From: an archaeon
Lineage (GTDB): Archaea; Nanobdellota; Nanobdellia; SCGC-AAA011-G17; GW2011-AR17
Direction of reading: 5' to 3'
Length of the DNA stretch: 64,000 nucleotides
Assembly (NCBI GenBank): GCA_043825775.1
Contig: JBDRRK010000012.1
Location: 1,237-65,236 of the forward strand
Shown here: positions 1 through 64,000 of the stretch, piece after piece
How positions within the stretch are numbered: the stretch's first letter is position 1
Layout of the letters: every line of letters begins with the position of its first letter
Translations under genes and position numbers: made by a program
The notes under the pieces: model-generated
Databases searched by the model: none
What the model was told of the DNA's origin: nothing
What the model saw: only the letters and a program-made list of their open reading frames with translations

Positions 1-81
1 ACTGCAGATTTTCTCTTAGTTAACAAGGAATTTGAAGCTATTATTGAAGAGGCTTATCAAGAGTTGTTAGAAGAACAATAG
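1..81 (+). CDS. 3' end of an upstream gene entering the window (…EEAYQELLEEQ*), partial
   Basis: Open frame 1 from the window edge to TAG at 79-81; no identity assignable. Confidence 0.3.
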   Translation, partial: TADFLLVNKEFEAIIEEAYQELLEEQ

Positions 82-118
82 AGAAAACTTAATAAAACCT
101 TATTCTTTTTAGTAATTT

Positions 119-1618
119 ATGCATTGGACTGATTCAATTGTTAAAAAAATTGTAGCTGAGAAAGGAGAGAAAAAGAAATATACTGTTGCGGCAGGGATAA
201 CTCCTTCTGGTGAGGTACATATTGGTAATTTTAGAGAGATTATTACTGTTGATTTGGTTGCAAGGGCATTAGTTAAAGCAGGGAAGAAGATTAGATTTAT
301 TTATTCTTGGGATGATTATGATGTTTTTAGAAAGGTTCCTAAAGGTTTGCCTAAACAGGATATGTTGAATAAGAATTTAAGGAAAGCGATTGTTGATGTT
401 TCTGATCCCTTTGGTAATGAAGAGAGTTATGCAAGACATTTTGAGGTTGAAGTAGAAAATGATGTTGCTAAAGTTGGAATAAAACCTGAATTTTTATATC
501 AAGCAAAGAAATATAGAAATGGGGATTATGCTAAAGGAATAAAAACTGCTTTAGATAATTCTTCTGTTATTAGAGATATTTTAAATAAGTATAGACAAGA
601 GCCCTTGAAAGAAAGTTGGTTGCCATTAACTGGTTTTTGTCCTAAATGTGGAAAGGATGAAATAGAATTTTCTGATTATAATAAAGGAAAAGTAAAATTT
701 TCTTGTAAGACTTGTAATAAAGTTGAAGAGATTAGTATTAATGAAAAATTTTTGAAATTACCTTGGAGAATTGATTGGCCGATGAGATGGAGTTATGAAA
801 AAGTTGATTTTGAACCTGGTGGTAAGGACCATTCAACTGAGGGAGGATCATTTAGTACTGGAAAAGAGATTGTAAAAGTTTATGATTGGACTGCTCCTAC
901 TTATTTGATGTATAACTTTATTTCAATTAAAGGTGCAGGTGGTAAGATATCTAGTTCTTTAGGAAATGTTATTACTCTTGGAGATTGTTTGGAAGTTTAT
1001 GAGCCTGAGATTGTAAGATGGTTGTTTGCAGGAACAAGACCTGGAGCTGAGTTTGCAATTTCTTTTGATGTTGATGTTTTAAGAATTTATGAAGACTTTG
1101 ATAGATGTGAAAGAATTTATTTTGGTAAACAAGATGCTAAAAATGATAAGGATTTAGAAAATCAGAAAGCAATTTATGAACTATCTGTTGTTGATAAAGT
1201 TCCTTCTAAGATGCCTTTGCAACCATCATTTAGACATTTGGCTACTTTGGTACAATTGTATGAAGGTGATTTAGATAAAGTTGAGAAGGAAGTTGGCAAG
1301 GGTAGAAGGATTAGAGCTGAATGTGCAATGAATTGGATTGAAAAGTATGCTCCTGAAGAGATGAAATTTAAGCTAGTTGATAAAATAAAAAGTAAAGATA
1401 TTAAACTAATTAAAGAAGTTGTTAGTAAAATGGATGGAAAGATTACTGATAAAGAATTACATGAAGAGATTTATAAAATTTGTAATGAGAATAATTATGA
1501 GCCTGCTGATTTCTTTAAACTGTTTTACAAAGCATTAATCAATAAAGAGAAAGGTCCTAAATTAGCTAGTTTCTTGTTGACTATTGGTAGAGTTAGACTC
1601 GACAAGCTCTTGAGTTGA
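119..1618 (+). CDS. lysS: Lysine--tRNA ligase, class I (archaeal type)
   Basis: 499 aa; HIGH-type motif 'HIGNFREI' near the N-terminus and KMSKS-like 'GKISSSLGN'. Length and architecture fit class I LysRS. Confidence 0.8.
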   Translation: MHWTDSIVKKIVAEKGEKKKYTVAAGITPSGEVHIGNFREIITVDLVARALVKAGKKIRFIYSWDDYDVFRKVPKGLPKQDMLNKNLRKAIVDVSDPFGNEESYARHFEVEVENDVAKVGIKPEFLYQAKKYRNGDYAKGIKTALDNSSVIRDILNKYRQEPLKESWLPLTGFCPKCGKDEIEFSDYNKGKVKFSCKTCNKVEEISINEKFLKLPWRIDWPMRWSYEKVDFEPGGKDHSTEGGSFSTGKEIVKVYDWTAPTYLMYNFISIKGAGGKISSSLGNVITLGDCLEVYEPEIVRWLFAGTRPGAEFAISFDVDVLRIYEDFDRCERIYFGKQDAKNDKDLENQKAIYELSVVDKVPSKMPLQPSFRHLATLVQLYEGDLDKVEKEVGKGRRIRAECAMNWIEKYAPEEMKFKLVDKIKSKDIKLIKEVVSKMDGKITDKELHEEIYKICNENNYEPADFFKLFYKALINKEKGPKLASFLLTIGRVRLDKLLS

Positions 1619-1843
1619 GTTTGTTACTTGTTCTTCTACAACAATTGGTTCTTCTGTTATGTTTTCTTCTGGAACTACTATTATTCCTGGAGTTGATTTT
1701 TCTACTGTTAATGTTTGAAAAATTAATAATCCTACTACAATTACTATTGCTCCTATTAGAACAAATTTTGTTACTTTTGTAAAAAATGTGAATAAAAGAT
1801 AAATAATTACAAGTATTATTAAAATTGTTATCAATTGATTCAT
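1562..1843 (-). CDS. Small membrane protein (N-terminal TM, S/T/E-rich tail), translationally coupled to pyrG
   Basis: ATG overlaps the pyrG stop (ATGA at 1840-1843); hydrophobic N-terminal helix; 3' end overlaps the lysS end. Confidence 0.4.
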   Translation of the reverse strand: MNQLITILIILVIIYLLFTFFTKVTKFVLIGAIVIVVGLLIFQTLTVEKSTPGIIVVPEENITEEPIVVEEQVTNSTQELVESNSTNSQQETS

Positions 1844-3465
1844 ATGATTATATTAACTTCTTCTGTATATAAGTTTTTTCTTTCTAAAGCTGCTTTTATT
1901 AGGTTGTAGAACATTGGATGTGGTGCATCTAATTTTGATGTTAGTTCTGGGTGAAATTGTCCTGCCATGAAATAAGGATGATCTTTTAGTTCTATTATTT
2001 GCATTATATTATCATTGTCTTCTGAAATTCCTGAAAATATCATGCCATGTTCTTCTAATAGCTTAATATGTTCTGGATTTACTTCATATCTATGTCTAAA
2101 TCTTTGTCTTGTTTTTTCACCAAACATTTCGTATGCTTTTGTGTTTTGTTTTATTATCACATCATGTGCACCCAAACGCATTGTTCCACCTTTGTCTGTT
2201 ACATTTTGTTGTGATGGAAGAATACAAATAACCTTATGGGGGGATTGTGGATCTGTTTCTGTTGTGTTTGCGTTTGCAAGATTACAAATATGTCTTGAAT
2301 ATTCAATTACTGCCATTTGCAATCCATAACAAATGCCTAAGAAAGGAATGTTGTTTTCTCTTACAAATTTTACTGCTGCTATTTTACCTTCAACTCCTCT
2401 TGAGCCAAAGCCTCCAGGTACAATAACTCCGTGAACATCTTTTAGAATTTCTGAATAATTAGCATTTTCACTTGTTTCAATCCATTTTAATTTTATTTTG
2501 CATTGAAGATTTGCTTCACAATGTTTTAGTGCTTCTAGAATAGATGCATAAGAATCTTCTAGTGCTGTGTACTTTCCACAGATTGCAATTGTTACTTCTT
2601 GATTTGGATTTGATAGGTTTGCAATTAATTTTTTCCATTTTAATAATTCAGGAGGAGAGTAAAGGTTTAGTTTTTTGTGTAATATTTCTACTAGACCTTC
2701 TTTTTCAAATACAAATGGAATTTTATATATATTATCTACATCCAAACCAGTTATTACTGCTTCTTCGTCAATATTACAGAATTGTGCTATTTTTTTCTTG
2801 ATTTTATCTTCAAGATATTGTGAACATCTTCCTATAATGACATCAGGCTGAATACCTTTATGTCTTAGTAGATTTACTGATTGTTGAGTTGGTTTTGATT
2901 TTTGTTCATTAACTCCAGATGGGATTGGAACATAGGTTAGATGCACATATAGAATATTATTTTTTCCAACTCTATTTCTTAATTCTCTGCATGCTTCAAT
3001 GTATAATTCATTTTCAATGTCTCCAACTGTACCCCCAATTTCTATTAGAACTAGATCTGCTTGTTCTTTTACTCCAACTTCAATAACCCATTCTTGAATT
3101 GAATTTGTTACATGTGGAATGAATTGAACAGTTTTTCCAAGATAATCCCCTCTTCTTTCTTTGTTTCTTATTCTTTCAAAGACCTTTCCCATTGTTAGAT
3201 TCCACTCTGATTTACAAGTTATGTTTAGGAATCTTTCATAATGCCCGAAGTCCATATCTACTTCTCCTCCATCATCCAATACAAAGACTTCTCCATGTTC
3301 AATTGGATTCATTGTTCCTGGATCTACGTTTAAGTATCCGTCCATTTTTATTGGGACAATTTTCATTCTAGAAGAGAGCAATTTGCCTATAGAAGCTGCT
3401 GCGATGCCTTTTCCAAGGCCAGAAAGAACACCTCCAGTGACTACAATATACTTTCTCTCTTGCAT
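1840..3465 (-). CDS. pyrG: CTP synthase
   Basis: 541 aa; N-terminal 'YIVVTGGVLSGLGKG' P-loop of the CTP synthase amidoligase domain plus a C-terminal glutamine amidotransferase domain ('GICYGLQ'). Confidence 0.95.
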   Translation of the reverse strand: MQERKYIVVTGGVLSGLGKGIAAASIGKLLSSRMKIVPIKMDGYLNVDPGTMNPIEHGEVFVLDDGGEVDMDFGHYERFLNITCKSEWNLTMGKVFERIRNKERRGDYLGKTVQFIPHVTNSIQEWVIEVGVKEQADLVLIEIGGTVGDIENELYIEACRELRNRVGKNNILYVHLTYVPIPSGVNEQKSKPTQQSVNLLRHKGIQPDVIIGRCSQYLEDKIKKKIAQFCNIDEEAVITGLDVDNIYKIPFVFEKEGLVEILHKKLNLYSPPELLKWKKLIANLSNPNQEVTIAICGKYTALEDSYASILEALKHCEANLQCKIKLKWIETSENANYSEILKDVHGVIVPGGFGSRGVEGKIAAVKFVRENNIPFLGICYGLQMAVIEYSRHICNLANANTTETDPQSPHKVICILPSQQNVTDKGGTMRLGAHDVIIKQNTKAYEMFGEKTRQRFRHRYEVNPEHIKLLEEHGMIFSGISEDNDNIMQIIELKDHPYFMAGQFHPELTSKLDAPHPMFYNLIKAALERKNLYTEEVNIII

Positions 3466-3531
3466 TTTATTTTTTCGGGTTAGAGGGTTTTTAAATATTA
3501 TAGTAATGTAATAGATAGGTTTAAAAATAAT

Positions 3532-3732
3532 GTGATTATTTTTTTATTTATGGAAGAAAAAGAATTTAATATCAAATTTCAGATTAGAGATGGTAGAATT
3601 GCTACTAAGATGACTTCTAAGAATATGCAAGTGCAAGAGAAGATTGGTTTGTTGGAGATTGCTAAACAACAGGTGTTGGATGAGGTTAGGAAGACTAAAA
3701 GAGATATATTTAAGGGTTATAAGGATGAGTGA
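3532..3732 (+). CDS. Small hypothetical protein
   Basis: 66-aa ORF upstream of the HIT gene; no recognisable motif. Confidence 0.25.
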   Translation: MIIFLFMEEKEFNIKFQIRDGRIATKMTSKNMQVQEKIGLLEIAKQQVLDEVRKTKRDIFKGYKDE

Positions 3733-4141
3733 TTGTGTTTTTTGTAAGATTATTAAAGGTAAAGTTCCTTGTACTAAGATTTATGAAGATGAACACAACT
3801 TTGTTTTTTTGAGTATAAGTCCGGCTGTACCAGAAGGAGGGCATACTTTAGTTATTCCTAAGAAACATTATGAGCATATTGATGAGATGGATGAAGAGAG
3901 TTATTTAAATTTAATGAAGACTGTACATAAATTTTCTAAAGTATTATTAAAATTTGGTGAAGGTTTAAATATTGTTCAAAATAATCATAAAATTGCTGGA
4001 CAGGTTGTTCCACATGTGCATTTTCATTTGATTCCTAGATTTTCTGATGATCATGTTGAGATAAATTATTGGAAAGAGCATGAGTTTTCTAAAGAAAAGA
4101 TGAAAGAAGTGGCTGAAAAGATAAAAAAATTAAGCTCCTAG
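3725..4141 (+). CDS. HIT-family (histidine triad) nucleotide hydrolase
   Basis: Histidine triad 'PHVHFHLIPR'; 'CVFCKII' N-terminus typical of HIT proteins. The likely start is the internal ATG at 3725, not the ORF-track start 3644. Confidence 0.8.
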   Translation: MSDCVFCKIIKGKVPCTKIYEDEHNFVFLSISPAVPEGGHTLVIPKKHYEHIDEMDEESYLNLMKTVHKFSKVLLKFGEGLNIVQNNHKIAGQVVPHVHFHLIPRFSDDHVEINYWKEHEFSKEKMKEVAEKIKKLSS

Positions 4142-4327
4142 AAATTTTAGAGCTTCAAATACTAGAAATGCTGGCCATACTAATGATTTTAGAATACCTA
4201 GAACTCCCATCCAGAATCCGGTTGCTGTTGATACATAATAAATTGCTGAACCTATGAATCCAAGTCCATAGAGTGCTCCTGTGCAACCATGGCTGCTCAT
4301 ACTACAACTATATGCTTTTTTCTTCAT
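4130..4327 (-). CDS. Small membrane protein
   Basis: Internal Met 'MKKKAYS…' followed by hydrophobic helices. The longer ORF-track version overlaps the next gene. Confidence 0.3.
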   Translation of the reverse strand: MKKKAYSCSMSSHGCTGALYGLGFIGSAIYYVSTATGFWMGVLGILKSLVWPAFLVFEALKFLGA

Positions 4328-4340
4328 TTTTGTCCTCCTA

Positions 4341-4622
4341 TTATTTTCCATTGTTTTTTGTACAAAAATATAATTTCTTAAGCTTGTTTTCTTTGTGAAC
4401 TTTACATTGTGCACATATACATCCTTTTTCTTTAGATATACAGTTGCTTTTTTCAAATGCACAAAATAAACCTTCAAAATGATTTAATTTTTGTATGTTT
4501 CCTTTTATTTTAGCCTTAGCATAATTAGGAATTGCTTTTATCTTGCATCTTAGGCTATAACTTGGACAGCTTATACAAATACATTTGTTTAAGTTTTCTT
4601 TTGTTCTTTTAACTTTTCCCAT
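4341..4622 (-). CDS. Cysteine-rich small protein (putative metal-binding)
   Basis: 93 aa with many Cys clusters (CICISCPSY…C, CICAQC). Confidence 0.35.
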   Translation of the reverse strand: MGKVKRTKENLNKCICISCPSYSLRCKIKAIPNYAKAKIKGNIQKLNHFEGLFCAFEKSNCISKEKGCICAQCKVHKENKLKKLYFCTKNNGK

Positions 4623-4685
4623 ATTTTTATGAGGATATTTTTGTTTATAATGTTTTGTTTTTGTGTAAAAACTTTTTAGATTAGT

Positions 4686-5663
4686 TTAAAGTAACCAAAC
4701 AACTACAAGAAAATAGATTATTATAGAAGTTATATCTGAAATTATTGTTGCAACTGGTCCGCTACCTAATGCTGGATCAAATTTAAATTTTTTAATTAAA
4801 AAAGTAATAAAAAGAGCACTACAGCTTGTGATTAGAAGTGAGATAAATGAAGCTAAAGCTATTACGAAAGCTATAAGTGGCATTTTCCAAACTAATAAGA
4901 TAAATAAGAAGATCATACTTCCAATAATAATTCCCATTATGGATGCAACTTCTAATTGTTTAAAAAAATATTTTTTAATATTAATCTTTTTTCCTAGAAC
5001 TGCTAAATCCCTTACAAATATAGTTTGAACTTGTGTTCCTAGCGCATCACTCATATAAACAATTGCAGGAACAAAAGATGCAATAATCAAATATTTTGCA
5101 AGTGTTTCTTCAAATAATACTATATATAAAGCCATGAACATTGCGCCCATGAGTCCGACAATTAGCCAAGGTATACGATCTTTTATAACCTTAAGTAAAG
5201 GAATTTCTAAACTGTTTTCGAACTCTAAGTGGGATTTGTGAATTCCTGCAAAATTGAATATGTTTTCCTTTAATGATTTGTTTATTGTTGATATGATCTG
5301 TCTTGAGGATATAACTCCTAGTAGTTTTTTTGATTTTACAACAGGGATTTGTTTTAAGTTATATTTTAATGCTAAATGAGCAATTGTTTCCATTTCTGTT
5401 GTTGGAGAAACAGTTATTATTCTTTTTTTAATGAATTCTTTTATAGGCCTGTTTTTAGAGTTGTTAAAAAGTTCTTGTATAGAAAATACACCTGTAAGTT
5501 TGTTTTTATTGTTAATTATATATATGTAATCAACACTATCAAAAGTATTACTACTTTTTTCTAGCATAGCAAGAACATCTTTTACAGTATTACTCTCTTT
5601 AACTAATGGAATTTTTTTGATAATATATTTTTCTATTGAATGAGTTGCAATTTTATTATCCAT
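4686..5663 (-). CDS. mgtE: Magnesium transporter MgtE (CBS pair + MgtE TM domain)
   Basis: 'RIPWLIVGLMGAMF…LFEETLAKYLIIASFVPAIVYMSDALGTQVQTIFVRDLA' matches the MgtE TM core; 'DPALGSGPVATIISD' matches the C-terminal MgtE motif; CBS region precedes. Confidence 0.85.
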   Translation of the reverse strand: MDNKIATHSIEKYIIKKIPLVKESNTVKDVLAMLEKSSNTFDSVDYIYIINNKNKLTGVFSIQELFNNSKNRPIKEFIKKRIITVSPTTEMETIAHLALKYNLKQIPVVKSKKLLGVISSRQIISTINKSLKENIFNFAGIHKSHLEFENSLEIPLLKVIKDRIPWLIVGLMGAMFMALYIVLFEETLAKYLIIASFVPAIVYMSDALGTQVQTIFVRDLAVLGKKINIKKYFFKQLEVASIMGIIIGSMIFLFILLVWKMPLIAFVIALASFISLLITSCSALFITFLIKKFKFDPALGSGPVATIISDITSIIIYFLVVVWLL

Positions 5664-5796
5664 ACTACCTTCTTTTTTAAATTTATTTTAATACTTAGAT
5701 TAGTTATATTTATAGCCTTTTCTATGAGATTTATTAAAAAATGCATAGGATATCTTTAAAAACTTTTATAAATGCCAGTTTTTTCTTGTTGGTAAT

Positions 5797-5870
5797 GGCG
5801 TTGTGGCTTAGTCTGGTAAAGCATCAGTCTCATGAGCTGAGGATCGGGGGTTCGAATCCCCTCAACGCCA
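5797..5870 (+). tRNA. tRNA-Met (anticodon CAT; elongator or Ile2-type)
   Basis: Cloverleaf: acceptor GGCGTTG/CAACGCC, T-arm GGGGG-TTCGAAT-CCCCT, anticodon loop CTCATGA. Confidence 0.75.
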
Positions 5871-5882
5871 GATTTTTTTAAA

Positions 5883-6284
5883 ATGATAAAACCTGTTCTA
5901 GTGGATGAGGATATAAGGTGGGAATGTGTTAATTGTGGTAGATGTTGTTTTAAGATTGGTGATGAGTTTTCTTTGCATTTGTTTGGAGTTAAAACGGATA
6001 ATGGTAAATGTGTTAAATTTGATAAAAGGTGTACTATCTATAATGAAAGGCCACTGGGTTGTAAAATGTATCCTTTTTATCCAGATTGGGAGAGGTTGAA
6101 AAAAGGTGAAATTAGTTTTAATGTTGGTGGTTTACAGATTGATTCTGATTGTAGTGGTTTTGGTTCTGGGGATTTGGTTGTAGGTAATAAGAAGTTGTTT
6201 AAGAAGTTGAAGAAAGTTGCTTTAGAGTTAAAGGAAAAAATGATTGAGAATAGATCTGGGAAGATTAAAGAATTGTTTATGTAA
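5883..6284 (+). CDS. YkgJ/UPF0153-like CxxCxxCC zinc/iron-chelating domain protein
   Basis: 'CVNCGRCC' motif plus further conserved Cys. Confidence 0.45.
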   Translation: MIKPVLVDEDIRWECVNCGRCCFKIGDEFSLHLFGVKTDNGKCVKFDKRCTIYNERPLGCKMYPFYPDWERLKKGEISFNVGGLQIDSDCSGFGSGDLVVGNKKLFKKLKKVALELKEKMIENRSGKIKELFM

Positions 6285-6341
6285 AAAATTAATAATTTCT
6301 TTTAATATTTTAGTTAATTTTATTAAGTAATTAATCTTGAT

Positions 6342-8126
6342 ATGATTATGAAGAAGTTTAAGGACCTTGATTTAAAATATAACTTCAAGATTTATTTGAG
6401 TTTCTTGAAAGAATATAAATTTGCTGTAATCACAATGCTTTTGATAGTTTTTATACTAGAAGTTACTTATGCTGTTGATAAATATTTGTTTAAAATTCTT
6501 ATTGATGAAGGAACTGAATTTGTAAATTTAGACTTGGCTAGGTCTGAATTTGTTGATATTCTTTTAATGATTGCTGTTGTTTTTATTATTCTTATTATTA
6601 TAAGATTTCTTTTTACTTTTTTAAAGACTCATATTATGATAAGATTAGAAAGTAAATTGATTAGAGATTTGAAAAGGAGATTTTTTAATCATATTATTCA
6701 TCTTTCGCATAATTTCCATTCTTCACATAAAACTGGATCTCTTATTTCAAGATTATTAAGAGGAAGTAGAGCTATAGAGGGGATGACTGATGTTATTGTC
6801 TTTAATTTTTCTCCGATGGTATTTCAGTTGATTGTTGTATTTGTTTCAATTGTTTATTTTGATTTTACTTCAGCTATGGTTGTTTTACTTACAGTTACTG
6901 CTTTTATTGTGTATAGTATTGTTTTACAGAACAGACAGAAAGAACATGGCAATATTAGAAATAGACAGGAGGATTATGAGAAGGCTTATCTGAGTGATGT
7001 CATGACTAATATTGATTCAATAAAATATTTTGGTAAAGAGGTTAATATTAAAAGAAGGTTTTCTTGGTTTACAGAGAAAACAAAAGATACATTGTTAAAA
7101 TATTGGAGTTTTTATAGGTGGCTTGATTCTGTTCAGATTTTAATTTTAGGAGTAGGAACTTTCTTTTTGATATACTTTCCAGCAGTCTCTTTTTTGAATG
7201 GAGAACTTACATTGGGTACTTTGGTATTTATCTTTACTGTTTTTGGTAATTTGGGAAGGCCATTGTATGGTTTTGTTTGGGGGATTAGAAGATATTATGA
7301 ATCAATGATAGACTTTGAAGATTTGTTTCAGTATGGCAAAATTGTAAATGAGATTGAAGATAAATATGATTCTTCTATTTTGAAGATAAGAAGAGGAGAA
7401 ATTGAATTTAAGGATGTTACTTTTGGTTATAGAAAAGATAAAATCTTTAAAGAGTTTGATTTGAAAATTGAGCCTAATCAAAAAGTAGCGATTATTGGTC
7501 ATTCTGGTTGTGGGAAAACTACCTTAGTAAAGTTGTTGTATAGGCTATATGATGTTGAAAGAGGGCAGATACTTATTGATGGAAAGGATATTAGAGATTT
7601 TAAACAGGAGTCTCTTAGAAGTGAGTTGAGTATTGTTCCTCAAGAATGTATCTTGTTTGATGATACTATTTACAATAACATTGCATTTTCAAAACCTGGA
7701 GCTAGTAGAATGGAAGTGATGAGGGCAATTAGGTTTGCTCAATTAGATAGAGTAATTGCTGGTTTTCCAAAAAAAGAAAGAACTATTGTTGGTGAACGTG
7801 GAGTTAAATTGTCTGGGGGGGAGAAGCAGAGGGTTTCAATTGCAAGAGCAATATTGGCTGATAAGAAAGTTTTAGTCTTGGATGAAGCGACTTCATCTTT
7901 AGATTCTGAAACTGAATATGAGATTCAAAAGGATTTGTTGAGATTGACTGAAGGAAGAACTGCAATAATGATTGCACATAGATTATCTACTATTATGCAT
8001 GCTGATAAGATTGTTGTTATGGATAAAGGGAAAATTGTTCAGATTGGTACACATAATCAGTTGTTGAGGCAAAAAGGGGAATATAGAAAATTGTGGAATT
8101 TACAGAAAGGAGGTTATATCAAGTGA
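6342..8126 (+). CDS. ABC exporter, fused permease/ATP-binding (MsbA-like)
   Basis: N-terminal 6-TM region; Walker A 'GHSGCGKTT', signature 'LSGGEKQRVSIARA', Walker B 'VLVLDEATSSLD'. Confidence 0.9.
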   Translation: MIMKKFKDLDLKYNFKIYLSFLKEYKFAVITMLLIVFILEVTYAVDKYLFKILIDEGTEFVNLDLARSEFVDILLMIAVVFIILIIIRFLFTFLKTHIMIRLESKLIRDLKRRFFNHIIHLSHNFHSSHKTGSLISRLLRGSRAIEGMTDVIVFNFSPMVFQLIVVFVSIVYFDFTSAMVVLLTVTAFIVYSIVLQNRQKEHGNIRNRQEDYEKAYLSDVMTNIDSIKYFGKEVNIKRRFSWFTEKTKDTLLKYWSFYRWLDSVQILILGVGTFFLIYFPAVSFLNGELTLGTLVFIFTVFGNLGRPLYGFVWGIRRYYESMIDFEDLFQYGKIVNEIEDKYDSSILKIRRGEIEFKDVTFGYRKDKIFKEFDLKIEPNQKVAIIGHSGCGKTTLVKLLYRLYDVERGQILIDGKDIRDFKQESLRSELSIVPQECILFDDTIYNNIAFSKPGASRMEVMRAIRFAQLDRVIAGFPKKERTIVGERGVKLSGGEKQRVSIARAILADKKVLVLDEATSSLDSETEYEIQKDLLRLTEGRTAIMIAHRLSTIMHADKIVVMDKGKIVQIGTHNQLLRQKGEYRKLWNLQKGGYIK

Positions 8127-8328
8127 TTAATCGTCTTGATGATCCTTTTTTTTCATTGAGGCTAATGAGATTTCATCTTCAATCATATAATAGTATATGT
8201 TTTGAAAGGTTTTAAAGGTTGTGGAACATGGGAATAGAGAATTCAATACAAAAAAACAAAGAAATTTTGGCTGCTTTTATTAGTGGGTCTGTGGGTAGAA
8301 GAACTAACAATAATTTGGAGGAATTGAA

Positions 8329-8655
8329 ATGAAATGTTTACCAAAAAAATATTTAGAAACAAAAGAAAGAAAGGAGATGTGGGAAGAAGCTAAGAAGATT
8401 TTAACAAAAATAGATAAGACTCTTGATTTTTCTGAAGTTTATGTTGTTGGCTCTTTTGCAACTGATAAAAAGTCTCCTAATGATATTGATTTTGCTGTTA
8501 TTGCCAAAGTTAAGAGTAAGAAATCGAATATATCTTGGCCTATTGATTTTATTATTCTTCCTGAAAATGAAGATAAAAATGAGTACTTGGATTTTTTTAG
8601 AGAATATATGAAAAAAAAGTATAAAAAAGGTTCTGGTATGGTAAAGTTGAAATGA
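8329..8655 (+). CDS. Minimal nucleotidyltransferase (Pol-beta superfamily)
   Basis: 'VVGSFATDKKSPNDIDFAV' = G[SG]x9-13Dh[DE] NTase motif; stop overlaps the next gene's start. Confidence 0.7.
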   Translation: MKCLPKKYLETKERKEMWEEAKKILTKIDKTLDFSEVYVVGSFATDKKSPNDIDFAVIAKVKSKKSNISWPIDFIILPENEDKNEYLDFFREYMKKKYKKGSGMVKLK

Positions 8656-9296
8656 AAAAAGTAACTCTTAAGGATATATTAGATTTAAGAAAAAATTCCT
8701 CTGAAGAGAATAGATTAATCAAGGAAGCCTATAAATTGGTTGTTAAAGTACATAAAGGACAGAAAAGAGCAAGTGGTGCACCGTATATTGAACATTTGCT
8801 TGAAGTGGGATATTTCTTAGCTAAAATGAAAATGGATTATGAGATTATAGTTGCAGGTTTATTACATGATTCTATTGAAGATGCTGATGTTTCTTTAGTT
8901 TATGTTAGAAAGTATTTTGGGAAAAGAGTTGCTAAACTGGTTGATGGTATGAGTTGGATTTTGAGAAGAGGGGTAAAAGATTGGCCTGCAAGTTATAAAA
9001 AGTTTTCAAAAATTGCACAGGAAGATACTGCTTTGGTTTATATTAAGATGGCTGATTTTAGGAGTAATTTCTCTGAAATGCAAGTTGTTAAGCATAAGAG
9101 ATTTTTTGAGAAGAAAGCAGGACCAAGAAACAAGACTTTTTTTATTCCTTTTTTTAGAGAGGTTGGATTGACTAAATTTGCAGAACAACTTGATAGAAAG
9201 ACAAGTAAATTTGTAAAAGAGGATGTTCCTGAGACCCTTTATGATTATATTAATAAAAGTGAGTTAAGAAAGATTAAGAAGGAGTTGAAGGTATGA
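8652..9296 (+). CDS. HD-domain (p)ppGpp-hydrolase-like protein (RelA/SpoT hydrolase domain; small alarmone hydrolase-like)
   Basis: 'GAPYIEHLLEVGYFLAKMKMDYEIIVAGLLHDSIEDADVS…FGKRVAKLVDGMS' closely parallels the Rel/SpoT HD motif. Confidence 0.65.
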   Translation: MKKVTLKDILDLRKNSSEENRLIKEAYKLVVKVHKGQKRASGAPYIEHLLEVGYFLAKMKMDYEIIVAGLLHDSIEDADVSLVYVRKYFGKRVAKLVDGMSWILRRGVKDWPASYKKFSKIAQEDTALVYIKMADFRSNFSEMQVVKHKRFFEKKAGPRNKTFFIPFFREVGLTKFAEQLDRKTSKFVKEDVPETLYDYINKSELRKIKKELKV

Positions 9297-9625
9297 AAGT
9301 TAAATTTCCATTTGATACAAAAGAATTATTTGATAATTGTGTAAAGAATGATCGTTTACCTAGGAATGATTTTAAGAAACAAGCTGTTTTGTTGAAGATT
9401 TTAGAGGATTTTAAAGATAAAAAATATAAAGAAATTGAAGTTAATGAAATTATTAAAAAATATTTTTCTGATTTTGCTACAATTAGAAGAGAATTAGTAA
9501 ATTATGGTTATTTTCATAAAGATTCTTATAAAAGTGAATATTGGGTTGTAAAAAGAGAGTTGACTATGAAAGATATTGAGAATAATACAATATTGAAAAA
9601 ACATGCTGAGGATTATTTGAAATGA
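9293..9625 (+). CDS. Hypothetical protein (operon member)
   Basis: 110-aa ORF whose start and stop overlap the flanking genes. Confidence 0.4.
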   Translation: MKVKFPFDTKELFDNCVKNDRLPRNDFKKQAVLLKILEDFKDKKYKEIEVNEIIKKYFSDFATIRRELVNYGYFHKDSYKSEYWVVKRELTMKDIENNTILKKHAEDYLK

Positions 9626-10572
9626 AACTATCAATAAAAGAATCTAAAAAAATATGCTGGGATTTAGATTTAGGGAAATTCAAGAGTATTAAATTAATAA
9701 AAGGAGGATTAGTTAACTTTAATTTTATTCTCAAAACAGATAAGGGGGAATTTATCATTAGGATGATGGGTCAAAAAATAACTCCTGGAAAACAAAAAAG
9801 ATTAAATTATGAATTTGAGCTTATGGAATTTTTAAATAGAAGCAAGTTTCCATATTTAACTCCTTATCCAATTAAGTCAAATACTAAGAGAATATTACAT
9901 AAAATTAACAATAAAGATTTTTGGGTTTATAAAAAATTACCAGGGAAGTCAAAAACAACTAGTCCAAATCTTCATCAAGTTAAAGAATTGGCTAAAGCCT
10001 TGGCAACATACCATAAATATGTAAAAAATTTTAAAATAAAAAAGAATGGTTTCCCAAAATACCTTAAATGGGTTCTTGAAGAAATAAATAATTGTAATCC
10101 TAAGAAAAATAAAGATAAAATTGAGGATTTAGCATTAAAGGAGAAAGATTTCTTTAAAAAAATAGTTCAGAGGGAAATAAAAAGGAATTATTCTAAGAAT
10201 GTAATAGCATCGCATAGTGATTTTGATGCTTCTAATGTTTTGTTTAAAGGAAATAAGATCATAGGAATTATAGATTTTGATGATTTTGATTATAGTCCAA
10301 AGATAAGGGATATTGCTGTAGCATTAAGAGATTCTTGTACTATTAGAAACAAATTAGATCCAAAAAGGACTAGAATTTTTTTAGATGAATATAAGAAAGT
10401 GAATAAACTGAGTAAAGAAGAAGAAAGTTTAATACCTAATATGATGTTAGCAGAAAATGCAGCTTTTTTTATCTGGGCTTATAGTAAGATGAAAAAAGAG
10501 AAAGAGAATAGATATAAATTTATGAGAGAAATGTCTATTCAGAGTAGAAATCTTTTGGAGAGTTTGAAATGA
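9622..10572 (+). CDS. Phosphotransferase/kinase-like protein (APH/CotS-type fold)
   Basis: 'IIGIIDFDDFDY' Mg-binding DFD-type motif; upstream 'HSDFDASNVLF' catalytic-loop-like segment. Confidence 0.55.
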   Translation: MKLSIKESKKICWDLDLGKFKSIKLIKGGLVNFNFILKTDKGEFIIRMMGQKITPGKQKRLNYEFELMEFLNRSKFPYLTPYPIKSNTKRILHKINNKDFWVYKKLPGKSKTTSPNLHQVKELAKALATYHKYVKNFKIKKNGFPKYLKWVLEEINNCNPKKNKDKIEDLALKEKDFFKKIVQREIKRNYSKNVIASHSDFDASNVLFKGNKIIGIIDFDDFDYSPKIRDIAVALRDSCTIRNKLDPKRTRIFLDEYKKVNKLSKEEESLIPNMMLAENAAFFIWAYSKMKKEKENRYKFMREMSIQSRNLLESLK

Positions 10573-10581
10573 AAATTATAT

Positions 10582-11790
10582 TTATTCTTTAGATATTTTA
10601 AAATACATTAGTACTCCTGCTAAAACTAAAAATCCCCCTAGGTATAAAACCATTTTAGGGCCAAATAGACCTGCAAGAATACCAAAACCTAAATCTGTAA
10701 ATACTAAAGCTAGAGCACCTATCCAAGCACTAGCTGAAAGAATACTTGCCCTGTGTTTACTAGGGATTATTTTATTTTGAATTTCTTTAAATGCTGGTGA
10801 AGTTTTTCCTGCCATATCATAGAGAGCTGTATAAGCAATTAAGATTATAAACAAAAGAGGTAATAATTTGATTGAAGGAATTAAAAACAGAACAAGGGTA
10901 TAAATTAATCCATAAATGATTAGTGAACTTTTATTTCCTCCAAGAAATTTTGTTATTTTTTGGCTGTAGTTTAATTGTAATACTAAAAATATTCCTGCAA
11001 TTGAAAGAGCATAACCAATATAAGAAGGATTTAATCCCATTGAAATAACATAGGGCTGGTATGCATAGTATACTAGACCAACTCCGATTCCCATTAAAAA
11101 TATATTTGCTGTTAACCAAAGAAGAGTTTTATTTTCCTTTACATATTTTATTCCAAACTTTGCATTATTGATTGTTTGTCTAATATCTTGAGTGATATTT
11201 ACTTTTTTTCTTTTGAAATATTCTTCTTTACCAGTAAATAAAATTAGAATGCCAAGTGTAAGGATTATTATTCCATTTGTTAGTAATGCCTTGTCATATC
11301 CATACATTACTAGTAATCCTCCAAGAAAAGGACCTATTATGAATCCAATGTTTGTAATACTACCACTTCTACCAAAAAAATGGTGTAAATGTTTTTCTTT
11401 TTTCTTATGTTTAACTGTATCAACAAACCAAGATTCTAATGCTCCACTCTCTAGAGTATATCCTATTCCTGTTAAGATATGAAGACTTAATAAAACTATA
11501 AAATTTTTAGAAAATAAAATCATACCAAGGAAGGCAAAGCCTAATAGAATATATGCTAAAGCAACTGAAAATTTTCTACCAAATGTATCTGCGATAGCTC
11601 CAGTTGGTATTTCAAAAATGAACATAGTTAAGGAATTAGCAAGGAATAGTAATCCAATTAATGTGAATGATAGGCCTTGGTCTTGGAAGTATAATACCCA
11701 ATAGCCTGCCATAACACCAAAAGCTACCCAGAACAAAAAACCATATAGATAAAATTGTCCAACTATTGGAAGTTCATCTCTAAATTTCAT
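10582..11790 (-). CDS. MFS transporter
   Basis: 402 aa, about 12 TM helices; 'GAIADTFGRK' MFS loop 2-3 motif. Confidence 0.75.
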   Translation of the reverse strand: MKFRDELPIVGQFYLYGFLFWVAFGVMAGYWVLYFQDQGLSFTLIGLLFLANSLTMFIFEIPTGAIADTFGRKFSVALAYILLGFAFLGMILFSKNFIVLLSLHILTGIGYTLESGALESWFVDTVKHKKKEKHLHHFFGRSGSITNIGFIIGPFLGGLLVMYGYDKALLTNGIIILTLGILILFTGKEEYFKRKKVNITQDIRQTINNAKFGIKYVKENKTLLWLTANIFLMGIGVGLVYYAYQPYVISMGLNPSYIGYALSIAGIFLVLQLNYSQKITKFLGGNKSSLIIYGLIYTLVLFLIPSIKLLPLLFIILIAYTALYDMAGKTSPAFKEIQNKIIPSKHRASILSASAWIGALALVFTDLGFGILAGLFGPKMVLYLGGFLVLAGVLMYFKISKE

Positions 11791-11825
11791 TTATTAATTT
11801 GGGATATAATACTTTAAAAACTTTT

Positions 11826-12479
11826 TTATAGAATATTCTCAGTTAAGAAAGGTATTAGTTTCTTTTCAGCTGTTCTAAGATGTTGTTGAGCTGTTGCTTT
11901 TGATATTTTAAGTTCTTTTGCTAGATCATTTAAGTTAACTTTTCTTGGAAATTCATAATATCCTTTTTTTACTGCAAGTTCTATTGTGTTTCTTTGTTTA
12001 TCACTTAGTTTTGGCATGAAATGAGGTAAAAAAATCTCATCAATTTTTGTTTGTGTTATTGATTTTAATTTTATTTCGAATTCTTTTGGAAGTCTTTCTA
12101 GTATTTGTGTTAATGGTTCTTTATCCCAGCAAGCCATTTCCCAGTGTTCTGTTCCATCTGTTTTTTGTATTACTGGTTTTGTTTGGATTATTCTTTTATC
12201 CCATAAAGGGATATAGGCAGCCATCCATCTTGGTTTCTTTTCTAAGGTTAGTATGAAATTACCTTTTATCTCAAATTTCATCACTTGTTTTTTTAGATCT
12301 TTTATGAAAAGCTTTTTGTTTTCTTCATCACCTTGTAGGATATGTGCTTCACTGTAGTAGAAGGCATTGTTTTCTTCCCAGGCATTTACCAAGTAGACAA
12401 AGTCTGTTATCTTGTATTTTTTACAGAGAGGTGCAATAATACAAGTCTTGTGTTTTCCTTCGAAGATTGCTTTCCACAT
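11826..12479 (-). CDS. Putative transcriptional regulator with C-terminal HTH
   Basis: C-terminal 'LNDLAKELKISKATAQQHLRTAEKKLI' HTH (HTH_10/bat-like). Confidence 0.45.
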   Translation of the reverse strand: MWKAIFEGKHKTCIIAPLCKKYKITDFVYLVNAWEENNAFYYSEAHILQGDEENKKLFIKDLKKQVMKFEIKGNFILTLEKKPRWMAAYIPLWDKRIIQTKPVIQKTDGTEHWEMACWDKEPLTQILERLPKEFEIKLKSITQTKIDEIFLPHFMPKLSDKQRNTIELAVKKGYYEFPRKVNLNDLAKELKISKATAQQHLRTAEKKLIPFLTENIL

Positions 12480-12554
12480 ATTAACCTTATATATAAGGTA
12501 TTATTTAAGTGTTTTTATTTTTTGGTTGTAAAATACATACATATAAGGTAAAAA

Positions 12555-13520
12555 TTAGTTTATCTCTCTAGGTAAATAATCCAGAGTGTGTTCTTTTGTG
12601 TATTCCATAAAGTAGTAATCAAAGATAATGTCTGAGAATTTTATTTTTATATCTTCTATAACTTTGTAGAGCTCTTCGTTGTTATCTACTTGAACTTCAA
12701 TTTCATAGTCTGCACCACCAACTGCTTCAACTGTATGGATTATATTTGGGTGATCTTCTGCATACCTTAAAAGAGAAGTGAATTTTTCTGGAGAGTAGTT
12801 TTTTAGTTTGAAATGAACCTTGAAGTATAACATTCCTAGTTTGTTTATATCAAGAAAAGGAGTGAAGCCAATAATAACTTCGTCTTTAATCATCTTGTTT
12901 ACCCTATCTCTAATCAGTTTAGGATGTTGTTTTAGTTTTTTTGCAAGATCAATGTATTTTATTCTTCCATTGTTTAGTAAAATGTCTAGGATTTTTATAT
13001 CTAATTTGTCTAATTTTGGTTTTTGTTTTCTTTCTCCCATCATTAATGAAGAATTACCTCTTTTTTCTAGTAAATATCCCCTTTTATAGTGCCAAAGCTT
13101 TGTCATTGTAGAAACCCAGTAATCTTGTATGTATTCTCCATATTTTGTTTTAAGTTCAGTAAGAAATTTATCATATTCAAATATATTTGGGGAGAAGCTC
13201 ATGGTGGTTAGGTTCCATTTACCTTCAACTTTTGTAACCCAGTTTACTTTTTTTTGTAGGTATTGTATGATTTCCTTTTCTTTTTCTGGAGTTAGGTTTG
13301 TGAATTTGTAATATGTTCTAAACATTAAGTATCCAAGGTTTAATGTGTTAACTAGAGTCATGTAGTATCTAATGATTCCTTGTTTCTCTAGTTTTTCAAG
13401 TCTGTATCTGACTACTTCTCTAGATACCTTTGTTTTTTTTGCTAGACTTGATTCTGTTATTCTTGCATTTAGTTCAAGTTCATATAATATCCTTTTATCC
13501 TTTTTGTCTAATTTTATCAT
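12555..13520 (-). CDS. Tandem Lrp/AsnC-family transcriptional regulator (two HTH+RAM modules)
   Basis: Two repeats of the Lrp-type HTH: 'DKKDKRILYELELNARITESSLAKKTKVSREVVRYRLEKLEKQGII' and 'DKLDIKILDILLNNGRIKYIDLAKKLKQHPKLIRDRVNKMIKDEVI'. Confidence 0.7.
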   Translation of the reverse strand: MIKLDKKDKRILYELELNARITESSLAKKTKVSREVVRYRLEKLEKQGIIRYYMTLVNTLNLGYLMFRTYYKFTNLTPEKEKEIIQYLQKKVNWVTKVEGKWNLTTMSFSPNIFEYDKFLTELKTKYGEYIQDYWVSTMTKLWHYKRGYLLEKRGNSSLMMGERKQKPKLDKLDIKILDILLNNGRIKYIDLAKKLKQHPKLIRDRVNKMIKDEVIIGFTPFLDINKLGMLYFKVHFKLKNYSPEKFTSLLRYAEDHPNIIHTVEAVGGADYEIEVQVDNNEELYKVIEDIKIKFSDIIFDYYFMEYTKEHTLDYLPREIN

Positions 13521-13712
13521 ATTTTATACAAATAACACTTTATTTATATACTTTTCGTTTCAATTGTGTAAAATTTGGTCATAAGTTTTAAATAGGTAGG
13601 AATACCACCAAGTAGTAACAAAAGAGGTGAATAATAACAAATATCCCATACATATAAGGTAAAAATTAGTTATATTTAGTTAATTACTAAATTAGTATAA
13701 AATGGGTGTGAG

Positions 13713-13985
13713 GTGATCGAAATGGCAGGAAATAAAACAAGAGATGGAATAAAACTTTCAAAGATTGTTAGCTCTTTGGGATCAATTCAAGGAATGGATG
13801 TTAGACCGGGAAGAAATCATCCTTATGTTGCTAGGATGGAAGGATATCAAGGAAGTTGTCCTATTGCAACTAGCACAGATGTAAAGAAGATGGTTGTACC
13901 ATGGTTGAAAAAAGCTACTGGAATTGATGATAATAAAGGAATGTATCAATCTTTGAAAAAAGGAGAATGGGCTTATGCAAGTTAG
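13713..13985 (+). CDS. Hypothetical small protein (weak HicA/YcfA-like resemblance)
   Basis: 90 aa; the 'GRNHPYVAR…VVPWLKKATGI' pattern is loosely HicA-like; overlaps the next gene by 11 nt. Confidence 0.3.
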   Translation: MIEMAGNKTRDGIKLSKIVSSLGSIQGMDVRPGRNHPYVARMEGYQGSCPIATSTDVKKMVVPWLKKATGIDDNKGMYQSLKKGEWAYAS

Positions 13986-15141
13986 AGGGATTGTAGATAA
14001 GATAGGAGAAAAAATGAGAAAAAGAAAACTTAATCAAGAACAAGAAAGAGATGTAGCACTTTCATATTTATGTGGAGTGAGTACTGATTTTATTAGTTCG
14101 AGGTATGATGTTTCAGTTTCAACTATAGGAAAATATGTAAAAGAAAGAGATGATCCATTGGCAAACCATTATAGACAGACAAATCCATGGAATAAGGATT
14201 TAAATGCTGCTCATTTGTGGCTTTATTTTGGATGTGAAGGTGTAGAACCTACTGGGCTTATTGATCAAGAAAGAGATAGAGTTGTTTTTGATATGGTTGA
14301 TGAAGCAGTCTTTATTCCTGGAATTGAGAGTATTGTAGAAAGAACTTCATTGGATGAATATGTTGCAAGGAAGAATCCTTATGATAATTTAATGACTGCA
14401 CTTAGAGGAAATTTAGATGCTAATCGGAGTGTTAGGAATGGGCTTATTGAAGTACTAGAATCTGTTTATGAACCCGGAAAAAAACTTTCATTAAGAGATG
14501 TTTTTGAAGAAGTTGGTGATAGAGTTATTGATAAAGTTATTGAAGGTGGTTTAACTTGGACAGATTTGAAAAAAGGACTTGTTCATGAAGCCTTAGATAC
14601 ATTAACAGAAAGAGAGAAAAAAATAATTGGTGATAGATTTGGTTTAGATGGTTATGATGTACCTAAAGATCAAAAAGAGATAGGAACTACTTATGGATTT
14701 TCTCATGAAAGAATAAGACAAGTTGAAGCAAGGGCCTTACGAAGATTAAGACATCCTTTAAGATATAATAAATTCAGAATTTTATCTGATTTGTCTACTG
14801 ATGAGGATGTTAGAGAATTTCAATATCAAAATGAAAGAAGAGAGATAAGAGATGAATTGTATTCAGAAATTAAGGCTGAAGTTGAAAGTGATTTCCTTGA
14901 TGATAAAAAATTCAAAGAGACTTATGGTATGTCTAGGAATGTAGCAAATAAACCTATTGAAGATTTGGAGCTATCTGTTAGGACTTTTAGTTGTTTACAG
15001 GGTAAAGGAATAAAATACATTAGTGATTTTGCAGATATTACAGAAGTAGACTTATTAAAAACTAAAAATTTTGGAAGGAAATCCTTGAATGAAATTAAAG
15101 AAGAACTAAGTAGATTAGGAGTGACCTTAAAGAATAGATAA
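13975..15141 (+). CDS. Multi-HTH regulator with a sigma-70 region-4-like domain and an RNAP alpha-subunit-CTD-like C-terminus
   Basis: 'TLTEREKKIIGDRFGLDGYDVPKDQKEIGTTYGFSHERIRQVEARALRRLRHP' matches the sigma-70 region 4.2 consensus. 'LELSVRTFSCLQGKGIKYISDFADITEVDLLKTKNFGRKSLNEIKEELSRLGVTL' matches bacterial alpha-CTD almost residue for residue. Confidence 0.6.
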   Translation: MQVRGIVDKIGEKMRKRKLNQEQERDVALSYLCGVSTDFISSRYDVSVSTIGKYVKERDDPLANHYRQTNPWNKDLNAAHLWLYFGCEGVEPTGLIDQERDRVVFDMVDEAVFIPGIESIVERTSLDEYVARKNPYDNLMTALRGNLDANRSVRNGLIEVLESVYEPGKKLSLRDVFEEVGDRVIDKVIEGGLTWTDLKKGLVHEALDTLTEREKKIIGDRFGLDGYDVPKDQKEIGTTYGFSHERIRQVEARALRRLRHPLRYNKFRILSDLSTDEDVREFQYQNERREIRDELYSEIKAEVESDFLDDKKFKETYGMSRNVANKPIEDLELSVRTFSCLQGKGIKYISDFADITEVDLLKTKNFGRKSLNEIKEELSRLGVTLKNR

Positions 15142-15193
15142 TTTTTTTCTTTTTTTTAGTTAATTTTATTAATCTAATAAACTATGAAGAAAT

Positions 15194-16375
15194 ATGAAAA
15201 ACCCCTATAAAGCAAATATATGGAAGATGTATGTATTCAAGTTTTTGTCTAGTTTACATTTTTTTGGTGGGGTTTTAGTTCCTTTTTTCCTTGATTGGGG
15301 TGGAATCAGTTTTACTTGGGTTATGATATTGATGTCGTTCTATTTGATATCTATATTTTTCTTAGAAGTTCCTACAGGAGCTGTTGCGGATTATCTTGGA
15401 AGAAAGACTTCATTAATATTTGCAGCAATAGCTACTTTTATTGGTGTAATATTTTATTCAATCTATCCTAGCTTGATTTTATTTTTTATAGCTGAGTTTT
15501 TTTGGGCAATGGGTACTGCATTATTATCTGGAGCTGATAAGGCTTTGGTTTATGATAGTATGAAGAAGGCAAAAATTTTAAAGAAATCAAAAAAGATATT
15601 TGCAAGATTACAAACAGTTAGTTTAGTTTCTATAATGGTTGCTGCCCCAATTGGAAGTTTAATTGCAGCCACACTTGGTTTGAGATATGCTATGTTATTG
15701 TTTGCAGTTCCTGTATTTTTTGCAGCTTTAATTGGTTTGACATTAAAAGAGCCAAAAACTACAAAGAAAGTGGAGTCAAAGAGGTATATCAAGGTTTTAA
15801 CAAGTGGTATTACTTATTTTAAGAAACATAGAGTATTGCAGATGTTGACTTTTGATAAGGCTGTTATTTATGTCCTTGTTTTCTTTTTGATTTGGCTGTA
15901 TCAACCCTTACTTACTCAGCAGAATGTTCCTATTGTTTATTTTGGTTTTATACTTGCAGCAATTTTAGGGGCAGAGATATTGGTATTGAATTCCTTTGGG
16001 TTTTGGGAGAAACTTGTTGGAGGTAAGAAGAGGTATTTGATGATTACTGCTTTGTTGTCTGGTGTTTGTTTTATAATATTGGGATTTAATACAATTGTAT
16101 TTATTACTATAATACTTTTCTTGATTATTATGGGTTTTGGTCTTACTAGATCTGTTTTGTTTGATAATTATATGAATAGGTATATTAAATCAGAGAATAG
16201 GGCTACTGTCTTGTCAACTACTGAAATGATAAGTAATTTTGGTAGTGCTATTGCCTATCCTTTGGTTGGATTATCTGTTGAGTGGAGTTTGAATTATACT
16301 TTTGTTATTATTGGAGTGTTGATTATTATATTTGCATTAGTATCAAGGGTTAAAGAAGAACATTTGATAGATTAG
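15194..16375 (+). CDS. MFS transporter
   Basis: 393 aa polytopic; 'GAVADYLGRK' MFS motif. Confidence 0.75.
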   Translation: MKNPYKANIWKMYVFKFLSSLHFFGGVLVPFFLDWGGISFTWVMILMSFYLISIFFLEVPTGAVADYLGRKTSLIFAAIATFIGVIFYSIYPSLILFFIAEFFWAMGTALLSGADKALVYDSMKKAKILKKSKKIFARLQTVSLVSIMVAAPIGSLIAATLGLRYAMLLFAVPVFFAALIGLTLKEPKTTKKVESKRYIKVLTSGITYFKKHRVLQMLTFDKAVIYVLVFFLIWLYQPLLTQQNVPIVYFGFILAAILGAEILVLNSFGFWEKLVGGKKRYLMITALLSGVCFIILGFNTIVFITIILFLIIMGFGLTRSVLFDNYMNRYIKSENRATVLSTTEMISNFGSAIAYPLVGLSVEWSLNYTFVIIGVLIIIFALVSRVKEEHLID

Positions 16376-16477
16376 ATACAATCCACCTTTAGGTGGAAGT
16401 GTTTAAATATTTACTTTGGAAACAAAAGAGTCAAGGTCTTACTTCCCTTTTATAACAAAACCTTTATATATATTATT

Positions 16478-17272
16478 TTAAGTTAACTTTTCTATTAATA
16501 TATTCCAAGATTCTTTTATATCTTCACAACCTAATACTTCTAAGCTTAAGAATCCAGAATAATTAATTTTTTTAAGGTGAGACAAAAGATTATCTAAATT
16601 TAAATCTCCCTTTTTATTAAAACCATAATGAGCACTTCCAAATTTTGATGCATTGTGTAGATGTATATTCTTTATTGACTCACAATTTTCTGATAAGAAA
16701 GAGAAAAATATGTCATCATTTTGAACACAGTGTCCTACATCAAGAGTGAAATTAATTTCTGGTATTTCTTGTTTTAATCTTTTTAGTTCTGTTAAAAAAA
16801 CAGGATAAGATATTTGAGTACTTTTTTTCATAGAAATGTTTTCTATTGTTACTGGAACTTTATCTTTTGAATAGTTTATTATTTCTTTAAAATTTTTTAT
16901 TAATCTTGTTCTTACTTCATCCTCATTAAAGAATAGAGGATAAGCACCAGCATGAACTGTAATAAGGCCTGCTTTTAGTTTATAAGCTAAATCAATTGTT
17001 TTTTTCAATATTAAAATAGTTGCTTGATTAATATCATTATGTAGTGAGATTAATGATAGGTTTATGAAAGGGGCATGTATTATTATATTATAATCATAAA
17101 GCTCTTTTTTTAACCAGTTTATTTCTTCATCGCTTAGATTAATTTTTTCAGTCCAAATTTCTACATGGTCCACATTTTGAAATGATTTTATTTCATCAAT
17201 ATCTTTTTTCCATGTAGTCATATCTTGAGTTTTAATATGTAAAAAAAGACCCTTACTGAATGTTGTTTTCAT
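16478..17272 (-). CDS. AP endonuclease family 2 / endonuclease IV-like TIM-barrel protein
   Basis: Motif series 'IHAPFINL', 'TVHAG', 'IENI', 'LDVGHC', 'HLHNAS', 'GSAHYG' parallels the EndoIV metal-ligand motifs (HAPY, HxG, LEN, D.CH, HLND, DRH). Confidence 0.55.
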   Translation of the reverse strand: MKTTFSKGLFLHIKTQDMTTWKKDIDEIKSFQNVDHVEIWTEKINLSDEEINWLKKELYDYNIIIHAPFINLSLISLHNDINQATILILKKTIDLAYKLKAGLITVHAGAYPLFFNEDEVRTRLIKNFKEIINYSKDKVPVTIENISMKKSTQISYPVFLTELKRLKQEIPEINFTLDVGHCVQNDDIFFSFLSENCESIKNIHLHNASKFGSAHYGFNKKGDLNLDNLLSHLKKINYSGFLSLEVLGCEDIKESWNILIEKLT

Positions 17273-17273
17273 T

Positions 17274-18470
17274 TTAATTAAATTTTTTGAACAAAGAACT
17301 TGAAAAAATCTTATGCCTTATATGTGATTTTAACAAATGCTTAGTTGGATTTGCTCCTTTTTCTTTTTCTAATTGTGATAACATTATCTTTTTAAGTTTT
17401 ATGACTTCTTTAGTTATTTCCCCAGAAGGATCATAAAAAACATGAAAACTAGGGGAAATTAAATTTTGATAGAGACCAGGATAAAAATTTCCCTGGTTTA
17501 TAATATATCCAGGTAATCCCACTATTACTCCTCCATTTACTTCCCTTTGTGTAGGCACATCATATCTAAATACTTTTCCATCAAATCCCTGTTGAGGACA
17601 TATTGTATAAGGAAAATTTCTCGCTTTATAATCATTTAATACTAAAATACTATCTTCTTCTCTTTCTAATTTTTCTTCTAAACCCTTAACCATTTTAGAT
17701 AGAGTGTCTCTATCAAAAAAATGTAAGCTTATAGAAAAGTTAGTTCCTTGCACTTGATTTTTTTGACTAAAAATTTCAGCTTCATCTCTCAATTTAGCAA
17801 ATAGTCTTATTCTTTTTAAAAATATTTGCCTGTCTTGTTCAGAAAATATCCTGGTGCCATCTATTTCTTCTAAATCTGGAATTTCTGTAATAACCAGAGC
17901 ATCGATATCTGATGAACCTCCATTTTGAGAACTCCTCACATTATAAAAAGGACCATAACTCATAGACCCTCCAATTATTATGGTTTGAGCTTGATTTTCA
18001 AAAGTGGCTTTTAATTCTTCCATTATATAATATCTTTTGATTGTGGCTTCAACACTTTCTACAAATGAAGGTTGTTGTTTTCCATATATATGACGTTTTT
18101 GGGTAAATAAATATAAGGGTAAATTAGGTTTTATACTTTGCATAACATTTCTTAGTTCTTCTCCAAATTTAGTTATACTTAATCCGTTTATATGATAAAA
18201 ATTATATACCCCTTCTAAAAAAGAGGCTAATAAACTATGAGTGTTATTTCCATTGTCGGTTTGGGGTATTTGATTAATTAAACTAATAAACCTCATTTGC
18301 CAATTTTCTTCATTAATTCCTCGATTTAATTCTTCAGAAGATTTTTCTAATTTTGGATTTATTATTCCTTCTAAATCCTCTTGAGTTTCTCCCATTTGTG
18401 ATTTTTTAAATTTTAATGATTTATAAGGTTTGAGAGTATATAATCTATCTTTGAAAGTGTTTACTTTCAT
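17274..18470 (-). CDS. Nucleotidyltransferase-domain protein (hypothetical)
   Basis: 'GGSMSYGPFYNVRSSQNGGSSDIDALVI' Pol-beta-type NTase motif; start/stop adjoins the downstream gene. Confidence 0.4.
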   Translation of the reverse strand: MKVNTFKDRLYTLKPYKSLKFKKSQMGETQEDLEGIINPKLEKSSEELNRGINEENWQMRFISLINQIPQTDNGNNTHSLLASFLEGVYNFYHINGLSITKFGEELRNVMQSIKPNLPLYLFTQKRHIYGKQQPSFVESVEATIKRYYIMEELKATFENQAQTIIIGGSMSYGPFYNVRSSQNGGSSDIDALVITEIPDLEEIDGTRIFSEQDRQIFLKRIRLFAKLRDEAEIFSQKNQVQGTNFSISLHFFDRDTLSKMVKGLEEKLEREEDSILVLNDYKARNFPYTICPQQGFDGKVFRYDVPTQREVNGGVIVGLPGYIINQGNFYPGLYQNLISPSFHVFYDPSGEITKEVIKLKKIMLSQLEKEKGANPTKHLLKSHIRHKIFSSSLFKKFN

Positions 18471-18499
18471 AAAAAGGACTCAATGCTTTACTCCCTACT

Positions 18500-18523
18500 T
18501 ATAACAAAACCTTTATATATATT
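18500..18523 (+). promoter_or_regulatory. BRE/TATA-like promoter element 'tataacaaaacctttatatatatt' upstream of ppsA
   Basis: A-rich BRE + TATA about 32 nt upstream of ppsA ATG; an identical 24-mer is found at 16451-16474. Confidence 0.4.
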
Positions 18524-18554
18524 CTAACATAATATTTAATTAAAAGAGGTAAAG

Positions 18555-20819
18555 ATGAACATAGCTTGGTTTAAAGATATTTCTAAGGATAAGGTTGCTC
18601 TAGTTGGAGGTAAGGGTGCTTCATTAGGAGAGATGTTTAATTCTGATTTTCCAATTCCAGAGGGTTTTTGTGTTACTGCAGATGCTTTTAAGAATTTTAT
18701 TGAGAAATCTGGAATTGATAAAGAGATTTTTAAGATATTAAAAGAGTGTGATGTTAAGGATAATAAACAATTAAATGAAGCTTCAAAAAAAGTTCAAGAA
18801 ATTATCATAAAGACACCAATGCCTCAAGATATTCAAGAGGATATTGTTGATAATTATGAAATTCTTTCAGAGAAGGGAAAGTTTGTTGCTGTTCGTTCAT
18901 CAGCGACAGCAGAAGATTTACCTGAAGCTTCTTTTGCAGGACAGCAAGCTTCTTATTTGAATATTAATGGAGATAAAATGTTATTGGCTTCTGTTAAAGC
19001 CTGTTGGGCTTCATTATATACAGCAAGAGCAATTTATTACAGAATAAAAAATAATTTTTCACATGAGAAGGTTTTTATTTCAGTTGTAATTCAAAGAATG
19101 GTTGCTTCTGAAAAAGCTGGAGTTATGTTTTCTGTTAATCCTGTTACTAATGATAGAAGAGAGATTTTAATTGAAAGTAGTTTTGGTTTAGGCGAGGCTG
19201 TTGTTTCTGGTTCAATAACTCCTGATGAGTTTATTGTAAATAAAAATAATTTAGAAATAGCAAAGAGGAATATTGTTAGGAAGACTTGGTTCATGACAAA
19301 GAATGCAGAGGGTGATAATGTAAAGAAGGATGTTCCTGAACAGTATCAGCAAAAAGCATCTTTAACTGATGATGAGATTAAACAGCTGGCTGAATTGGCT
19401 GTGAAGATTGAGGAGCATTATAAAAGTCCACAGGATATTGAATTTGCAATTGAAGGAAAAAATGTTTATATTGTGCAAGCAAGGCCGATTACAACTTTAA
19501 AAAAGAAGAAAGCAGAAAAACATGTTGATAAAAAAACAGAACAGATTGATATGAAGGATGCTAAACTTTTAGTTTCTGGTATTGGTGCTAGTCCTGGTGT
19601 TGGAAGAGGTCTGGTAAAAATTGTTAGAGGTTTGGATGATTTAGGTAAAGTAAAACAAGGTGATGTTTTAGTTGCAAATATGACTACTCCAGATTATGTT
19701 CCTGCAATGGAAAGAGCTTCTGCAATTGTTACTGATAGTGGAGGAGTCACAGCCCATGCATCAATTGTTGGAAGAGAGATGGGTATTCCAGTTATTGTTG
19801 GTACTGAACTTGCTACTAAAAAATTAAAAGATAATCAGTTTATTACTGTTGATGCATATAAAGGAAGAGTTTTCAAAGGAGATGTTTATATTCAAGAGAA
19901 AGAGAAAGAAAAAGTTTTGAATATTAAAACTGATATTAAAATTAAGGTTATTATGGATTTGCCTGACTATGCAGAGAAGGCTGCATTGACTGGAGCTGAT
20001 GGTGTTGGACTTTTGCGTGGAGAGTTTATCAATCTTAAGAATAGAGAACATCCATCTTATATGGTTAAAAGTGGAAAGAAGGAAGAGTTTATTGCACACT
20101 TAACAGAGAATATGAAAAAGGTTTGTAAGGCATTTAAGGGAAAGCCAGTTTGGTATAGAACTTTAGATGCTCCAACTGATGAATTAAGGAATTTACCAGG
20201 TGGTAAGGATGAGCCACATGAAGATAATCCAATGATGGGTTGGAGAAGTATAAGAAGAAGTTTGGATGAACCAGAGGTTTTGAAAGCTGAGTTTGAGGCA
20301 ATAAGAAGAGTGCACGAATCTGGATTTACTAATATTGGAATTATGTTACCTTTGGTTACTGATGTTGAGCAAGTAAAAAAATCTAAAAAATTATTTAAGG
20401 AACAGACAAAATTAGAGCCTATAAAAGATATTGATTTTGGTGTTATGATTGAGACTCCTGCTAGTGTACAAATAATTGAAGAACTTTGTAAAGAAGGATT
20501 AAGTTTTGTTTCTTTTGGTACTAATGATTTAACACAGTTTACATTAGCCGTTGATAGAAATTCTGCTAGAGTACAAAAGTTATTTGATGAAATGCATCCT
20601 GCTGTTTTAAGGCAGATACATTATGTTATAAAAGTTTGTAAAAGGTATAAGGTTAAAACTTCTATATGTGGTCAGGCTGGTTCAAGGCCAGAGATGGCAG
20701 AGTTCTTGTTTAACGAAGGTGTTAATTCTATTAGTGCGAATCCTGATGCGGTTAATGCTATTAGAAAAATTATTGCAAAGTTAGAAGGGAAGATTCCTAA
20801 TGGAAAGAAAGGGAATTAA
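18555..20819 (+). CDS. ppsA: Phosphoenolpyruvate synthase (pyruvate, water dikinase)
   Basis: 754 aa; phosphohistidine motif 'GGVTAHASIVGREMGIPVIVG'; N-terminal ATP-grasp and C-terminal PEP-utilising domains. Confidence 0.9.
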   Translation: MNIAWFKDISKDKVALVGGKGASLGEMFNSDFPIPEGFCVTADAFKNFIEKSGIDKEIFKILKECDVKDNKQLNEASKKVQEIIIKTPMPQDIQEDIVDNYEILSEKGKFVAVRSSATAEDLPEASFAGQQASYLNINGDKMLLASVKACWASLYTARAIYYRIKNNFSHEKVFISVVIQRMVASEKAGVMFSVNPVTNDRREILIESSFGLGEAVVSGSITPDEFIVNKNNLEIAKRNIVRKTWFMTKNAEGDNVKKDVPEQYQQKASLTDDEIKQLAELAVKIEEHYKSPQDIEFAIEGKNVYIVQARPITTLKKKKAEKHVDKKTEQIDMKDAKLLVSGIGASPGVGRGLVKIVRGLDDLGKVKQGDVLVANMTTPDYVPAMERASAIVTDSGGVTAHASIVGREMGIPVIVGTELATKKLKDNQFITVDAYKGRVFKGDVYIQEKEKEKVLNIKTDIKIKVIMDLPDYAEKAALTGADGVGLLRGEFINLKNREHPSYMVKSGKKEEFIAHLTENMKKVCKAFKGKPVWYRTLDAPTDELRNLPGGKDEPHEDNPMMGWRSIRRSLDEPEVLKAEFEAIRRVHESGFTNIGIMLPLVTDVEQVKKSKKLFKEQTKLEPIKDIDFGVMIETPASVQIIEELCKEGLSFVSFGTNDLTQFTLAVDRNSARVQKLFDEMHPAVLRQIHYVIKVCKRYKVKTSICGQAGSRPEMAEFLFNEGVNSISANPDAVNAIRKIIAKLEGKIPNGKKGN

Positions 20820-21181
20820 ATAGTGTATTTTTCTAGTGTTGTTTTAATTGTGTCTCTAAATTCAGTTATACTAAAAGGTTTTCCTATAAATGCATCAGCT
20901 CCTGCTTCTATCCAGTCTTTTTGAAACTCTTCTTTTCCAGACATTCCAATTATTCCAAAAGTATTTCCATATAACTGTCTTGCTCTTTTACAAGCTTCAT
21001 AACCTTTTAAACCATTCATTTCAGTGTCCATAACAACTAGATCTGGAATATTTTTTGCTAATGATTCTAATAATTGTGTTGCATTTTCAAAAGTGCTTGT
21101 ATTATAGCCAAGTCCATCAACTAATCTTTTTACAACTTTTCTCATTAAAACTTCATCATCTACAATATATATATTTGCCAT
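20816..21181 (-). CDS. Single-domain response regulator (CheY-like receiver)
   Basis: 'IYIVDDE…DLVVMDTEM…GK' receiver signature, 121 aa. Confidence 0.8.
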   Translation of the reverse strand: MANIYIVDDEVLMRKVVKRLVDGLGYNTSTFENATQLLESLAKNIPDLVVMDTEMNGLKGYEACKRARQLYGNTFGIIGMSGKEEFQKDWIEAGADAFIGKPFSITEFRDTIKTTLEKYTI

Positions 21182-21236
21182 AGTATTGTGAGAAAATTGA
21201 GGGTTTATAAGGGTTTTGATAAGAAAAAAAAGAATA

Positions 21237-21671
21237 TTATTCTTTAACTTCTGTAATTTCTACAACCTTAAATTTAAACTTCAAAGTTTTTCCAGCTAGA
21301 GGATGATTCATATCTAATGTTGCTTCTTTGTCATCCATTTTTATAATCTTAACTGGCATCTTTGCTCCATTTGGCAAACCCATAACTAACATTGCACCTT
21401 CTTCTGCTTCTGGAGGAAGTTTATCTTTTGGAATTGTTTGAATCATTTGTTCATTTCTTTCGCCGTAAGCTTCAGTTGGTTTTAGAGTTATTTCTTTTTC
21501 TTCATCTTTTTCCATACCAATTACAGCTTCATCAAAACCTTTGATTACCATACCTGTTCTAGCTTCAAATTCTAGAGGTTGGCCATGTGTTTCAGAACTA
21601 TCAAAAACAGTACCATCTTCTAAGGTTCCTGTGTATTCTACTTTAATTTTATCTCCTTTCTTTACTTTCAT
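21237..21671 (-). CDS. FKBP-type peptidyl-prolyl cis-trans isomerase (SlyD-like)
   Basis: 'GDKIKVEYTGTLEDGTVFDSS' FKBP fold start followed by an IF-insert-like region. Confidence 0.85.
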   Translation of the reverse strand: MKVKKGDKIKVEYTGTLEDGTVFDSSETHGQPLEFEARTGMVIKGFDEAVIGMEKDEEKEITLKPTEAYGERNEQMIQTIPKDKLPPEAEEGAMLVMGLPNGAKMPVKIIKMDDKEATLDMNHPLAGKTLKFKFKVVEITEVKE

Positions 21672-21746
21672 TTTAAACTCCTACGCAAACAAGTAAGAAC
21701 TCATTACGATTTATAAAAAAGAAAAATTAATGTTATTTAAAAGTTA

Positions 21747-22160
21747 CTATTCAATTTCACCCTTTAATTTCTTCATTAAATAGATGTTTTCTGTTTTCAT
21801 TTTATTTAGAACAAATGAATACTTGTGTTGTTTTGCTAATAGATCATTAAGCATTTCTGTTACTTCATTAGAATCCAATGTTACACCTGCTGGTTCAAGG
21901 ATTTCTATTGCTGATGGCATGAAGTCAAAACATATTTCCATAACTGTTTTCATTGAATCTGTTTCAAATTCAATATCTGCATAGGCAGAGAACATTGTGT
22001 TTTCTAATTCTTCTGCTGCTTTTGGTTTTACGTTAAGAATTTTTATTCCTTTTTTTTCTTTTAAATTATCTATGATATTGTTTAGAGTATTATCAACATG
22101 TTCTTTAGGAGACCCTAGTACTTCTTCAGTTATTCTTACTACGATTCTTTCTTTTTTCAT
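21747..22160 (-). CDS. Hypothetical protein
   Basis: 137-aa ORF, no confident motif. Confidence 0.4.
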   Translation of the reverse strand: MKKERIVVRITEEVLGSPKEHVDNTLNNIIDNLKEKKGIKILNVKPKAAEELENTMFSAYADIEFETDSMKTVMEICFDFMPSAIEILEPAGVTLDSNEVTEMLNDLLAKQHKYSFVLNKMKTENIYLMKKLKGEIE

Positions 22161-22439
22161 TTAAAACACCTATTGACATGAATATCATGCTTAATATAAA
22201 CAAGATTATACCTATAAATGGTAAGTTCGTTGTTTGGAAGATAATGTCTTGATTTATAATAATTTCGGATAACATATTTATAATTATAGAGTAGAGATTA
22301 AAAAGGATTTATTCTAAAATTTCGGAAGATTTACAACCCAGAGCAATAGCGACAGGTAACAAATATTTACTTGCATAAAAAGGACTCAAGGATTTATCTC
22401 TCTATTGAATAAGAAAATTGGTAGACAGAAATAAGCCAC

Positions 22440-22710
22440 CTTCTGTCCCTCTATATAGAGGTGCTAACGATTCAACTAAGCGTCTCGAAGACTTGCACCA
22501 GCAGGGGCTCACCGTTTCATCGGTTCCTTGGTCAATGTCAACAGGTTAACTCGTTCCCCTTGCGGAGAACTTCGCCATATCATCCTAAACCAGGTCGTGT
22601 CGTTTCTGGATGGTTGCCTTTGCTTTCGCAAACCCAGTGGGCTGCTTTTAGTGGTGGATGGACTTTCCTCAGAACCTTTTTGATAAAAAGCTTCACCAAA
22701 AATAAGTTCC
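22440..22710 (-). ncRNA. rnpB: RNase P RNA candidate (reduced)
   Basis: On the minus strand the universal CR-I 'GAGGAAAGUCC' is present near the 5' end, with a degenerate CR-V-like 'GAGACGCUUAG' near the 3' end. The roughly 250-nt island is about 55% GC in a 30% GC genome and lies next to the rRNA operon. Confidence 0.5.
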
Positions 22711-22768
22711 GTAGTTAGCTATCTGCCTACCAATGATTATGAAATAAAATAATAATTTAAAAATGTTA

Positions 22769-23143
22769 CTAAAACATCATTTGAAGTTTAGTTCTCAATG
22801 CTTCATACTTGTCTTCTGCATTTTCCATGAAATCATGAGTTGTATGGTATTGTGAACCTTGTGTTCTTAATTTTTCTATGTCTGTTAAATTCATTCCTCT
22901 GATATCTTTGCTACTTAGATTATCATACTGACCAAGATTTCTGTTTTTTGCATCAATAAAGTATTCATGTCCTGCTTCTGAAATTCCCTTTAATTGAGAA
23001 TTATCAGTACCTATATGAACTCTCTGTGTTTGGGTTTCTAGTGTTTGTGAACCAAAATCTGTTATGTTTTTAATTCCTGGAAATAGTGTTAATGCTCCAG
23101 CTACTGCCAAAGCTGCTAATCCACCTGTGATATATTCTTTCAT
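22769..23143 (-). CDS. Hypothetical secreted/membrane protein
   Basis: N-terminal hydrophobic segment; lies between the 23S and the RNase P candidate on the same strand. Confidence 0.4.
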   Translation of the reverse strand: MKEYITGGLAALAVAGALTLFPGIKNITDFGSQTLETQTQRVHIGTDNSQLKGISEAGHEYFIDAKNRNLGQYDNLSSKDIRGMNLTDIEKLRTQGSQYHTTHDFMENAEDKYEALRTKLQMMF

Positions 23144-23160
23144 CTTATTTTATTCTCCTT

Positions 23161-23541
23161 TTAATTTGATAGAGATATAGCAATGTTTGTATAATTCATT
23201 AATTCACTTGCACTTTCAAAGCAAATTTGAACAAACTCTGGATTTGCACATCTTGCTTGTTCTTCTCTACATGTTTCCATTAGTTGATTACTACCATCAT
23301 ACATTCCTTGAATCTGAGTTAGTTCAAGATCTTCTAAGCCTCTCATCCTTTGATTTACTTCTGATTTGTCTTCTTCAAACTCTCTTATTCTGTATTCAAT
23401 TATTGGATTGTTGTTACAATCTTCTAGTCTACTATGATAATTTCCTATAACTGTTCCAGCACCAATTCCAATAATACTGGGTAGAATTATTGCTAATCCT
23501 CCAAAAAGGCTTCTTCTTATATTTTGATTTGCTTTTCCCAT
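23161..23541 (-). CDS. Hypothetical membrane-anchored protein
   Basis: N-terminal TM 'LFGGLAIILPSIIGIGAG'. Confidence 0.4.
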   Translation of the reverse strand: MGKANQNIRRSLFGGLAIILPSIIGIGAGTVIGNYHSRLEDCNNNPIIEYRIREFEEDKSEVNQRMRGLEDLELTQIQGMYDGSNQLMETCREEQARCANPEFVQICFESASELMNYTNIAISLSN

Positions 23542-23759
23542 GGTATAAAACCTCTGTTTTGTTACTATTTATAAGGGGTTATTATATTTATAAAGGTTTC
23601 CATTCTCTAATATTACAACCCGGAGCGTAGCGACAGGTAACATATATTTATCGACCATAAAAAGGACTCAAGGATTATTCCCTCTCCCGATATTTACAGT
23701 ATAATAAAACAACAGAGTTCTCACTCTACTGAATAAAAATAATAAAAAAAAGTAATGAA

Positions 23760-26740
23760 ACCATGCTAGGCAGAGTCTTGAAAATCCATGTCAAACTATT
23801 GGTAACTGCACGCTGAATATCTCGCCGAAGCTCGATACTTACACGCCAGTCCCATCAAACCCCTGTTTTGGGGGTGTTCTTGATCTCGTTTTGCGGTGTC
23901 TTTCGTGCTTAGATGCTTTCAGCACTTATGACTTGCTGCGTAGCTGCCCTGCCTGCCTTGTCAGACAACAGGTACACCAGAGGCAACGAACCCCTGTTCC
24001 TCTCGTACTAAGAGATCCTTCCACTCAGATCTTTAACACCTCTAGTAGATATCATACAAACTGTCTCGCAACGTTCTTAACCCAGCTCACGAACCGCTTT
24101 AACCGGTGAACACCCGTACCCTTGGGCGCTTCTGCACGCCCAGGATGCGATGAGCCGACAACGAAGTAGCAAGCCGCGCCGTCGATCTACTCACTCTGTT
24201 CGATATTTTTCGAACAAAAATTTGAGCTCTTAGGCGCGACAACTCAGTTATCCCCAGGATAGCTTTTCTGTCATACTTGGCCCCCATCAAAGAGGACACA
24301 AGGGTTCGCTAGACCAATCTTTCGATGCTGCATTTCTTACTGTTCAAAATACAGTCAGGCAAGCTTTTGCTCTTGCACTCTACTCCGGATTTCTGAACCG
24401 GATGAGCTTACCTTTGGGCCCAATTGATACCTTTTCAACTGGGTGCCGCCCCAGCCAAACTGTCTACCAACTGCTGTCCTTTCCGAAGAAAGTAAGCGAT
24501 GTAAAATGTAAAGGGTGGTGTCTCATTGGTGTCTATTCCTAATCTGGCGATTAGAACATAGCAACTACCACCTACACTGCACAATATATCTCACACCGCA
24601 ACAATAAGCTACAGTAAAGTTCCATGGGGTCTTCGCTTCCCACTAGAGGTCTCTGGACTTCACACCAGAATGTAATGTTCGGGGGCATTTAGCTTGGGAC
24701 AATGGGGAACTCGTTACGCCGTTCATGCAGGTCGTCAATTAAACGACAAGGCATTTCGCTACCTTAAGAGAATTATAGTTATTCCCGCCGTTTACCTGCT
24801 CTTAGCTCCCTTGAAAAGGAGTTTGAAGTACAGGCACTGGGCAGACGTCACGAACTATACACACCATTTCTGGCTAGCAGTTCGTTAGGTTTTTGTTAAA
24901 CAGTCGGTCCCCCCTAGTAATGGTACCCTGTAATCGCACCTATGCAGATACAATCGCAGGGACCCCTTATGCCGAAGGCACGGGGCTATTCTGTCGAATT
25001 CCCTAAGCTAAGTTAAACCCTCAGACCTTGGGCTTCTCACCCTGGACACCAGTGCTGGTTCTAGGTATAGTTACTTAAGATCCTTCCATGTTCCCTTTTC
25101 ATGGACTCCAGATATTGACCAAACAGACTCAAGGTCTGCTCATCTTAGATTTAATCTTCTTCTCACCATTATGGTACTCCAAAGATTTATTCTAGTTGAC
25201 AATCACGATGATGATTGTTGGTCTCCTCTGAAATGTTAGAAACTTGGCTTGCGTTGCCGCACGTACTTAAGTAGTACAGGAATATTAACCTGTTTCCCTT
25301 TCCCGCGAATCGGTTAAGATTGCAGTTAGGACTAACTTACCCTCAGCTGAACTACATTGCTGAGGAACCCTTGCCCTTTCGGTCCTAGAGATTCTCACTC
25401 TAAATAGATCCTACTTTTGCCAGGATTCTCATCTCTACATGGTTCACAATTACTCACGCAATTGCTTTTGCCCGTGCAGAGCGCCTACCTACCCCGCTCC
25501 ACTCTCTTGAGTGGGCAGATATAGTATCGGTAACTGATTTAGCCCCGTCCATTTTCAGGGCACATGACCTTGACAGGTGAGCTGTTACGCTATCTTTAAA
25601 GGATGGCTGCTTCTAAGCCAACCTCCCCGCTGTCTTTGGTGACGAACACCTTTCGCCCTTTAACACTTAACCAGTATTTTGGGACCTTAACTATATTGAG
25701 GGCTGTTCCCCTCTAGCTACACAAGTTTACCCCAGTGCAGCCGTTTCCAGACTTCTACGACGTTAAGGCATTTGGAGTTGGACAAGAAGGTGAAGGATTT
25801 CTCCCCCGGGCCTCCAAATCCGTAGCTCTACCTCCTTAACTATCTCTGTCCAGACTAGACTTAGGCCTATTTCGGTAGGAACCAGCTATTACCGGGCTCG
25901 ATTGGCTTTTCACCCCTAGCCACAGGTTATAAGAACATATGCACATAGCACCTCTTCAGACCTCCACCACTCATACAAGCGGCTTCATCTTACCCAAGGC
26001 TAGATCGCTCGGTTTCGGGTAGTACCCTAGTGACTTATGGCATTTTCATACCACTCTCCTTGTAAACTGCGAGATTTTGGTTTCCCTTTGAATACGCCCT
26101 TAACAGGCTTACTCTTGCCACTAAAATACACTCCCTGGCACGTTATTCGAAACGCACGATACAACTCCTTAAAGCTGTATCATTCTTTCACCATTAGATT
26201 TCAGGCTCTTTTAACTCTCTATCACGAGTTCTTTTCAACGTTCCCTCACGGTACTATTCGCTATCGGACTCAAGACATATTTAGAGTTGGAAGTTGATGT
26301 CTCCCAAATTCAGACACAATAACAAATGTGCCCTACTCAAGATACTCACACTCCTTCTAGAATTCTTTAAGGGGCTATCACCCTCTATGGCATTCCGTTC
26401 CAGAAAACTTCAATTATTCTAGTTAAGGTATAAAAGTGAGTCTTTAACACCACATCTCCCTTACATTTCTGTAAGGGATTCAGTTTGCTCTGTTCCGCTT
26501 TCTCTCGCTGATAATGACGGAATCTCGATTGATTTCTTTTCCTCTAGGTACTGAGACGCTTCAATTCCCTAGGTTCCTCGCCCTCTCGGACTATATGAGA
26601 AGTCTCATTAAGGGATCTCTGGTTCAAAGGCTGCTTGCGCCTATCCAGAGCATTTCGTAGCTTGCCACGCCCTTCATCAGTGTCTTGAACCAAGTCTTTC
26701 ATCTAATGGTTTAGTTGGATTTATTTAGACTCTGCCTATG
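23760..26740 (-). rRNA. 23S ribosomal RNA
   Basis: Minus strand: sarcin-ricin loop (plus-strand 'cctctcgtact' at about 24000); 'GCTGAAAGCATCTAAGC' (plus rc at about 23906-23922); 5' domain 'CUGAUGAAGGGCGUGGCAAGCU' at about 26626-26665. Ends approximate. Confidence 0.85.
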
Positions 26741-26899
26741 CATGGTATCATTGAATATGATATATCAAAACTTTTGTTTTGTATGTTATTCACGACGACA
26801 ACTGTCGGATGATACCCTTCACACATGATACTACATCAAGTGTTGCATTTGTATATTTGATGAATAATTTTCGGACTCGCTTATTCAGCATGAGTCCTA

Positions 26900-26973
26900 T
26901 GGACTCGTCGGGATTCGAACCCGAGGCCCCCTCCTTGCAAGGGAGGTGCTCTACCAGGCTGAGCTACGAGCCC
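26900..26973 (-). tRNA. tRNA-Ala (TGC) in the 16S-23S spacer
   Basis: rc = GGGCTCGTAGCTCAGCCTGGTAGAGCACCTCCCTTGCAAGGAGGGGGCCTCGGGTTCGAATCCCGACGAGTCCA; G3:U70 identity pair; anticodon loop CTTGCAA. Confidence 0.9.
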
Positions 26974-27119
26974 GTATTTTAATTATGATTTAATGTGTAT
27001 GAGCATTTGAGTATGTAGTAGTTCTATTATTAGCACACAAACCAAACTTTTTCAAAAAAAGTTTGATCAAAAATGTGATCAAAATCGACTTTGACCAAGG
27101 TAATATGATTTTAAATAAA

Positions 27120-28591
<1,472 letters not shown>

Positions 28592-28919
28592 TGTTGCAAG
28601 TTTATTAGAACTTAAAGTGAATTTTTGAGAACCACTACATTCTACTCAGCTCATACATCATACATAATTTTTTAATTAGGTACTCATCAAATTTTTTGAA
28701 ATTCAGCTCGTATATAAATGTTCTTATTTCCTATTTCTCTTTCTCTTCTCTTTCTTTAGTCTCTTTCTCTGCCATTTCCATCTCATCTGGCCTTTCTTTT
28801 TCCATCTACGGGAGCTTCTTTTCATTAGAGATTTTGGGAAATTTACTTATTTATAAATGTTTGTGTTGTTGTAGAGAATATTTAAAAGTCAGTAGAGAGT
28901 AGAGCTTTGAGTCCTTTGT

Positions 28920-29363
28920 TTATGGTTGTAATATTTTGTAGAGATGCTGTGAAGTTGATATTTGTTTGTAATCGTCGAGAGGGATTGATAAATAAGTATT
29001 ATCTACTAGAAACTTTTTGTATTGAAGTACTTTTGTTGCTGGAATGCAGAACCATGTTGTGTAATGTATGTCTTTGTTACTGATAATATACCAAACTTGC
29101 ATGTTGAAAAGTTTTTGTAGGTTTGAATATTTTTTTGCTTCTATGTAGTCGATGCAGAGTTTTTTGTGTTTTTTTAAAGGAGTTTTATCTTTTATGTCTA
29201 CTAGGAGATATCCAAAATTTGGGATGAGAATAAAAAAATCAGGTCTTTTAATTTTTAATTGTTTTATTTCTTTTGAGAAAGTTTGTGTTTCTTGATTGAT
29301 GAACCAGAATGGAATCTTATGTTTGTCTAAATATTCTTGGAATTGTTTTTCTGCTGTGTTCAT
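28920..29363 (-). CDS. Hypothetical protein with a PD-(D/E)xK-like motif
   Basis: 'RPDFFILIPNFGYLLVDIKDK' resembles D…(D/E)xK nuclease-core spacing. Confidence 0.35.
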   Translation of the reverse strand: MNTAEKQFQEYLDKHKIPFWFINQETQTFSKEIKQLKIKRPDFFILIPNFGYLLVDIKDKTPLKKHKKLCIDYIEAKKYSNLQKLFNMQVWYIISNKDIHYTTWFCIPATKVLQYKKFLVDNTYLSIPLDDYKQISTSQHLYKILQP

Positions 29364-29420
29364 AAGTGTTGATTAGTTTGTAGTTTTATAAATTTTATTT
29401 AGAGAAGTCCGGAAAATTTC

Positions 29421-29495
29421 TGCCCTGGCCGGGATTTGAACCCGGGTCTTCACCTCGAAAGGGTGAAATGATTGACCGTGCTACACCACCAGGGC
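29421..29495 (-). tRNA. tRNA-Glu (TTC)
   Basis: rc = GCCCTGGTGGTGTAGCACGGTCAATCATTTCACCCTTTCGAGGTGAAGACCCGGGTTCAAATCCCGGCCAGGGCA; anticodon loop CTTTCGA. Confidence 0.85.
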
Positions 29496-29578
29496 TTTAG
29501 TTCTTTGGAAATTTATTTTCTTTATAAAGTTTTCTTATTGACATAATGTTTATATATTGATAGGTTCTTGGATAATTA

Positions 29579-30256
29579 ATGGAAAATATTATTGAATTAA
29601 AAGATGTGTGGAAAACTTTTCGAATGGGAGAGGTTGATGTACATGCTCTTAGGGGATTGTCATTACATATTAAAAAAGGAGAGTTTGTTTCTATACAAGG
29701 ACCAAGTGGTTCAGGTAAAAGTACTACTATGTTTTTAGTTGGTTGTTTAGATTTACCTTCAAAAGGTGGAGTTTATTTAGATGGTCAGAATATTGCAACA
29801 TTAGGTGAATCACATTTAGCTCAAATTAGAGGTAGAAAAATTGGTTTTATTTTTCAAAGTTTTAATTTATTAGGGAATATTAGTGCAAAAGATAATGTTG
29901 AGTTGCCCATGACTTTTCAAGGTGTTGATGCAGCAACTAGAAGTAAAAAATCTATTGAGTTGTTAACTAAAGTTGGATTGAGGCATAGGATTACTCACAA
30001 ACCAACTGAATTATCAGGTGGGGAAAGGCAGAGAGTTGCAATTGCAAGAGCTTTAGCAAATGATCCTGAAGTAATCTTAGCTGATGAGCCAACTGGAAAT
30101 TTAGATTCTAAAACTGGAAAAGAAATTATGGATTTGTTAAAGGATTTAAATGTTAGAGAGAAGAGAACAATTATTATGGTTACCCACGATAGAAGCATTG
30201 CTATGGAAGCAAAAAGGCAAATATATTTAAAGGATGGGAGAATTAGCAAAACATAA
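29579..30256 (+). CDS. ABC transporter ATP-binding protein (MacB/LolD-type)
   Basis: Walker A 'GPSGSGKST', signature 'LSGGERQRVAIARAL', Walker B 'ILADEPTGNLD'. Confidence 0.9.
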   Translation: MENIIELKDVWKTFRMGEVDVHALRGLSLHIKKGEFVSIQGPSGSGKSTTMFLVGCLDLPSKGGVYLDGQNIATLGESHLAQIRGRKIGFIFQSFNLLGNISAKDNVELPMTFQGVDAATRSKKSIELLTKVGLRHRITHKPTELSGGERQRVAIARALANDPEVILADEPTGNLDSKTGKEIMDLLKDLNVREKRTIIMVTHDRSIAMEAKRQIYLKDGRISKT

Positions 30257-31485
30257 TGAAAAGAGGCATTATATTTTTGGTTATATTACTATTTTGTTTG
30301 TCTTTAGTAAGTGCAACACAGACAGTAATAACAAAATCAGATGAATATAGAATTGATTTACTTCGTTATGATCCTTCACCAATGCAGCCAGCTGAGACTT
30401 CTGTTGTTTATTTTGAAATTACAAATTTGGGTGATGAAATGGTTGATGATTTAGAAATAAATTTAGTAGAAAGTTATCCTTTTTTATTGGGTGAAGGACA
30501 GAGTGATAAAGTTAATTTAAATTTAGCTGCTGGAGAGAAGGGTTCTTTTTCATTTCCTGTTTTTGTTAACAAAGATGCAGAAGATGGATTTTATAGTTTA
30601 AGTTTAAGTTTTTATTCAGAGAAAAAAGGTATGTATGTTAGTCAATTATTTACAATTTATGTTCAAAGAGTTAATAGAGTTGTTTCTGCAACAAGCGTTT
30701 CTGTAGAGAAATCTGATGTTGAAGAAATACCTGGAGTTTTAGAACCTGGAGAGATTGGACAAGTTTCTTTTTCAGTAAGAAATTCAGCTGATTATACAAT
30801 GAAAGATGTTTCTGTTAGACTTGTTTTAAATGATTCATCACCATTTGCACCAATTGGAAGCACTGCACAAAAAGAAATTAGTGAAATAGCTCCTGGTAAA
30901 TTAAAAGATGTTTCTTTTGATGTTATTGCTCTACCAGATGCTTTGTCTGGAGTTTACAAAGTAGATTTAGAAATTGTATATTATAATGAGTTGGGAACAA
31001 AGTATACAAGAACTGATATGATTGGTTTAGTAATTTCTGGCGATCCTAAATTTCATGTAGAAATTAAAGATAATTCAATTGCAAATGTTGGTGGGCAGGG
31101 TGAAGTTACTTTGAATATTGTTAATACTGGTTTAACAAAAGTTAAATTTTTAACTGTTGAATTAAATGAAGGAGATTATAATATTTTATCTGAAAATAAT
31201 GTTTATTTAGGAGATATAGATTCTGATGATGATCAGAGTGTTGATTTTATTTTAGATTTGACTTCTAGTGATAAAATTATAGAGTTACCCTTAACTCTTA
31301 CTTTTTTGGATGCTAACAATCAAGAGTATGTTGTTGAACAAAGTGCTGAATTGCAAATTTATGATTTAGAAAAAAGTAATGGTAAAATTACTTGGATTAT
31401 TTTGATTGTTTTAATACTTGTAGTAGGAATTATTGTTTATAGTAAGTATAGGAAAAGGTTCAAGGGTTTCTTTAAGAAAAAATGA
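30256..31485 (+). CDS. Surface-exposed protein with N-terminal signal peptide and C-terminal TM anchor (ABC-transporter-associated)
   Basis: Signal-like 'IIFLVILLFCLSLVSA'; C-terminal 'ITWIILIVLILVVGIIVYSKYRKR'; sits inside the MacB-like operon with overlapping stops and starts. Confidence 0.5.
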   Translation: MKRGIIFLVILLFCLSLVSATQTVITKSDEYRIDLLRYDPSPMQPAETSVVYFEITNLGDEMVDDLEINLVESYPFLLGEGQSDKVNLNLAAGEKGSFSFPVFVNKDAEDGFYSLSLSFYSEKKGMYVSQLFTIYVQRVNRVVSATSVSVEKSDVEEIPGVLEPGEIGQVSFSVRNSADYTMKDVSVRLVLNDSSPFAPIGSTAQKEISEIAPGKLKDVSFDVIALPDALSGVYKVDLEIVYYNELGTKYTRTDMIGLVISGDPKFHVEIKDNSIANVGGQGEVTLNIVNTGLTKVKFLTVELNEGDYNILSENNVYLGDIDSDDDQSVDFILDLTSSDKIIELPLTLTFLDANNQEYVVEQSAELQIYDLEKSNGKITWIILIVLILVVGIIVYSKYRKRFKGFFKKK

Positions 31486-32702
31486 TTAAAGACTATTTTG
31501 CATTTGCTTTCAGGAGCATTGTAACAAGGAAGTTAAGAAGTTGGTTAACTATAATTGGAATTTTTATTGGTATTGCTACGGTTGTTGCTTTGATTGCAGT
31601 TGGTCAAGGAATGGAAGCTGCTGTTACAGAACAGTTTGAAAAATTAGGAACTGATAAAATTGTTATTTCTGCTGGTGGAGATGCTGCTGGTTCTACTTTT
31701 GGAATGGGTTTGGCTGCTAAACCTATAACTTATGATGATATAGATGTTGTCAATGATGTAAGGGGTGTTGATGTTGCTGCTGGAATGGTTACAAGAATTG
31801 CAGCTGTAAAATTTGGTGATGAAACTAAAAATACATGGATTAATGGTTATCCTGTAGATGAAACTTCTGAGGTTATTGAAGATATACAGTCATATAAAGT
31901 TATTGAGGGAAGAGATTTAGAAGATGGTGATACTTATGAGATGGTTATTGGAAATGATTTTGCTTATGATTTTTTTGAGGATGAAGTTTCTGTTGGTGAT
32001 AAAATAGAGATTGAAGGTAAGAAATTTAGGGTTATTGGTATCTTGGATACGATTGGAAATAGACAGGATGATACAGCTGCTTCTATTCCAATTGATACAG
32101 CTGCTGAAATATTTGGTACAAGGGATGAAATTTATGGAATAATGGTTAAAGTTGATGCTGGTGAAGATCCTCCTGTTATTGCTGAGAGAATTAAAGAAGA
32201 TTTAAGAGATTTTAGAGACGAAGAAGAAGGGGAAGAAAGTTTTTCTGTTCAAACTTTTCAGCAGATTTTGGAACAGGTAGGAGTTGTGTTGAATATTATT
32301 ACTGCTGTGTTGTTAGGGATTGCTGGAATTTCATTGTTAGTTGGTGGAATAGGTATTATGAATACTATGTATACTTCTGTACTTGAGAGAACAAAAGAGA
32401 TTGGAATTATGAAAAGTATTGGTGCTAAGAATTCTGATGTTATGTTAATATTTGTTTTAGAATCTGGGATGTATGGTTTGGTTGGAGGGGGAGTTGGTAT
32501 TATCTTTGGTGCTGGTTTATCCTTGATTGTTGCACAGGTTGCTGGAGCTGCATTAGGCATTGATTATTTTAGGGCTCAGATTTCTATATGGTTGATTTTA
32601 GGTGCTTTAGCTTTTAGTTTTATTGTTGGAATTGCTTCTGGTGTATTCCCTGCTAGACAGGCTTCAAAGATGCAGCCAGTTGATGCATTGAGATATGAGT
32701 AA
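31482..32702 (+). CDS. ABC transporter permease, FtsX/MacB-like
   Basis: N-terminal TM, large extracytoplasmic domain, C-terminal 3 TM with an FtsX-type 'MYTSVLERTKEIGIMKSIGA' segment. Confidence 0.8.
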   Translation: MIKDYFAFAFRSIVTRKLRSWLTIIGIFIGIATVVALIAVGQGMEAAVTEQFEKLGTDKIVISAGGDAAGSTFGMGLAAKPITYDDIDVVNDVRGVDVAAGMVTRIAAVKFGDETKNTWINGYPVDETSEVIEDIQSYKVIEGRDLEDGDTYEMVIGNDFAYDFFEDEVSVGDKIEIEGKKFRVIGILDTIGNRQDDTAASIPIDTAAEIFGTRDEIYGIMVKVDAGEDPPVIAERIKEDLRDFRDEEEGEESFSVQTFQQILEQVGVVLNIITAVLLGIAGISLLVGGIGIMNTMYTSVLERTKEIGIMKSIGAKNSDVMLIFVLESGMYGLVGGGVGIIFGAGLSLIVAQVAGAALGIDYFRAQISIWLILGALAFSFIVGIASGVFPARQASKMQPVDALRYE

Positions 32703-32737
32703 AGCTTTTAAAGAAAAGTTTTGTATTCTTTAGATAT

Positions 32738-32868
32738 GCCGAGGTGGCGCAACCTGGTACCGCGCAGATTATATTTATAGTATAAGTGTAAGCCTGGAAA
32801 GAGAATCTTTTCAAGACCAGATAGCCTGTTTCCATCTGGATATCTGGGTTCGAATCCCAGCCTCGGCG
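32738..32868 (+). tRNA. Intron-containing tRNA (about 131 nt; identity undetermined), integration target
   Basis: Acceptor GCCGAGG/CCTCGGC + discriminator G; D-arm GCG-CAACCTGGTAC-CGC; anticodon stem CAGAT…ATCTG interrupted by about 57 nt; T-arm CTGGG-TTCGAAT-CCCAG. Confidence 0.6.
32856..32868 (+). repeat. attL: 13-bp direct repeat 'cccagcctcggcg' (3' end of the tRNA)
   Basis: Exact copy recurs at 45863-45875. Confidence 0.55.
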
Positions 32869-32987
32869 GATTTATTCTGTTTAGGTTCCCTGTATGAAAA
32901 TATGTATCGACTTCATACTTGTGTTTAGGTTCGCTGTAGGTATTACCTGCACTTAAATATGAGTTCTGACATAATAGGAGTATAACA

Positions 32988-34220
32988 ATGGCAGAAGATG
33001 ATATCTATAAAAGTAAGCAAAAATATGAAACTGTTGTTAATGGTTTTGATAGCTTAATAGAGAAACCAACTGGTAAAAGTAAATATTTTTGTAAGAATAA
33101 AAAGAATATAAAATATTTTAAGGGGTTGGTTAAATATTTTGATTTGAAAGATTTAAGTTATATTAGAAGACGTAAGGTTTTGTACATTATGAGATTAATT
33201 ACTTTTGTGATTAAAAAAGATTTGAAAGATTGTGAAAGAGAAGATGTTAATGAATTGGTTGCTTTTGGTCATGAAAGGTTTAAGACAATAACAAGTAAAA
33301 AAGATTTTATCAAGGATGTAAAAGTAATTTGGAGAGTTCTTTTTCCTGAAAAAGATAATAAGGGAAGAATAGATGAAACCTTAACTCCTTATGCAGTAAG
33401 GCATTTGTCTAATAAAATAGATAAAAGTAAAGAGAAATTAAGGAATGATAGGATTTCTTTAGAAGAGTTTGAAGCGATTGTTAAATTCTATGATAATGAT
33501 CCTAAAATGCAGGCTTATTTGACTCTTGCTTTTGAAAGTTTGGGTAGACCTCAGGAAATTCTTTATACTAAAATAAAAGATTATGAATTTTATGATAACT
33601 ATGCGAGGATTTGGATATCTGAACATGGGAAAGAAGGATGTGGTTTTTTACAATGTATTGATAGTCTGCCTTATGTTTTGAATTGGTATAGGAATCATCC
33701 TTTGAAAGGTGATAAAGATGCATTCTTTTTTATTAGTGAGAACAATAGGGCTAAGTATGGGCAGTTGAAAAACCATAATATCAATCAAAGATTAAAACAT
33801 GCTTGTAAGGTTTTAGGTATTGATAAGAATATAACTTGTTATTCTTTGAAAAGAAATGGTATTACTCATAGAAGAATAAGAGGAGATTCTGATACAGAGA
33901 TACAGCATGCTGCCAGATGGACTTCTACAAGGCAGTTGAAGATATATGATATGAGTACTCAAGAAGATGCCTTGAAAATTGCTTTGAAGAAAAGAGGGTT
34001 TGTAGAGAAAGAGTCTAATGTAAATACTGAAAGTAAAAAGTGTGTGTTTTGTGGTCAAGATAATGGGTTTTCAGAAGAGTTTTGCTCTGTTTGTAAAAGA
34101 CCTTTAGATAGGGATAAGTTAAGGGAACAGGCACAGATGCACGAAAGGTTGATGCAGAACAATATTGTCCAGAAATTAGATAAAATGGAGCAGATGTTTG
34201 GGAAGATGAAAAAGATGTAA
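32988..34220 (+). CDS. Tyrosine-type site-specific integrase (with C-terminal zinc ribbon)
   Basis: Box I-like 'ESLGRPQEI'; C-terminal catalytic region '…ITHRR…QHAARWTSTRQLKIYD' with H/W/Y spacing typical of Xer/integrase family; 'CVFCGQ…CSVCKRP' zinc ribbon. Confidence 0.7.
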   Translation: MAEDDIYKSKQKYETVVNGFDSLIEKPTGKSKYFCKNKKNIKYFKGLVKYFDLKDLSYIRRRKVLYIMRLITFVIKKDLKDCEREDVNELVAFGHERFKTITSKKDFIKDVKVIWRVLFPEKDNKGRIDETLTPYAVRHLSNKIDKSKEKLRNDRISLEEFEAIVKFYDNDPKMQAYLTLAFESLGRPQEILYTKIKDYEFYDNYARIWISEHGKEGCGFLQCIDSLPYVLNWYRNHPLKGDKDAFFFISENNRAKYGQLKNHNINQRLKHACKVLGIDKNITCYSLKRNGITHRRIRGDSDTEIQHAARWTSTRQLKIYDMSTQEDALKIALKKRGFVEKESNVNTESKKCVFCGQDNGFSEEFCSVCKRPLDRDKLREQAQMHERLMQNNIVQKLDKMEQMFGKMKKM

Positions 34221-34280
34221 TTCTAAAGTAGTAACATAACCAAAAGGCTTATAAAGGAGTGTAAAATCCCACTTTACAAG

Positions 34281-34424
34281 ATGAAACAGAAATTAAGCAT
34301 AACTATCGAGGAAGAAACTATAAAAAAATTAGAACAATTCATCCAAACTGGTAAATTTAGAAATAAATCACACTTAATAGAATATAGTCTTAATGAATTT
34401 TTGAGAGGAGAAAAAAATGAGTGA
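34281..34424 (+). CDS. Ribbon-helix-helix (CopG/Arc-like) small DNA-binding protein
   Basis: 47 aa 'MKQKLSITIEEETIKKLEQFIQTGKFRNKSHLIEYSLNEFL' fits the RHH pattern (beta-strand 'ITIEEE' then two helices). Not in the ORF track because it is under 60 aa; overlaps the next start. Confidence 0.5.
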   Translation: MKQKLSITIEEETIKKLEQFIQTGKFRNKSHLIEYSLNEFLRGEKNE

Positions 34425-35784
34425 ATTAACCTATGATGAATTAGTATTTCCAAATTATGTAAATAGTAATACTGCAGTTCGATTGAGAGCTAATATTGAT
34501 GGAAGATTACAAACATTAGAGTTAAGTGTTTGTGATATGGCTTATGCAATTGAACTTGCTGGTTTGAATAGTTTATGGTTATCTGATACTGGAAGAGGTA
34601 AAACTCAGTTAATGTCTGATATTGCTTGGCATCATTTTGGTGGTGACCAAGAAGAAGGTGATGCTAACTGGGCTGATGGAAGACCAAGTTTTGATATTAC
34701 TGATTTGTTTGAAAGAACTCAAGTTGATTTAGAATCAGGAAAGTTTGATAGTGATACTGCTCGTCAAGTTAAGGCAAACAGAATTAGAAGAATGTTTTTT
34801 GGAGTTGATGAAATTAATCGTGCTCCTAATCCAAGACAGAACGAATTTTTTGATTTAGCTGATGGTAAATATACTTTTAATGGGAGGAGACTGGATTTAG
34901 GTAAAGAAGGTTATGCTATTTTTATGGCTACTGCCAACTTAAACAAAATGAATGGTGATTTCTCTGGAACTTTTGAATTAGATAGAGCTCTTTTGAACAG
35001 AGCCCATGTAACTATAGATTTAGATCATCCTGATTTCAGACCTACTGTTGAGGATGAAATGCTTATTGAAGAGGGGAAAGCTAATCCAAAAGTAGATATT
35101 GCTCCTGCTCAAAATTTAAGTGGTAAAATCTTAACAGCAAATAAAGAAATAATGGCTACAGCTAGACAACTGAATCCTTATTTTACTGCTTTTAGATTTT
35201 TGATAGGAAGAGGATTAGATTATTGTGCTACAGATAAATATGATGAAAAAGGATCAAATTTTCCAATGCTCTGTGCTGAATGTGATGACACAGGTAAAGA
35301 TCTTTGTTCTAGGGTTAAAGGTTCTTCAGAAAGAACCTTACCTGCAGTAAAGAGTTTAGCTTATGCTTTGTCATATATTGCAAAATTGAAAACTGGAAAA
35401 GAAGTTGAAATTGATCCATTAGATGCTACTTTGCAGGCATTTAGATTTACTACATATCATGGTAATTTAAATGAGCTTATGGCTGAAGACCAATATGCAA
35501 TGAGAAAACAGATTATGATGGATGAAACAGTTGAAAAGTTATCTGGTGTTGTTGATGTTTTACGTCCTTATTTGCCAATTATGATAGATGGTGGGGAACC
35601 AGTTATTGTTAGTTACCAATTTAAAGGTGAACAATTTGATGGTCCAAAAACAGATAAAACAATTAGTACATTAAGAAAAGCAGGGATTTCATATCAGGAA
35701 AAGGGACTCAAAGCTGAATTAAAAGAACAAGGTCTTGGTACTGACTGGATTGACCCTTATGTTAAATCTATGAGGAAAAAATGA
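34417..35784 (+). CDS. MoxR-family AAA+ ATPase
   Basis: Walker A-like 'SDTGRGKTQL'; Walker B 'FFGVDEINRAPNPRQNEFFDLADG'; sensor-1 region 'FMATANLNKMNGDFSGTFELDRALLNRA'; these match MoxR 'DEINRAxPKTQSALLE…ATQNP…GTYPLPEAQLDRF'. Confidence 0.75.
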   Translation: MSELTYDELVFPNYVNSNTAVRLRANIDGRLQTLELSVCDMAYAIELAGLNSLWLSDTGRGKTQLMSDIAWHHFGGDQEEGDANWADGRPSFDITDLFERTQVDLESGKFDSDTARQVKANRIRRMFFGVDEINRAPNPRQNEFFDLADGKYTFNGRRLDLGKEGYAIFMATANLNKMNGDFSGTFELDRALLNRAHVTIDLDHPDFRPTVEDEMLIEEGKANPKVDIAPAQNLSGKILTANKEIMATARQLNPYFTAFRFLIGRGLDYCATDKYDEKGSNFPMLCAECDDTGKDLCSRVKGSSERTLPAVKSLAYALSYIAKLKTGKEVEIDPLDATLQAFRFTTYHGNLNELMAEDQYAMRKQIMMDETVEKLSGVVDVLRPYLPIMIDGGEPVIVSYQFKGEQFDGPKTDKTISTLRKAGISYQEKGLKAELKEQGLGTDWIDPYVKSMRKK

Positions 35785-36551
35785 CTAACACACTAAAACC
35801 ACTGAACTTAGGAAGAAGAATACTAACAGAAGAGGAAGTTTTAGAGCAGTTAGCGGGTTATCAACCAACTAATCCTAGACAAGAACTTGAACCAACTCCT
35901 CAACCACAACCAACACCGGAGCCAGAACAAGAAGCAGATATAATTCCTCAAGACTATATACTATTAGAAGGAACAAATAACTATCAAGATACATTTATTT
36001 CAACTACAAGAACACACCAAGGAAATAATTGGAATAAAACCCAAGAGCTTTTACATGCACGAGATCTCTATATGCCTACTATTAAGCAATTTGTTGATTT
36101 TCTTAAATTACTGAGAAGTGGAACAGCTTTTAATGGAAATGGAGATAACATTCCATCTTCACAACTGGATGCAATATACAAGGACATAACTGAAGTGAAA
36201 GACCCATGGAGAGCAGAATGGTTGGATGCTAAATTTGAAGGTAACCTTATTCATTATCATCATAGAACCAGGCAGGGAAGTTTACAATCTGTAGTTTCAG
36301 AAGGACTAGTTCCATATTTAAGACAGGACAAGACCCCCGGTATTGATTTAGAATACTGGATAAACAATTCCACTTCACAAGGTTTACCTTTGGATAATAC
36401 TCTAAATGGGAATTTATATTATTGGCATCCAAGAGATGGTGCTGTCGCGAGGTTCAGTGCGAATTCGGATAGGGCTTACCTTATTTGTAGCAGGTACCCT
36501 TGGAGCTCGAATTCCTCTCTCGGGGTACGTCCTTGCGCGCGAAAAAATTAA
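35781..36551 (+). CDS. DGR target protein 1 (C-terminal variable C-type-lectin/FGE-like fold ending '…SLGVRPCARKN')
   Basis: The 3' end contains VR1, which is homologous to the TR with adenine-specific mismatches; paralog of 38375-39166; start overlaps the MoxR stop. Confidence 0.8.
   Translation: MTNTLKPLNLGRRILTEEEVLEQLAGYQPTNPRQELEPTPQPQPTPEPEQEADIIPQDYILLEGTNNYQDTFISTTRTHQGNNWNKTQELLHARDLYMPTIKQFVDFLKLLRSGTAFNGNGDNIPSSQLDAIYKDITEVKDPWRAEWLDAKFEGNLIHYHHRTRQGSLQSVVSEGLVPYLRQDKTPGIDLEYWINNSTSQGLPLDNTLNGNLYYWHPRDGAVARFSANSDRAYLICSRYPWSSNSSLGVRPCARKN
36442..36522 (+). repeat. DGR variable repeat VR1
   Basis: 81 nt aligned to the TR (39419-39519); 8 mismatches, all at TR adenines. Confidence 0.8.
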
Positions 36552-36569
36552 CGATCAATACAAGAAAAA

Positions 36570-38378
36570 ATGGATACAAACCAAGTAACAGAAGAAATCA
36601 AGGCAAGAGAAACTGCAAGATTTAACTATAAAGGAAAGGTTTTAGTTAGAGAGTTATCTAGAGAACCTTGTTTTTCTGGCAGTATTGATATGCTTACTAC
36701 TGCAAAAATAGAGGTTGGTTATAATCCAGATTATCCAGAAGAAGCTCAACATTTAGAAGGAATTGTTACTGAACCTTTTGAAAGAGCAATGACTTCAGTT
36801 TTAAGACATGAGCTTAATCATAAAGGTGGAGGAGAATTTCAAGGATGCCCTAGAAATATTGATTTACATGCTGAAAATGTTCTTGAACCTGCAGCAGAAG
36901 TATTACAAAGTTTAGGTTTACCAAATGTCCCTGTTACTGAAAATCAAACTCTTTATGCTTACATGGCTAACTTAATAGAAGATGTTTTTGACAATGCAGA
37001 ATTAGGCAATAATTCTGACCATGTTGGTATGTTTCTAGCTTACAAAGATGATGCTCAACATCTACCTGATGATATGGAAGGGAAACTCTCACCTCTATTT
37101 GATGCTTTTGTTCAATTGCAACAAAAATTATATGGTGGGAGAGCAAGCAGAAAATTATTAGCTGAACATTATTCTGATGATAATAGAGTTCAAACTGCAA
37201 TTGATAATTTTATGCAAAGGTCTGGTTTGACTGATATGACGAGAGAAGTCACAACTAGAAGAAGAAAAGAGAGAGTTGAAATATTTGATAGAAAAGAAGC
37301 AGTTCAATATTTGATGGATGAAAACAATTGGCCAGAATTGTCAAAAATCTTAACAGAAGAATTTGCTGAATTGATTGATAAAAATAAATTACAACAACCA
37401 GATTATGTTAAAGGAACTTTCATACCTCTAAAAGGTGAGGCTGATGGATTTTCTGATGAAATGGATGATAAAGAGACTAAAATGAGATTAGTTTGGAAAA
37501 AATATGTTGAAGGAAAGGGAAAAGAATCAAGTCCTGCTTTCCAACCTCCTGCTTATTTAGAAAGTTTTGAAGCTTTGGATTTAGTCTATCAAAGATTAGC
37601 AAGAAATTTAGAAATCAAAACAAAAGCTTCCACAAGAACTGCAAGTATGCCTGTAATGCACTATGGAAAGAGAAAGTTTGACCCAAGAAGAGATAAATTA
37701 TCAAAAGCCAGAATTGGTTTTGGCAGAAAAGGAAAATTAGAGTTAAGTGTAGGAAGATTTCATGAGGATTATCCAGTTGAATATACTGAAAGAATGAGAA
37801 GTCTGCCAGAAATAAAGTTTGTTATGATGGATACCTCTGGAAGTATGTCTCATCCTGTAGAAGGAAGTGATACTGGTAAAGTCATGAATCCTTGGGCAGA
37901 TGAAAGAAGACAATGGGGAGATAATAGCAGATATCATCATGCGTTAGTTGCTTGGTATGGTTTGTTAGGATTATTAAGAAAACAAGGAACATTAAAACAT
38001 AAATCAGTCAAATTAGCTAATTATTCAAGTTCTACTCAAACAGCTTCTGATTTAAGAGATGCTAAAAAATTGGCTTTAACACCTCAGTTCGGAGGTACAG
38101 AGTTAGATTTAGACACTATTGATGATATGTTTGGAAGAGACCAGTTGATATTCTCTTTATCAGATGGAGATGTTGATAACTGGAATCGAATTAAAGATGA
38201 ATATATCCAAAGAGCCAAACAAAATCATTATTTTCATTTGCAAATTGGTGGAGAAACAGCAATGTCACGAGATTTAGAATCTGCAGGTTTGGTAGTTAAA
38301 TATGATGATGGTAAGAATTTAGGTAAAATGGTTATTGATTTAACAAGACCATATATTACTAGGATGGAGAAAAAATGA
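36570..38378 (+). CDS. VWA-domain protein with MIDAS motif (MoxR partner)
   Basis: C-terminal half: 'KFVMMDTSGSMS' (DxSxS MIDAS) and downstream 'IFSLSDGDVDNW'; follows the MoxR gene pattern. Confidence 0.75.
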   Translation: MDTNQVTEEIKARETARFNYKGKVLVRELSREPCFSGSIDMLTTAKIEVGYNPDYPEEAQHLEGIVTEPFERAMTSVLRHELNHKGGGEFQGCPRNIDLHAENVLEPAAEVLQSLGLPNVPVTENQTLYAYMANLIEDVFDNAELGNNSDHVGMFLAYKDDAQHLPDDMEGKLSPLFDAFVQLQQKLYGGRASRKLLAEHYSDDNRVQTAIDNFMQRSGLTDMTREVTTRRRKERVEIFDRKEAVQYLMDENNWPELSKILTEEFAELIDKNKLQQPDYVKGTFIPLKGEADGFSDEMDDKETKMRLVWKKYVEGKGKESSPAFQPPAYLESFEALDLVYQRLARNLEIKTKASTRTASMPVMHYGKRKFDPRRDKLSKARIGFGRKGKLELSVGRFHEDYPVEYTERMRSLPEIKFVMMDTSGSMSHPVEGSDTGKVMNPWADERRQWGDNSRYHHALVAWYGLLGLLRKQGTLKHKSVKLANYSSSTQTASDLRDAKKLALTPQFGGTELDLDTIDDMFGRDQLIFSLSDGDVDNWNRIKDEYIQRAKQNHYFHLQIGGETAMSRDLESAGLVVKYDDGKNLGKMVIDLTRPYITRMEKK

Positions 38379-39166
38379 CTAACACACTAAAACCCCTGAA
38401 CTTAGGAAGAAGAATACTAACAGAAGAGGAAGTTTTAGAGCAGTTAGCAGGTTATCAACCAACTAATCCTAGACAAGAACCTGAACCAACACCTCAACCA
38501 CAACCAACACGGGAACCAGAACAAGAAGCAGATATAATTCCTCAAGATTATATTCTATTAGAATCTACTGGTAATTATCCAGATACTCACATTTCAACTA
38601 CAAGGATACACCAAGGAAATAATTGGTTTCAAGCACATGAAGAGCTACACAAAGAAGGATTGTATATGCCTACATTAAGACAGTTTGTAGATTTCTTAAA
38701 GTTATTAAAAGGAGGAAAGGCATTTAATGGCCAAGGAAATAAAATTCCAAAAAACCAATTGGAACAAATACTGAAAGAAATAATTGAAGTAAGAGCTCCT
38801 GGTAGAGCAGAGTGGCTTGATGCTGATTTTAAGGTAAAGAGTGATATTTTACATATAAATTACAATCATAGAACTGTTGGTGGACAATTACAACCAAATC
38901 AGTCAGAAGTTTTACAACCTTATTTGGATCAAAATAAAACTCCGGGAATTGGTTTAGAGTATTGGTTAAACAATGCAACATCAAGACATGGTCTGCCACC
39001 AGCAAATACTTCAGATGGAAGTTTATATTACTGGGCTCCAATGTCTGACAATAATTCTGTCGCGAGGTTCGATGCGTATTCGGGTAGGGCTAGCCTTAGT
39101 TGTGACGGGAACCCTAGGGACTCGAATTCCTCTCTCGGGGTACGTCCTTGCGCGCGAAAAAATTAA
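38375..39166 (+). CDS. DGR target protein 2 (paralog of target 1)
   Basis: Same N-terminal 60 aa and same C-terminal '…SNSSLGVRPCARKN' as target 1; contains VR2; start overlaps the VWA stop. Confidence 0.8.
   Translation: MTNTLKPLNLGRRILTEEEVLEQLAGYQPTNPRQEPEPTPQPQPTREPEQEADIIPQDYILLESTGNYPDTHISTTRIHQGNNWFQAHEELHKEGLYMPTLRQFVDFLKLLKGGKAFNGQGNKIPKNQLEQILKEIIEVRAPGRAEWLDADFKVKSDILHINYNHRTVGGQLQPNQSEVLQPYLDQNKTPGIGLEYWLNNATSRHGLPPANTSDGSLYYWAPMSDNNSVARFDAYSGRASLSCDGNPRDSNSSLGVRPCARKN
39057..39138 (+). repeat. DGR variable repeat VR2
   Basis: Aligned to the TR; 9 mismatches, all at TR adenines. Confidence 0.8.
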
Positions 39167-39418
39167 CTATCAATACAAGACATAAAAATATAAAAACTAT
39201 GATTTTCTTAATTCCTTGTCTTAGAGACATTATCTTGAGTATTTCCACATCCTAAGGAAATGCAATGAAGGATAATCGCAAGGGCTACATGTAGATTCAT
39301 TAGTGCATTTTCAAAATGTCATAAAATTCAATAATGATAGATAGTAATAATGACAAACCTTGGGAAAGTTTAGAGTGAAACCTAAAATTATGGTGCTTTT
39401 ACAATGAGTTTGCTAAAT

Positions 39419-39519
39419 CTGTCGCGAGGTTCAATGCGAATTCGGATAGGGCTAACCTTAATTGTAACAGGAACCCTAGGAACTCGAAATCTTTTTTAAG
39501 ACGAGATTTCCTCTCTCGG
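39419..39519 (+). repeat. DGR template repeat (TR) with embedded hairpin (39486-39510), immediately upstream of the RT
   Basis: A-rich copy 'ctgtcgcgaggttcaatgcgaattcggatagggctaaccttaattgtaacaggaaccctaggaactcgaaat…cctctctcgg'. It translates to N-A-N-S-D-R-A-N-L-N-C-N-R-N-P-R-N-S (AAC/AAT codons). It lies in non-coding DNA 24 nt upstream of the RT start. Confidence 0.8.
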
Positions 39520-39542
39520 AATAACCTTTGTTATCTAAGACA

Positions 39543-40669
39543 ATGAAAACTTGCAAAAACTTATATTCAAAACTATATTCAATAGACAACCTAAAATTAG
39601 CATTCACAAAAGCTAGAAAAGGAAAAACACTTAGACTAGAGGTAATCAAATTTGAAAAGAATCTTAATAGGGAATTACCTCAACTAAAGAATGAATTAAA
39701 GTTTTTAACTTATAAACCTAAACCTCTAGTAAACTTTATTATTAGGGATCCTAAAATCAGAAAAATAAGCAAATCTCATTTTAGAGATAGAGTTGTCCAT
39801 CATGCACTTTGCAACCTAATAACTCCCATCTTTGAAAAAACATTTATCTTGGATTCTTATGCAAATCAAATAGATAAAGGAACATTAGCTGCTATTCAAA
39901 GATTTGATTATTTCAAGAGAAAAGTAACCAAAAACAATACAAAAAATGCTTATGTTTTCAAGGCAGACATAAGAAAATATTTTGAATCGATAAATCATGA
40001 GATTCTAACAAACACTATAAAAAAGAAAATAAAAGATAGAAGAATAATCTGGTTAATACAAATCATCCTCAACAATTCAACTGGGGGGGGGGCGAACAGA
40101 AAAAGGGCAACATAAATCAAAGATTTCTTTCCTCATATATTCAGAAGGGAATGCCTTTGGGAAACTTAACATCCCAATTCTTTGCAAACCTTTATCTCAA
40201 TGAATTGGATTATTTTGTAAAACGCAAACTAAAAATAAAATATTACATTCGTTATGTTGATGATTTCATAATCTTTCACAATTCAAAAGAAAAACTTGAA
40301 TTTTACAAGGAAGAGATAGGTTCTTTTCTAACGAGTAAATTAGATATAGAATTACATCCAGATAAATCAAGAATATTTCCTATTCACCGAGGAACAAACT
40401 TTCTTGGATTTAAAATATTCCCTTATCATAGGATTATAAAAAACCAAAATCTAAGGAGATTTAAAGGTAAATTAAAACAACTTGAAAAACAATACAGACA
40501 AGGGGGTATAAGTTATGATGAACTATATGATTCCTTGGAAGGCTGGCTTGCTTATGCTAAAAATGCTAATACTTACAAATTGAGAAAGGAGATTTTAGAA
40601 CAAGTAGAAACTCTGTTTTCGAAAGAGGTTTCAAGTAAAGAGATAAATAGATATCAAAAATATAACTAA
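39543..40669 (+). CDS. Diversity-generating retroelement reverse transcriptase (frameshifted in a G10 tract; two ORF fragments 39528-40115 and 40151-40669)
   Basis: RT motif 2 'FKADIRKYFESINHE'; DGR-specific motif 4 'GMPLGNLTSQFFANLYLNELD' (SQ replacing QG); motif 5 'YVDDFIIF'. A homopolymer at 40083-40092 interrupts the frame; an 11-G version reads through. Confidence 0.85.
40083..40092 (+). repeat. G10 homopolymer causing the RT frameshift
   Basis: 'aactggggggggggcgaac'; frame 1 stops 20 nt downstream; the +2 frame is open across the tract and into ORF2. Confidence 0.7.
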
Positions 40670-41064
40670 ACCCGGCCCAAATACCCTAATCTAATTAAAT
40701 CAGAAACACTTGTATTCATCTTCTCAGAAGCTGTTTTGAGCTTTATATACTCATTTTTAGAAATTTTAATAGAAAGAACCCTTGTTTTAGTAAAATATCT
40801 CTTTGAATTGATTATCTCCATTCCTGCCTCTCTTTTAATCTTTGAACCCTTCTATCAGTATTTTCAATTATCAAATCAATCTCTTTCCACATCTCTTTTC
40901 TTAATTTCAATAGTTCCTTTTGAAATTCTTCTTCCATAATACAATAATGGATTTCAATCCTTAAAAAAGATAGAGTGGAAAAAAATATAGCAAAAAATAT
41001 AGCAAAAAAATGTACAAAAAAATTCACTCGTCAATTTAAATACCCTCATTCCGCTAAGTAGATA

Positions 41065-42384
41065 ATGGCTAAAAATAATGATTCTTTGGATGTTACTGCA
41101 GTTATAATAATTCTTGTTGGGATAATAAGTGTTTGTTATATTTGGTGGGAAAGGAATGGACAAGAAATAGAAGCGTCATTTCTCGCAATTCCATGGGTAA
41201 AGATAGGCATAATTATCTTACTTACTCTTATTTCAATATTTATTGTCTATAAAACAATAAAGTACATAGAAAAGAGAAAAAAAGAAAAACAAAGAACAGA
41301 AGAAAGAATAGAAAACGAAAAAAATACCCTTCTTTCCCTACTAAATACAGATTTTCAAGGAAATTCTAGAGAAATAGAAGAACAATACAAAAAAATAAAT
41401 AAAAGAATCAAAGAAATAAATAAAAACATTAGAAATCAATACCAAAAAGAGATAAAATCATTACATAAGAAAACAAAGAATTTAATCCAAACTATAGAAC
41501 AACAAGAATATATAAGATATGAAAGACAATTAGAACAAGAAAGAGAAGAAGAACTAAAAAGAAAAAGACATAAAAATAAAGTAAAAGAATTATTTGAATA
41601 CAAGAAAAAATTAAATTCAATAAGGGCACTACCCTTAAACAAAAAATACTCTTCTGATGTTATTAATGAAGCTACAAAATTAATGAAATACTATGAACAT
41701 AAACAAGGACAACTAAATGAAACAAGAGAAAATGCAATAGAATATTACAAAACACATCCATTGGACACACAACCAGAGATTAGGGAAAATGAAGAAAAAT
41801 TATACAAAGAAGTAAGAGACCAAATAAAACAAGGGAAAATAGAACTAAAGAAAAAACCAAAAATAGAATATCAAGGTAAAAAACTGGAAAAGGATTTTTA
41901 CCTGTCAAAGGATTTAAATGAAGAGACAAAAGCAAAAGCTAGAGCTCAGGGATTTGTACAAGTTGATGGAATAAAACTTGATGGAAAGATACAGGGTGGT
42001 GGTTATTATATAAGAAAGGAAAATCCAAGAGAGAGTAAAAAACACTTCTACTTAAAACACTTATTTGCTAAACTACATGAAAATACACAATTAGAATATC
42101 AGGTTAAAGGCAAAAGGGTAGATGTAGTATTATTGATAGAAGATTACAAGTTAGGGATAGAAATAGAAACTGGAGCCAATAGAGAAAAACAATTAATGGA
42201 GAAGATTTCTTGGTTAAACAAGAATTTTGATCAATGGATTTTTGTCTGTCCAAAAGAGTTGCATGGGAAATATAATAAATTAGTAAATCCTAAGAAAAGC
42301 TTTTGTTTGGGGATTAAGGAAGCAAAGGAATTCATCTTGGAGTTGACTTTACCTGTTGAAGATCTGCAAAGAACAGGTAAATAG
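41065..42384 (+). CDS. Membrane-anchored coiled-coil protein with C-terminal PD-(D/E)xK-like module (hypothetical)
   Basis: 2 N-terminal TM helices, long K/E-rich coiled coil, C-terminal 'GKRVDVVLLIEDYKLGIEIETG'. Confidence 0.4.
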   Translation: MAKNNDSLDVTAVIIILVGIISVCYIWWERNGQEIEASFLAIPWVKIGIIILLTLISIFIVYKTIKYIEKRKKEKQRTEERIENEKNTLLSLLNTDFQGNSREIEEQYKKINKRIKEINKNIRNQYQKEIKSLHKKTKNLIQTIEQQEYIRYERQLEQEREEELKRKRHKNKVKELFEYKKKLNSIRALPLNKKYSSDVINEATKLMKYYEHKQGQLNETRENAIEYYKTHPLDTQPEIRENEEKLYKEVRDQIKQGKIELKKKPKIEYQGKKLEKDFYLSKDLNEETKAKARAQGFVQVDGIKLDGKIQGGGYYIRKENPRESKKHFYLKHLFAKLHENTQLEYQVKGKRVDVVLLIEDYKLGIEIETGANREKQLMEKISWLNKNFDQWIFVCPKELHGKYNKLVNPKKSFCLGIKEAKEFILELTLPVEDLQRTGK

Positions 42385-42479
42385 GCTTAATGCATTAAAA
42401 TTTAGCTATTTCAAGGCTTTTTGGTCTTGCATTAAATAGATACTTTACAGGTAAATATCTACTATATATTAAAAGACAA

Positions 42480-43532
42480 TTAGTATTTATCCAGAATCTT
42501 ATTAAGGAATTTTATAAATTCTTTAGTATCTAAAAAGTAATTAGGATAAGCTTTCTTCAAATCAGCAGTAGTATCAGCACCAACAAGAACAACATCATAT
42601 TCTTTTTTACCATAAATTCTTTTTTCAGCTTTAGCATAATCGTCAAGTGCTTTCTCTTCTTGTCTTTTTGAATAAGAAGTAATGACTAACTTTTCTTGAA
42701 TTGTATCTAATTCAAGTAAGAAAAAATGTACATTTTTTTTACTCTTTAAATCATCAAAAAACTTAATTGATTTAGCCCAACCTACCATCTTAGTTCTAAC
42801 ATTTAATTTTTTTTCTTTTTCCTTGATCAATAAATAAAGTTCTTTTTCATTTGAGGGAGTATTAGGAACTTGAGGACAATTTTCTAATCTTGCAAATGCT
42901 GAACTAACCAATTTAAAGAATTCTTTCCATTCTTCTTCTCCTTCATTTGATTTAATCGCTTGACCAGTAAAAAAATCAACTGTTTCAACTGCTGTAGCCC
43001 AAATATGTTGTAATCTAGATCTAATTTGTACTTCAATTAATAATCCATTATAGATTTTTCTTTTTTCTTTATCACTATTGTATCTATAAATTAAATGTAT
43101 GCTTCTATACCCATCTTCCTTTGGATAGGTAATATAATCCTTTTCATTTACTTTTTTATGTTTTAAGGTTCCATTTGAATAGTAGTCTTGATAGAGCTTC
43201 TTTGCCAATTCAACATCTGTCATAACAGCCCTACATCCTGCAATATCTTGCATTTGAGTTAATTTCATTGTAGCTTTTTTTCCATCATATTTCCTATGCA
43301 ATTTTTTTAAGATAGAAGATACTCTCTTTAGTCTCTGTGCAGATAATGAACTTGGATCTATCTTTTCAGAAGATCTCTTTAACCTTTGCTTAAAAACATG
43401 CATAGGGTAGCTATGGGCCGCTCTCCAATTACTTAAAACCCCTAAAGCTTTGGAACTTTCCTTTTTTGTTAAAATAACTCCTGCAGCATCAGTTTCAGAT
43501 TTGGAGTATTTTTTAGGGTTTATTTGTTTCAT
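42480..43532 (-). CDS. RelA/SpoT-homolog (RSH) synthetase-domain protein with C-terminal extension (toxSAS/CapRel-like)
   Basis: Synthetase motifs 'QRLKRVSSILKKL' (Syn1), 'DIAGCRAVM' (Syn2), 'GYRSIHLIY' (Syn3), 'EVQIRSRLQHIWATAVE' (Syn4), followed by about 140 aa of non-RSH sequence. Confidence 0.7.
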   Translation of the reverse strand: MKQINPKKYSKSETDAAGVILTKKESSKALGVLSNWRAAHSYPMHVFKQRLKRSSEKIDPSSLSAQRLKRVSSILKKLHRKYDGKKATMKLTQMQDIAGCRAVMTDVELAKKLYQDYYSNGTLKHKKVNEKDYITYPKEDGYRSIHLIYRYNSDKEKRKIYNGLLIEVQIRSRLQHIWATAVETVDFFTGQAIKSNEGEEEWKEFFKLVSSAFARLENCPQVPNTPSNEKELYLLIKEKEKKLNVRTKMVGWAKSIKFFDDLKSKKNVHFFLLELDTIQEKLVITSYSKRQEEKALDDYAKAEKRIYGKKEYDVVLVGADTTADLKKAYPNYFLDTKEFIKFLNKILDKY

Positions 43533-43758
43533 TAGGCTTTAATAAACCATTATTATATATAAATCTTTCCTAATGCGCAACAAAATATTATAATAAATGT
43601 CATTTTGCGCTATTTTAAAAGGCTTAAATTATCCTTTAAAATGAAAAATAAGGCTATTTTAACCTTTTTTTAAAAATACCATTTTTTATGTGTCATTTTG
43701 CGCAGTATTAAAAATAAAAATTTATCTATTGCGCTATTTAAAAAGTACCAATTCTTAA

Positions 43759-44100
43759 GTGGCAAAGCACTGCCCAAAGCACTGCCTGAAGCAGTGCTTA
43801 AAGCACAGCCCAAATGTTAAATGTTCCCAAATCTTATACTATTATATGAACCAGATACAAAGATCGGGGGAAAAGACAATTCAGGGAAGATTGTCCTATA
43901 GTGAAAGTTCTCAAGGTTGGTCAATATTAAGACTGAAAAAGGAAGTTCTAAATGAATTCAAGACACTTAAGGAAAAGAGAAATCCATCTGGTTACAAGCT
44001 TGTTTTGTTTGACAATTATGAACAGGCAGAATCTCATTTGAAGAAGATAAAAGAGACTTGTATGGAACCCCCTGTTTTTCTGGTATTTGAGAGATTGTAA
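43759..44100 (+). CDS. Hypothetical protein (true start probably at internal 'MNQIQ', about 43846)
   Basis: The N-terminal 30 codons translate a 12-bp tandem DNA repeat and are probably non-coding. Confidence 0.3.
   Translation: MAKHCPKHCLKQCLKHSPNVKCSQILYYYMNQIQRSGEKTIQGRLSYSESSQGWSILRLKKEVLNEFKTLKEKRNPSGYKLVLFDNYEQAESHLKKIKETCMEPPVFLVFERL
43764..43811 (+). repeat. 4 x 12-bp tandem repeat (aaagcactgccc / aaagcactgcct / gaagcagtgctt / aaagcacagccc); iteron/operator-like
   Basis: Direct inspection. Further repeats 'tgtcattttgcgc' (43598, 43691) and 'ttgcgctattt(t)aaaa' (43605, 43730) lie in the same divergent intergenic region. Confidence 0.5.
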
Positions 44101-44140
44101 TTCAATAATTCTTTTAAAGATATTTTTGTTTTTTTAAGGT

Positions 44141-44623
44141 ATGTTAGAATTATCTAAGGAAATTGGAAGGAAGATAGAAATAACAATTACCCTAGCAATA
44201 TTTCTCATTGTAGTGATAAAAGCCTTTCTAGATCAATTTGCTCCAAATAATGCTAATATAATTTCTCTAAAATTTTCAATGGTGGTAGGAGTGTATATTG
44301 GAATATACTTTATCTATCATTTAGTAAAAAACAAAATTCCATCGATAAACAAATCTATGATATGGGCAAATAGATTGCTGACCATTAATTTTTTGGTAAT
44401 TATGTTATTAGTATTCTATATTCCTAGCATGGATTCAATAGAAAAAATTCCTGCAATAATTTTATTCCTTTTACCTTATTTTTTTGTAGTACTACTTTGG
44501 TCTTCAATATTAATCCCAACAATTGTATTCTTTATATTTGCTTCAAAATTAGGAAGAGAAATTAAAAAGAAATTAAAATTTAGAAAAATAGCAAATAGCA
44601 ACTCCGAGTTGGAAAAAGATTAA
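44141..44623 (+). CDS. Polytopic membrane protein (hypothetical)
   Basis: 160 aa, 4 hydrophobic helices. Confidence 0.4.
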   Translation: MLELSKEIGRKIEITITLAIFLIVVIKAFLDQFAPNNANIISLKFSMVVGVYIGIYFIYHLVKNKIPSINKSMIWANRLLTINFLVIMLLVFYIPSMDSIEKIPAIILFLLPYFFVVLLWSSILIPTIVFFIFASKLGREIKKKLKFRKIANSNSELEKD

Positions 44624-45040
44624 AATAAAAGTAATTATAGACCATTTCTGAGTATTTGAAGCTTGATCTTGACATTCTTGCAATTTAGAAAAAACTAATT
44701 CATCATATGATTCCCACCCTTCAAGAAATAATTCATATTTATCTTTATAATATCTTGATTCGTCTGCCCAAAAATCAGTTGTTCCAGAATCATTACTCAA
44801 AATACCTACTGCTACAGCATTTTTTGCCCATGTTTCTTCAAATAGAGTATATTGTTCATCTACAAAAGCCTGAGTTTTATTCAAAAGAAGTCTATTCGCT
44901 TGATTATTGCAAGACGTTTCTTTTAATGAAGAACAAAAAGAGAATGCAACAGATAAGGCTATCAAAGCTGAAAGTAGCATAAAAGAAGCATTCAATAAAC
45001 CTTTGTTGTGCTCCTTGATAAATTTAGTAATTATTCCCAT
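44573..45040 (-). CDS. Hypothetical secreted/membrane-anchored protein
   Basis: N-terminal TM 'LLNASFMLLSALIALSVAFSF'. Confidence 0.35.
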   Translation of the reverse strand: MGIITKFIKEHNKGLLNASFMLLSALIALSVAFSFCSSLKETSCNNQANRLLLNKTQAFVDEQYTLFEETWAKNAVAVGILSNDSGTTDFWADESRYYKDKYELFLEGWESYDELVFSKLQECQDQASNTQKWSIITFILIFFQLGVAICYFSKF

Positions 45041-45086
45041 AAACTAATAATAGTACAAGATTATTTAATATTTGCTAAAAAAAGGA

Positions 45087-45728
45087 TTAAGAAATATTTA
45101 ATTTGGAATCACAATACAATTTTGTCTTAGTACATATTTCTTGATATAATTCATCAATATAACATGCAAAATTTCCTGATTTACAAACAAGAGCAGGAGG
45201 ATTTTTGTTTAATAAGTCAAGTAATTTATTACTTGCTTCTACATTTGTTTCATACTTTATCGAATCAATATAATATTCATTATTATTAACTTGCCAAAAT
45301 AATTTAATCCAAATCTTTTTTTCATAAACACCAGTTTCAGTTAAAGCTACAAACTTCTTTCCTTCTAAATCTTTTGCATTTTTCCAAGGAGCATAGTTTA
45401 TTAAACCAGCTTTACTCCCATGTGCAAGCTTACTCCTAACAATATATATTGGATGATTCCTTTCTTTCAAAAATTTATCATCTACTATTTCTAATATGGA
45501 ATATGTAAATATTATAAATGAATAGATCATAGAACTTCGAATAGTTATTTCGGATTTAATGTCCTTACCTAAGTCATTATGAGAAATAAGAACTTGAACA
45601 ATATTTTCAATATTATTTAAAAAGAAGTTTATGCAATAAATTTTTTTTAAATTATCATCATGCAAGTTATCAATTTTTTTTAGATATTCTTTAAAAAGAG
45701 GTTTCCATTCACAATACTCGTCACTCAT
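45087..45728 (-). CDS. Hypothetical protein with HEPN-like Rx4H motif
   Basis: 'RSKLAHG' (R-x4-H) in a predicted helical protein; last gene before attR. Confidence 0.35.
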   Translation of the reverse strand: MSDEYCEWKPLFKEYLKKIDNLHDDNLKKIYCINFFLNNIENIVQVLISHNDLGKDIKSEITIRSSMIYSFIIFTYSILEIVDDKFLKERNHPIYIVRSKLAHGSKAGLINYAPWKNAKDLEGKKFVALTETGVYEKKIWIKLFWQVNNNEYYIDSIKYETNVEASNKLLDLLNKNPPALVCKSGNFACYIDELYQEICTKTKLYCDSKLNIS

Positions 45729-45862
45729 AAGTTTAAATTATATGAGTTATTTATAAAATTTATTATACAGAAGACCTTATAAACTTCAAAATCTTGTCTA
45801 AAAATAACAAAAAATTTATGTTAAGAACTCATAAATTAGAGAGCTTCAACAGGCGCTAGGCA

Positions 45863-45875
45863 CCCAGCCTCGGCG
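45863..45875 (+). repeat. attR: second copy of 'cccagcctcggcg'
   Basis: Exact 13-mer identical to the tRNA 3' end at 32856-32868. Confidence 0.55.
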
Positions 45876-45877
45876 TT

Positions 45878-47179
45878 TTATAATCCTAGAATTTTATTTA
45901 TTACCTGTTGTTTTAATTCAGGTGGATCTGTTTCTATTTGAGCTGCATATACTAAAAAGTTTAAGAAATTAATATTGTCTGCATTGTTTAGTATTTCTAG
46001 AGCCATTCCTAGAGGAATTATTATTGATACTTCACCTTCATATAATCCTTCTTCAACTTTTACTATTTTTCCATTTTCTAAGTCTGCTTTTATGTTGAAG
46101 TTTTCATCATCTTTGATTATTAGATTTACTTTATCATAATCACTTAGTATATATGTGAAGAAATCGTTGGAATTAATGAACCATACAATCATTTCTGGAT
46201 TTTCTACTTCCCATTCTTCTGGTAGATTTAAGTTTACTACTTCATCTTCAATTATTTCTATTTCTTCTTCTTTTTCTTGAGTTATTTCTTCTTGAATTTC
46301 TTCTTCTACTTCAGGTTCATATATCTTAGCACAATCAATTGATTCTATAATTGTGTCTGCTGTATCTTCGTCAAACATTGATTCAACACAAGTATAAGAA
46401 GCAGTGTAGGTTTTATAATTACAATAATTAAAACCTGCTTTTGATTTTAGTAAAATATCATTGTAATAACTAGTGTATTCAAGAGTTGTATCATCGATTT
46501 TTGTTATAGAACAATCTTCACAATTGTCCATTGTTGTGTACATCCAGTTGTAAACATCATCTAATTTTGAGTTTGTTTCACTAATATAAACATTACAGTA
46601 ATCTTGTTTTAGGATTATTGTATCCTGTTGTTTACTCTCTTCCCAATTGGGAGTTTGCATTGAGAAATCCTCATCATTGTAATTGTTAAATTTAATCTCT
46701 TCTTTTTTATTTGTGTCACATTGTGCTGATGTAAAGAATTGTGAGAATTTTTCTTCATCGTATAGAGTATGTTCACAGCTTAGGATTATGTTGTAAGCAT
46801 AATTATTGCAGGAGAATACCTTTACTTTGTTGTAGATTAGGTATGTTTCATATAAATTTGTGTATTCTATTTCTTTTTTTATTTCACTTTGTTTTATTAC
46901 TTCTATATTTTCATTTGCTAAGTATGTTAATAACCATTCATACATTAATTCATCATTTCCATCATATTTATTTACAGCTAAGTTGCATCCTTCAATAGGT
47001 ATTATAAACAATGTTTCATTAAAATCAAAGGTTCCTTCCGCATCTGGATGATCAATTGAAAAACCTAAATCATTTTCATAAATTGTCCAGGTCATCTCTT
47101 CTTTAATTGGTTCTTCTATTGGAATTTCAGTACACCCAACTATAAAAATTAATAATAAAAATAATAATAATCTTTTCAT
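45878..47179 (-). CDS. Acidic secreted lipoprotein (hypothetical)
   Basis: Lipobox-like 'LLLIFIVGCTE'; highly acidic, Cys-rich. Confidence 0.5.
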   Translation of the reverse strand: MKRLLLFLLLIFIVGCTEIPIEEPIKEEMTWTIYENDLGFSIDHPDAEGTFDFNETLFIIPIEGCNLAVNKYDGNDELMYEWLLTYLANENIEVIKQSEIKKEIEYTNLYETYLIYNKVKVFSCNNYAYNIILSCEHTLYDEEKFSQFFTSAQCDTNKKEEIKFNNYNDEDFSMQTPNWEESKQQDTIILKQDYCNVYISETNSKLDDVYNWMYTTMDNCEDCSITKIDDTTLEYTSYYNDILLKSKAGFNYCNYKTYTASYTCVESMFDEDTADTIIESIDCAKIYEPEVEEEIQEEITQEKEEEIEIIEDEVVNLNLPEEWEVENPEMIVWFINSNDFFTYILSDYDKVNLIIKDDENFNIKADLENGKIVKVEEGLYEGEVSIIIPLGMALEILNNADNINFLNFLVYAAQIETDPPELKQQVINKILGL

Positions 47180-47220
47180 AAGATTTTATTAGGAGTTGTT
47201 ATTTAAATAATTTCCTTAAA

Positions 47221-47427
47221 TTATTTTAATCTATCATCTAAATCTTTTGATTTTTTCTTAGCTTCTGCTTCGAGATCAACACCCAATTCTTTTAGGGCTT
47301 TAATATGAGCATCTATTTGTTGTTGAACTACTTGTAATAATTTGTAGAATTCTTGTTGTTCAATTGCTAAGACGGATAGAGCACCTTTATGGATACCTAT
47401 TTGTTCTTGTTTTGTTGGGGTTGCCAT
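47221..47427 (-). CDS. Small helical protein (hypothetical)
   Basis: 68-aa ORF with coiled-coil character. Confidence 0.3.
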   Translation of the reverse strand: MATPTKQEQIGIHKGALSVLAIEQQEFYKLLQVVQQQIDAHIKALKELGVDLEAEAKKKSKDLDDRLK

Positions 47428-47479
47428 TATATATGATTTATTAGTAAGGTTTATAAATATTATGTAGAAAACTAAGATT

Positions 47480-47782
47480 ATGGGTTTAGAAGCACTATTG
47501 ATGAAAGTAGGAAAAGGATTAGATAAATTACTTTTACCTAAAGAGGAGAAAGATTATAATATTGTTCATAAAGGGTATAAGAGTTTAAGAGATATTCTTT
47601 ATAGTGTTGCTTCTGATGTTGATAGTGTTTATGATAAAGGTAAGAAATATGTTTATGAACCTGTTGTGAAACCACTGTATGAGAGAATTGTTAAACCAGT
47701 TGCTAAATTTGGTTGGGATTATAAACTGTATATTGGTTTAGGGTTATTGTGGCCTAGTATGTATTTAGGAGCGTTGTTTTAA
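47480..47782 (+). CDS. Hypothetical protein
   Basis: 100-aa ORF. Confidence 0.3.
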   Translation: MGLEALLMKVGKGLDKLLLPKEEKDYNIVHKGYKSLRDILYSVASDVDSVYDKGKKYVYEPVVKPLYERIVKPVAKFGWDYKLYIGLGLLWPSMYLGALF

Positions 47783-47783
47783 A

Positions 47784-48011
47784 ATGGAGATAAGAGAATT
47801 TGTTGATGAAACTATAAATGAATGTGTTACTAAGGGAAGGACTATTGAGGAAGTTAATCCAGATACAACTCAATTTCTTATTACATCTTTGATTACTTAT
47901 CTTAATGATAGATTTGAAGAGAGTATGGCTTTAGAAAGAGAAAGTGATGTAAAATTGTATGCTTCATTTATTGATTATGCTTTTGGAAGATATCATTCTC
48001 AAAGAAATTAA
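47784..48011 (+). CDS. Hypothetical protein
   Basis: 75-aa ORF immediately following the previous one. Confidence 0.3.
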   Translation: MEIREFVDETINECVTKGRTIEEVNPDTTQFLITSLITYLNDRFEESMALERESDVKLYASFIDYAFGRYHSQRN

Positions 48012-48013
48012 AT

Positions 48014-48250
48014 CTATAAGTAAGAATTATGTCCAAAATGGATTAATAGGTCTACATCTACATTTGGAATATCACAGGCTCCATAACAAGAATTTAAAGA
48101 GATGTAAATTTTAGCTTTAGTGTGAGGTTGTAATTGTTTTACTATTTCTGTTGCTTGTGGTTTTAGCCCATCAGCTAATTGTATTAGAATTGTTTTTGGT
48201 TTGGATTGTTTTATTTCCTTTATTGCTTTGTCTATTTCTAGGTTGTACAT
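48014..48250 (-). pseudogene. dph2: N-terminal fragment of diphthamide synthesis protein Dph2 (truncated)
   Basis: 'KTILIQLADGLKPQATEIV…SCYGACDIPNVDVDLLIHFGHNSYL' matches the Dph2 N-terminal motifs (…YGACCVD…ADLLIHYGHSC) but the ORF stops after 78 aa; the remaining roughly 260 aa are absent. Confidence 0.45.
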
Positions 48251-48266
48251 AGTAAATATTAATTAA

Positions 48267-48539
48267 TTGGTCTTTTTATTAGTTTTGGTAAGGTTTATAA
48301 ATAAAAGCTTTTTTTATGTGACTATGAATCGTGACCAATTTCATAGGAATTATACCCTTGTTTATTGCCAAAAATGTGGGGTTGATTTAACTTACTCTGG
48401 AGGTATGGTGCTAGATAATGCTCTTTATTGTATTGGTAGGTGTTCTAATGGGGGGAAGTATCATTCTAAGCAGTTGGTTCAAGAGAAAGTTATAGGTAAA
48501 AAGCCCTTTGAATATAAAAGATTAAATGATAGATTATGA
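48267..48539 (+). CDS. Hypothetical Cys-containing small protein
   Basis: 90-aa ORF; 'CQKCG…CIGRC'. Confidence 0.3.
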   Translation: MVFLLVLVRFINKSFFYVTMNRDQFHRNYTLVYCQKCGVDLTYSGGMVLDNALYCIGRCSNGGKYHSKQLVQEKVIGKKPFEYKRLNDRL

Positions 48540-48544
48540 ATTAT

Positions 48545-48814
48545 TTAATTTCTGTTTTTAATTGCTAGATATTCTTCTTCTGTTATTGAATTAAAAGCAC
48601 ATATTTGTGAAAGAGGTATCCTTTTTGAAGTGAAGTAATCAGTCCTCACTTCAGCCATTTTTAGTACAATTAAAGGATCTATTTCTCTTTTATATCTTGT
48701 TTGATATACATTTGTTAAGGTTATTTCTCTTTTTGTAATTTTTTCTAATTCACCAACACCTAGATATAATGTAGAATTTGCTGTCCTTTCTATGAATGAT
48801 GAGTACCTTGGCAT
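48545..48814 (-). CDS. Hypothetical protein
   Basis: 89-aa ORF. Confidence 0.3.
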   Translation of the reverse strand: MPRYSSFIERTANSTLYLGVGELEKITKREITLTNVYQTRYKREIDPLIVLKMAEVRTDYFTSKRIPLSQICAFNSITEEEYLAIKNRN

Positions 48815-48837
48815 AATAATAGTTTTTTCTTTTAAAT

Positions 48838-50148
48838 TTATAAACTTTCCTTAAGAATTGATTGTAGTTCATTTCTGAATGCAGAAGGAACATTTGTCAT
48901 TGGATGTAATGAGTAGAAGTGGTTGTATAATTGGTCTTCTCTTTCTTGTGCTTCGTTTAGGAATTGTTTTTTGAATTCACCTATTAAGTATCCTTTTGCT
49001 CCATTTTTGTATGCTAAGTAGAAGGCTAATAGTTGTTGGTCTCTTGCTTCCTCACTCTTTTCATAGCAATCTGCTTCTTTTCCATTGAATAGACAGTATA
49101 ATTCTTTGTGTTCTTTGTTTAGTAATGGATGCAATTGTATTACTTTTGGGTCTATATTGTTTGCTAATAGGAATAAAGATAATCTTGCACATTTAGAACA
49201 TTCATGGCACCATCTTGATTCTAATGAAGCGTCTAAACAATCACAAGATATTTCATATTTTGCAAATTCTGGGTATCTTTGGAATAATACTTTCATTATT
49301 GCAATATTTGTTAATGGTTGGATTAGACTTGATAGTTTTGCTTGGTTGTTTGTTGCTAAAGAAAGCATTATATTTTGTTGCCTCATCCATTCTCTTGTTT
49401 GATCATAAGCTGGATAGGTTCTATATCCTTCTTTGTTCATGAAATAGAAGTTCATGTCTTGTTGGTTTCCCACAATAATGTGTTTTGCTTTGTATTGGTG
49501 CGTGAAGGGTAGTGCTAAAAGTGAAAATCCAGTAATCATATGTGTGTATCCTACGCAGGTTTCTTCTGTGTCATGTGTTTCAAAGTCATTTAATTGTTCT
49601 ATTTCATTTGTTACTGTATGTATTTTGATGTTGTGTTGTTTGCTTAGCTTTTCCATGTGTAGAAGTTTTAATTTGTTTTCAGTTGGGGATATTGTGTCAT
49701 TAATGTAAACTCCTGTTGGGTTTAGATTTAGCTCTTTTGCTAGTGCTAGGGATAATAATGAGTCTTTACCACAGGAGAAAGAGACTATTGCTTTTTCTTG
49801 TAATTGTTCTTTGTAATTAGGGTATTTTACTTTGTTGTTTTTGAAAAGGTAGTTTGTGTTTATGAATTGTTTTATTAGTTTGTTTGTTGATTGTTCGTAA
49901 TCATCTGTTGCGTGAGGTAGAGAGTTGATTACTACGTTGAAGAAGAAGGATTTTAGTAAAGGTAGTGAAGTGTTGTAGTTGATTATGTTTGTGTTTGCTA
50001 TTAAAGGAGTGTTTATTGTCAGTAAGTGTGCTAGGTTGTCTGTTAGAAATTCTTTTTCTGGGTAGTTGTTCCAGATATCTTTTGGGTATTGTAGATTGTA
50101 TTTATTTATTTTAAATCCTTGATTTGTTGTTTTTACCTTTAGATTCAT
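48838..50148 (-). CDS. PP-loop superfamily ATP pyrophosphatase with C-terminal Cys cluster
   Basis: 'VSFSCGKDSLLSLA' (SGGxDS-type PP-loop); 'CDCLDASLESRWCHECSKC' Cys cluster. Confidence 0.55.
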   Translation of the reverse strand: MNLKVKTTNQGFKINKYNLQYPKDIWNNYPEKEFLTDNLAHLLTINTPLIANTNIINYNTSLPLLKSFFFNVVINSLPHATDDYEQSTNKLIKQFINTNYLFKNNKVKYPNYKEQLQEKAIVSFSCGKDSLLSLALAKELNLNPTGVYINDTISPTENKLKLLHMEKLSKQHNIKIHTVTNEIEQLNDFETHDTEETCVGYTHMITGFSLLALPFTHQYKAKHIIVGNQQDMNFYFMNKEGYRTYPAYDQTREWMRQQNIMLSLATNNQAKLSSLIQPLTNIAIMKVLFQRYPEFAKYEISCDCLDASLESRWCHECSKCARLSLFLLANNIDPKVIQLHPLLNKEHKELYCLFNGKEADCYEKSEEARDQQLLAFYLAYKNGAKGYLIGEFKKQFLNEAQEREDQLYNHFYSLHPMTNVPSAFRNELQSILKESL

Positions 50149-50315
50149 GAGTGTTTAATTATTTTTATATTTTTATAGATTATTGTGCAGTAGAATGTGT
50201 AATTATTGAGGCTAATTTATGCTTTTTGTATGATTCTTACCAGCTCTCCTTCGGAGAGGGTTGTAAGTGGTAAGGGTTCAAAATATTTATAAATTCAATA
50301 TTAAATATTGGGTTT

Positions 50316-50735
50316 ATGAGAAAAGTTTTATATAGTTTGTTTTTAGTATTAACATTTATTTTTTTAGGGATTTTGTTCTTTTTTTTTACTTTGTACAATA
50401 CAACAGCAAATATAATATCTGGTGTAGTAATAGCTTCAGCTAGGGATACTTTTTTTAGTACAATGGGTTTTCTTACCCTTACTTCAATATTTTATGGTTT
50501 TTATATTTCTTCAGATAAGAATTCTTCAGATAAGAAATTATCAGAACATGATAGAAAACTCTTGAACAAATTGTTGTGGTTCTCTACGGTTTTTTATATT
50601 GTTTCAATAATGTTTTATTTTGCTAGGGATATAGCTTATCCTAAAATCTTCATTATTATTCAAGTTTTATTATTTTTGGCAGGCATTATGTTAACTTTAA
50701 CTCTTGCTTATAGATGGTATAGGGATAATTCCTAG
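50316..50735 (+). CDS. Membrane protein (hypothetical)
   Basis: 139 aa, 4 TM. Confidence 0.4.
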   Translation: MRKVLYSLFLVLTFIFLGILFFFFTLYNTTANIISGVVIASARDTFFSTMGFLTLTSIFYGFYISSDKNSSDKKLSEHDRKLLNKLLWFSTVFYIVSIMFYFARDIAYPKIFIIIQVLLFLAGIMLTLTLAYRWYRDNS

Positions 50736-50785
50736 CTATCTTCCAAACAGAGTCAAAATAAATTCTATAGCTCTCAACGATCTCT

Positions 50786-52420
50786 TCAGAATAATTCAGA
50801 AAGATTCAACTCTAGAGCACAAGTAGGGAATTCTATTCCAAAGTTTTCAAGAACAGATGGATGTATTTCACCAATAAAAGCAACATCTTTTTTGTTTACA
50901 GAAATTCTAGCACATCTTCCTGAAATAAAAGAAGGATGTTCAACTTCTTTAACAGTATACTCTAAATCTAACATTCTTAAAACATAATCAAGAACTTGCT
51001 TAATTTCAGTAAAATTAGCTGTTTGATGTGAACTAACTACAGCAACTCTTTCATTTTCAATAGTTCCAGTTTCACTAATACCATTTTTAAACACCCTACC
51101 AATTTCAAATATTTTTTGTGGATAATCATATTTCTTATTTCTAGCTAGTATAGAAAGTAGATTAGGAATTATCCATGAACGAAGAACATTATATTCAAGA
51201 GATAATGAATTTTTTAGTTTAATTGTTTTTAATTTTGTGTTCATTTGCTCATTTTGTTCCTGTTCACTAGCTAGGTGATAGGAAGAACATTCTAAATAGC
51301 CAAGACCAATTATTATTTCAGCAACTTTTCTCTTTAGTATTTCTGTTTGTGACTCTTCACCTATTGTAGAAATGTTTGGAATTTCTTCTTGGAAGTTTTC
51401 ATAACCATATGCAATGGCAATGTCTTCAACTAAATCAATTGGATGTAAGATGTCTGCTCTGTAAGCTGGATAGGATACTAAACCTTTTGTATAATCCATT
51501 CCCATTTTTTGCAGTAATGTTTTTGCTTGAGCTTCTTTTAATTCTAATCCTAATAATTTGTTTACATACTTTAAATCCAAAGCCATTGTTTTGGGTTTTA
51601 GATCAGGAGAATTAATTGTTTTATTTCCATATTTCACCTTTACTTCATATACTGTTCCTTGCATATCATGGAACATTGTTGATAGGATGTTAATTATTAT
51701 TGTTAATGTATTTAAATCAAAACCAGATGCTTCAATGAATACATCTGTTGTTGTTTTTGTTATCTTTCCTGTTTTTTCAGAATTGATAATTGGTGGCATT
51801 GATAATATTTGTTTGTTAGCATCTTCAAAGAATGGGAATTTCTTTAATCCTTCAAGTAAATAAGCATATTCTCTTCCTTTTTGGTGTTGGGATAGTATTT
51901 GTAATCCAGTTAATGGTTTATTTCCTTCTAATGGAATAAATTTAATTTTTTTAGGATCTTCTGCAAAGTATTTTATTGGAAATTTTATTTTCTCTAAAGG
52001 ATAGATACCTATTGCTGCTTTTTTTCTATTTCTACAGAAAGATACATGTAACTTTTCTTGAATATTTATTATTTCTTCTATAACTTCATTTGTAAACTTA
52101 ATTCCTTTAACAACAGCACACATAGTATATGGTCTTATTGATTTAATAGAAGGTTGCACGTTTACTATAAAGTTGGATTTATTTACTTTAAATTTTCTTA
52201 ATCCTGTTTTAATTCCCATAAATGCTGATAAGGATCTAGCGAAACCTTGTTCTGATAGCATGTCTGGACGATTTGGAAATATTTCAACATCAATTGTTTT
52301 ATCAGTAACCTGGTCTAAATCTGTTCCAAGCATTGAAATTCTATCTTTTAGAGTATCATCTGGTATTTTCTTGCCTATTAGTTTCATTACTGTTTCTTTG
52401 TTTAGTGATACGTTTGGCAT
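50786..52420 (-). CDS. pheT: Phenylalanine--tRNA ligase beta subunit (archaeal type)
   Basis: N-terminus 'MPNVSLNKETVMKLIGKKIPDDTLKDRISMLGTDLD…IDVEIFPNRPDMLSEQGFARSLSAFMGI' matches archaeal PheT; start adjoins the pheS stop. Confidence 0.85.
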   Translation of the reverse strand: MPNVSLNKETVMKLIGKKIPDDTLKDRISMLGTDLDQVTDKTIDVEIFPNRPDMLSEQGFARSLSAFMGIKTGLRKFKVNKSNFIVNVQPSIKSIRPYTMCAVVKGIKFTNEVIEEIINIQEKLHVSFCRNRKKAAIGIYPLEKIKFPIKYFAEDPKKIKFIPLEGNKPLTGLQILSQHQKGREYAYLLEGLKKFPFFEDANKQILSMPPIINSEKTGKITKTTTDVFIEASGFDLNTLTIIINILSTMFHDMQGTVYEVKVKYGNKTINSPDLKPKTMALDLKYVNKLLGLELKEAQAKTLLQKMGMDYTKGLVSYPAYRADILHPIDLVEDIAIAYGYENFQEEIPNISTIGEESQTEILKRKVAEIIIGLGYLECSSYHLASEQEQNEQMNTKLKTIKLKNSLSLEYNVLRSWIIPNLLSILARNKKYDYPQKIFEIGRVFKNGISETGTIENERVAVVSSHQTANFTEIKQVLDYVLRMLDLEYTVKEVEHPSFISGRCARISVNKKDVAFIGEIHPSVLENFGIEFPTCALELNLSELF

Positions 52421-53916
52421 TATCTTCTCCAGGTTTTCATCTCTCTTAATTGTTTAATATCATTTTTGTATAAGTTTCTTAAATCATGAATTTGGTAAAA
52501 GTCAGTTATAATTCTATCAAAGCCAGGTCCCCAGGCTAGTACTGGTACATCTTCTCCTAAAAGAGGTACTACAACTTCTGGTCTGAATATTCCAGCCCCA
52601 CCAAGTTCTACCCATTTTTTGTGTACTGGATGGTAGACATCTATTTCTACTGACATTTCAGTATAAGGAAAATAAGCTGGTCTAAATCTTGCGTTTGGAA
52701 ATCCTAATTTTGAAAAAAATCTTTTTAAGTATCCTAAAAGATGTCTGAAGTTTGCATTTGGATCTACTACAATTCCTTCTGTTTGATTGAATTCAAATAA
52801 ATGTGTTGGGTCTACTGCTTCATTTCTAAAACATTTTCCTACTGCAAAGTATTTAACTGGCCAATCTGATTTTTTTAATTCCTTTAATGTTTGTGCACTC
52901 AATACTGTTGTATGTGTTCTTAGAACATTTGTTTTAGCATCATTTTCATCCCATTTGTATTGCCAGCCTAATGATTTTGTTTTTCCACCATTTTCGTGAA
53001 CTGCTTTTATTGCATTAACCAATTCTTTACTTGGTAGTTTTCCATTTGTTTCTAAGTAGAAAGTGTCTTGTAGTTCTCTTACAGGATGATCTTGGGCTGT
53101 AAACAATGCATCGAAGTTCCAGAATGATGTGTTTATTATCTGTCCTTGCATTTCCTTAAAACCCATTTCAATCCAAACATCTCTTGCATAATCTATTGCT
53201 TGATTTACAAAGTGTCTTTTTCCACCATAAACATTAGGAACATTGATTTCAACATCATATTTTCTAAATTCTTGTTTTTTCCAGGTTCCTTTTTTCAGAT
53301 GTTCTGGAGTTAGTGCTTCAATAAGATTTACATTAAGGTTTTCTTTTTGTAGTTTTATTCCAGTAGGTGTTAGATTGATTGTTCTTGTTTTTTCAAGAAC
53401 TGTTTCAATAATGTTTTTTCTTTTCTTTAGATTGTTGTAAGCTAGTTTATCTTCATTTACTAGATCTTTTGTTTCTAAGGGAAGTTTTTTTAAAAATTTT
53501 TCTTCAAGAAATTCTTGTGTTAATAACTTTCGGCCGTTTGGAGTCAATGTTATTTCCTGGCCCATTACAATTGCTGCTTTTTTTCTTAATTCTCCTAATG
53601 CAATGTTTAGTTCTTCTTTTGGTAGATTGATATCTTTAATTGTTAATTTTCCTCTTTTGTTTAATTCATCAAGAAGTCTTCTTTCAGGTAGTTTATCTTT
53701 TGTGTATTTCTTTCCAAGTTCACCTAAAGAGACTAGTTCTTTCATTTCAAGGTTTATTTTTAGAACATCTTTGTTTTGCAGGAATTGTAGAGCTCGCATA
53801 ACTTCAACTTCTTGTTTGTTTGTTTTCTTAGTTAGCTCTTTTAGAGTTATAGAATCCTGAATATAAGGTAATATTTCCCTCTCCTTAGGACTTAGTGAAT
53901 TTACAAGGCCTTTCAT
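52420..53916 (-). CDS. pheS: Phenylalanine--tRNA ligase alpha subunit
   Basis: Class II motif 2 'FRNEAVDPTHLFEFNQTEG', motif 3 'GAGIFRPEVV…LAWGPGFDRI'. Confidence 0.85.
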   Translation of the reverse strand: MKGLVNSLSPKEREILPYIQDSITLKELTKKTNKQEVEVMRALQFLQNKDVLKINLEMKELVSLGELGKKYTKDKLPERRLLDELNKRGKLTIKDINLPKEELNIALGELRKKAAIVMGQEITLTPNGRKLLTQEFLEEKFLKKLPLETKDLVNEDKLAYNNLKKRKNIIETVLEKTRTINLTPTGIKLQKENLNVNLIEALTPEHLKKGTWKKQEFRKYDVEINVPNVYGGKRHFVNQAIDYARDVWIEMGFKEMQGQIINTSFWNFDALFTAQDHPVRELQDTFYLETNGKLPSKELVNAIKAVHENGGKTKSLGWQYKWDENDAKTNVLRTHTTVLSAQTLKELKKSDWPVKYFAVGKCFRNEAVDPTHLFEFNQTEGIVVDPNANFRHLLGYLKRFFSKLGFPNARFRPAYFPYTEMSVEIDVYHPVHKKWVELGGAGIFRPEVVVPLLGEDVPVLAWGPGFDRIITDFYQIHDLRNLYKNDIKQLREMKTWRR

Positions 53917-53950
53917 TAGAATAAATAAATAGTTATTATGTTTTTAAATG

Positions 53951-54154
53951 TTACTGTGCAGCTCTTATATACTTTTGAATAATTCTATATTCTCTGTTAT
54001 CAGTTGTCTTTGCAAGACTTCTTTTTAGGTTAATAATTCTTCTAGGTTCTTCAAGACTAGTATCATATCTTAGACAATCTTGAATTCTATCTAATAATTC
54101 TCTGTAAACCATAGGGTCTATATCATTTATTTCTCCTATTGTAATATCTTTCAA
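53951..54154 (-). CDS. Small hypothetical protein
   Basis: 67-aa ORF. Confidence 0.3.
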   Translation of the reverse strand: MKDITIGEINDIDPMVYRELLDRIQDCLRYDTSLEEPRRIINLKRSLAKTTDNREYRIIQKYIRAAQ

Positions 54155-54320
54155 TTTAAAAAATCTTAATCAACCCCTACAAAATTGAATATAAGGTTTA
54201 AGAGAAGTAATACCTTGCACTGGTGTTCCAGTAGTAGTTTCTATATCTGTTAATTGTTTTTCAATTAGTACTACTAAACCTAATGCATTTCTATTTTTTA
54301 TTCTTTGAGCTAATTCTTTA

Positions 54321-54647
54321 TTATTCATTTTTTTGTTTTTCAATATACTCAAAATAGTCAGGATGTCTTTGTTCCATTAATACTTGGTACATATTACGGT
54401 TATCTTCTAATTTTCCTTGTAAGTTGGATAAAATTGTTGCAGTGTAGAAATAGGTTTCTTCACTTATTTCATCTCTTTCGTATTGTTCTACAACTTGTGC
54501 TTTTTCTCGTGCAATATCTGCTTGACTTGTTGTATAACATTCTGCATAACTTCTTTGTTCTTGCCAGTATTCTTCAGCGGGATTAGGTTTACAAGAAAGA
54601 AAAGTAGTTAGGGTTATTCCTAACATTGTTGAGATTAGTTTTCTCAT
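54321..54647 (-). CDS. Small lipoprotein (hypothetical)
   Basis: Signal + lipobox-like 'ITLTTFLSCKP'. Confidence 0.35.
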   Translation of the reverse strand: MRKLISTMLGITLTTFLSCKPNPAEEYWQEQRSYAECYTTSQADIAREKAQVVEQYERDEISEETYFYTATILSNLQGKLEDNRNMYQVLMEQRHPDYFEYIEKQKNE

Positions 54648-54648
54648 T

Positions 54649-55452
54649 TTAAGCTCTTTTCAAGCCTTTCCAAGATAGTTCAAACATTTGTTCCAAAGCT
54701 TGTGTAAAGAATGGTGTGTTAACCCATACACCCATGTCATAAGCTTCATGTACTTCTTGATCATCTGAAAGCATGAACACTAATTCCTTTCCATCTACTA
54801 GAACGAATCTTGCTTTTGAATCTTTATCTGCAACTCTTACTTCTATAACTTCTTTTAAATCTTTAGGGATAAAAGAAAGTTCTTTAACAGGAGCTACTAT
54901 TTTTACTTTGATTCCATTTGCTTTTGCTTTTTTGATTGCTGATTTTAATAGGTCTAATTTTCTTACTAGACCTTTTTCAGTTGTCATGATGCAAATGCTT
55001 GATTCAGCGTTTTGAATTAATGTTTTTAAATGATCATATAAATTTTTTCTACCTTTTAGAATTCCAGACAAGTCTGCAGGTTCTACTTTGTCAATACCTT
55101 GTTTGTATAAGAGTTCAATTTCACCATAGATGTTTGTTTCTCTTACTTTTTCAAGTTCTTTTAGATGAGATGTAGCATCTGTTTCTATTTTCTTTTTTAC
55201 TCTTTTTAAGATTTCTTCTGGTTTTACTGCAATGTATTTTATTGGTTTTCCTAGCTTCATTATAATAAATCCTTTCTTTTCTAAAGACTCTAGAACATCA
55301 TAACTTCTGCTTCTTGGTACACCAGAAATATCAGCTAATTCACCTGCGGCTGCTACCCCTCTTGATAGTAATGCGGTCCAGACTTTTACTTCATAAATGT
55401 TTAAGTCAAAGGCTGACCTCAGTTTTTTTAGGAATTCATCATTAACAATCAT
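54649..55452 (-). CDS. TrmB-family transcriptional regulator
   Basis: N-terminal wHTH 'LNIYEVKVWTALLSRGVAAAGELADISGVPRSRSYDVLESLEKKGFI'. Confidence 0.75.
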   Translation of the reverse strand: MIVNDEFLKKLRSAFDLNIYEVKVWTALLSRGVAAAGELADISGVPRSRSYDVLESLEKKGFIIMKLGKPIKYIAVKPEEILKRVKKKIETDATSHLKELEKVRETNIYGEIELLYKQGIDKVEPADLSGILKGRKNLYDHLKTLIQNAESSICIMTTEKGLVRKLDLLKSAIKKAKANGIKVKIVAPVKELSFIPKDLKEVIEVRVADKDSKARFVLVDGKELVFMLSDDQEVHEAYDMGVWVNTPFFTQALEQMFELSWKGLKRA

Positions 55453-55543
55453 TTTCGAGTTTCTCCTCTACTTGTATACTATTTAGAATTAAATGACCCT
55501 TTATAAATCTTTCGTTTTTTTTACTGTTATAAAGTAGTAACTT

Positions 55544-57178
55544 TTAGGAAGAAAAGAATCTTTTGAATATAAGTCTTGTTGCAATTGCTCCTATAAATAG
55601 GGCAAATGTGAAGCCTAATAGGGTATATATAAGGATACTTATTTCTGCAAATGGAGCGTTAAAAAGCAATAATTTCTTTAAAATACTCTCTGCCATCACA
55701 AATGGATTGTACATAACTATCTTTCTAGTTACAGCTGAAAGGGTTTCTAATGGTAATATTGTATTTGAGAAGAACAAGAATACGATTCCAACTGAAACTG
55801 ATGCTAATGTTACTGTTTGTTTTGTGTTAAACATATATGCTAGTAACATTCCTGTAAATATAAATAATGATGCTACAATGAATAGTACAAGACCTGCTAG
55901 TAGATATGCTGTTACTCCTGGATCTGGTACGAAGAAATAAACTATTCCTAACATGATTACTATTTGTAGTAAAATAACCATTGCTGTTGATATATATTCT
56001 CCAATAACAAATACTAAGTCATTTGTTGGAGTTATGAAATTTCTAAAGTAAGCTAATGATGTTTTTTCAGCCATAATGTTTGAAGAACTGATTAATAGTG
56101 CTACAAACATGAAAATCATTATTAATATTGAAGGAATAATGTATAATAAATAGTTATTAGTAGAACTTATTGGTTCTATTGTTGTTTTAACTGGTGTTAC
56201 AATGTTTTCTACATTTGTTATTTTAATTGTATTAATTTCAGCATTCATTGTGTTTAAACTTGTTTCTACTGTGTTTATCTTTGTTAATTCATTTCCAGCT
56301 GTTGCTTTTGCTGTTCCTAGTGTTGATGATGATGAAGTAATTCCTGTTGTAGCTGTGTCAACTGTTGTAGTTAATGCGTTATATGCAGATCTTAGTGCAT
56401 TTACTTGTGCTTTTAAGTCTGTGAATACAGAACTACTCATATTGTTACTGCTTTCTATTGAGCTTATTTCTGTTTCTATTCCTGTTGAATCATAAGCAGT
56501 ATAGCTTAAATCTACTCCTGAAATGCTTGATTCTGCTGAGGATAGTTCTGATGTTAATTGAGCATTAATATTTTTTAGATTTGTTGTTGTTGCTTGAGAT
56601 TGAACAACATTTGTGTTTACATTGTCCAAAACAACTAATATTGTTGTAACCATATCTGTTGATAGCTCTTCTGCTGAAACTGAAACCTTTGAATTTATTT
56701 GTGAAGAGATCAGATTTGCAATATTTAATCTTGAATTGTCTACATATATTTTTATTATATTGTTTGCACTGTTGTCTAAAATCATATTTGATGGGAAAAC
56801 AACACATACTTGAAAATTATCAAATTTAATTGAATCAATACATTCTGCTTCTGATTCCATTTTTATTACATTGTACTGTGAATCAGATAGGTTTGTTACT
56901 ATCGTTTCTGATATTGAAGAATAAGATTCTGAATATGCCGCAATATTCAAATCATATAAAGTTGATGTGTTGAATGCTAATGCAATTAAGAATACAATGA
57001 TTAATGGTCCTAAGATGAATAAGAATGCTGATAGCTTTGATCTTAGAAGTATTCTAAAGTTCTTTAAGATTATAAAATAAAGTTTGGTAATTGAATTTAG
57101 TCTTGGCCTTTCTATAAAAACATCTACTTTCTCTTCTGGTTCCTCTTTCTTTTTTACTAATCTTGCTATGAAACTCAT
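55544..57178 (-). CDS. ABC-2 type transporter permease with large extracytoplasmic domain
   Basis: N-terminal TM, roughly 280-aa S/T-rich external region, 5 C-terminal TMs; start overlaps the upstream ATPase gene. Confidence 0.65.
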   Translation of the reverse strand: MSFIARLVKKKEEPEEKVDVFIERPRLNSITKLYFIILKNFRILLRSKLSAFLFILGPLIIVFLIALAFNTSTLYDLNIAAYSESYSSISETIVTNLSDSQYNVIKMESEAECIDSIKFDNFQVCVVFPSNMILDNSANNIIKIYVDNSRLNIANLISSQINSKVSVSAEELSTDMVTTILVVLDNVNTNVVQSQATTTNLKNINAQLTSELSSAESSISGVDLSYTAYDSTGIETEISSIESSNNMSSSVFTDLKAQVNALRSAYNALTTTVDTATTGITSSSSTLGTAKATAGNELTKINTVETSLNTMNAEINTIKITNVENIVTPVKTTIEPISSTNNYLLYIIPSILIMIFMFVALLISSSNIMAEKTSLAYFRNFITPTNDLVFVIGEYISTAMVILLQIVIMLGIVYFFVPDPGVTAYLLAGLVLFIVASLFIFTGMLLAYMFNTKQTVTLASVSVGIVFLFFSNTILPLETLSAVTRKIVMYNPFVMAESILKKLLLFNAPFAEISILIYTLLGFTFALFIGAIATRLIFKRFFSS

Positions 57179-58107
57179 TTTCTTGTTAAGTATTCAAATA
57201 CTTCCTCTATTCTTGGTTTTGTAACCTCAATTTGAATTAACCTTTGTTTTTTTGCTTTTAATAATCTCATTAGTGATGCTAGTGTTTTTTGTGCATCAGG
57301 AGTATAAAGATAGACTTGATTGTGAATTTCGTATAATTTTGTTACATTCATTCTTTTTATTGAAGGGATTATTGATTCATATTCTCTTGTTTCTGTTTCA
57401 AATCTGATTTCTTCATTTCTGCTATACTTGTTTTTTAAAACATTCGGATGGTCTTGTGCTATAACCTTTCCTTTGTGCAATATTGCCAATTCATCACAAA
57501 TAGCCTCTGCTTCACCCATTAGGTGGGATGTAATTATTACTTTTGTACCTTCATCATCTATTTTTTTAATTAAAGCTAGAATCTTTTTTCTTAAAACTGG
57601 ATCCATGTTTCCGGTTGGCTCGTCTAGGATTAGAACTTTTGGTTTGTGTATTAAAGAGCAAGCAATGTCTAATCTCCTGTACATACCTGTTGAGAGCTCT
57701 TCTGCAATAACATCTTCTGAATTTTCTAGCTCTACAAATTCTAGTAATTCTTTCATTCTTGCTTTTATATCTTTTTTTCTCATATTATACATCTTTCCAA
57801 AGTAAATCATATTTTCTTTAATTGTTAATTTTGGATATACTGAGCCAGCTTGTGTTCCAAAGCCAAATACTTGATTGAATGTTTTTTTGTTTCTGTGGAT
57901 TTCTTGTCCATCAAATAAAACCTTGCCACTATCTGGTTTCCAGAAACCAATTAGAATGTTCAATAGAGTTGTTTTTCCAGAGCCTGAAAGACCCATTATT
58001 CCGAAAATACCCTCTTTTTTTATTTCAATGTCTAAATTATTTAGCACTATATTAGAACCAAATTTTTTATTTACTTTATCAAATTTAATTAATGCCTCTT
58101 CTTCCAT
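57175..58107 (-). CDS. ABC transporter ATP-binding protein
   Basis: Walker A 'GLSGSGKTT', signature 'LSTGMYRRLDIACSL', Walker B 'VLILDEPTGNMD'. Confidence 0.85.
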   Translation of the reverse strand: MEEEALIKFDKVNKKFGSNIVLNNLDIEIKKEGIFGIMGLSGSGKTTLLNILIGFWKPDSGKVLFDGQEIHRNKKTFNQVFGFGTQAGSVYPKLTIKENMIYFGKMYNMRKKDIKARMKELLEFVELENSEDVIAEELSTGMYRRLDIACSLIHKPKVLILDEPTGNMDPVLRKKILALIKKIDDEGTKVIITSHLMGEAEAICDELAILHKGKVIAQDHPNVLKNKYSRNEEIRFETETREYESIIPSIKRMNVTKLYEIHNQVYLYTPDAQKTLASLMRLLKAKKQRLIQIEVTKPRIEEVFEYLTRK

Positions 58108-58180
58108 TGATTCTTTTGTAGATTATTATATTAATAAATGTTTTGGAAAATCTTTTAAACTTAAGTGGCATTGGAAATGT

Positions 58181-58990
58181 ATGAAACATACTTTTAAAGT
58201 TACTTTGATAATACTTGTTTTGTTCTTAGGTGCACAGATAATTGGTTTGTATGTTACTGATCATTTTCTTGGTGAACAAACCTTACCATTAAATATTGAA
58301 AGGCCAGAAGTTAATGAAGGAACTAGTTTCATTGTAATATTTGTATTTATTTTACTGGCTACAGTTCTTGCGTTACTTTTGTTGAGGTTTTCTTTGTTTA
58401 GATTGTGGAAAATGTGGTTTTTACTTAGTGTTTTTTTCACTTTAACTGTTTCATGGAGTGCTTTTATGTGGGAATGGTTGGCTATTGTGTTTGCGATTAT
58501 ATTTGCATTATTGAAAGTGTTTAGGCCAGGAGTTATTACCCATAACTTTACTGAACTGTTTATATATGGTGCATTAGCTGCTATATTTGTTCCTTTACTG
58601 AGTTTACTTTCTGCATCTATATTATTAGTGTTAATTTCTGTGTATGACTATATTGCTGTTAGAAAGACTAAACATATGATTAAGCTAGCAAAGTCTCAAG
58701 GAGAGGCAAAAGTGTTTGCTGGTTTGTTAGTTCCTTATGACAAGAATAAAACTGCTATTTTAGGTGGAGGAGATGTGGGTTTTCCTTTGTTGTTTGCAGG
58801 AGTTGTAATGGTTCACTTTGGTTTTGGTTTATTAGACCCTAGAACTTACATTGTTCCTATATTTGCAATGTTAGGATTGTTTTACTTATTCTGGAAAAGT
58901 GAAAAGAAAAAATATTATCCAGCTATGCCTTATGTTTCAGCTGGTTGTTTTCTTGGACTAGGTCTAGTGTATCTGCTTTCCTTTCTGTAA
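58181..58990 (+). CDS. Presenilin/signal-peptide-peptidase-like intramembrane aspartyl protease (archaeal PSH-like)
   Basis: 'YDYIAV' (YD), 'LGGGDVGFPLLFAG' (GxGD), 'PAMPYVSAG' (PAL-like), 8-9 TM. The ORF-track start 57875 overlaps the convergent ABC gene; internal ATG 58181 is preferred. Confidence 0.55.
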   Translation: MKHTFKVTLIILVLFLGAQIIGLYVTDHFLGEQTLPLNIERPEVNEGTSFIVIFVFILLATVLALLLLRFSLFRLWKMWFLLSVFFTLTVSWSAFMWEWLAIVFAIIFALLKVFRPGVITHNFTELFIYGALAAIFVPLLSLLSASILLVLISVYDYIAVRKTKHMIKLAKSQGEAKVFAGLLVPYDKNKTAILGGGDVGFPLLFAGVVMVHFGFGLLDPRTYIVPIFAMLGLFYLFWKSEKKKYYPAMPYVSAGCFLGLGLVYLLSFL

Positions 58991-59085
58991 ATTCTCTTGA
59001 TTCACAAAAGCATCTTACTGAACTAGGTATTTCATTTGTTTTGAATGAATATATTTGTCCACATTTATTACATACTGCTTCCATT

Positions 59086-59484
59086 TTATGCTGCTCCTTC
59101 ATATTTTATTTCTTGGTATATTGGTTTATCAGCTGGATGAAAGGCATGATTTTCATTATATGCCTGAGCTGATTCAAATAGAATTTTTAAAACTTTTTTT
59201 GTTGGATTTTTTTCAAGATCAATTTTTACTATTCTATCTCTTCCATTAAAAATTTTTAATGGTCTTTGTTTTGCTGGAAATGCTAATTTAAATCCTGCAT
59301 TTGTTTCTGCTTTAGGATCATTTCCAATGTAAATTATTTCTCCAGTATTTGGGTCATAATTGAAATGAATATAATTACATCCAAAACCTTTCCAGTTTCC
59401 TGCATTTCCACCTATACTTTCTTCTGCAAGTTCTATTTCAATACCTACTAATGTGTCTATATTTTTTTCAATTATTTCTTTCAT
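59086..59484 (-). CDS. Hypothetical protein
   Basis: 132-aa ORF, start adjoins the signal peptidase stop. Confidence 0.35.
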   Translation of the reverse strand: MKEIIEKNIDTLVGIEIELAEESIGGNAGNWKGFGCNYIHFNYDPNTGEIIYIGNDPKAETNAGFKLAFPAKQRPLKIFNGRDRIVKIDLEKNPTKKVLKILFESAQAYNENHAFHPADKPIYQEIKYEGAA

Positions 59485-59936
59485 TAGTAAAAAACTCCAA
59501 TTAATTTGTATTTTATTTGGTCTCTTGTTACTGATTCAGGGTCTTGCAAGGTGTTATTATCTCCTTTTAGAATGTAAGTTCCATCTTCTTGGATATCTAT
59601 AATTCTATGTGAAACTAATGTTTCGTTCCATGTTGCCTCATAAGATACAATGTCTCCAATTTGTAGGTTAGTGCTTTCATTTACTGGGATTTCTATTCCA
59701 TTTGCTTCTGCATCTAGTAAAGGGTCCATTGAATTTGTGTCATTGTAGCTTACTAGTATTGCATCTGGAACATTTACAAGAATTCCATTTTCTGTTATTT
59801 TAATTTGGTCCTTTGTAATTGTATCAGAAGGAGAGATAACGTCTCTTGTACTTGTTTCATAGTTAACTGCTAGAACTGCAGTAGTGATTAGAATAATTAA
59901 AGATACAGTGATTAAAATCTTTGATATTAGCCTCAT
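59484..59936 (-). CDS. Signal peptidase I (archaeal Sec11/S26 type)
   Basis: N-terminal TM; 'NSMDPLL' (SMxPtL Ser box), 'GDIVSY', 'HRII' His box. Confidence 0.65.
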   Translation of the reverse strand: MRLISKILITVSLIILITTAVLAVNYETSTRDVISPSDTITKDQIKITENGILVNVPDAILVSYNDTNSMDPLLDAEANGIEIPVNESTNLQIGDIVSYEATWNETLVSHRIIDIQEDGTYILKGDNNTLQDPESVTRDQIKYKLIGVFY

Positions 59937-60051
59937 TTTCTTATTATTTTAGTGGGTTTTTAGGTTTATAAACCTTTCTCTTTTGTTATTACTTATAAAT
60001 AGTATCAATATAAGATTTATAATTGATTTTAAAGAAGATAATTCTGAATAT

Positions 60052-60753
60052 TTAATTTAAAGTAAAATAAACTCTTCTTCTGTTTTTACCCTTGTTTTCA
60101 GCTTTTAAGAATTTTATTTCACCTATCTCTTTTGTATTTTTAACATGAGTTCCACCACAAGCTTCTTTTGCAAACCCTTCTACTTCAATAATTCTTATTT
60201 CTTTGATGTCTTCTGGAAAGCCCTTTGCTAATGAAGTGAAATGATTTCCTAGAATTTTACAAGCTTCTTCCTTTGGAACAATTATCGATTTAACTGTTCT
60301 TCCTTCTTGTGCAATTTTACAAGCTTCTTTTGTGTATTCTTCCATCTTTTCACTATCAAACTTTTCTAAAGAGAAATCAATTCTTGATTTTTCAAGTTCT
60401 AATTGGTTTCCAGTGATTAAAGCTCCTGTTTTTTCATTTATAACATGGCTTAGAACATGTGCTGCTGTGTGTGAACGCATTAATTTGTACCTTCTTTCCC
60501 AATCTATAATGCCTTTTACTTTGTCTCCTGGTTTTAATCCTTCTTTGTCTACTTCATGAGAAATTTTATTATCAAACTTTCCAACAAAGACAACATTATA
60601 CTCTTCCCCATCTTTTATTATTTTTCCAGTATCACAATTTTGTCCACCTGATTTTGGGTAGAAAAGAGTTTCTTGTAAAATTATGAATTTATCATTAACT
60701 TTTTTTACTACAGTTTCAAATTCCTTTTGATAACAATCTTTTAAATATAACAT
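60052..60753 (-). CDS. alaX: AlaX-like tRNA editing protein (Ala-tRNA synthetase second additional domain)
   Basis: 'HTAAHVLSHV' (HxxxH) and 'CGGTHVKNT' zinc motifs. Confidence 0.7.
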   Translation of the reverse strand: MLYLKDCYQKEFETVVKKVNDKFIILQETLFYPKSGGQNCDTGKIIKDGEEYNVVFVGKFDNKISHEVDKEGLKPGDKVKGIIDWERRYKLMRSHTAAHVLSHVINEKTGALITGNQLELEKSRIDFSLEKFDSEKMEEYTKEACKIAQEGRTVKSIIVPKEEACKILGNHFTSLAKGFPEDIKEIRIIEVEGFAKEACGGTHVKNTKEIGEIKFLKAENKGKNRRRVYFTLN

Positions 60754-60762
60754 AGAAAAGGT

Positions 60763-61803
60763 TTAATTTTGTTCTTTTAAATATTTTTTTATTCTTGTTA
60801 TGAACTTTGGAAAATCTTTTTTAGAGATATTTGATCCACAAGCATGTTCATGTCCACCACCATAACCATCAAGACCTTCTTTTGCTTTTTCAACTGCACT
60901 TCTAATATCTTTGTTTTGTGATCTTAAACTCATTACAACCCTATCCTCTTTATTTCTTCCAATAACAATTGTTTTATCTGGATATTTATAGGTTAATTCT
61001 TCTGAAAGCATTCCTGTAAATGAATCTTTTCCAGAAGGATAAGTATAAAGGAGAAAGTTTTCTTTTGTATCTATCATTGATTCTGCTTTTGCAAGCATTT
61101 TTTCATATCTTTTGTTTACAGTTTCATAATATTTGTAAATATATTTTCCTTCTTTTGTTGTTTGGTTTAGGATTTCTTCTGGTGTTTTTACTCTTGTAAG
61201 TATTCTAACACATCTCATTACATCTGAACTTTTACCTTTAAGGATGAATGAGAATATTTTTGTTAAAATCCCTATTGGAGTGTTAAATCTTGCTTCTCCT
61301 GGATCTTTTACTTTGGGTAATAGGTCTTTGTATAGATTTTTAAATTTTTTATCTACTTGTTCTGGAAGAAACCAATCTCCTACTATCCCTGTCATTGCAA
61401 TCCATTCATTTTGTTCTGTAACTTTATAACACCAGTAACATGTAGGTCTGTTATCCTCTTTATCATGCAATAATGGATTGAAATAGTGTGCTCCTTTTAT
61501 TTCATTTGGAGGATGATGATCAATGTAAATTATTGGAACATTAACTTTATCTATAAAATCTTGGGATAGGTGAGGTTTGTCTAGAACAAATATTTTATCT
61601 GGGTGGTATTCTTGAACTTTTCTTAGATATTCTTCACCTAATTTTGGAGTCCCCTTTACCATAACTCCATGTCCTTTTTCAATATGCTTGTATAATAAAA
61701 GGAAACAAGATAGTCCATCTGGATCATCATCAAAAAAGAATAGTGGATTTTCTGATTTTTCCAAATAGTCTCTTATTTTCTTAATTTCTTCAGAGGTTAT
61801 CAT
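60763..61803 (-). CDS. DHH-family phosphoesterase (NrnA/RecJ-like)
   Basis: 'IIYIDHHPP' DHH motif; 'GGGHEHACG' DHHA1 GGGH motif. Confidence 0.7.
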   Translation of the reverse strand: MITSEEIKKIRDYLEKSENPLFFFDDDPDGLSCFLLLYKHIEKGHGVMVKGTPKLGEEYLRKVQEYHPDKIFVLDKPHLSQDFIDKVNVPIIYIDHHPPNEIKGAHYFNPLLHDKEDNRPTCYWCYKVTEQNEWIAMTGIVGDWFLPEQVDKKFKNLYKDLLPKVKDPGEARFNTPIGILTKIFSFILKGKSSDVMRCVRILTRVKTPEEILNQTTKEGKYIYKYYETVNKRYEKMLAKAESMIDTKENFLLYTYPSGKDSFTGMLSEELTYKYPDKTIVIGRNKEDRVVMSLRSQNKDIRSAVEKAKEGLDGYGGGHEHACGSNISKKDFPKFITRIKKYLKEQN

Positions 61804-63335
61804 TTTTTCTTATAAAAGTCTGTATAATCTGCTGGAGGTGTTTCACCCTTTACTTCTCTATACTTGAAAGGTTGCTTTTTTTGTGGTTTTTGTGGTTTTC
61901 TTACAACCATAAAATAATATACAGCTATGCCTCCACCAACTAGAATTATTACTATGATTAAAAAGATTGCGATTGTTTTACCTATTCCATCCTTTGATTC
62001 ACAAACACCTTTATTACATATTTCTCCACTTCCACACTTAACATCTAATAAACAATTTAAGCAGTTTTCACCACTTTCTATTTTTCCATTCCCACATACT
62101 CCTGAAGATGTTTGTTCTGAAAGTATTGAATTAACATCTACATTTTCATCAACTTCTTCAAATAATACTGCAACTGTTACTGTCCAAGTTTTGGTTGTTG
62201 TGTCTGTTCCATCTGAAACTTCTGCTTTTACTGTAAATGAACCTGTATCTGATGCTGTGAATGTGTATGAATCTGATGTTGATACTTCTGTTCCATCTAG
62301 ATACCATTTTATTGTTAATGTTGAATTACTATCTGAATCAGAATATGTTATTGAGAAATCTTGTGTTTCTCCTGAAGATAGGGTTGGATTTGAATCAGGA
62401 GATGATGAGTCTATTGTAGGAGCTGAATTTGTTGATGTTGTTGTTCCATTAACTGTTAATGTTACTGAGTTTGATGTCGCACTTAATGTTCCATCTGTTG
62501 CTGTAAATGTTATTGTTTCTGAACCTGTCCAATCTGCATTTGGATCTAAGGTTGCAGTTGCACCTGAAAATGTAATTACAATGTTTGAGTTTCCAGATGC
62601 TGAATAGTTTAGTGTATCCCCATCAACATCTGAGAAATATGAAGATAATGTTAATGTTTTATTTGTATTGTATTCTATTGTTTGATTTGAAATACTTTCA
62701 GTTAGATAAGGATTATCATTAACTGCAGTTACGTTAACTAAGATTGCATTACTATTTACTGAATTACTTCCCGTTCCTGTGAATGTTATTGTTTCTGAAC
62801 CAGTCCAGTTTGCTCCAGGAGTTAGAGTTACTTGATTGTCTCCTGCTACTGAAACAGCAATATTTGTGTTTCCTGAATAAGTATAGGTTGTTGCACCTGT
62901 AAAATATGTATCCAAGTCAAATGCGTTTGAAGATGTTGTGTCTTCAGTTAGTGTTTGGTTTGTAATTGGTCCTGAGAATGAAACTGTTGTTCCAGCTACT
63001 GTAAATGTGTAATTGGATGCTGCCCAAGCTGTTTCTACTCCTGTTGCTTTACAATTCCAAGTATATGTTCCATCAGACAAAGAGGTTACTTGTTTTGATA
63101 TTGCAATTGAAGTTCCTGCTGTTGAGTTTGTTTCAATTGAAATCCAAGAACCCCCTGTATTTGAATATAATTGTAATGAAGTCATACTAGATACATCAGT
63201 TGCTGAACAGGTCATTGTTACTGTAGAACCTTCTGAAGCTCCATTTGTTGGGCTTGAAAGTGTAACTGTTGGTGCTGCAGCAACGAAAAATGATAATAGA
63301 ATTATAAATGTAAATATCAATATACCTCTTTTCAT
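61800..63335 (-). CDS. S/T-rich surface protein with signal peptide and C-terminal TM anchor
   Basis: Signal 'ILIFTFIILLSFFVAAAP'; repeated T/S-rich Ig-like segments; C-terminal 'IAIFLIIVIILVGGGIAVYYFMVV'. Confidence 0.5.
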   Translation of the reverse strand: MKRGILIFTFIILLSFFVAAAPTVTLSSPTNGASEGSTVTMTCSATDVSSMTSLQLYSNTGGSWISIETNSTAGTSIAISKQVTSLSDGTYTWNCKATGVETAWAASNYTFTVAGTTVSFSGPITNQTLTEDTTSSNAFDLDTYFTGATTYTYSGNTNIAVSVAGDNQVTLTPGANWTGSETITFTGTGSNSVNSNAILVNVTAVNDNPYLTESISNQTIEYNTNKTLTLSSYFSDVDGDTLNYSASGNSNIVITFSGATATLDPNADWTGSETITFTATDGTLSATSNSVTLTVNGTTTSTNSAPTIDSSSPDSNPTLSSGETQDFSITYSDSDSNSTLTIKWYLDGTEVSTSDSYTFTASDTGSFTVKAEVSDGTDTTTKTWTVTVAVLFEEVDENVDVNSILSEQTSSGVCGNGKIESGENCLNCLLDVKCGSGEICNKGVCESKDGIGKTIAIFLIIVIILVGGGIAVYYFMVVRKPQKPQKKQPFKYREVKGETPPADYTDFYKKK

Positions 63336-63366
63336 AAAAGTATAAGAGTTGTTTTTATTTAAAAAA

Positions 63367-64000
63367 TTATCTAAAAATTATACTTGCATAAGAAACAGTA
63401 GAATCTGCTTCTTCTATTTTGTTTGAATTGTAATAACATAATAATTCTGGTTCATTTGAAATGTTTTTTAGTATTTCAATTCCTAGTGCTAAGGGGCTTG
63501 AACCACAAATTGTTGCTTTTGTCCTGTTCATAAATTTTATTAAATCTTCAGAGTTATAGCTTAAGATGTAAGAAATTGCTTCTTTATCTAGATTTTTTAG
63601 TGATTCTTTAATATTGAATTTAAATGGGGTGAAACCAAACTTTTGTCCATGGTGGGTGAAGTCTGAGGAGATTATGATTATAATCTCATTTGATATTTTT
63701 GTTATCTCTTCTGCAAGTTCTTTGTAGTTGTTTGTGTTTGGGCATATGATTGGAACTATTTTTATGTCATTTAATTTATCTTTGTTTGTGTATTGTAAGA
63801 AGGGTAGTTGAATTTCTAATGAATATTCTTGCATGTTATTTGTTATTTTTACTAGTTTTGTTTCTAATAATTTTTTTATGAAGTCTTGATCTGTTCTAAC
63901 TATTCCTAACATTGTTTCAAAAGATTCTTCTGTTGTTGCGTAATTGAAATGAGTGCCTGTATGATCTGGAACAAGGAGGATAAATGTTTTTGGAAATTTA
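63367..64000 (-). CDS. MEMO1/AmmeMemoRadiSam-B-like protein (5' end beyond window)
   Basis: The reading frame stays open upstream of the annotated Met to the window edge (…ILLVPDHTGTHF…); 'DFTHHG' motif; partial. Confidence 0.4.
   Translation of the reverse strand, partial: KFPKTFILLVPDHTGTHFNYATTEESFETMLGIVRTDQDFIKKLLETKLVKITNNMQEYSLEIQLPFLQYTNKDKLNDIKIVPIICPNTNNYKELAEEITKISNEIIIIISSDFTHHGQKFGFTPFKFNIKESLKNLDKEAISYILSYNSEDLIKFMNRTKATICGSSPLALGIEILKNISNEPELLCYYNSNKIEEADSTVSYASIIFR

Follow-up and report, generated by a model that had tools for sequence, protein, structure and literature searches.

In ultra-small archaea, the usual view of the variable proteins of diversity-generating retroelements (DGRs) is that they act as surface binders on their own. 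The closest described systems are the multi-target CLec DGRs, represented by Mtd of a Bordetella phage, TvpA of Treponema, TaqVP of Thermus and AvpA of nanoarchaea. In these, the VR lies at the C-terminal end of the CLec fold and is followed by a conserved GC-rich sequence, the reverse transcriptase (RT) is encoded downstream, and VR and template repeat (TR) differ only at adenines. Excerpts of Handa 2016 (PMC5006420) describe the archaeal CLec fold together with a strand encoded by the IMH. A second point of comparison is the MoxR-vWA "ternary" conflict systems, which excerpts of Kaur 2020 (PMC7159879) and Dore 2024 (PMC10907252) tie to DGRs in multicellular bacteria. According to these excerpts, such loci encode a MoxR-like ATPase and a vWA protein together with lectin-type domains diversified by a DGR. 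Variable N-terminal extensions and adaptor modules connect the components, fusion of the lectin domain to the vWA protein is the usual arrangement, and a VMAP or effector protein is also present. EADs, as excerpts of Kaur 2020 (PMC7159879) present them, are short N-terminal domains common to several proteins of a locus, including its core component, that are swapped between C-terminal domains and serve homotypic contact.

We analyzed a window of 64,000 nucleotides, the whole stretch of DNA under consideration, from a DPANN-type archaeon with a genome of 0.94 Mb (941,988 bases). Its DGR cassette lies on the forward strand in the order AAA+ ATPase-like gene (34417–35784, 455 aa), first target T1 (35781–36551, 256 aa), HExxH and C-terminal VWA protein (36570–38378, 602 aa), second target T2 (38375–39166, 263 aa), Rfam RT-16 RNA motif (39233–39421; 87.7 bits against a gathering score of 50), an abutting TR (39419–39488) and RT (39528–40669). 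Both targets overlap the stop of the preceding gene through an ATGA. A tyrosine recombinase gene is found just upstream of the cassette. The traits listed above for multi-target CLec DGRs recur here, the downstream RT being read as two ORFs, as does the ternary systems' pairing of an ATPase, here only putatively MoxR-like, and a vWA protein with diversified lectin-type domains, and N-terminal modules likewise accompany the components. Unlike the multi-target CLec DGRs, T1 and T2 carry an extra N-terminal helix and linker and are interleaved with ATPase and VWA genes. Unlike the ternary systems, the lectin proteins are separate small genes in a DPANN-type host, and no VMAP, VMAP-C or fused effector is evident among the window's ORFs, the profile libraries used being ones that lack VMAP-C.

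Overall, T1 and T2 are 71% identical, but the identity is distributed in three zones. At the 3' end, VR1 (36442–36511) and VR2 (39057–39126), 70 nt each, differ from one another at 14 of 70 positions. Relative to the TR, which has 21 adenines in 70 nt, all 15 mismatches fall at TR adenines (7/7 in VR1 and 8/8 in VR2). The 40 nt between VR and stop codon are identical in both genes, the next 14 nt contain a single mismatch, and the following 35 nt contain 22, so that the shared GC-rich, IMH-like flank extends past the stop codon (36512–36565 and 39127–39180). Of this, the TR flank has only TTCCTCTCTCGG in common, after a 19-nt hairpin insert, and the 40 nt are thus a candidate IMH by their sequence. 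The original prediction, which had read the identical GC-rich 3' ends as homing signals, is supported by the adenine-only mismatches together with the shared flank. The 3' identity is a cis requirement of the DGR, such as any two-target DGR must have. Unlike other multi-target CLec DGRs, no strong hairpin or cruciform follows the VRs (z = +2.0 and +1.5), and a genome search found no VR of this TR besides VR1 and VR2. RVT_1 matches both RT ORFs, 39528–40115 and 40151–40669 (Pfam, E = 9e-8 and 4e-10), and the RT halves are 49–57% identical to intact RTs adjoining homologous targets. The ORFs lie in different frames around a G10 run at 40083–40092. Present-day activity of the DGR is uncertain because its RT reads in two frames. 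A search for sequencing runs containing the cassette listed no RNA run. The two RNA runs of the probable source study had almost none of its sequence, and one of them, X4, yielded only short, unlike pieces.

At the 5' end, T1 and T2 had been described as near-identical over about 260 nt apart from a few SNPs. Pairwise alignment of 35771–36032 with 38365–38626 does give high identity (90.8%), but with 24 mismatches in 262 nt, and the tract is shorter: a near-identical core at 35781–35951 has 6 mismatches in 171 nt (96.5%), while 35966–36032 is 79% identical (14 in 67). Identity does precede the ATG, by about 8 nt rather than the roughly 10 proposed, with 2 mismatches in the 10 nt at 35771–35780 and 8 in the 21 nt at 35760–35780. 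A maximum-chi2 scan places the breakpoint at 35970, with mismatches at 8 of 189 positions before it and 163 of 472 after it, a value reached in none of 2000 permutations. The middle is less diverged than the roughly 50% amino-acid identity given in the original prediction, at 58% (80 of 137 residues, codon 85 to VR). Divergence is therefore not uniform along the genes, and with these figures corrected the three-zone mosaic is real. We place the 5' tract at 35773–35969 (about 8 nt upstream plus T1 codons 1 to about 63) and, in the same register at an offset of 2594, at 38367–38563. These two copies are the only ones in the 941,988-base genome; the next-best DNA match is 21 nt long (E = 0.0098).

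It is a general phenomenon that paralogues in tandem or close to each other evolve in concert through gene conversion; they then group by genome inside a sharply bounded tract of low synonymous divergence and by orthology outside it. T1 and T2 resemble such paralogues in these respects. Jukes-Cantor dS between them is 0.11 in codons 1–57, 0.75 in codons 58–84 and about 2.0 from codon 85 to the VR, a contrast of about 20-fold across the sharp breakpoint. Shared residues use the same codon at 50 of 54 positions in codons 1–57 versus 40 of 76 in the middle (Fisher p = 7e-7). We also compared the pair with two orthologous proteins, P0003 and P0004, at the protein level only: four sites (columns 4, 9, 18 and 28), on which the grouping of residues 1–28 depends, join T1 with T2 against P0003 with P0004, whereas 28 sites from column 69 onward join T1 with P0003 against T2 with P0004, and no site supports the third pattern. 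P0003 and P0004 are on separate short contigs and may come from different genomes, and the incongruence holds either way. Between the orthologues T1 and P0003, residues 1–30 are 83% identical and the body 81%. Module and body thus change at about equal pace, and therefore selection alone does not explain the 100% identity of the paralogues.

The conflicting groupings, together with the dS step, argue for concerted evolution by gene conversion as the source of the 5' near-identity, as the original prediction had suggested. In two respects the pair is unlike usual concerted evolution. The tract corresponds to a discrete protein module, and its start is the edge of homology itself, which lies within the last codons of two unrelated upstream genes. 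Genome contigs scanned for related cassette DNA gave one distant locus only. Metagenome scans for DNA of relatives gave 593 stretches from protein patterns, none of them confirmed, and a 23-nt IMH pattern had no match across metagenomes. A Logan contig with A at 35855 is perhaps a popped assembly bubble and is no evidence for a recombinant. Among the papers found on DGRs together with gene conversion, judged mostly by title or the beginning of the abstract, none deals with conversion between target paralogues.

What the converted tract encodes was considered from the T1 model (AlphaFold2, pLDDT 89.6), which has a helix at residues 17–25, a disordered linker at 26–54 and a C-type-lectin-fold domain at 55–256; in blocks of ten residues, pLDDT is 48–74 for residues 1–50 and at least 89 from residue 51. 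A wide structural search ranked TaqVP first (5vf4; Z 9.7 over 182 aligned residues) and also gave many lectins (Z at least 8), TvpA (Z 7.9) and Mtd (Z 7.5), and Foldseek on the same model returned only weak lectin matches (best E = 0.013). On this model, the module encoded by the converted block falls outside the lectin fold and consists of a short helix, which is acidic, and a disordered Pro/Gln/Glu-rich linker. No signal peptide or hydrophobic stretch is present in its translation. In related archaea, the module, recognizable as "MTNxLKP", heads at least three protein bodies that cannot be aligned with one another. An exhaustive profile search gave 11 representatives, and in 10 of them the best stretch begins at residue 1 or 2. 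P0167 and P0168 are 100% identical in residues 1–30 and 19% in the body; T1 and P0167–P0171 are 53–57% and 22–27% identical in the same regions. In genomes G020 and G021, the gene next to the ATPase (82% and 50% identical, respectively, to that of the window) has the module in front of a different body. Elsewhere, G044, G041 and G028 contain paralogues with their own locus-specific N-terminal module and bodies 23–75% identical. However, in three of nine paralogue pairs from other loci (G051, G041b and G036) the similarity of the bodies equals or exceeds that of the N-module, and therefore the pattern is not universal. Among the five pairs from other loci in which it is seen, only three have a codon-level contrast at p < 0.05. 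That selection keeps the N-terminal module, another element of the original prediction, is supported by its position ahead of unrelated bodies and by the separate shared modules of other loci. We infer that the module is a portable tag that every variable protein of a locus has to carry.

The two interleaved genes were said to be MoxR and VWA partners, and only the second name is supported by structure. For the 602-aa protein (AlphaFold2 pLDDT 87.8), Foldseek finds VWA domains at probability 1.00 (E = 2e-3 to 2e-2), including NorD of NorQD (9qhd_G); it has a DTSGSM motif in the C-terminal VWA domain and an HExxH (H80, E81, H84) that is invariant across 31 homologues. For the 455-aa protein, the MoxR assignment comes from language-model neighbors: its ESM Atlas neighbors carry AAA_5/MoxR (score 0.99, 242 of 256 features). 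The translation includes a Walker-A-like GRGKT, and in Pfam AAA_3 appears at E = 0.24 at best. At E up to 0.01, Pfam recognizes none of T1, T2, the ATPase or the VWA protein, and at E up to 5 it adds nothing useful. Sequence searches of solved structures gave no match for the ATPase and one at chance level for the VWA protein; profile searches gave two chance-level matches each for the target and VWA profiles. In G044, the order is likewise 440 aa, target, 585 aa, target, RT, and the 585-aa protein matches the VWA family at 99% (hhalign) and is only 22% identical to its counterpart in the window.

We consider the most probable reading, at about three chances in four, to be that T1 and T2 are old paralogous targets in which the retroelement keeps the 3' ends alike, gene conversion does the same for the 5' ends, and the middle records their true divergence. 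T1 and T2 are targets of one DGR. Each has a binding domain of C-type-lectin fold, and the single TR would be the source for rewriting its C-terminal VR. The retroelement would keep the 3' block alike, from the VR through the 40 nt up to the stop and some 14 nt past it, because both VRs are copied from one TR and because a gene is marked as a target in cis by its GC-rich flank. The 5' block, which begins about 8 nt ahead of the ATG and ends near codon 60, would be kept alike by repeated non-reciprocal recombination between direct repeats 2.6 kb apart. The middle would then retain the true, old divergence of the two genes.

Other histories would give a similar outline. If the whole gene had been duplicated recently and a divergent middle then imported by homologous recombination from another strain or allele, the ends would be young and the two breakpoints would be predicted equally well. 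Cassettes are patchy in relatives, several alternating blocks occur in G044 and G051, and the nearby tyrosine recombinase also fits. However, both middle types are already paired in the P0003/P0004 lineage, each 80–81% identical to its counterpart, and G044, with a VWA protein only 22% identical, has two targets in the same order around its VWA gene; therefore, the duplication is old. The four sites fixed jointly in both paralogues also need homogenization after the split, and we regard recent import as improbable. Still less probable is constraint without recombination, whereby selection at the nucleotide level (on mRNA structure, translational coupling or a regulatory target) plus strong protein constraint would hold the 5' 190 nt. 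Identity does begin at the ribosome-binding region, with both genes overlapping an upstream stop by ATGA, but the RNA fold of 35761–35960 is unremarkable (z = -1.14, equalled by 26 of 200 shuffles), the module differs between lineages at 4 of 28 residues while identical within each, and its linker is of low complexity and predicted to be disordered. Short reads could also have collapsed or cross-joined the repeats. In the probable source run, contig ends fall precisely on repeat borders (35831, 35953, 36535, 38425 and 39150), and one contig has the T2 letter at 35855 in T1 context. Against this, the window preserves six to eight differences that distinguish one copy from the other, and P0003 and P0004 have the same design. 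Contigs from a second study (runs X2 and X3), covering 38253–38534 and 38367–38541, bridge the end of the VWA gene into the T2 module with no differences. The junction is therefore not an artefact of a single assembly, and we give a faulty assembly hardly any weight.

For the tag itself, recognition by the co-encoded ATPase-like or HExxH-VWA protein, a docking that the original prediction had also proposed, appears to us the most likely reason for sharing. If the tag is so recognized, conversion that keeps the copies in step would be favored. More tentatively, and at rather less than even odds, the front of about 57 residues may be an address tag that recruits interchangeable binding domains to a DPANN machine of MoxR-like ATPase and HExxH-VWA protein, a split archaeal counterpart of the bacterial DGR-linked ternary systems. 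The interchangeable domains would be the several DGR-diversified lectin-type bodies and, in one relative, an LRR-like protein; conversion would keep all sensors fit for one transducer while bodies and VRs are free to diverge. The module resembles EADs in being short, N-terminal, common to several proteins of a locus and swapped between C-terminal domains. Unlike EADs, it comprises only about 25 residues plus linker and has no copy in the ATPase or VWA proteins (module profile, hhalign probability 0.1%). Alternatively, the module may not serve docking but be a helix for homo- or hetero-oligomerization, or else an unconventional signal for export or processing. Its helix, short, acidic and amphipathic, before a flexible linker would suit this, as would the lack of a signal peptide or hydrophobic stretch, and the neighbor's invariant HExxH could process the linker. 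The comparative evidence, that the module accompanies homologous ATPases in three genomes of the family (G020, G021 and G028), favors docking, and we consider such another role less likely than not.

A mosaic per se is ordinary molecular evolution. A front module that is homogenized by conversion and exchanged between unrelated bodies, however, would mean that the variable proteins have two parts, the diversified domain being one and the other having a partner, and are not the stand-alone binders usually assumed. The peptide of about 30 residues may therefore offer a handle for learning how the co-encoded ATPase and the HExxH-VWA protein deal with the variable proteins. It is also relevant to the question whether an intracellular sensing machine resembling the bacterial MoxR-vWA systems is fed by DPANN DGRs.

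The two target genes of the DGR (diversity-generating retroelement), T1 (35781-36551, + strand) and T2 (38375-39166, +), have alike ends and a diverged middle. This mosaic, put forward in the original prediction, is borne out by a pairwise alignment with three zones and by a breakpoint scan. The 5' zone, 35781-35951, contains 6 mismatches in 171 nt, and 35966-36032 contains 14 in 67 nt. Maximum chi-squared places the breakpoint at 35970, with 8 mismatches in the 189 nt before it and 163 in the 472 nt after, a value reached in 0 of 2000 permutations. The 5' near-identity, thought to cover about 260 nt, exists but extends over about 190 nt; over the full 262 nt there are 24 mismatches (90.8% identity). 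Identity starts approximately 8 nt upstream of the ATG, so that two unrelated upstream genes both terminate in Lys-Lys-stop. The middles are indeed diverged, with 58% of residues identical (80/137) rather than the predicted 50% or so. As for the supposedly identical 3' flanks, the 40 nt to the stop are identical, but the next 14 nt have one mismatch, after which similarity stops, and the two 70-nt variable repeats (VRs) have 14 differences.

The 3' identity corresponds to the VR plus its flanking sequence. VR1 (36442-36511, +) and VR2 (39057-39126, +) have 7 and 8 mismatches to the 70-nt template repeat (TR, 39419-39488, +), all 15 at TR adenines, of which there are 21. A genome-wide search found no third VR for this TR, and the element is a DGR with two targets sharing one TR. 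The 3' ends of T1 and T2 are alike because both VRs are rewritten from that single TR. DGRs recognise their targets by the sequence directly 3' of the VR, as established for the Bordetella phage element. The TR 3' flank (39478-39512) reads CTCGAA, a 19-nt small-hairpin insert (DNA fold -8.1 kcal/mol, z = -1.16), TTCCTCTCTCGG and then unrelated sequence; in both VR flanks CTCGAA and TTCCTCTCTCGG are contiguous, without the insert. Fold analysis of both VR flanks found no strong hairpin 3' of the VRs. A low-depth contig from run X3 of an independent groundwater study has 11 differences over the VR2 region (39033-39244), while the adjacent X3 contigs, which lie on T2 and on the VWA gene, show no differences. 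The 11 differences may represent VR2 variation between populations.

Protein-level selection cannot explain the 5' likeness. Jukes-Cantor synonymous divergence between T1 and T2 rises along the genes: codons 1-57 give 0.11 (4 changes in 39.5 sites), codons 58-84 give 0.75, and the stretch from codon 85 to the VR is saturated at about 2.0. Where the two proteins share a residue, they also share its codon at 50 of 54 positions in the first zone, versus 40 of 76 middle positions (p = 7e-7). When residues 1-60 served as the query of a word-indexed search (4 hits among 15 candidates), P0003 and P0004 were the only additional proteins carrying this N-terminus. Because the middles are 81% identical for T1-P0003 and 80% for T2-P0004 but 57-63% across types, P0003 is the T1 orthologue and P0004 the T2 orthologue. 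The four-way protein alignment has 32 informative sites. Four of these (columns 4, 9, 18 and 28) group T1 with T2 against P0003 with P0004, whereas the remaining 28, none of them before column 69, group the orthologues; none of the 32 supports the third grouping. By our own arithmetic, the chance of all 4 preceding all 28 is 1 in 35,960. Between T1 and P0003 the module is 83% identical and the body 81%, while within each lineage residues 1-28 are identical. Change between lineages at about the body's pace, combined with identity within them, points to concerted evolution, in which the 5' end of one paralogue overwrites that of the other. The synonymous contrast, the breakpoint at 35970 and the conflicting site groupings with P0003 and P0004 all support the gene conversion originally proposed. 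RNA folding of the 5' block is unremarkable (z = -1.14). As a check for artefact, the 5' module was searched genome-wide and has two copies only. In a second groundwater study, contigs spanning 38253-38534 and 38367-38541 show 0 differences and join the VWA gene to the T2 module. The probable source run yields contigs that end at the edges of the repeats, as is normal with repeats, and that give no further information. Overall, ordinary mechanisms account for the mosaic: a cis-sequence of the DGR for the 3' likeness, and gene conversion for the 5' likeness.

The AlphaFold2 model of T1 (58 homologues, mean pLDDT 89.6) has a globular region at residues 55-256 and a short helix at 17-25, with low confidence up to about residue 54. 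Among 48,161 solved chains, its best structural match is the DGR variable protein TaqVP (Z 9.7, 182 residues aligned), followed by C-type lectins at Z of at least 8, then TvpA (Z 7.9) and Mtd (Z 7.5), all confined to residues 53-256. The converted block is predicted to encode precisely the part of T1 that precedes the lectin fold (residues 1 to about 55), with the helix and a Pro/Gln/Glu-rich linker. From these comparisons, the 5' identity appears as a conversion tract coinciding with a discrete, portable N-terminal module.

A module profile made with T1, T2 and the loci of two relatives was searched against 1.84 billion representatives (E <= 0.001) and retrieved 11 proteins, the best stretch beginning at residue 1 or 2 in 10 of them. 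Their bodies fall into at least three mutually unalignable classes. P0167 and P0168 are 100% identical over residues 1-30 versus 19% in the body, P0168 and P0171 97% versus 35%, and T1 against these proteins 53-57% versus 22-27%, indicating that the N-terminal part is modular. In G020 and G021, genomes of the host's family, the MTNxLKP module heads a different body of about 270 aa with a VR-like Asn-rich C-terminus; the neighbouring ATPases are 82% and 50% identical to the window's, and G021 also encodes a VWA protein 61% identical to the window's. More distant loci have other modules, each common to the paralogues of one locus: IIGDKGKSxFDPDLA in G041, on five genes between ATPase and VWA gene, MPYTEEEY in G044, SRLITGNRTAED in G051 and MxRIIGDRKEKS in G028. 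The last (690-3526 of contig C12) heads a lectin-type and an LRR-like protein flanking an ATPase homologue, the LRR call being weak (LRR_14 E 2e-7, 30.5 bits against a cut-off of 40; LRR Pfam hits sub-threshold). The first 30 codons are 25/30 identical between the G044 paralogues versus 75% in the body, 23-26/30 versus 27-51% in three G041 pairs and 22/30 versus 23% in the G028 pair. The pattern is absent from G051, a second G041 pair and G036, where body identity at least matches that of the module. The G041 locus (4018-11545 of contig C1) holds five target-like genes, four in tandem between the ATPase and VWA genes, in two subgroups by N-module sequence. G044 repeats the order ATPase-sized gene, target, VWA-family gene (hhalign 99%, 22% identity), target and reverse transcriptase (RT); since this is the window's order, the two-target layout is old.

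The host is a small DPANN-type archaeon (941,988 bases, 17 contigs, 96% complete). The window contains 23S and 16S rRNA genes plus an RNase P RNA, all of archaeal type, and some protein homologues are labelled 'Candidatus Woesearchaeota' or 'Nanoarchaeia' by their sources. The ATPase-like gene (34417-35784, +) precedes T1, the VWA-protein gene (36570-38378, +) lies between the targets, and the starts of T1 and T2 each overlap the preceding gene's stop (ATGA). Downstream of T2 are an Rfam RT-16 RNA (39233-39421, +), the TR and the RT. The RT coding sequence falls into two ORFs (39528-40115 and 40151-40669, +) that are out of frame with each other around a ten-G homopolymer (40083-40092); genome G+C is about 30%. 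The window RT has 46 nt (40105-40150) where an intact paralogous RT in the same genome has 3. The frame break could reflect a homopolymer sequencing error, a dead gene or slipped-strand on/off switching. The intact DGR-type RT (417 aa; in the locus at 96679-100302 of contig C8) is 66-69% identical to the two halves, has an Asn-rich N-terminal extension resembling translated TR, and lies immediately downstream of a 271-aa gene, which brings the DGRs of this genome to two. Immediately upstream of the ATPase gene, 32988-34220 encodes a tyrosine recombinase (Phage_integrase, E 6.5e-8), and in G020 a 270-aa ORF (locus L040, 2577-3389) upstream of the related cassette has recombinase-like motifs read by eye in translation. 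The cassette may be a mobile one.

Neither the 455-aa ATPase-like protein nor the 602-aa VWA protein could be placed by sequence searches of Pfam and PDB. The former contains a Walker-A-like motif, and AAA_5/MoxR is carried by its neighbours in language-model space. The C-terminal domain of the latter matches VWA domains, including NorD of the NorQD complex, at Foldseek probability 1.00. H80-E81-x-x-H84 is invariant in 31 homologues, and this HExxH lies with a nearly invariant GCPR motif in the helical N-terminal half, which suggests a metallopeptidase-like domain fused to a VWA domain. The variable proteins of one locus would all need the same module because a single partner reads it, probably either the ATPase or the HExxH-VWA protein, with which the module travels. 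Alternatively, the helix could self-associate, or the module could act as a signal for processing or export. A homotypic adaptor of the EAD (effector-associated adaptor domain) kind was rejected, since neither the ATPase nor the VWA protein has a copy of the module. DGR links to MoxR-vWA systems have been described in multicellular bacteria, in which fusion of the lectin domain to the vWA protein is the usual arrangement (Kaur 2020, PMC7159879; Dore 2024, PMC10907252). DGRs of CPR/DPANN clade 5F are described as without conflict-system domains (Dore 2024, PMC10907252). No report of conversion between DGR targets was found in the literature searched. What our analysis adds is that the converted tract appears to be a portable N-terminal module, one that in DPANN archaea is tied to an ATPase/VWA pair.

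Follow-up and report, generated by a model that had tools for sequence, protein, structure and literature searches.

Is the run of ten G residues that splits the RT gene of an archaeal DGR a genetic switch, or is it an error in the sequence? The first-pass annotation of the DNA analysed here (the window, a 64-kb stretch of archaeal sequence with 31% GC) had placed a G10 within a DGR RT gene, and had read it either as a phase-variable on/off control or as a homopolymer sequencing error. We confirmed the tract and the split in the window sequence; the features of the locus are collected in Table 1.

Table 1. Features of the DGR locus and its RT gene (window coordinates)
Feature	Position	Strand	Remarks
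G10 homopolymer, frame-shifting simple-sequence repeat	40083..40092	+	homologous G8-G12 tracts in at least 120 relatives
RT N-terminal ORF (190 aa, motifs 1-3)	ATG 39543..40115	+	crosses the tract; TAA 40113-40115
RT C-half ORF (motif 4 GMPLGNLTSQ, YVDD, thumb)	open 40040..40669	+	first start ATG 40151 = Met204
Predicted disordered loop between RT motifs 3 and 4	40083..40150	+	includes a 42-nt (14-codon) insert that the commonest relatives lack
CGAAC, 3' flank of the tract	40093..40097	+	conserved in relatives
Template repeat (TR)	39419..39491	+	17/17 TR/VR core mismatches at TR adenines
Variable repeat 1 (VR1)	36442..36514	+	3' end of target gene 35781-36551; 8 A-to-N differences from TR
Variable repeat 2 (VR2)	39057..39129	+	3' end of target gene 38375-39166; 9 A-to-N differences from TR
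RT-16 RNA motif (Rfam RF03019)	39233..39421	+	87.7 bits (gathering score 50); directly abuts TR

Firstly, the element is a genuine DGR. TR and VRs differ only at TR adenines, and both VRs lie within the last ~110 nt of their ORFs. VR1 and VR2 do differ from each other, as had been claimed, at 14 positions, every one of them a TR adenine. The RT has a motif 4 of the xGNLTSQ type, YxDD and a DGR RT fold. Once the frame is repaired, Pfam RVT_1 spans residues 71-292 (E=2e-23), and the best structural match in the PDB is the Bordetella DGR RT of phage BPP-1 (bRT-Avd-TR RNA; 8UBD/8UB7), with a TM of 0.72-0.83 and 28% identity. The BPP-1 system shares with the window the GNLTSQ motif 4 and YVDD, the restriction of VR/TR differences to TR adenines and the location of VRs at the 3' ends of target genes. 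Unlike BPP-1, the window DGR has two target genes and no recognised Avd, its TR immediately precedes the RT and is itself preceded by the RT-16 RNA motif, and Met replaces Leu/Ile in motif 4. Its RT ORF, which would be uninterrupted in a canonical DGR, is split at G10; no such control has been described for BPP-1. No accessory (Avd- or HRDC-type) Pfam match was found among the neighbour genes scanned, and the accessory-protein requirement may not apply to this archaeal clade. The products of the two target genes contain no domain recognised by Pfam or NCBIfam.

Secondly, the tract stands out in its own DNA and sits where a change of length matters. It is the longest homopolymer of the window and its sole G or C run of 8 or more, which bears out the rarity noted earlier; the second-longest G run has 7 residues, and the longest T and A runs are 9 and 8. 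Dinucleotide-preserving shuffles of the window give 0.03 G10 runs expected by chance, and few Gly codons are GGG (9.8% in window ORFs). As in contingency loci, the repeat is over-represented with respect to both composition and codon usage, specifically at this locus, and it lies between two frames, where the gain or loss of a unit changes the frame that is read. The N-terminal frame ends 20 nt past the tract, as previously stated, and the +2 frame is indeed open across the tract, with motif 4 and YVDD. Adding one G (G11) restores a single ORF of 375 aa, and removing two (G8) one of 374 aa. In the NCBI annotation, the locus is recorded as two CDS, MFH1972466 and MFH1972467.

Thirdly, repeats occupy the same place in many relatives. 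We scanned metagenomes at the DNA level, independently of frame, for G8 or longer followed after a variable gap by codons for MPLGNLT. At least 120 contigs match this pattern (107 clusters at 90% nucleotide identity among the matches listed), and in all matches listed the G8-G12 tract lies in the same RT loop, between motifs 3 and 4. The suggested check for poly-G at the homologous RT position thus came out positive, in all three frame phases. Among the matches listed, no stop interrupts the N frame before the tract in 105/107 loci, and none interrupts the C frame from the tract onward in 107/107. Dereplication of these listed matches left 94 alleles, of which 24 are in frame, 41 need -1 and 29 need +1, a distribution not different from uniform (p=0.09-0.13) and with no enrichment of in-frame alleles (26%). 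In-frame and out-of-frame natural alleles (24 and 70 among the matches listed) therefore coexist in genes that are otherwise intact, and about three quarters of the tract-bearing relatives listed have the same split RT. The absence of in-frame enrichment speaks against a switch to the extent that it would be equally expected if tract length were irrelevant to expression. Outside the loop tracts, 699 kb of listed contigs hold one lone G or C run of 8 or more, and this is a second RT-type tract. In the protein database, 72 of ~119 N-half proteins terminate just past GG(G) in the loop and carry recognisable out-of-frame motif-4 tails. A scan of GTDB genomes covered the 80 best-scoring loci, that is, the intact ones, and is uninformative for out-of-frame counts; G8 or longer occurs in 10 of these 80, always inside or beside the RT. 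The scan brought up in-frame G9 tracts and poly-G at other RT positions. Poly-G tracts are also present in the 5'-UTR of the RT gene in L032 and L036. The motif-4 pattern gave a single match in IMG/VR, so the RT clade appears to be cellular. The repeat is not always poly-G: dinucleotide repeats split the frame at the same loop in L204 ((GA)11), L205 and L206 ((TC)10) and L207 ((AG)8), these splits being reproduced in NCBI and Logan assemblies, and (AC)n in P0251 likewise splits the frame at this loop.

The coding capacity on either side of the tract is preserved whatever the phase. Among the matches listed, the C-ORF reaches at least 140 aa in 23/24 in-frame loci and in 33/37 and 26/28 loci of the two out-of-frame phases; YxDD is kept in 22/24, 34/37 and 26/28, respectively. 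Identity to the window RT is equal across the three phase classes, and 59/65 out-of-frame relatives have no further stop or frameshift (matches listed). Both RT halves are under purifying selection: between the window and its closest relative L208, whose interrupted 10-nt tract (GGGAGGGGGG) is also out of frame, dN/dS amounts to 0.107 in the N-half and to 0.062 in the C-half. Extra inactivating lesions, named beforehand as the mark of a plain pseudogene, were found in neither half of the window RT. This leaves a frameshift-inactivated RT in a fossil DGR untenable, despite the split ORF with its two annotated CDS and the lack of an Avd-like gene recognised by Pfam among the neighbours scanned: the downstream dN/dS of 0.06 shows no relaxation of selection, dozens of divergent lineages carry the same split with intact halves, and the tract is kept pure in spite of its mutational instability and against codon usage.

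Some relatives differ by their tract only. L209 and L210 carry GAGGGGG where L211, L212 and L213 carry G11; the tract is the sole difference and each allele is found in 2-3 assemblies. The flanks of L209 and of L211/L212 are identical over 1740/1740 and 956/956 positions, that is, 2,696 bases. A second pair, L214 (G8) and L215 (G7), has flanks of 99% identity. Otherwise identical alleles with different tract lengths, a hallmark of contingency loci, thus exist in the relatives, while the window lineage is represented by one run. Tract length was the same in 9/11 near-identical pairs from independent assemblies (matches listed), which indicates that switching is not extremely fast. The pairs L134/L186 and L185/L171 were set aside as ON/OFF pairs, their overall identity being just 65-81%, and protein-guided pairs were used instead. 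The out-of-frame L208 and L209 have interrupted, less mutable tracts, and their halves are still intact, which weighs against a switch.

Since repeats lie at the same spot in more than 100 relatives, mostly out of frame in genes otherwise intact, a heritable and reversible hypermutation switch is the most likely explanation. We put at roughly 0.6 the probability that G10 is a slipped-strand contingency tract, real, selected and hypermutable, that would make DGR activity phase-variable. Between the two original readings, the switch is favoured by the family-wide tracts in one loop, the tract-only differences between alleles and the alternative repeat types. Slipped-strand mispairing during DNA replication would change the tract by one G per step. 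G11 or G8 would join motifs 1-3 to motifs 4-7 and yield an active RT; G10 or G9 would keep them apart, with loss of RT activity. The window allele would then be in the OFF phase, one insertion step short of ON. Mutagenic retrohoming from TR into the VR1 and VR2 target genes would be turned on and off stochastically and heritably, presumably in a reversible manner within a lineage, which could keep a useful receptor variant and later restart diversification.

Such a switch would resemble the poly-G/C contingency loci of Campylobacter jejuni, Neisseria, Haemophilus and Helicobacter. These also have intragenic G8-G12 tracts in AT-rich genomes, with length changes that shift the frame, ON and OFF alleles that coexist while the rest of the gene is intact, alleles told apart by nothing but the tract, and repeats that run against codon usage. 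It differs from them by its archaeal host, by a gene encoding a targeted-hypermutation enzyme and not a surface structure or restriction-modification enzyme, by a tract located mid-gene in a disordered loop instead of near the 5' end, and by the conserved 3' flank CGAAC. In phasevarions, repeat tracts lie in mod methyltransferase genes and a frameshift toggles an enzyme that affects many phenotypes. Like these and like phase-variable mutator states, the candidate switch would control a regulator or diversifier through a repeat-driven frameshift; unlike them, its effect would be the hypermutation of two specific genes, neither epigenetic nor genome-wide. Hypermutable poly-G tracts are cited for Campylobacter phages in a 2025 review (Sorensen et al. 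2021, cited in PMC11868660). Searchable literature, DGR surveys included, yielded no report of DGR RT genes with repeats, frameshifts or phase variation.

The surroundings of the tract bear on the alternatives. AlphaFold gives a pLDDT below 50 for residues 181-200, a prediction of disorder, and the RT loop would tolerate changes of length. The long insert in this loop is common to P0009 and the window; in the commonest relatives, such as L199, 16 nt separate the tract from the ATG. Among the matches listed, this distance ranges from 7 to 58 nt and is typically 15-16 nt, and N-frame stops are spread 0-123 nt past the tract without any coupling pattern. The five positions of CGAAC are conserved at 93% (C), 88% (G), 84% (A), 69% (A) and 57% (C) in 116 unique relatives (matches listed). 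This conservation is at the nucleotide level whatever the codon phase, and simple slippage does not require it, a point against the switch reading. We considered whether the tract mimics an SD and rejected this as the cause of the flank conservation: poly-G followed by CGAAC matches the anti-SD at the 16S 3' end (GGAUCACCUCCU) only in part, the best-conserved position of the flank, the C at +1, is a mismatch, and the ATG lies too far away, at 15-16 nt and in some cases 58, and at too inconstant a spacing. No enrichment of GTTCG or of a pyrimidine-tract complement was found within 150 nt of the tract in 99 relatives (matches listed), and folding of 40040-40200 revealed no frameshift-stimulating RNA structure (z=0.20).

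Could the frame be restored during expression, and not in the DNA? RNA polymerase or the ribosome might slip on the G run, so that some full-length RT would be made from out-of-frame alleles; the length of the tract would in that case act as an attenuator of RT dosage instead of an on/off control, which is compatible with variation at the DNA level. This would account for phases indistinguishable from random, for out-of-frame genes as intact as in-frame ones (both among the matches listed) and for strong purifying selection on both halves even between two out-of-frame alleles, and, judging from the sequence, tRNA-Gly would re-pair perfectly in any frame on a G run. Slippage or frameshifting is known from dnaX, IS elements, the endosymbiont poly-A rescue and the -1 frameshift of Sulfolobus fucA, and as in these systems a homopolymer here parts two frames of one protein with both halves conserved. 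Those systems have one fixed frame relationship, mostly A/T runs and defined stimulators, slippage in general being documented mainly for A/T runs. In contrast, the window family has no fixed frame relationship: both -1 and +1 would be needed and the three phases are near-uniform (matches listed). Neither the stimulatory structure nor a conserved complementary motif was seen near the tract, and the partial anti-SD match with its conserved mismatch provides no stimulatory element at a conserved spacing. Moreover, (GA)n, (TC)n and (AC)n, which are not known as ribosomal or transcriptional slippage substrates, occupy the same loop, and the 5'-UTR tracts of L032 and L036 cannot act by bypassing a frameshift. 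We regard slippage at expression as rather unlikely.

A further unlikely reading, put forward tentatively, is that G(n)CGAAC is a portable, sequence-specific regulatory cassette whose tract length is actively set or decoded and which would tune RT dosage and the timing of hypermutation instead of just toggling them. The agent could be a dedicated factor, programmed slippage of polymerase or ribosome, or machinery of the retroelement itself. The phase-independent conservation of the flank, the presence of G11+CGAAC in a different RT loop of L018 and the alternation with (GA)n, (TC)n and (AC)n point in this direction. If true, it would be a second-order control of evolvability specific to DPANN DGRs.

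The split RT might also work in two pieces, the N-half ending past the tract, the C-half starting at the ATG of Met204, and the two coming together over the disordered loop to form an enzyme with full or partial activity. Met204 is exactly where the open C frame has its first start codon, and this Met is characteristic of the loop-repeat clade (M in 112/115 close homologs; L or I in 42/49 distant ones). Since a clade-specific ATG opens the C-half ORF, the out-of-frame split state may not be null. The split falls within a loop of pLDDT below 50, the C-half is strongly constrained (dN/dS 0.062), and split genes are well known in Nanoarchaeota. However, Met204 is equally invariant in ~85% of close homologs without the repeat, the distance from tract to ATG varies, and the N-frame stops are scattered with no sign of coupling (matches listed). 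The partial fit of poly-G and CGAAC to the anti-SD, with its mismatch at the 93%-conserved C, also counts against this reading, and a fully functional split would leave nothing to maintain a pure and costly repeat. Two functional pieces are therefore improbable.

We would be still more surprised if G10 were a consensus error in the window, with a true tract of G11 (or G8) and an intact RT. Long G runs are error-prone and assemblies do break at them: 9/120 loci start 0-8 nt from the tract (matches listed), and L031 has a scaffold gap adjoining its G9. A separate Logan assembly, from run SRR26275510, shows no difference over 4.5 kb and likewise has G10; because both assemblies of the window lineage come from this run, the sole one to cover it, an error in the reads would be shared by both. 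The Logan contig stops at 39138. Against a miscount, G10 was obtained by two assemblers, and 72 of the 107 window homopolymers of at least 6-7 nt sit inside long intact ORFs. ORF pairs near other A/T runs were examined as possible signs of general assembly indel noise and proved to be distinct genes (nucleotidyltransferase and HD; response regulator and FKBP). In the family, both out-of-frame phases are common (matches listed), which excludes a systematic under- or over-count, the 9/11 near-identical pairs agree in tract length, and dinucleotide repeats, which Illumina reads well, split the frame too. The homopolymer-error reading is thus weakened as a general explanation, and what stands of it is a miscount at the window tract itself, at low probability.

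The favoured reading, a contingency tract within the RT gene, has consequences for the family. Annotation pipelines that require an uninterrupted RT ORF overlook about three quarters of tract-bearing DGRs (matches listed) or call them pseudogenes; with split annotations and assemblies that break at the tracts, the prevalence and activity of DGRs in DPANN are likely mis-estimated. Archaeal phase variation was named as future work in a 2025 review (PMC11868660). If true, the switch would be a widespread instance of repeat-driven phase variation in Archaea, a domain in which such variation has hardly been described. It would operate in DPANN cells, which depend on hosts of their own and are believed to rely on DGR targets for their surface interactions. 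A reversible, heritable switch of the RT would, if true, directly answer the question of what restrains a DGR from overwriting a useful variant.

The reverse transcriptase (RT) gene of the diversity-generating retroelement (DGR) is split by a G10 homopolymer, whose position and length are as claimed in the first-pass annotation, the factual points of which all held up. It is the longest homopolymer of the window (64 kb, 31.5% GC), where the runner-up runs are G 7, T 9 and A 8. Such a tract had been called very unusual at this GC content, and indeed only 0.03 runs of this type are expected by chance in the shuffled window sequence, and just 9.8% of the Gly codons of the window ORFs are GGG. We confirmed that the N-half (motifs 1-3) stops 20 nt past the tract and that the +2 frame, with motif 4 and YVDD, is open across it. 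One added G gives a single RT of 375 aa and two removed Gs give one of 374 aa, in line with the ~375 aa predicted for G11 or G8; RVT_1 covers residues 71-292 of this repaired RT, which is aligned over 97-100% by thousands of single-ORF homologs. Its predicted model (pLDDT 77.9) has a fold like that of the Bordetella DGR RT, the best structural match (TM 0.72-0.83).

Except for the RT split, the DGR appears complete. The mismatches between the template repeat (TR) and the variable repeats (VRs) all lie at TR adenines (17/17), and the two VRs, already said to differ, do so at 14 positions, every one a TR adenine. The RT-16 RNA motif is a candidate for the structured 5' portion of this archaeal clade's DGR RNA. 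In comparison with both VRs, the TR has ~18 extra nt (ATCTTTTTTAAGACGAGAT) inserted near its 3' end, with TTTCCTCTCTCGG coming next (39490-39520); the 3' flank of the VRs, TTCCTCTCTCGGGGTACGTCCTTGCGCGCGAAAAAATTAAC, is identical in both (36513-36555 and 39128-39170) and may be an IMH-like element. The contig of the independent Logan assembly, SRR26275510_191260 (L001/L002), ends at window position 39138, just 3' of VR2, a break that could be due to VR diversity in the population or to VR1/VR2/TR repeats confusing the assembly graph. The window is archaeal: it also holds archaeal LSU and SSU rRNA and archaeal RNase P, and it is of DPANN type, judging by the names borne by the RT relatives (Woesearchaeota, Nanoarchaeota, Pacearchaeota and Aenigmatarchaeota).

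Features of the window and repeats in RT genes of relatives (L, fetched DNA loci; P, homologous protein)
Locus	Feature	Position	Strand	Remarks
Window	VR1	about 36442-36514	+	3' end of target gene
Window	602-aa ORF	36570-38378		between the two target genes; without family match; DTSGS motif by eye
Window	VR2	about 39057-39129	+	3' end of second target gene, paralogous to first
Window	RT-16 RNA motif (Rfam, 87.7 bits)	39233-39421	+	between second target gene and TR; 3' end abuts TR
Window	TR	about 39419-39491	+	abutted by RT-16 RNA motif
Window	RT N-half ORF	ATG 39543 to TAA 40113-40115	+	reads through tract
Window	RT C-half, +2 frame	open from 40040, ends 40669	+	GMPLGNLTSQ (ATG at 40151), YVDD
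Window	G10 homopolymer	40083-40092	+	splits RT frame
Window	51-aa ORF	40666-40821	-	weak NikA-like (ribbon-helix-helix) match
Window	439-aa ORF	41065-42384		lysine-rich, membrane-anchored
Window	RelA/SpoT-domain protein gene	42480-43532	-	
L204	(GA)11	749-770		same RT loop; halves out of frame
L205 / L206	(TC)10	1165-1184 / 964-983		same RT loop; halves out of frame
L207	(AG)8	2042-2057		same RT loop; halves out of frame; 58-kb contig among ribosomal protein genes
P0251	THTHTHTHT = (AC)n			same loop; protein only; matching out-of-frame motif-4 tail
L018	G11			loop between motifs 2a and 3 of RT; CGAAC at 2922-2926
L032 / L036	G8 or longer	2483-2491 / 2479-2488		8-9 nt upstream of RT start codon
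L054	G8 or longer	2480-2489		codons 10-12 of RT
L059 / L068	G8 or longer	3246-3254 / 3204-3212		after YVDD
L025	poly-G	2144-2153		about 350 nt upstream of RT

The homolog alignment places the tract in a loop of variable length between WLIxxILxN and KGMPLGN, a loop that is disordered in the repaired RT model (residues 181-200, pLDDT <50). Several homologs have GG, GGG or GGGG in the same loop, and the 14-residue loop insert of the window RT is also present in the homologous protein P0009. We scanned metagenomes with a frame-unconstrained pattern (G8 or longer, a variable gap, exact MPLGNLT codons), and the poly-G counts refer only to contigs with at least G8 and this exact motif-4 pattern. Poly-G in homologous RTs, which the first-pass annotation had put forward as a point to check, proved common: at least 120 contigs have G8-G12 in the same loop. 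Clustering of those listed at 90% nucleotide identity leaves 107 clusters; the contigs stem from many projects, their median GC is 32% and G10 is their modal tract length. Among these matches, the N-terminal frame is open to the tract in 105/107 loci with enough sequence, and the C-terminal one is open beyond it in 107/107, which locates the frame change at the tract; for every locus, tblastn frames were verified by open-frame tests, not by eye. Dereplicated alleles among the matches listed comprise 24 in frame, 41 that need -1 and 29 that need +1, the type of the window allele, a distribution indistinguishable from uniform (p=0.09-0.13). The three classes of listed matches do not differ in their identity to the window RT. 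A C-ORF reaching 140 aa or more is present in 23/24 loci in frame, 33/37 needing -1 and 26/28 needing +1, and YxDD in 22/24, 34/37 and 26/28, respectively; the out-of-frame genes are not decaying. Besides the RT-loop tracts, 699 kb of listed contigs contain one G/C run of 8 or more, a second RT-type tract.

The protein database gives a similar picture: 72 of ~119 N-half matches break off shortly past a GG(G) in the loop and have tails recognisable as out-of-frame motif 4; many of these matches lie on contigs of 15-63 kb. Among 50%-identity clusters from an exhaustive search, 20 of the 112 loop-reaching representatives end within 50 residues of the loop, as do 11 of the 25 closest, and a repeat-type loop is seen in only ~10% of the best 120 full-length homologs. 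By rough extrapolation from these counts, between a quarter and a third of the RT clade would carry a repeat, ~three quarters of those out of frame.

Dinucleotide repeats occupy the same loop in other relatives (see table), those of L205 and L206 coming from an NCBI assembly and an independent Logan assembly. Poly-G tracts also occur at other positions among the best 80 GTDB loci, with 9-10 G in L032, L036, L054, L059, L068 and L025. This convergence of repeat types and positions on one gene is a signature of selection for its mutability; a need for glycine, or for one particular nucleic-acid site, does not fit such variety. The five bases 3' of the tract (CGAAC, window 40093-40097) are conserved in the listed set of metagenome contigs L083-L202 (C 93%, G 88%, A 84%, A 69%, C 57%) across all three codon phases, although they specify the residues RT, E or AN depending on the in-frame allele, and they also follow the G11 tract in the different RT loop of L018. 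We found no complementary partner for CGAAC within 150 nt in 99 relatives, and no convincing anti-SD match for tract plus CGAAC against the 16S 3' end.

We paired alleles by selecting shortened proteins with identical N-halves and differing tails, and fetched their DNA. In one groundwater lineage, the tract is the sole difference (GAGGGGG in two assemblies, G11 in three), the flanks being identical at 1740/1740 positions upstream and 956/956 downstream; in a second lineage, the alleles have G8 and G7 between flanks that are 99% identical. Among the matches listed, 9 near-identical contig pairs from different assemblies have the same tract length and 2 do not. Assembled tract lengths are therefore reproducible, yet the tract changes faster than its flanks. 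Some 'independent' assemblies may have reads in common. Nine of the 120 listed loci start 0-8 nt from the tract, eight of them at true contig ends; in L031, from a GTDB Nanoarchaeota MAG (about 1203-1300), a scaffold gap of 10 N and a duplicate of the loop come after G9, the assembly having evidently failed at the tract. The metagenome contigs L149 and L184, with G10 and G11, are identical at 493/493 positions downstream of the tract and only 65% identical upstream, a mosaic that either arose when RT lineages recombined at the tract or is a chimera created there during assembly. Two RT copies with differing tract states lie on one contig in L123 (6026-6072 and 10716-10759; GGGGAGGGGGGGG in frame, G11 out of frame) and in L142 (2334-2376 and about 9482-9490).

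The best-supported reading is that the tract is a contingency tract. Read-through, whereby transcriptional or ribosomal slippage yields a full RT despite an out-of-frame tract, remains a rival and would account for the random-looking phase; it is at odds with the presence of both out-of-frame phases, with the dinucleotide repeats in the same loop and with the 5'-UTR tracts, and no stimulator was found. A functional two-piece RT, its halves made separately, also remains: Met204 (40151-40153, in GMPLGN), the first start codon of the C-half ORF, is clade-specific, with M in 112/115 close homologs and L or I in 42/49 distant DGR RTs. However, Met204 is fixed just as much in relatives without the repeat, and the halves show no coupling pattern. 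A miscount of G10 in this one assembly, the sequencing error envisaged earlier, likewise remains, against the facts that two assemblers give G10 and that homopolymer frameshifts are absent in the rest of the window. The closest relative, L208, shares the context of the window RT and is 78% identical to it in the N-half; its tract, 10 nt long with a single A (GGGAGGGGGG), has the same out-of-frame phase. Comparison of the two gives a dN/dS of 0.107 (N-half) and 0.062 (C-half), values that are approximate because dS is saturated; the direction is clear, and it indicates translation and constraint of the RT portion beyond the frameshift. That the gene is a plain pseudogene can effectively be ruled out.

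Both slipped-strand phase variation and DGRs are familiar on their own. The full-text literature and accessible DGR surveys searched mention neither repeats nor frameshifts in the RT genes of DGRs, and a repeat switch on the RT of a DGR, widespread in DPANN archaea, appears not to have been described before; a 2025 review (PMC11868660) names phase variation in archaea among the tasks for the future. As a contingency tract, the repeat would change in length by replication slippage and toggle the RT between a fused and a split state, the latter presumably devoid of RT activity; the window allele would be one +1 step away from the fused, ON state. Such toggling would switch mutagenic retrohoming into both targets on and off, heritably and presumably reversibly, and may allow good variants to be locked in.

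Follow-up and report, generated by a model that had tools for sequence, protein, structure and literature searches.

A predicted CapRel-type fused toxin-antitoxin in the chromosome of a DPANN-like archaeon and the direct-repeat boxes around its promoter

A gene located at positions 42480 to 43532 (minus strand) of a 64-kb stretch of archaeal DNA (referred to here, at its full length, as the window) probably encodes a single-polypeptide toxin-antitoxin of the CapRel type, most likely an abortive-infection antiviral sensor of a DPANN-like archaeon, which would modify tRNA and is preceded by a promoter with operator-like boxes. Homology to CapRel, the fold and the conservation of every residue known to matter are documented below, while tRNA as the substrate, a viral protein as the trigger and a part in archaeal defence are proposed by analogy with bacterial CapRels. 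CapRel is among the best-understood cases of a prokaryotic immune protein that directly senses a viral protein and, to our knowledge, has been described in bacteria and their phages only. RelA/SpoT-family enzymes are considered rare in archaea, and DPANN archaea and CPR bacteria are ultrasmall symbionts with poorly known immunity and an apparent preference for compact single-gene systems. The window gene places a complete CapRel, none of whose functional residues is lost, in an archaeal chromosome, and represents a large, hitherto undescribed CapRel clade that is common to DPANN archaea and CPR bacteria. While this type of protein is already known from bacteria, the CapRel cassette of approx. 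1.3 kb with its conserved direct-repeat boxes is new.

Identity and domain structure of the window gene

The gene and its domains are located as follows.

42480..43532, minus strand: CapRel-type fused toxin-antitoxin gene (open reading frame, PADLOC, PDB match, AF2 and Foldseek)
42963..43532, minus strand: toxSYNTH (pyrophosphokinase) domain, residues ~1-190 (Pfam, CapRelSJ46 residue map, conservation, AF2 secondary structure)
42768..42935, minus strand: anchor/linker helices, residues ~200-255, the joint between enzyme and sensor (AF2 secondary structure, CapRelSJ46 alignment)
42579..42767, minus strand: pseudo-zinc-finger domain (pZFD) at residues ~256-318, the antitoxin and predicted virus sensor (CapRelSJ46 pZFD alignment, AF2)
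42537..42548, minus strand: YXXY neutralisation motif Y329-P-N-Y332 (aligned with Y352/Y355 of CapRelSJ46)

The open reading frame fills this interval exactly and is intact (ATG at 43532, stop codon at 42480-42482, 350 aa). A sequence-only reading had recognised a RelA/SpoT synthetase with all four motifs, and these are indeed found at residues 67-78 (RLKRVSSILKKL), 96-104 (DIAGCRAVM), 141-149 (GYRSIHLIY) and 167-179 (EVQIRSRLQHIWA); a profile search also identified the Pfam domain RelA_SpoT (PF04607) at residues 66-180 (E = 1.2e-16; 61.5 bits, cut-off 27). That reading was to be abandoned if there was no significant family match or if the Asp of DxxGxR or the Glu of Syn4 was substituted; the match is significant, and both residues (D96 and E167) are present and invariant. 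The C-terminal extension that it had noted is real, as approx. 160 aa C-terminal to the Pfam domain are homologous to the antitoxin/sensor region of CapRel. Residues 8-348 matched residues 14-371 of CapRelSJ46 (PDB 7ZTB/9ERV; E = 5.8e-46), and further matches were obtained with phrog_4773 (E = 6e-93) and, over the full length, with the single-gene HMM of the PADLOC candidate PDC-S33 (E = 6e-114). Full-length homology to CapRelSJ46, with retention of the catalytic residues and of those for YXXY autoinhibition, confirms the suspected fused CapRel architecture at the level of sequence comparison and modelling, and the product is classified as a predicted RelA/SpoT synthetase of the toxSAS kind.

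Residues R67, D96, G99, R101, Y142 (in the G-loop), H146, E167, Q169 and R171 of the toxSYNTH domain do not vary among 58 clade members, and the bacterial outgroup conserves them too (with one R67K exception); R67, R101 and Y142 correspond to R79, R116 and Y155 of CapRelSJ46. The anchor/linker helices (H200-216, H229-243 and H245-255 in the AF2 model) align with the CapRelSJ46 region published as helices alpha7-alpha9. The pZFD was modelled as a three-stranded sheet with one connecting helix (E268-276, E281-288, H289-306, E312-318) and shows the lowest conservation, clade members being 62% identical to the window protein in this region and bacterial CapRels 24%. This variability is consistent with a role as sensor, the pZFD also being the most variable region of bacterial CapRels (PMC9712102). 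Y329 and Y332 are both invariant across the 58 clade members. The autoinhibition scaffold is kept as well (V315 and L316 invariant in 58 relatives, A328 in 56 of 58, A65 nearly invariant), with A341 of CapRelSJ46 replaced by G318. The AF2 model of the 350-aa protein (pLDDT 89.3, pTM 0.88) places a short helix on YXXY (330-333), and its best Foldseek matches were CapRel crystal structures (9erv_A and 7ztb; 364 columns, E ~ 1e-21), as compared to far weaker RelQ/RelP matches that covered only the N-terminal half. The model differs from the open CapRel crystal form by approx. 10 A rmsd (TM 0.67).

Comparison with known systems

CapRelSJ46 (Salmonella prophage; 7ZTB, 9ERV) shares with the window protein the order of toxSYNTH, anchor helices, pZFD, YXXY switch and C-terminal helix, identical residues at 36.5% of 334 aligned positions, a most variable pZFD and independence from a partner gene; its experimentally important residues R79, R116, Y155, Y352, Y355, A77, V338, L339 and A351 are all matched. 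On the other hand, the window protein is shorter (350 vs 373 aa) and its pZFD more compact, V and K take the place of the sensor residues L280 and L307, the host is an archaeon rather than an enterobacterium, the gene is chromosomal or cassette-borne rather than located on a recognisable prophage, and the promoter is of the archaeal TATA type with a predicted leaderless mRNA. The split toxSAS pairs (FaRel2/ATfaRel2, PhRel/ATphRel and actinobacterial CapRel/ATcapRel), which target the CCA end of tRNA, have a homologous toxSYNTH enzyme and a pZFD-type element with YXXY that blocks the ATP-donor site (PMC11782079; bioRxiv 10.1101/575399), but they are bicistronic with a separate antitoxin, whereas here the two form one polypeptide and none of the small ORFs nearby is conserved. 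The full-length PDC-S33 match means that automated defence annotation already flags the protein; however, the label PDC-S33 is unvalidated and has no mechanism attached to it (we found no mention of it in the searchable literature), and homology to CapRel supplies one. RelQ and RelP have the synthetase core fold and motifs in common with the window protein, but these (p)ppGpp makers have no C-terminal antitoxin/sensor region and no toxic switch, and gave far weaker matches.

Gene neighbourhood and mobility

The downstream neighbour (41065-42384) is convergent with the CapRel gene and the upstream neighbour (43846-44100) is a divergent 84-aa ORF; 57 related loci conserve neither of the two, which bears out the earlier remark that no small antitoxin-like ORF adjoins the gene. 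When all ORFs within 6 kb were clustered across the 58 loci, no family was present in more than 5 loci, and no neighbouring ORF of at least 60 aa was conserved. Similarity between phyla is confined to the gene and its upstream region, as expected for a single-gene system. Neighbours across the clade loci include other defence-type cassettes (Fic, Schlafen/AlbA_2).

The proposal that the gene is carried on a mobile element is supported only in part. A tyrosine integrase (32988-34220) and a DGR stand between the CapRel gene and an ABC-transporter operon, and this integrase/DGR block adjoins the gene. However, apart from the DGR repeats and the CapRel boxes, a direct-repeat search from 28.5 to 50.5 kb for att sites yielded nothing but short, AT-rich matches attributable to chance, and PHROGs and Pfam scans of the neighbours identified no virion or plasmid genes, recognising the integrase and the RT alone, so that a provirus or plasmid identity was not supported. 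PADLOC detected RT fragments and a weak LeoBC-like match on a 439-aa ORF among the neighbours, and nothing else. In one relative (L004), CapRel is located 1.4 kb from the same ABC operon with a ferredoxin and a radical-SAM gene, and no integrase or DGR, in between. A search for co-occurrence with DGRs, suggested along with the original reading, found an RT near CapRel in one of 57 loci (L038) and a DGR-target-like gene in two (L002 and L008); systematic linkage between DGRs and CapRel was thus rejected.

Host and distribution of the clade

The host is archaeal, as the contig bears an archaeal rRNA operon and RNase P RNA. Clade copies are 52-81% identical, come from at least 57 GTDB species and fall into at least 120 protein clusters; carriers are mostly DPANN archaea, with at least three confirmed low-GC bacteria. 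The archaeal example had been predicted to be unusual, and this applies to the searchable literature (in which we found no archaeal CapRel) but not to the sequence databases. Members from different phyla show 60-80% identity (62% in the sensor domain). This conservation is unusually high for a defence gene, with less diversification than might be expected of a Red-Queen sensor, and counts against the antiviral reading. Viral contigs account for one of 80 loci, and this one is from a doubtful giant-virus bin; as viral contigs almost never carry the clade, the prophage association of bacterial CapRels is not reproduced, which also counts against the antiviral reading. DNA similarity between copies from different phyla covers the gene and approx. 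180-206 nt upstream only, which suggests that the CapRel gene travels as a cassette of gene plus promoter, approx. 1.3 kb in size, that crosses phyla and domains.

Proposed mechanism and alternative functions

Under the proposed mechanism, the toxSYNTH domain would move pyrophosphate from ATP onto tRNA at its 3' CCA end, which would block aminoacylation and halt translation. In the resting state the pZFD is predicted to fold back and to place Y329-x-x-Y332 between R67 and R101, blocking the ATP-donor site; mutation of the corresponding Y352/Y355 in CapRelSJ46 caused constitutive toxicity (PMC9712102). This lock would be released by a viral protein that binds the variable pZFD; the analogy points to a capsid protein or another virion protein of high abundance. 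The protein would be translated from a leaderless mRNA transcribed from a canonical archaeal TATA promoter, which clade-specific CCGCGCAA-type boxes bracket. As the tRNA CCA target and the ATP donor are universal, the CapRel mechanism should work unchanged in archaea, and the clade would therefore offer a practical entry to the triggers encoded by archaeal viruses.

Three other functions were weighed against this mechanism. A toxSAS may also kill by (pp)pApp synthesis and ATP depletion (FaRel/Tas1-like) rather than by tRNA modification; such enzymes share the superfamily, the ATP donor and the G-loop tyrosine, and substrate choice cannot be read with certainty from sequence alone. However, according to a published rule, a pZFD with YXXY neutralises tRNA-targeting toxSASs by acting at the ATP-donor site, whereas characterised (pp)pApp makers are inhibited at the acceptor site by Tis1-like domains or separate Tis1-like proteins, and any pZFD in those systems has lost YXXY (PMC11782079). 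Here the pZFD and an invariant YXXY are fused to the enzyme and there is no partner gene, and CapRelSJ46, the closest characterised relative, modifies tRNA (PMC9712102), which together make (pp)pApp synthesis quite improbable. A role as a housekeeping small alarmone synthetase (RelQ/RelP-like), with (p)ppGpp synthesis in a stringent-type response, is more improbable still, to the point that we give it hardly any credence. The RelA/SpoT synthetase domain, a partial match to the NCBIfam YjbM/RelQ equivalog (GTPPhKinYjbM; E = 1e-15) and the significant fold matches to RelQ and RelP structures speak for it. The NCBIfam score (58 bits) is, however, far under the cut-off of 320, and CapRel matches (160 vs approx. 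45 bits) take in the whole protein including the antitoxin domain; a compact synthetase of approx. 200-230 aa, as in RelQ/RelP, would not have the extra C-terminus of approx. 160 aa that resembles the CapRel antitoxin. An invariant YXXY autoinhibition motif, a patchy, cassette-like distribution without a hydrolase partner and the general absence of (p)ppGpp signalling from archaea (PMC3153485) also argue against this role.

The gene might instead be a cassette of the addiction type, selfish and self-stabilising, or else a domesticated remnant, without an antiviral role in archaea and spread by horizontal mobility alone. The movement of gene and promoter between phyla and domains, the adjoining integrase/DGR block and the fairly conserved sensor domain would all fit. 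Nevertheless, as toxin and antitoxin are one polypeptide with one half-life, the fusion is unable to serve as a classical addiction module, and strict retention of catalytic and autoinhibitory residues in 58 members indicates selection for a switchable function. With defence-type cassettes (Fic, Schlafen/AlbA_2) among the neighbours and proven defence proteins among the bacterial homologues, we consider a selfish cassette or remnant unlikely and favour the tRNA-modifying antiviral sensor.

Promoter and direct-repeat boxes

The following promoter elements were found upstream of the window gene (offsets relative to the ATG).

43554..43563, minus strand: archaeal TATA box TTTATATATA, -31 to -22 (sequence)
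43574..43580, minus strand: proximal box P1, TTGCGCA, core at -46, immediately upstream of BRE/TATA
43598..43610, minus strand: box P2, GCGCAAAATGACA, at -78, 32 nt upstream of P1
43691..43703, minus strand: distal box D2, GCGCAAAATGACA, at -171 (direct-repeat family D3)
43722..43734, minus strand: distal box D1, GCGCAATAGATAA, at -202, lying 31 nt upstream of D2

The position of the TATA box implies a leaderless or near-leaderless mRNA. Of 48 archaeal clade loci, 40 have a TATA box at -27 to -31 (37 of them at -29 to -31), none of 7 bacterial loci has one, and a direct-repeat box occupies the P1 position (about -43 to -50) in 36 clade loci. P2 is one of just two GCGCANNNNGACA matches in the window, as compared to 0.04 expected. 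A regular tandem array was rejected for the upstream region, as TRF detected none and autocorrelation peaked only at 31-34 nt and 53 nt.

Across the clade, 2-5 direct CCGCGCAA boxes bracket the promoter of the cassette. GCGCA[AT] boxes occur at 9.9 per kb upstream of CapRel as compared to 0.14 per kb elsewhere, with at least two boxes, at fixed offsets and 31-33 nt spacing, in 45 of 49 loci (52 occurrences of this spacing across clade loci). A divergent subclade carries TGCATGCA boxes in place of CCGCGCAA, with TGCATGC in all six loci. Archaeal and bacterial members have the same boxes, combined with a TATA core promoter at -30 in the former and a sigma70-like promoter, in which the 3' half of a box forms the -35 element, in the latter. 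Other bacterial and phage CapRel loci do not have this clade-specific array; repeats were not enriched upstream of bacterial/phage CapRel genes (15 of 99 loci vs 7 of 99 controls), and two of these 15 loci belong to the DPANN clade. No further box arrays were found in the window or in 1.2 Mb of flanking sequence (both strands counted), and the cassette has neither a box nor a conserved element or terminator at its 3' end. The 5' limit of DNA similarity between phyla coincides with the distal boxes.

The boxes probably represent an operator, possibly one bound by CapRel itself, and their pattern suggests self-regulation of the cassette. In its fullest form, this would make the clade a self-contained, self-regulating immune cassette (gene plus an operator-promoter of approx. 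200 nt) that crosses the boundary between archaea and bacteria by re-tooling the core promoter only, keeps its private boxes and encodes a CapRel that binds CCGCGCAA, or TGCATGCA in the sister subclade. We put this forward tentatively, as an idea more doubtful than probable. A trans-acting host or viral factor may bind the GCGCA boxes instead, or they may be recombination sites for cassette exchange, for which the chances appear only slightly short of even. Such readings would account for GCGCA arrays without CapRel at three loci (L262, L202 and L253) and for the match between distal boxes and the edge of similarity; CapRel has no recognised DNA-binding domain, and we found no report of CapRel autoregulation in the searchable literature. 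Binding by CapRel, on the other hand, is favoured by the survival of the boxes when the core promoter changes between domains, by the change of box sequence with protein subclade, by the Fic cassettes with a private box on the same scaffold, by the missing 3' box and by the lack of other arrays in the window and its flanks. If CapRel does bind the boxes, transcriptional autoregulation of a type-II-like form would be added to a fused toxin-antitoxin, and further single-gene defence cassettes of these ultrasmall symbionts would follow the same rule, in which a leaderless TATA scaffold carries a private box; Fic with TGTAGACA, the box of the neighbouring Fic cassettes, would be an example. The arrays provide a testable case of whether fused toxin-antitoxins are autoregulated and of how a defence gene keeps its regulation across domains with different transcription machineries.

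The three loci with arrays but no CapRel indicate that the boxes are not strictly private to CapRel. In L262, two duplicated GCGCA arrays of approx. 245 nt flank a Schlafen-AlbA_2/HATPase/wHTH gene, in L202 a box pair is located upstream of a Fic gene, and L253 has an orphan array. Box-pair scans of viral and metagenome contigs returned mostly high-GC chance matches, and with two real non-CapRel cases and a different box in the relatives of the L202 Fic gene, a box module shared by many defence genes was rejected. As seven independent relatives of this Fic gene have a private box of another kind and lack GCGCA boxes, the arrays at L262 and L202 can be read as remnants of cassette replacement.

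Identity and predicted structure of the window protein

The gene at 42480-43532 (minus strand) is an intact reading frame with an ATG start and encodes a protein of 350 aa, in which all four RelA/SpoT synthetase motifs recognized in the sequence-only reading are present (residues 67-78, 96-104, 141-149 and 167-179). An HMM search confirmed a RelA_SpoT domain (Pfam; E = 1.2e-16; 61.5 bits vs. a cut-off of 27). The protein was also matched full-length by the PADLOC single-gene candidate system PDC-S33 (E = 6e-114), and phrog_4773 matched it at E = 6e-93; NCBIfam RelQ and RelA-SpoT models gave partial matches, all below threshold. The assignment of a RelA/SpoT domain is robust. The closest solved structures were 7ZTB and 9ERV (E = 5.8e-46; query residues 8-348 against chain residues 14-371), labelled in Foldseek as "Salmonella tRNA pyrophosphokinase CapRel" and "CapRel bound to Bas11 Gp54".

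Functional residues were mapped by pairwise alignment with CapRelSJ46, the fused toxin-antitoxin of a Salmonella prophage (36.5% identity over 334 positions). In CapRelSJ46, two arginines (R79 and R116) coordinate the adenine of ATP, the catalytic tyrosine of the G-loop is Y155, the ATP site is plugged in the closed state by Y352-x-x-Y355 of the C-terminal pseudo-zinc-finger domain (pZFD), and A77, V338, L339, A341 and A351 form the scaffold of the YXXY/ATP-site interface (PMC9712102). A77, R79, R116 and Y155 correspond to A65, R67, R101 and Y142 of the window protein, and V338, L339, A351, Y352 and Y355 to V315, L316, A328, Y329 and Y332; the sole mapped difference is A341, replaced by Gly (G318). 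Residues R67, D96, G99, R101, Y142, H146, E167, Q169 and R171 are invariant across the clade described below (58 sequences), as are the autoinhibition residues V315, L316, Y329 and Y332; the DxxGxR Asp (D96) and the Syn4 Glu (E167), on which the sequence-only reading had made the family assignment depend, are thus both kept. Conservation was lowest in the pZFD (residues 256-312), where identity to the window protein is 62% for clade members and 24% for bacterial CapRels, so that the clade mirrors the pattern published for bacterial CapRels, in which the pZFD is the most variable region.

A confident AlphaFold2 model built from 66 homologues (mean pLDDT 89.3, pTM 0.88) shows a synthetase core, a linker of three helices, a region (residues 268-318) that agrees with the described pZFD in having a sheet of three strands and one connecting helix, and a short helix (330-333) that falls exactly on the YPNY motif, flanked by two C-terminal helices. 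The top Foldseek matches were CapRel structures (364 columns, E ~ 1e-21, TM 0.66-0.68, rmsd ~10 A), followed by RelQ and RelP (E ~ 1e-7), which matched the N-terminal half only. A high rmsd with a decent TM score would fit the same domains placed differently relative to each other; the CapRel crystals are open and the modelled protein is possibly closed.

We infer that the pZFD/YXXY element would keep the enzyme closed and that a viral protein binding the pZFD would end the closed state. As a YXXY-bearing pZFD neutralizes tRNA-targeting toxSAS enzymes at their donor site, and Tis1-like proteins neutralize (pp)pApp makers at theirs for the acceptor (PMC11782079), the window protein would belong to the tRNA class rather than the (pp)pApp class. 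Since the substrates (the tRNA CCA end and ATP) are universal, the mechanism would include no bacteria-specific step.

Host and distribution

Archaeal RNA genes in the window are as follows:
22420-22731: RNase P RNA
23779-26725: 23S rRNA gene, in one operon with tRNA-Ala and the 16S gene
27121-28591: 16S rRNA gene, same operon

G+C content is ~30% outside the rRNA operon, and an identical protein at NCBI is entered as "MAG: RelA/SpoT domain-containing protein [archaeon]" on a 200,748-bp contig. The rRNA operon, the RNase P RNA and the identical entry place the CapRel gene in archaeal chromosomal DNA.

A word-indexed search found 5,823 relatives at E <= 1e-5. The best 120 clusters were 66-100% identical (66-82% without the window's own sequence), with archaeal labels that include Nanoarchaeota, Woesearchaeota, Aenigmarchaeota and Nanohaloarchaea, and bacterial labels Kuenenbacteria, Dojkabacteria and Patescibacteria. 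Among GTDB species representatives, copies 52-80% identical occur at 57 loci, below which identity falls to 37-48% in ordinary bacteria. In a neighbour-joining tree, the 58 sequences form one clade with short internal branches and interleaved phylum labels. Seven clade loci are labelled bacterial, three of which were confirmed by flanking genes, i.e., trigger factor adjoining the CapRel gene (L016), a Pol I-type polymerase (L014), and UvrB and MutL (L024); a single clade, at 67-76% identity, therefore occurs in both domains. Viral contigs carry numerous bacterial-type CapRels (33-44% identity); the only clade member on such a contig, L083 (a giant-virus bin), also has the clade's upstream boxes.

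The taxon labels of L016 and L017 (Gammaproteobacteria; G+C 29-30%) and of L083 (IMG/VR giant-virus MAG bin) look doubtful. L016, with its trigger factor, is bacterial and probably CPR-like, and L083, which carries a DPANN-type CapRel with clade boxes, is probably a misbinned cellular contig.

RSH surveys list CapRel in bacteria and phages only and call RSHs rare in archaea (PMC3153485; 10.1101/575399). According to a 2026 survey, which covered 7,747 archaeal genomes, DPANN genomes are enriched in compact single-gene systems (AbiE, SoFic, PDCs); that survey makes no mention of CapRel or PDC-S33, and our literature search found no paper treating CapRel and DPANN lineages together. The sequences themselves are public and generically annotated, and PADLOC would flag them; what is new lies at the level of the clade, i.e., its archaeal and cross-domain spread and its private (putative) operator arrays, which merit modest follow-up.

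Genomic neighbourhood

A 9.8-kb block (tyrosine integrase, two ORFans, a diversity-generating retroelement [DGR] and a 439-aa ORF) separates CapRel from an ABC-transporter operon (29579-32702); ORFans lie on the other flank:
29421-32702: region of the ABC-transporter operon (ATPase, CARDB protein, FtsX permease)
32988-34220: tyrosine integrase, directly after the operon, 3.5 kb from tRNA-Glu
35781-36551 and 38375-39166: paralogous DGR target genes, variable repeats at their 3' ends
36442-36570 and 39057-39185: variable repeats
39233-39421: Rfam RT-16 RNA, just upstream of the template repeat and reverse transcriptase (RT) gene
from ~39419: template repeat, differing from both variable repeats at adenines only

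The sequence-only reading had placed the gene on a mobile element, which holds insofar as the integrase/DGR block lies beside it; on the other hand, no att-like repeats flanking the integrase/DGR/CapRel region and no virion or plasmid genes among the window neighbours (PHROGs) were found. Moreover, in the woesearchaeotal locus L004, whose CapRel shares 80% identity, the same operon and the CapRel stop codon are 1.4 kb apart, likewise convergent, with ferredoxin and radical-SAM genes between them and neither integrase nor DGR, so the gene does not depend on the block as its carrier. Co-occurrence with DGRs did not prove systematic, as just 3 of 57 loci have DGR parts close to CapRel, and no neighbouring gene family is conserved in more than 5 of the 58. 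Copies labelled Aenigmatarchaeota, Iainarchaeum and Nanohaloarchaea (L006, L007 and L009) are ~88% identical in DNA; outside the ORF, this similarity reaches 180-206 nt on the upstream side and no more than 40 nt on the downstream side. The mobile unit is the CapRel gene itself.

The DGR (35781-40669; two target genes, template repeat and RT) is genuine. Its RT occupies two ORFs, 39528-40115 and 40151-40669, separated by a frameshift within a ten-G run (40083-40092); the RT could be phase-variable or inactivated, or the shift could stem from slippage or a mistake in assembly. At L038, the homologous RT is in a single frame. The 439-aa ORF (41065-42384) is convergent to CapRel, and its product starts with a membrane segment, continues with a long Lys/Glu-rich stretch resembling a coiled coil and ends in a globular part. 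The ORF has no Pfam family and a weak LeoBC-like PADLOC match (E = 3e-5), and is not conserved near other CapRel genes.

Upstream boxes and their recognition

Within 230 nt upstream of the window CapRel are four direct GC-rich boxes, at -202, -171, -78 and -46 from the ATG. The clade consensus is ~AACC-GCGCA-A, frequently extended to GCGCAAnTTGACA; the longer form GCGCANNNNGACA has two matches in the 64-kb window, both upstream of CapRel (0.04 expected). In the main clade, at least two forward GCGCA[AT] boxes were present within 300 nt upstream in 45 of 49 loci, and at least three in 36, with a density of 9.9/kb upstream vs. 0.14/kb when both strands of 1.2 Mb of flanking DNA are counted. Preferred offsets are about -46, -78, -100 and -130, and spacings of 31-33 nt occurred 52 times. 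Of 48 archaeal loci, 40 have a TATA box between -27 and -31 relative to the ATG (37 of them between -29 and -31), implying a leaderless mRNA, and in main-clade loci a box directly precedes the TATA. The seven bacterial loci all lack a TATA at the archaeal position; five show a sigma70-like promoter in which the box's TTGAYA half is the -35 hexamer. In a divergent subclade (L053-L058), TGCATGC(A) boxes replace GCGCA in all six loci, the proximal one likewise just upstream of TATA. No comparable upstream repeats were present at bacterial and phage CapRel loci, and no conserved element was found downstream of the CapRel stop codon.

As the boxes accompany a single gene, outlast a change of basal machinery and switch with the subclade, the most economical idea is that CapRel binds its own boxes. 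Alternatively, a trans-acting factor may bind them or they may serve recombination, in line with the lack of a DNA-binding domain recognized by Pfam in the window protein and of any report of CapRel autoregulation found in the literature. Arrays lacking CapRel bear on this choice. In a box-pair scan of viral and metagenome contigs, most matches were chance hits in high-GC sequence, and six low-GC contigs had CapRel directly downstream. At L262, where CapRel is absent, two near-identical ~245-nt GCGCA arrays (3255-3500 and 5044-5290) enclose a Schlafen-AlbA_2/HATPase_c_4/wHTH gene, as if one cassette had been replaced by another, or inserted between the two duplicated arrays; L253 has an orphan GCGCA array, and L202 a GCGCA pair upstream of a Fic gene.

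The L202 Fic protein, like CapRel, falls in a large Nano-/Pacearchaeota clade (67-84% identity). To check for a shared module, we sampled seven independent relatives (within L301-L312); none has GCGCA boxes. In the 60 nt upstream of the Fic gene, six of them and L202 show GTAGA[CA]A boxes, two or three per locus, which surround a TATA at -29/-30 and are placed at about -50, -39 and -20 (L301 has two with shifted offsets); L309 has one exact match. The density of these Fic-type boxes is 22.9/kb vs. 0.42/kb, and no CapRel locus has two or more. Fic and CapRel promoters are of the same design with a different box, and at L202 the GCGCA pair lies further upstream than the Fic gene's own boxes. Given these private boxes, the CapRel-less GCGCA arrays are read as replacement scars at shared sites. 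Cassette replacement also fits L002, with a Fic homologue convergent to CapRel, and L049, where a truncated Schlafen-type gene (9050-9571; residues 271-452, with 57% identity to the protein at L262) starts 3 nt past the CapRel stop codon, one cassette apparently having overwritten the 5' part of another. Overall, we read the leaderless promoter scaffold as common to the single-gene cassettes and the box as private to each of them, a pattern that favours, and does not prove, recognition by the cassette's own protein.

Between the CapRel boxes and a divergent 84-aa ORF (43846-44100) lies an intergenic 12-nt tandem repeat, CAAAGCACTGCC (43763-43814; 4.3 copies). The spacer between the distal and proximal box pairs (43600-43660, with equivalents in many clade loci) holds short elements of the AAAATAGCC and TTTAAGCC type, at -124 and -93 in the window, i.e., 31 nt apart; these could be boxes that have decayed, or sites of another kind.
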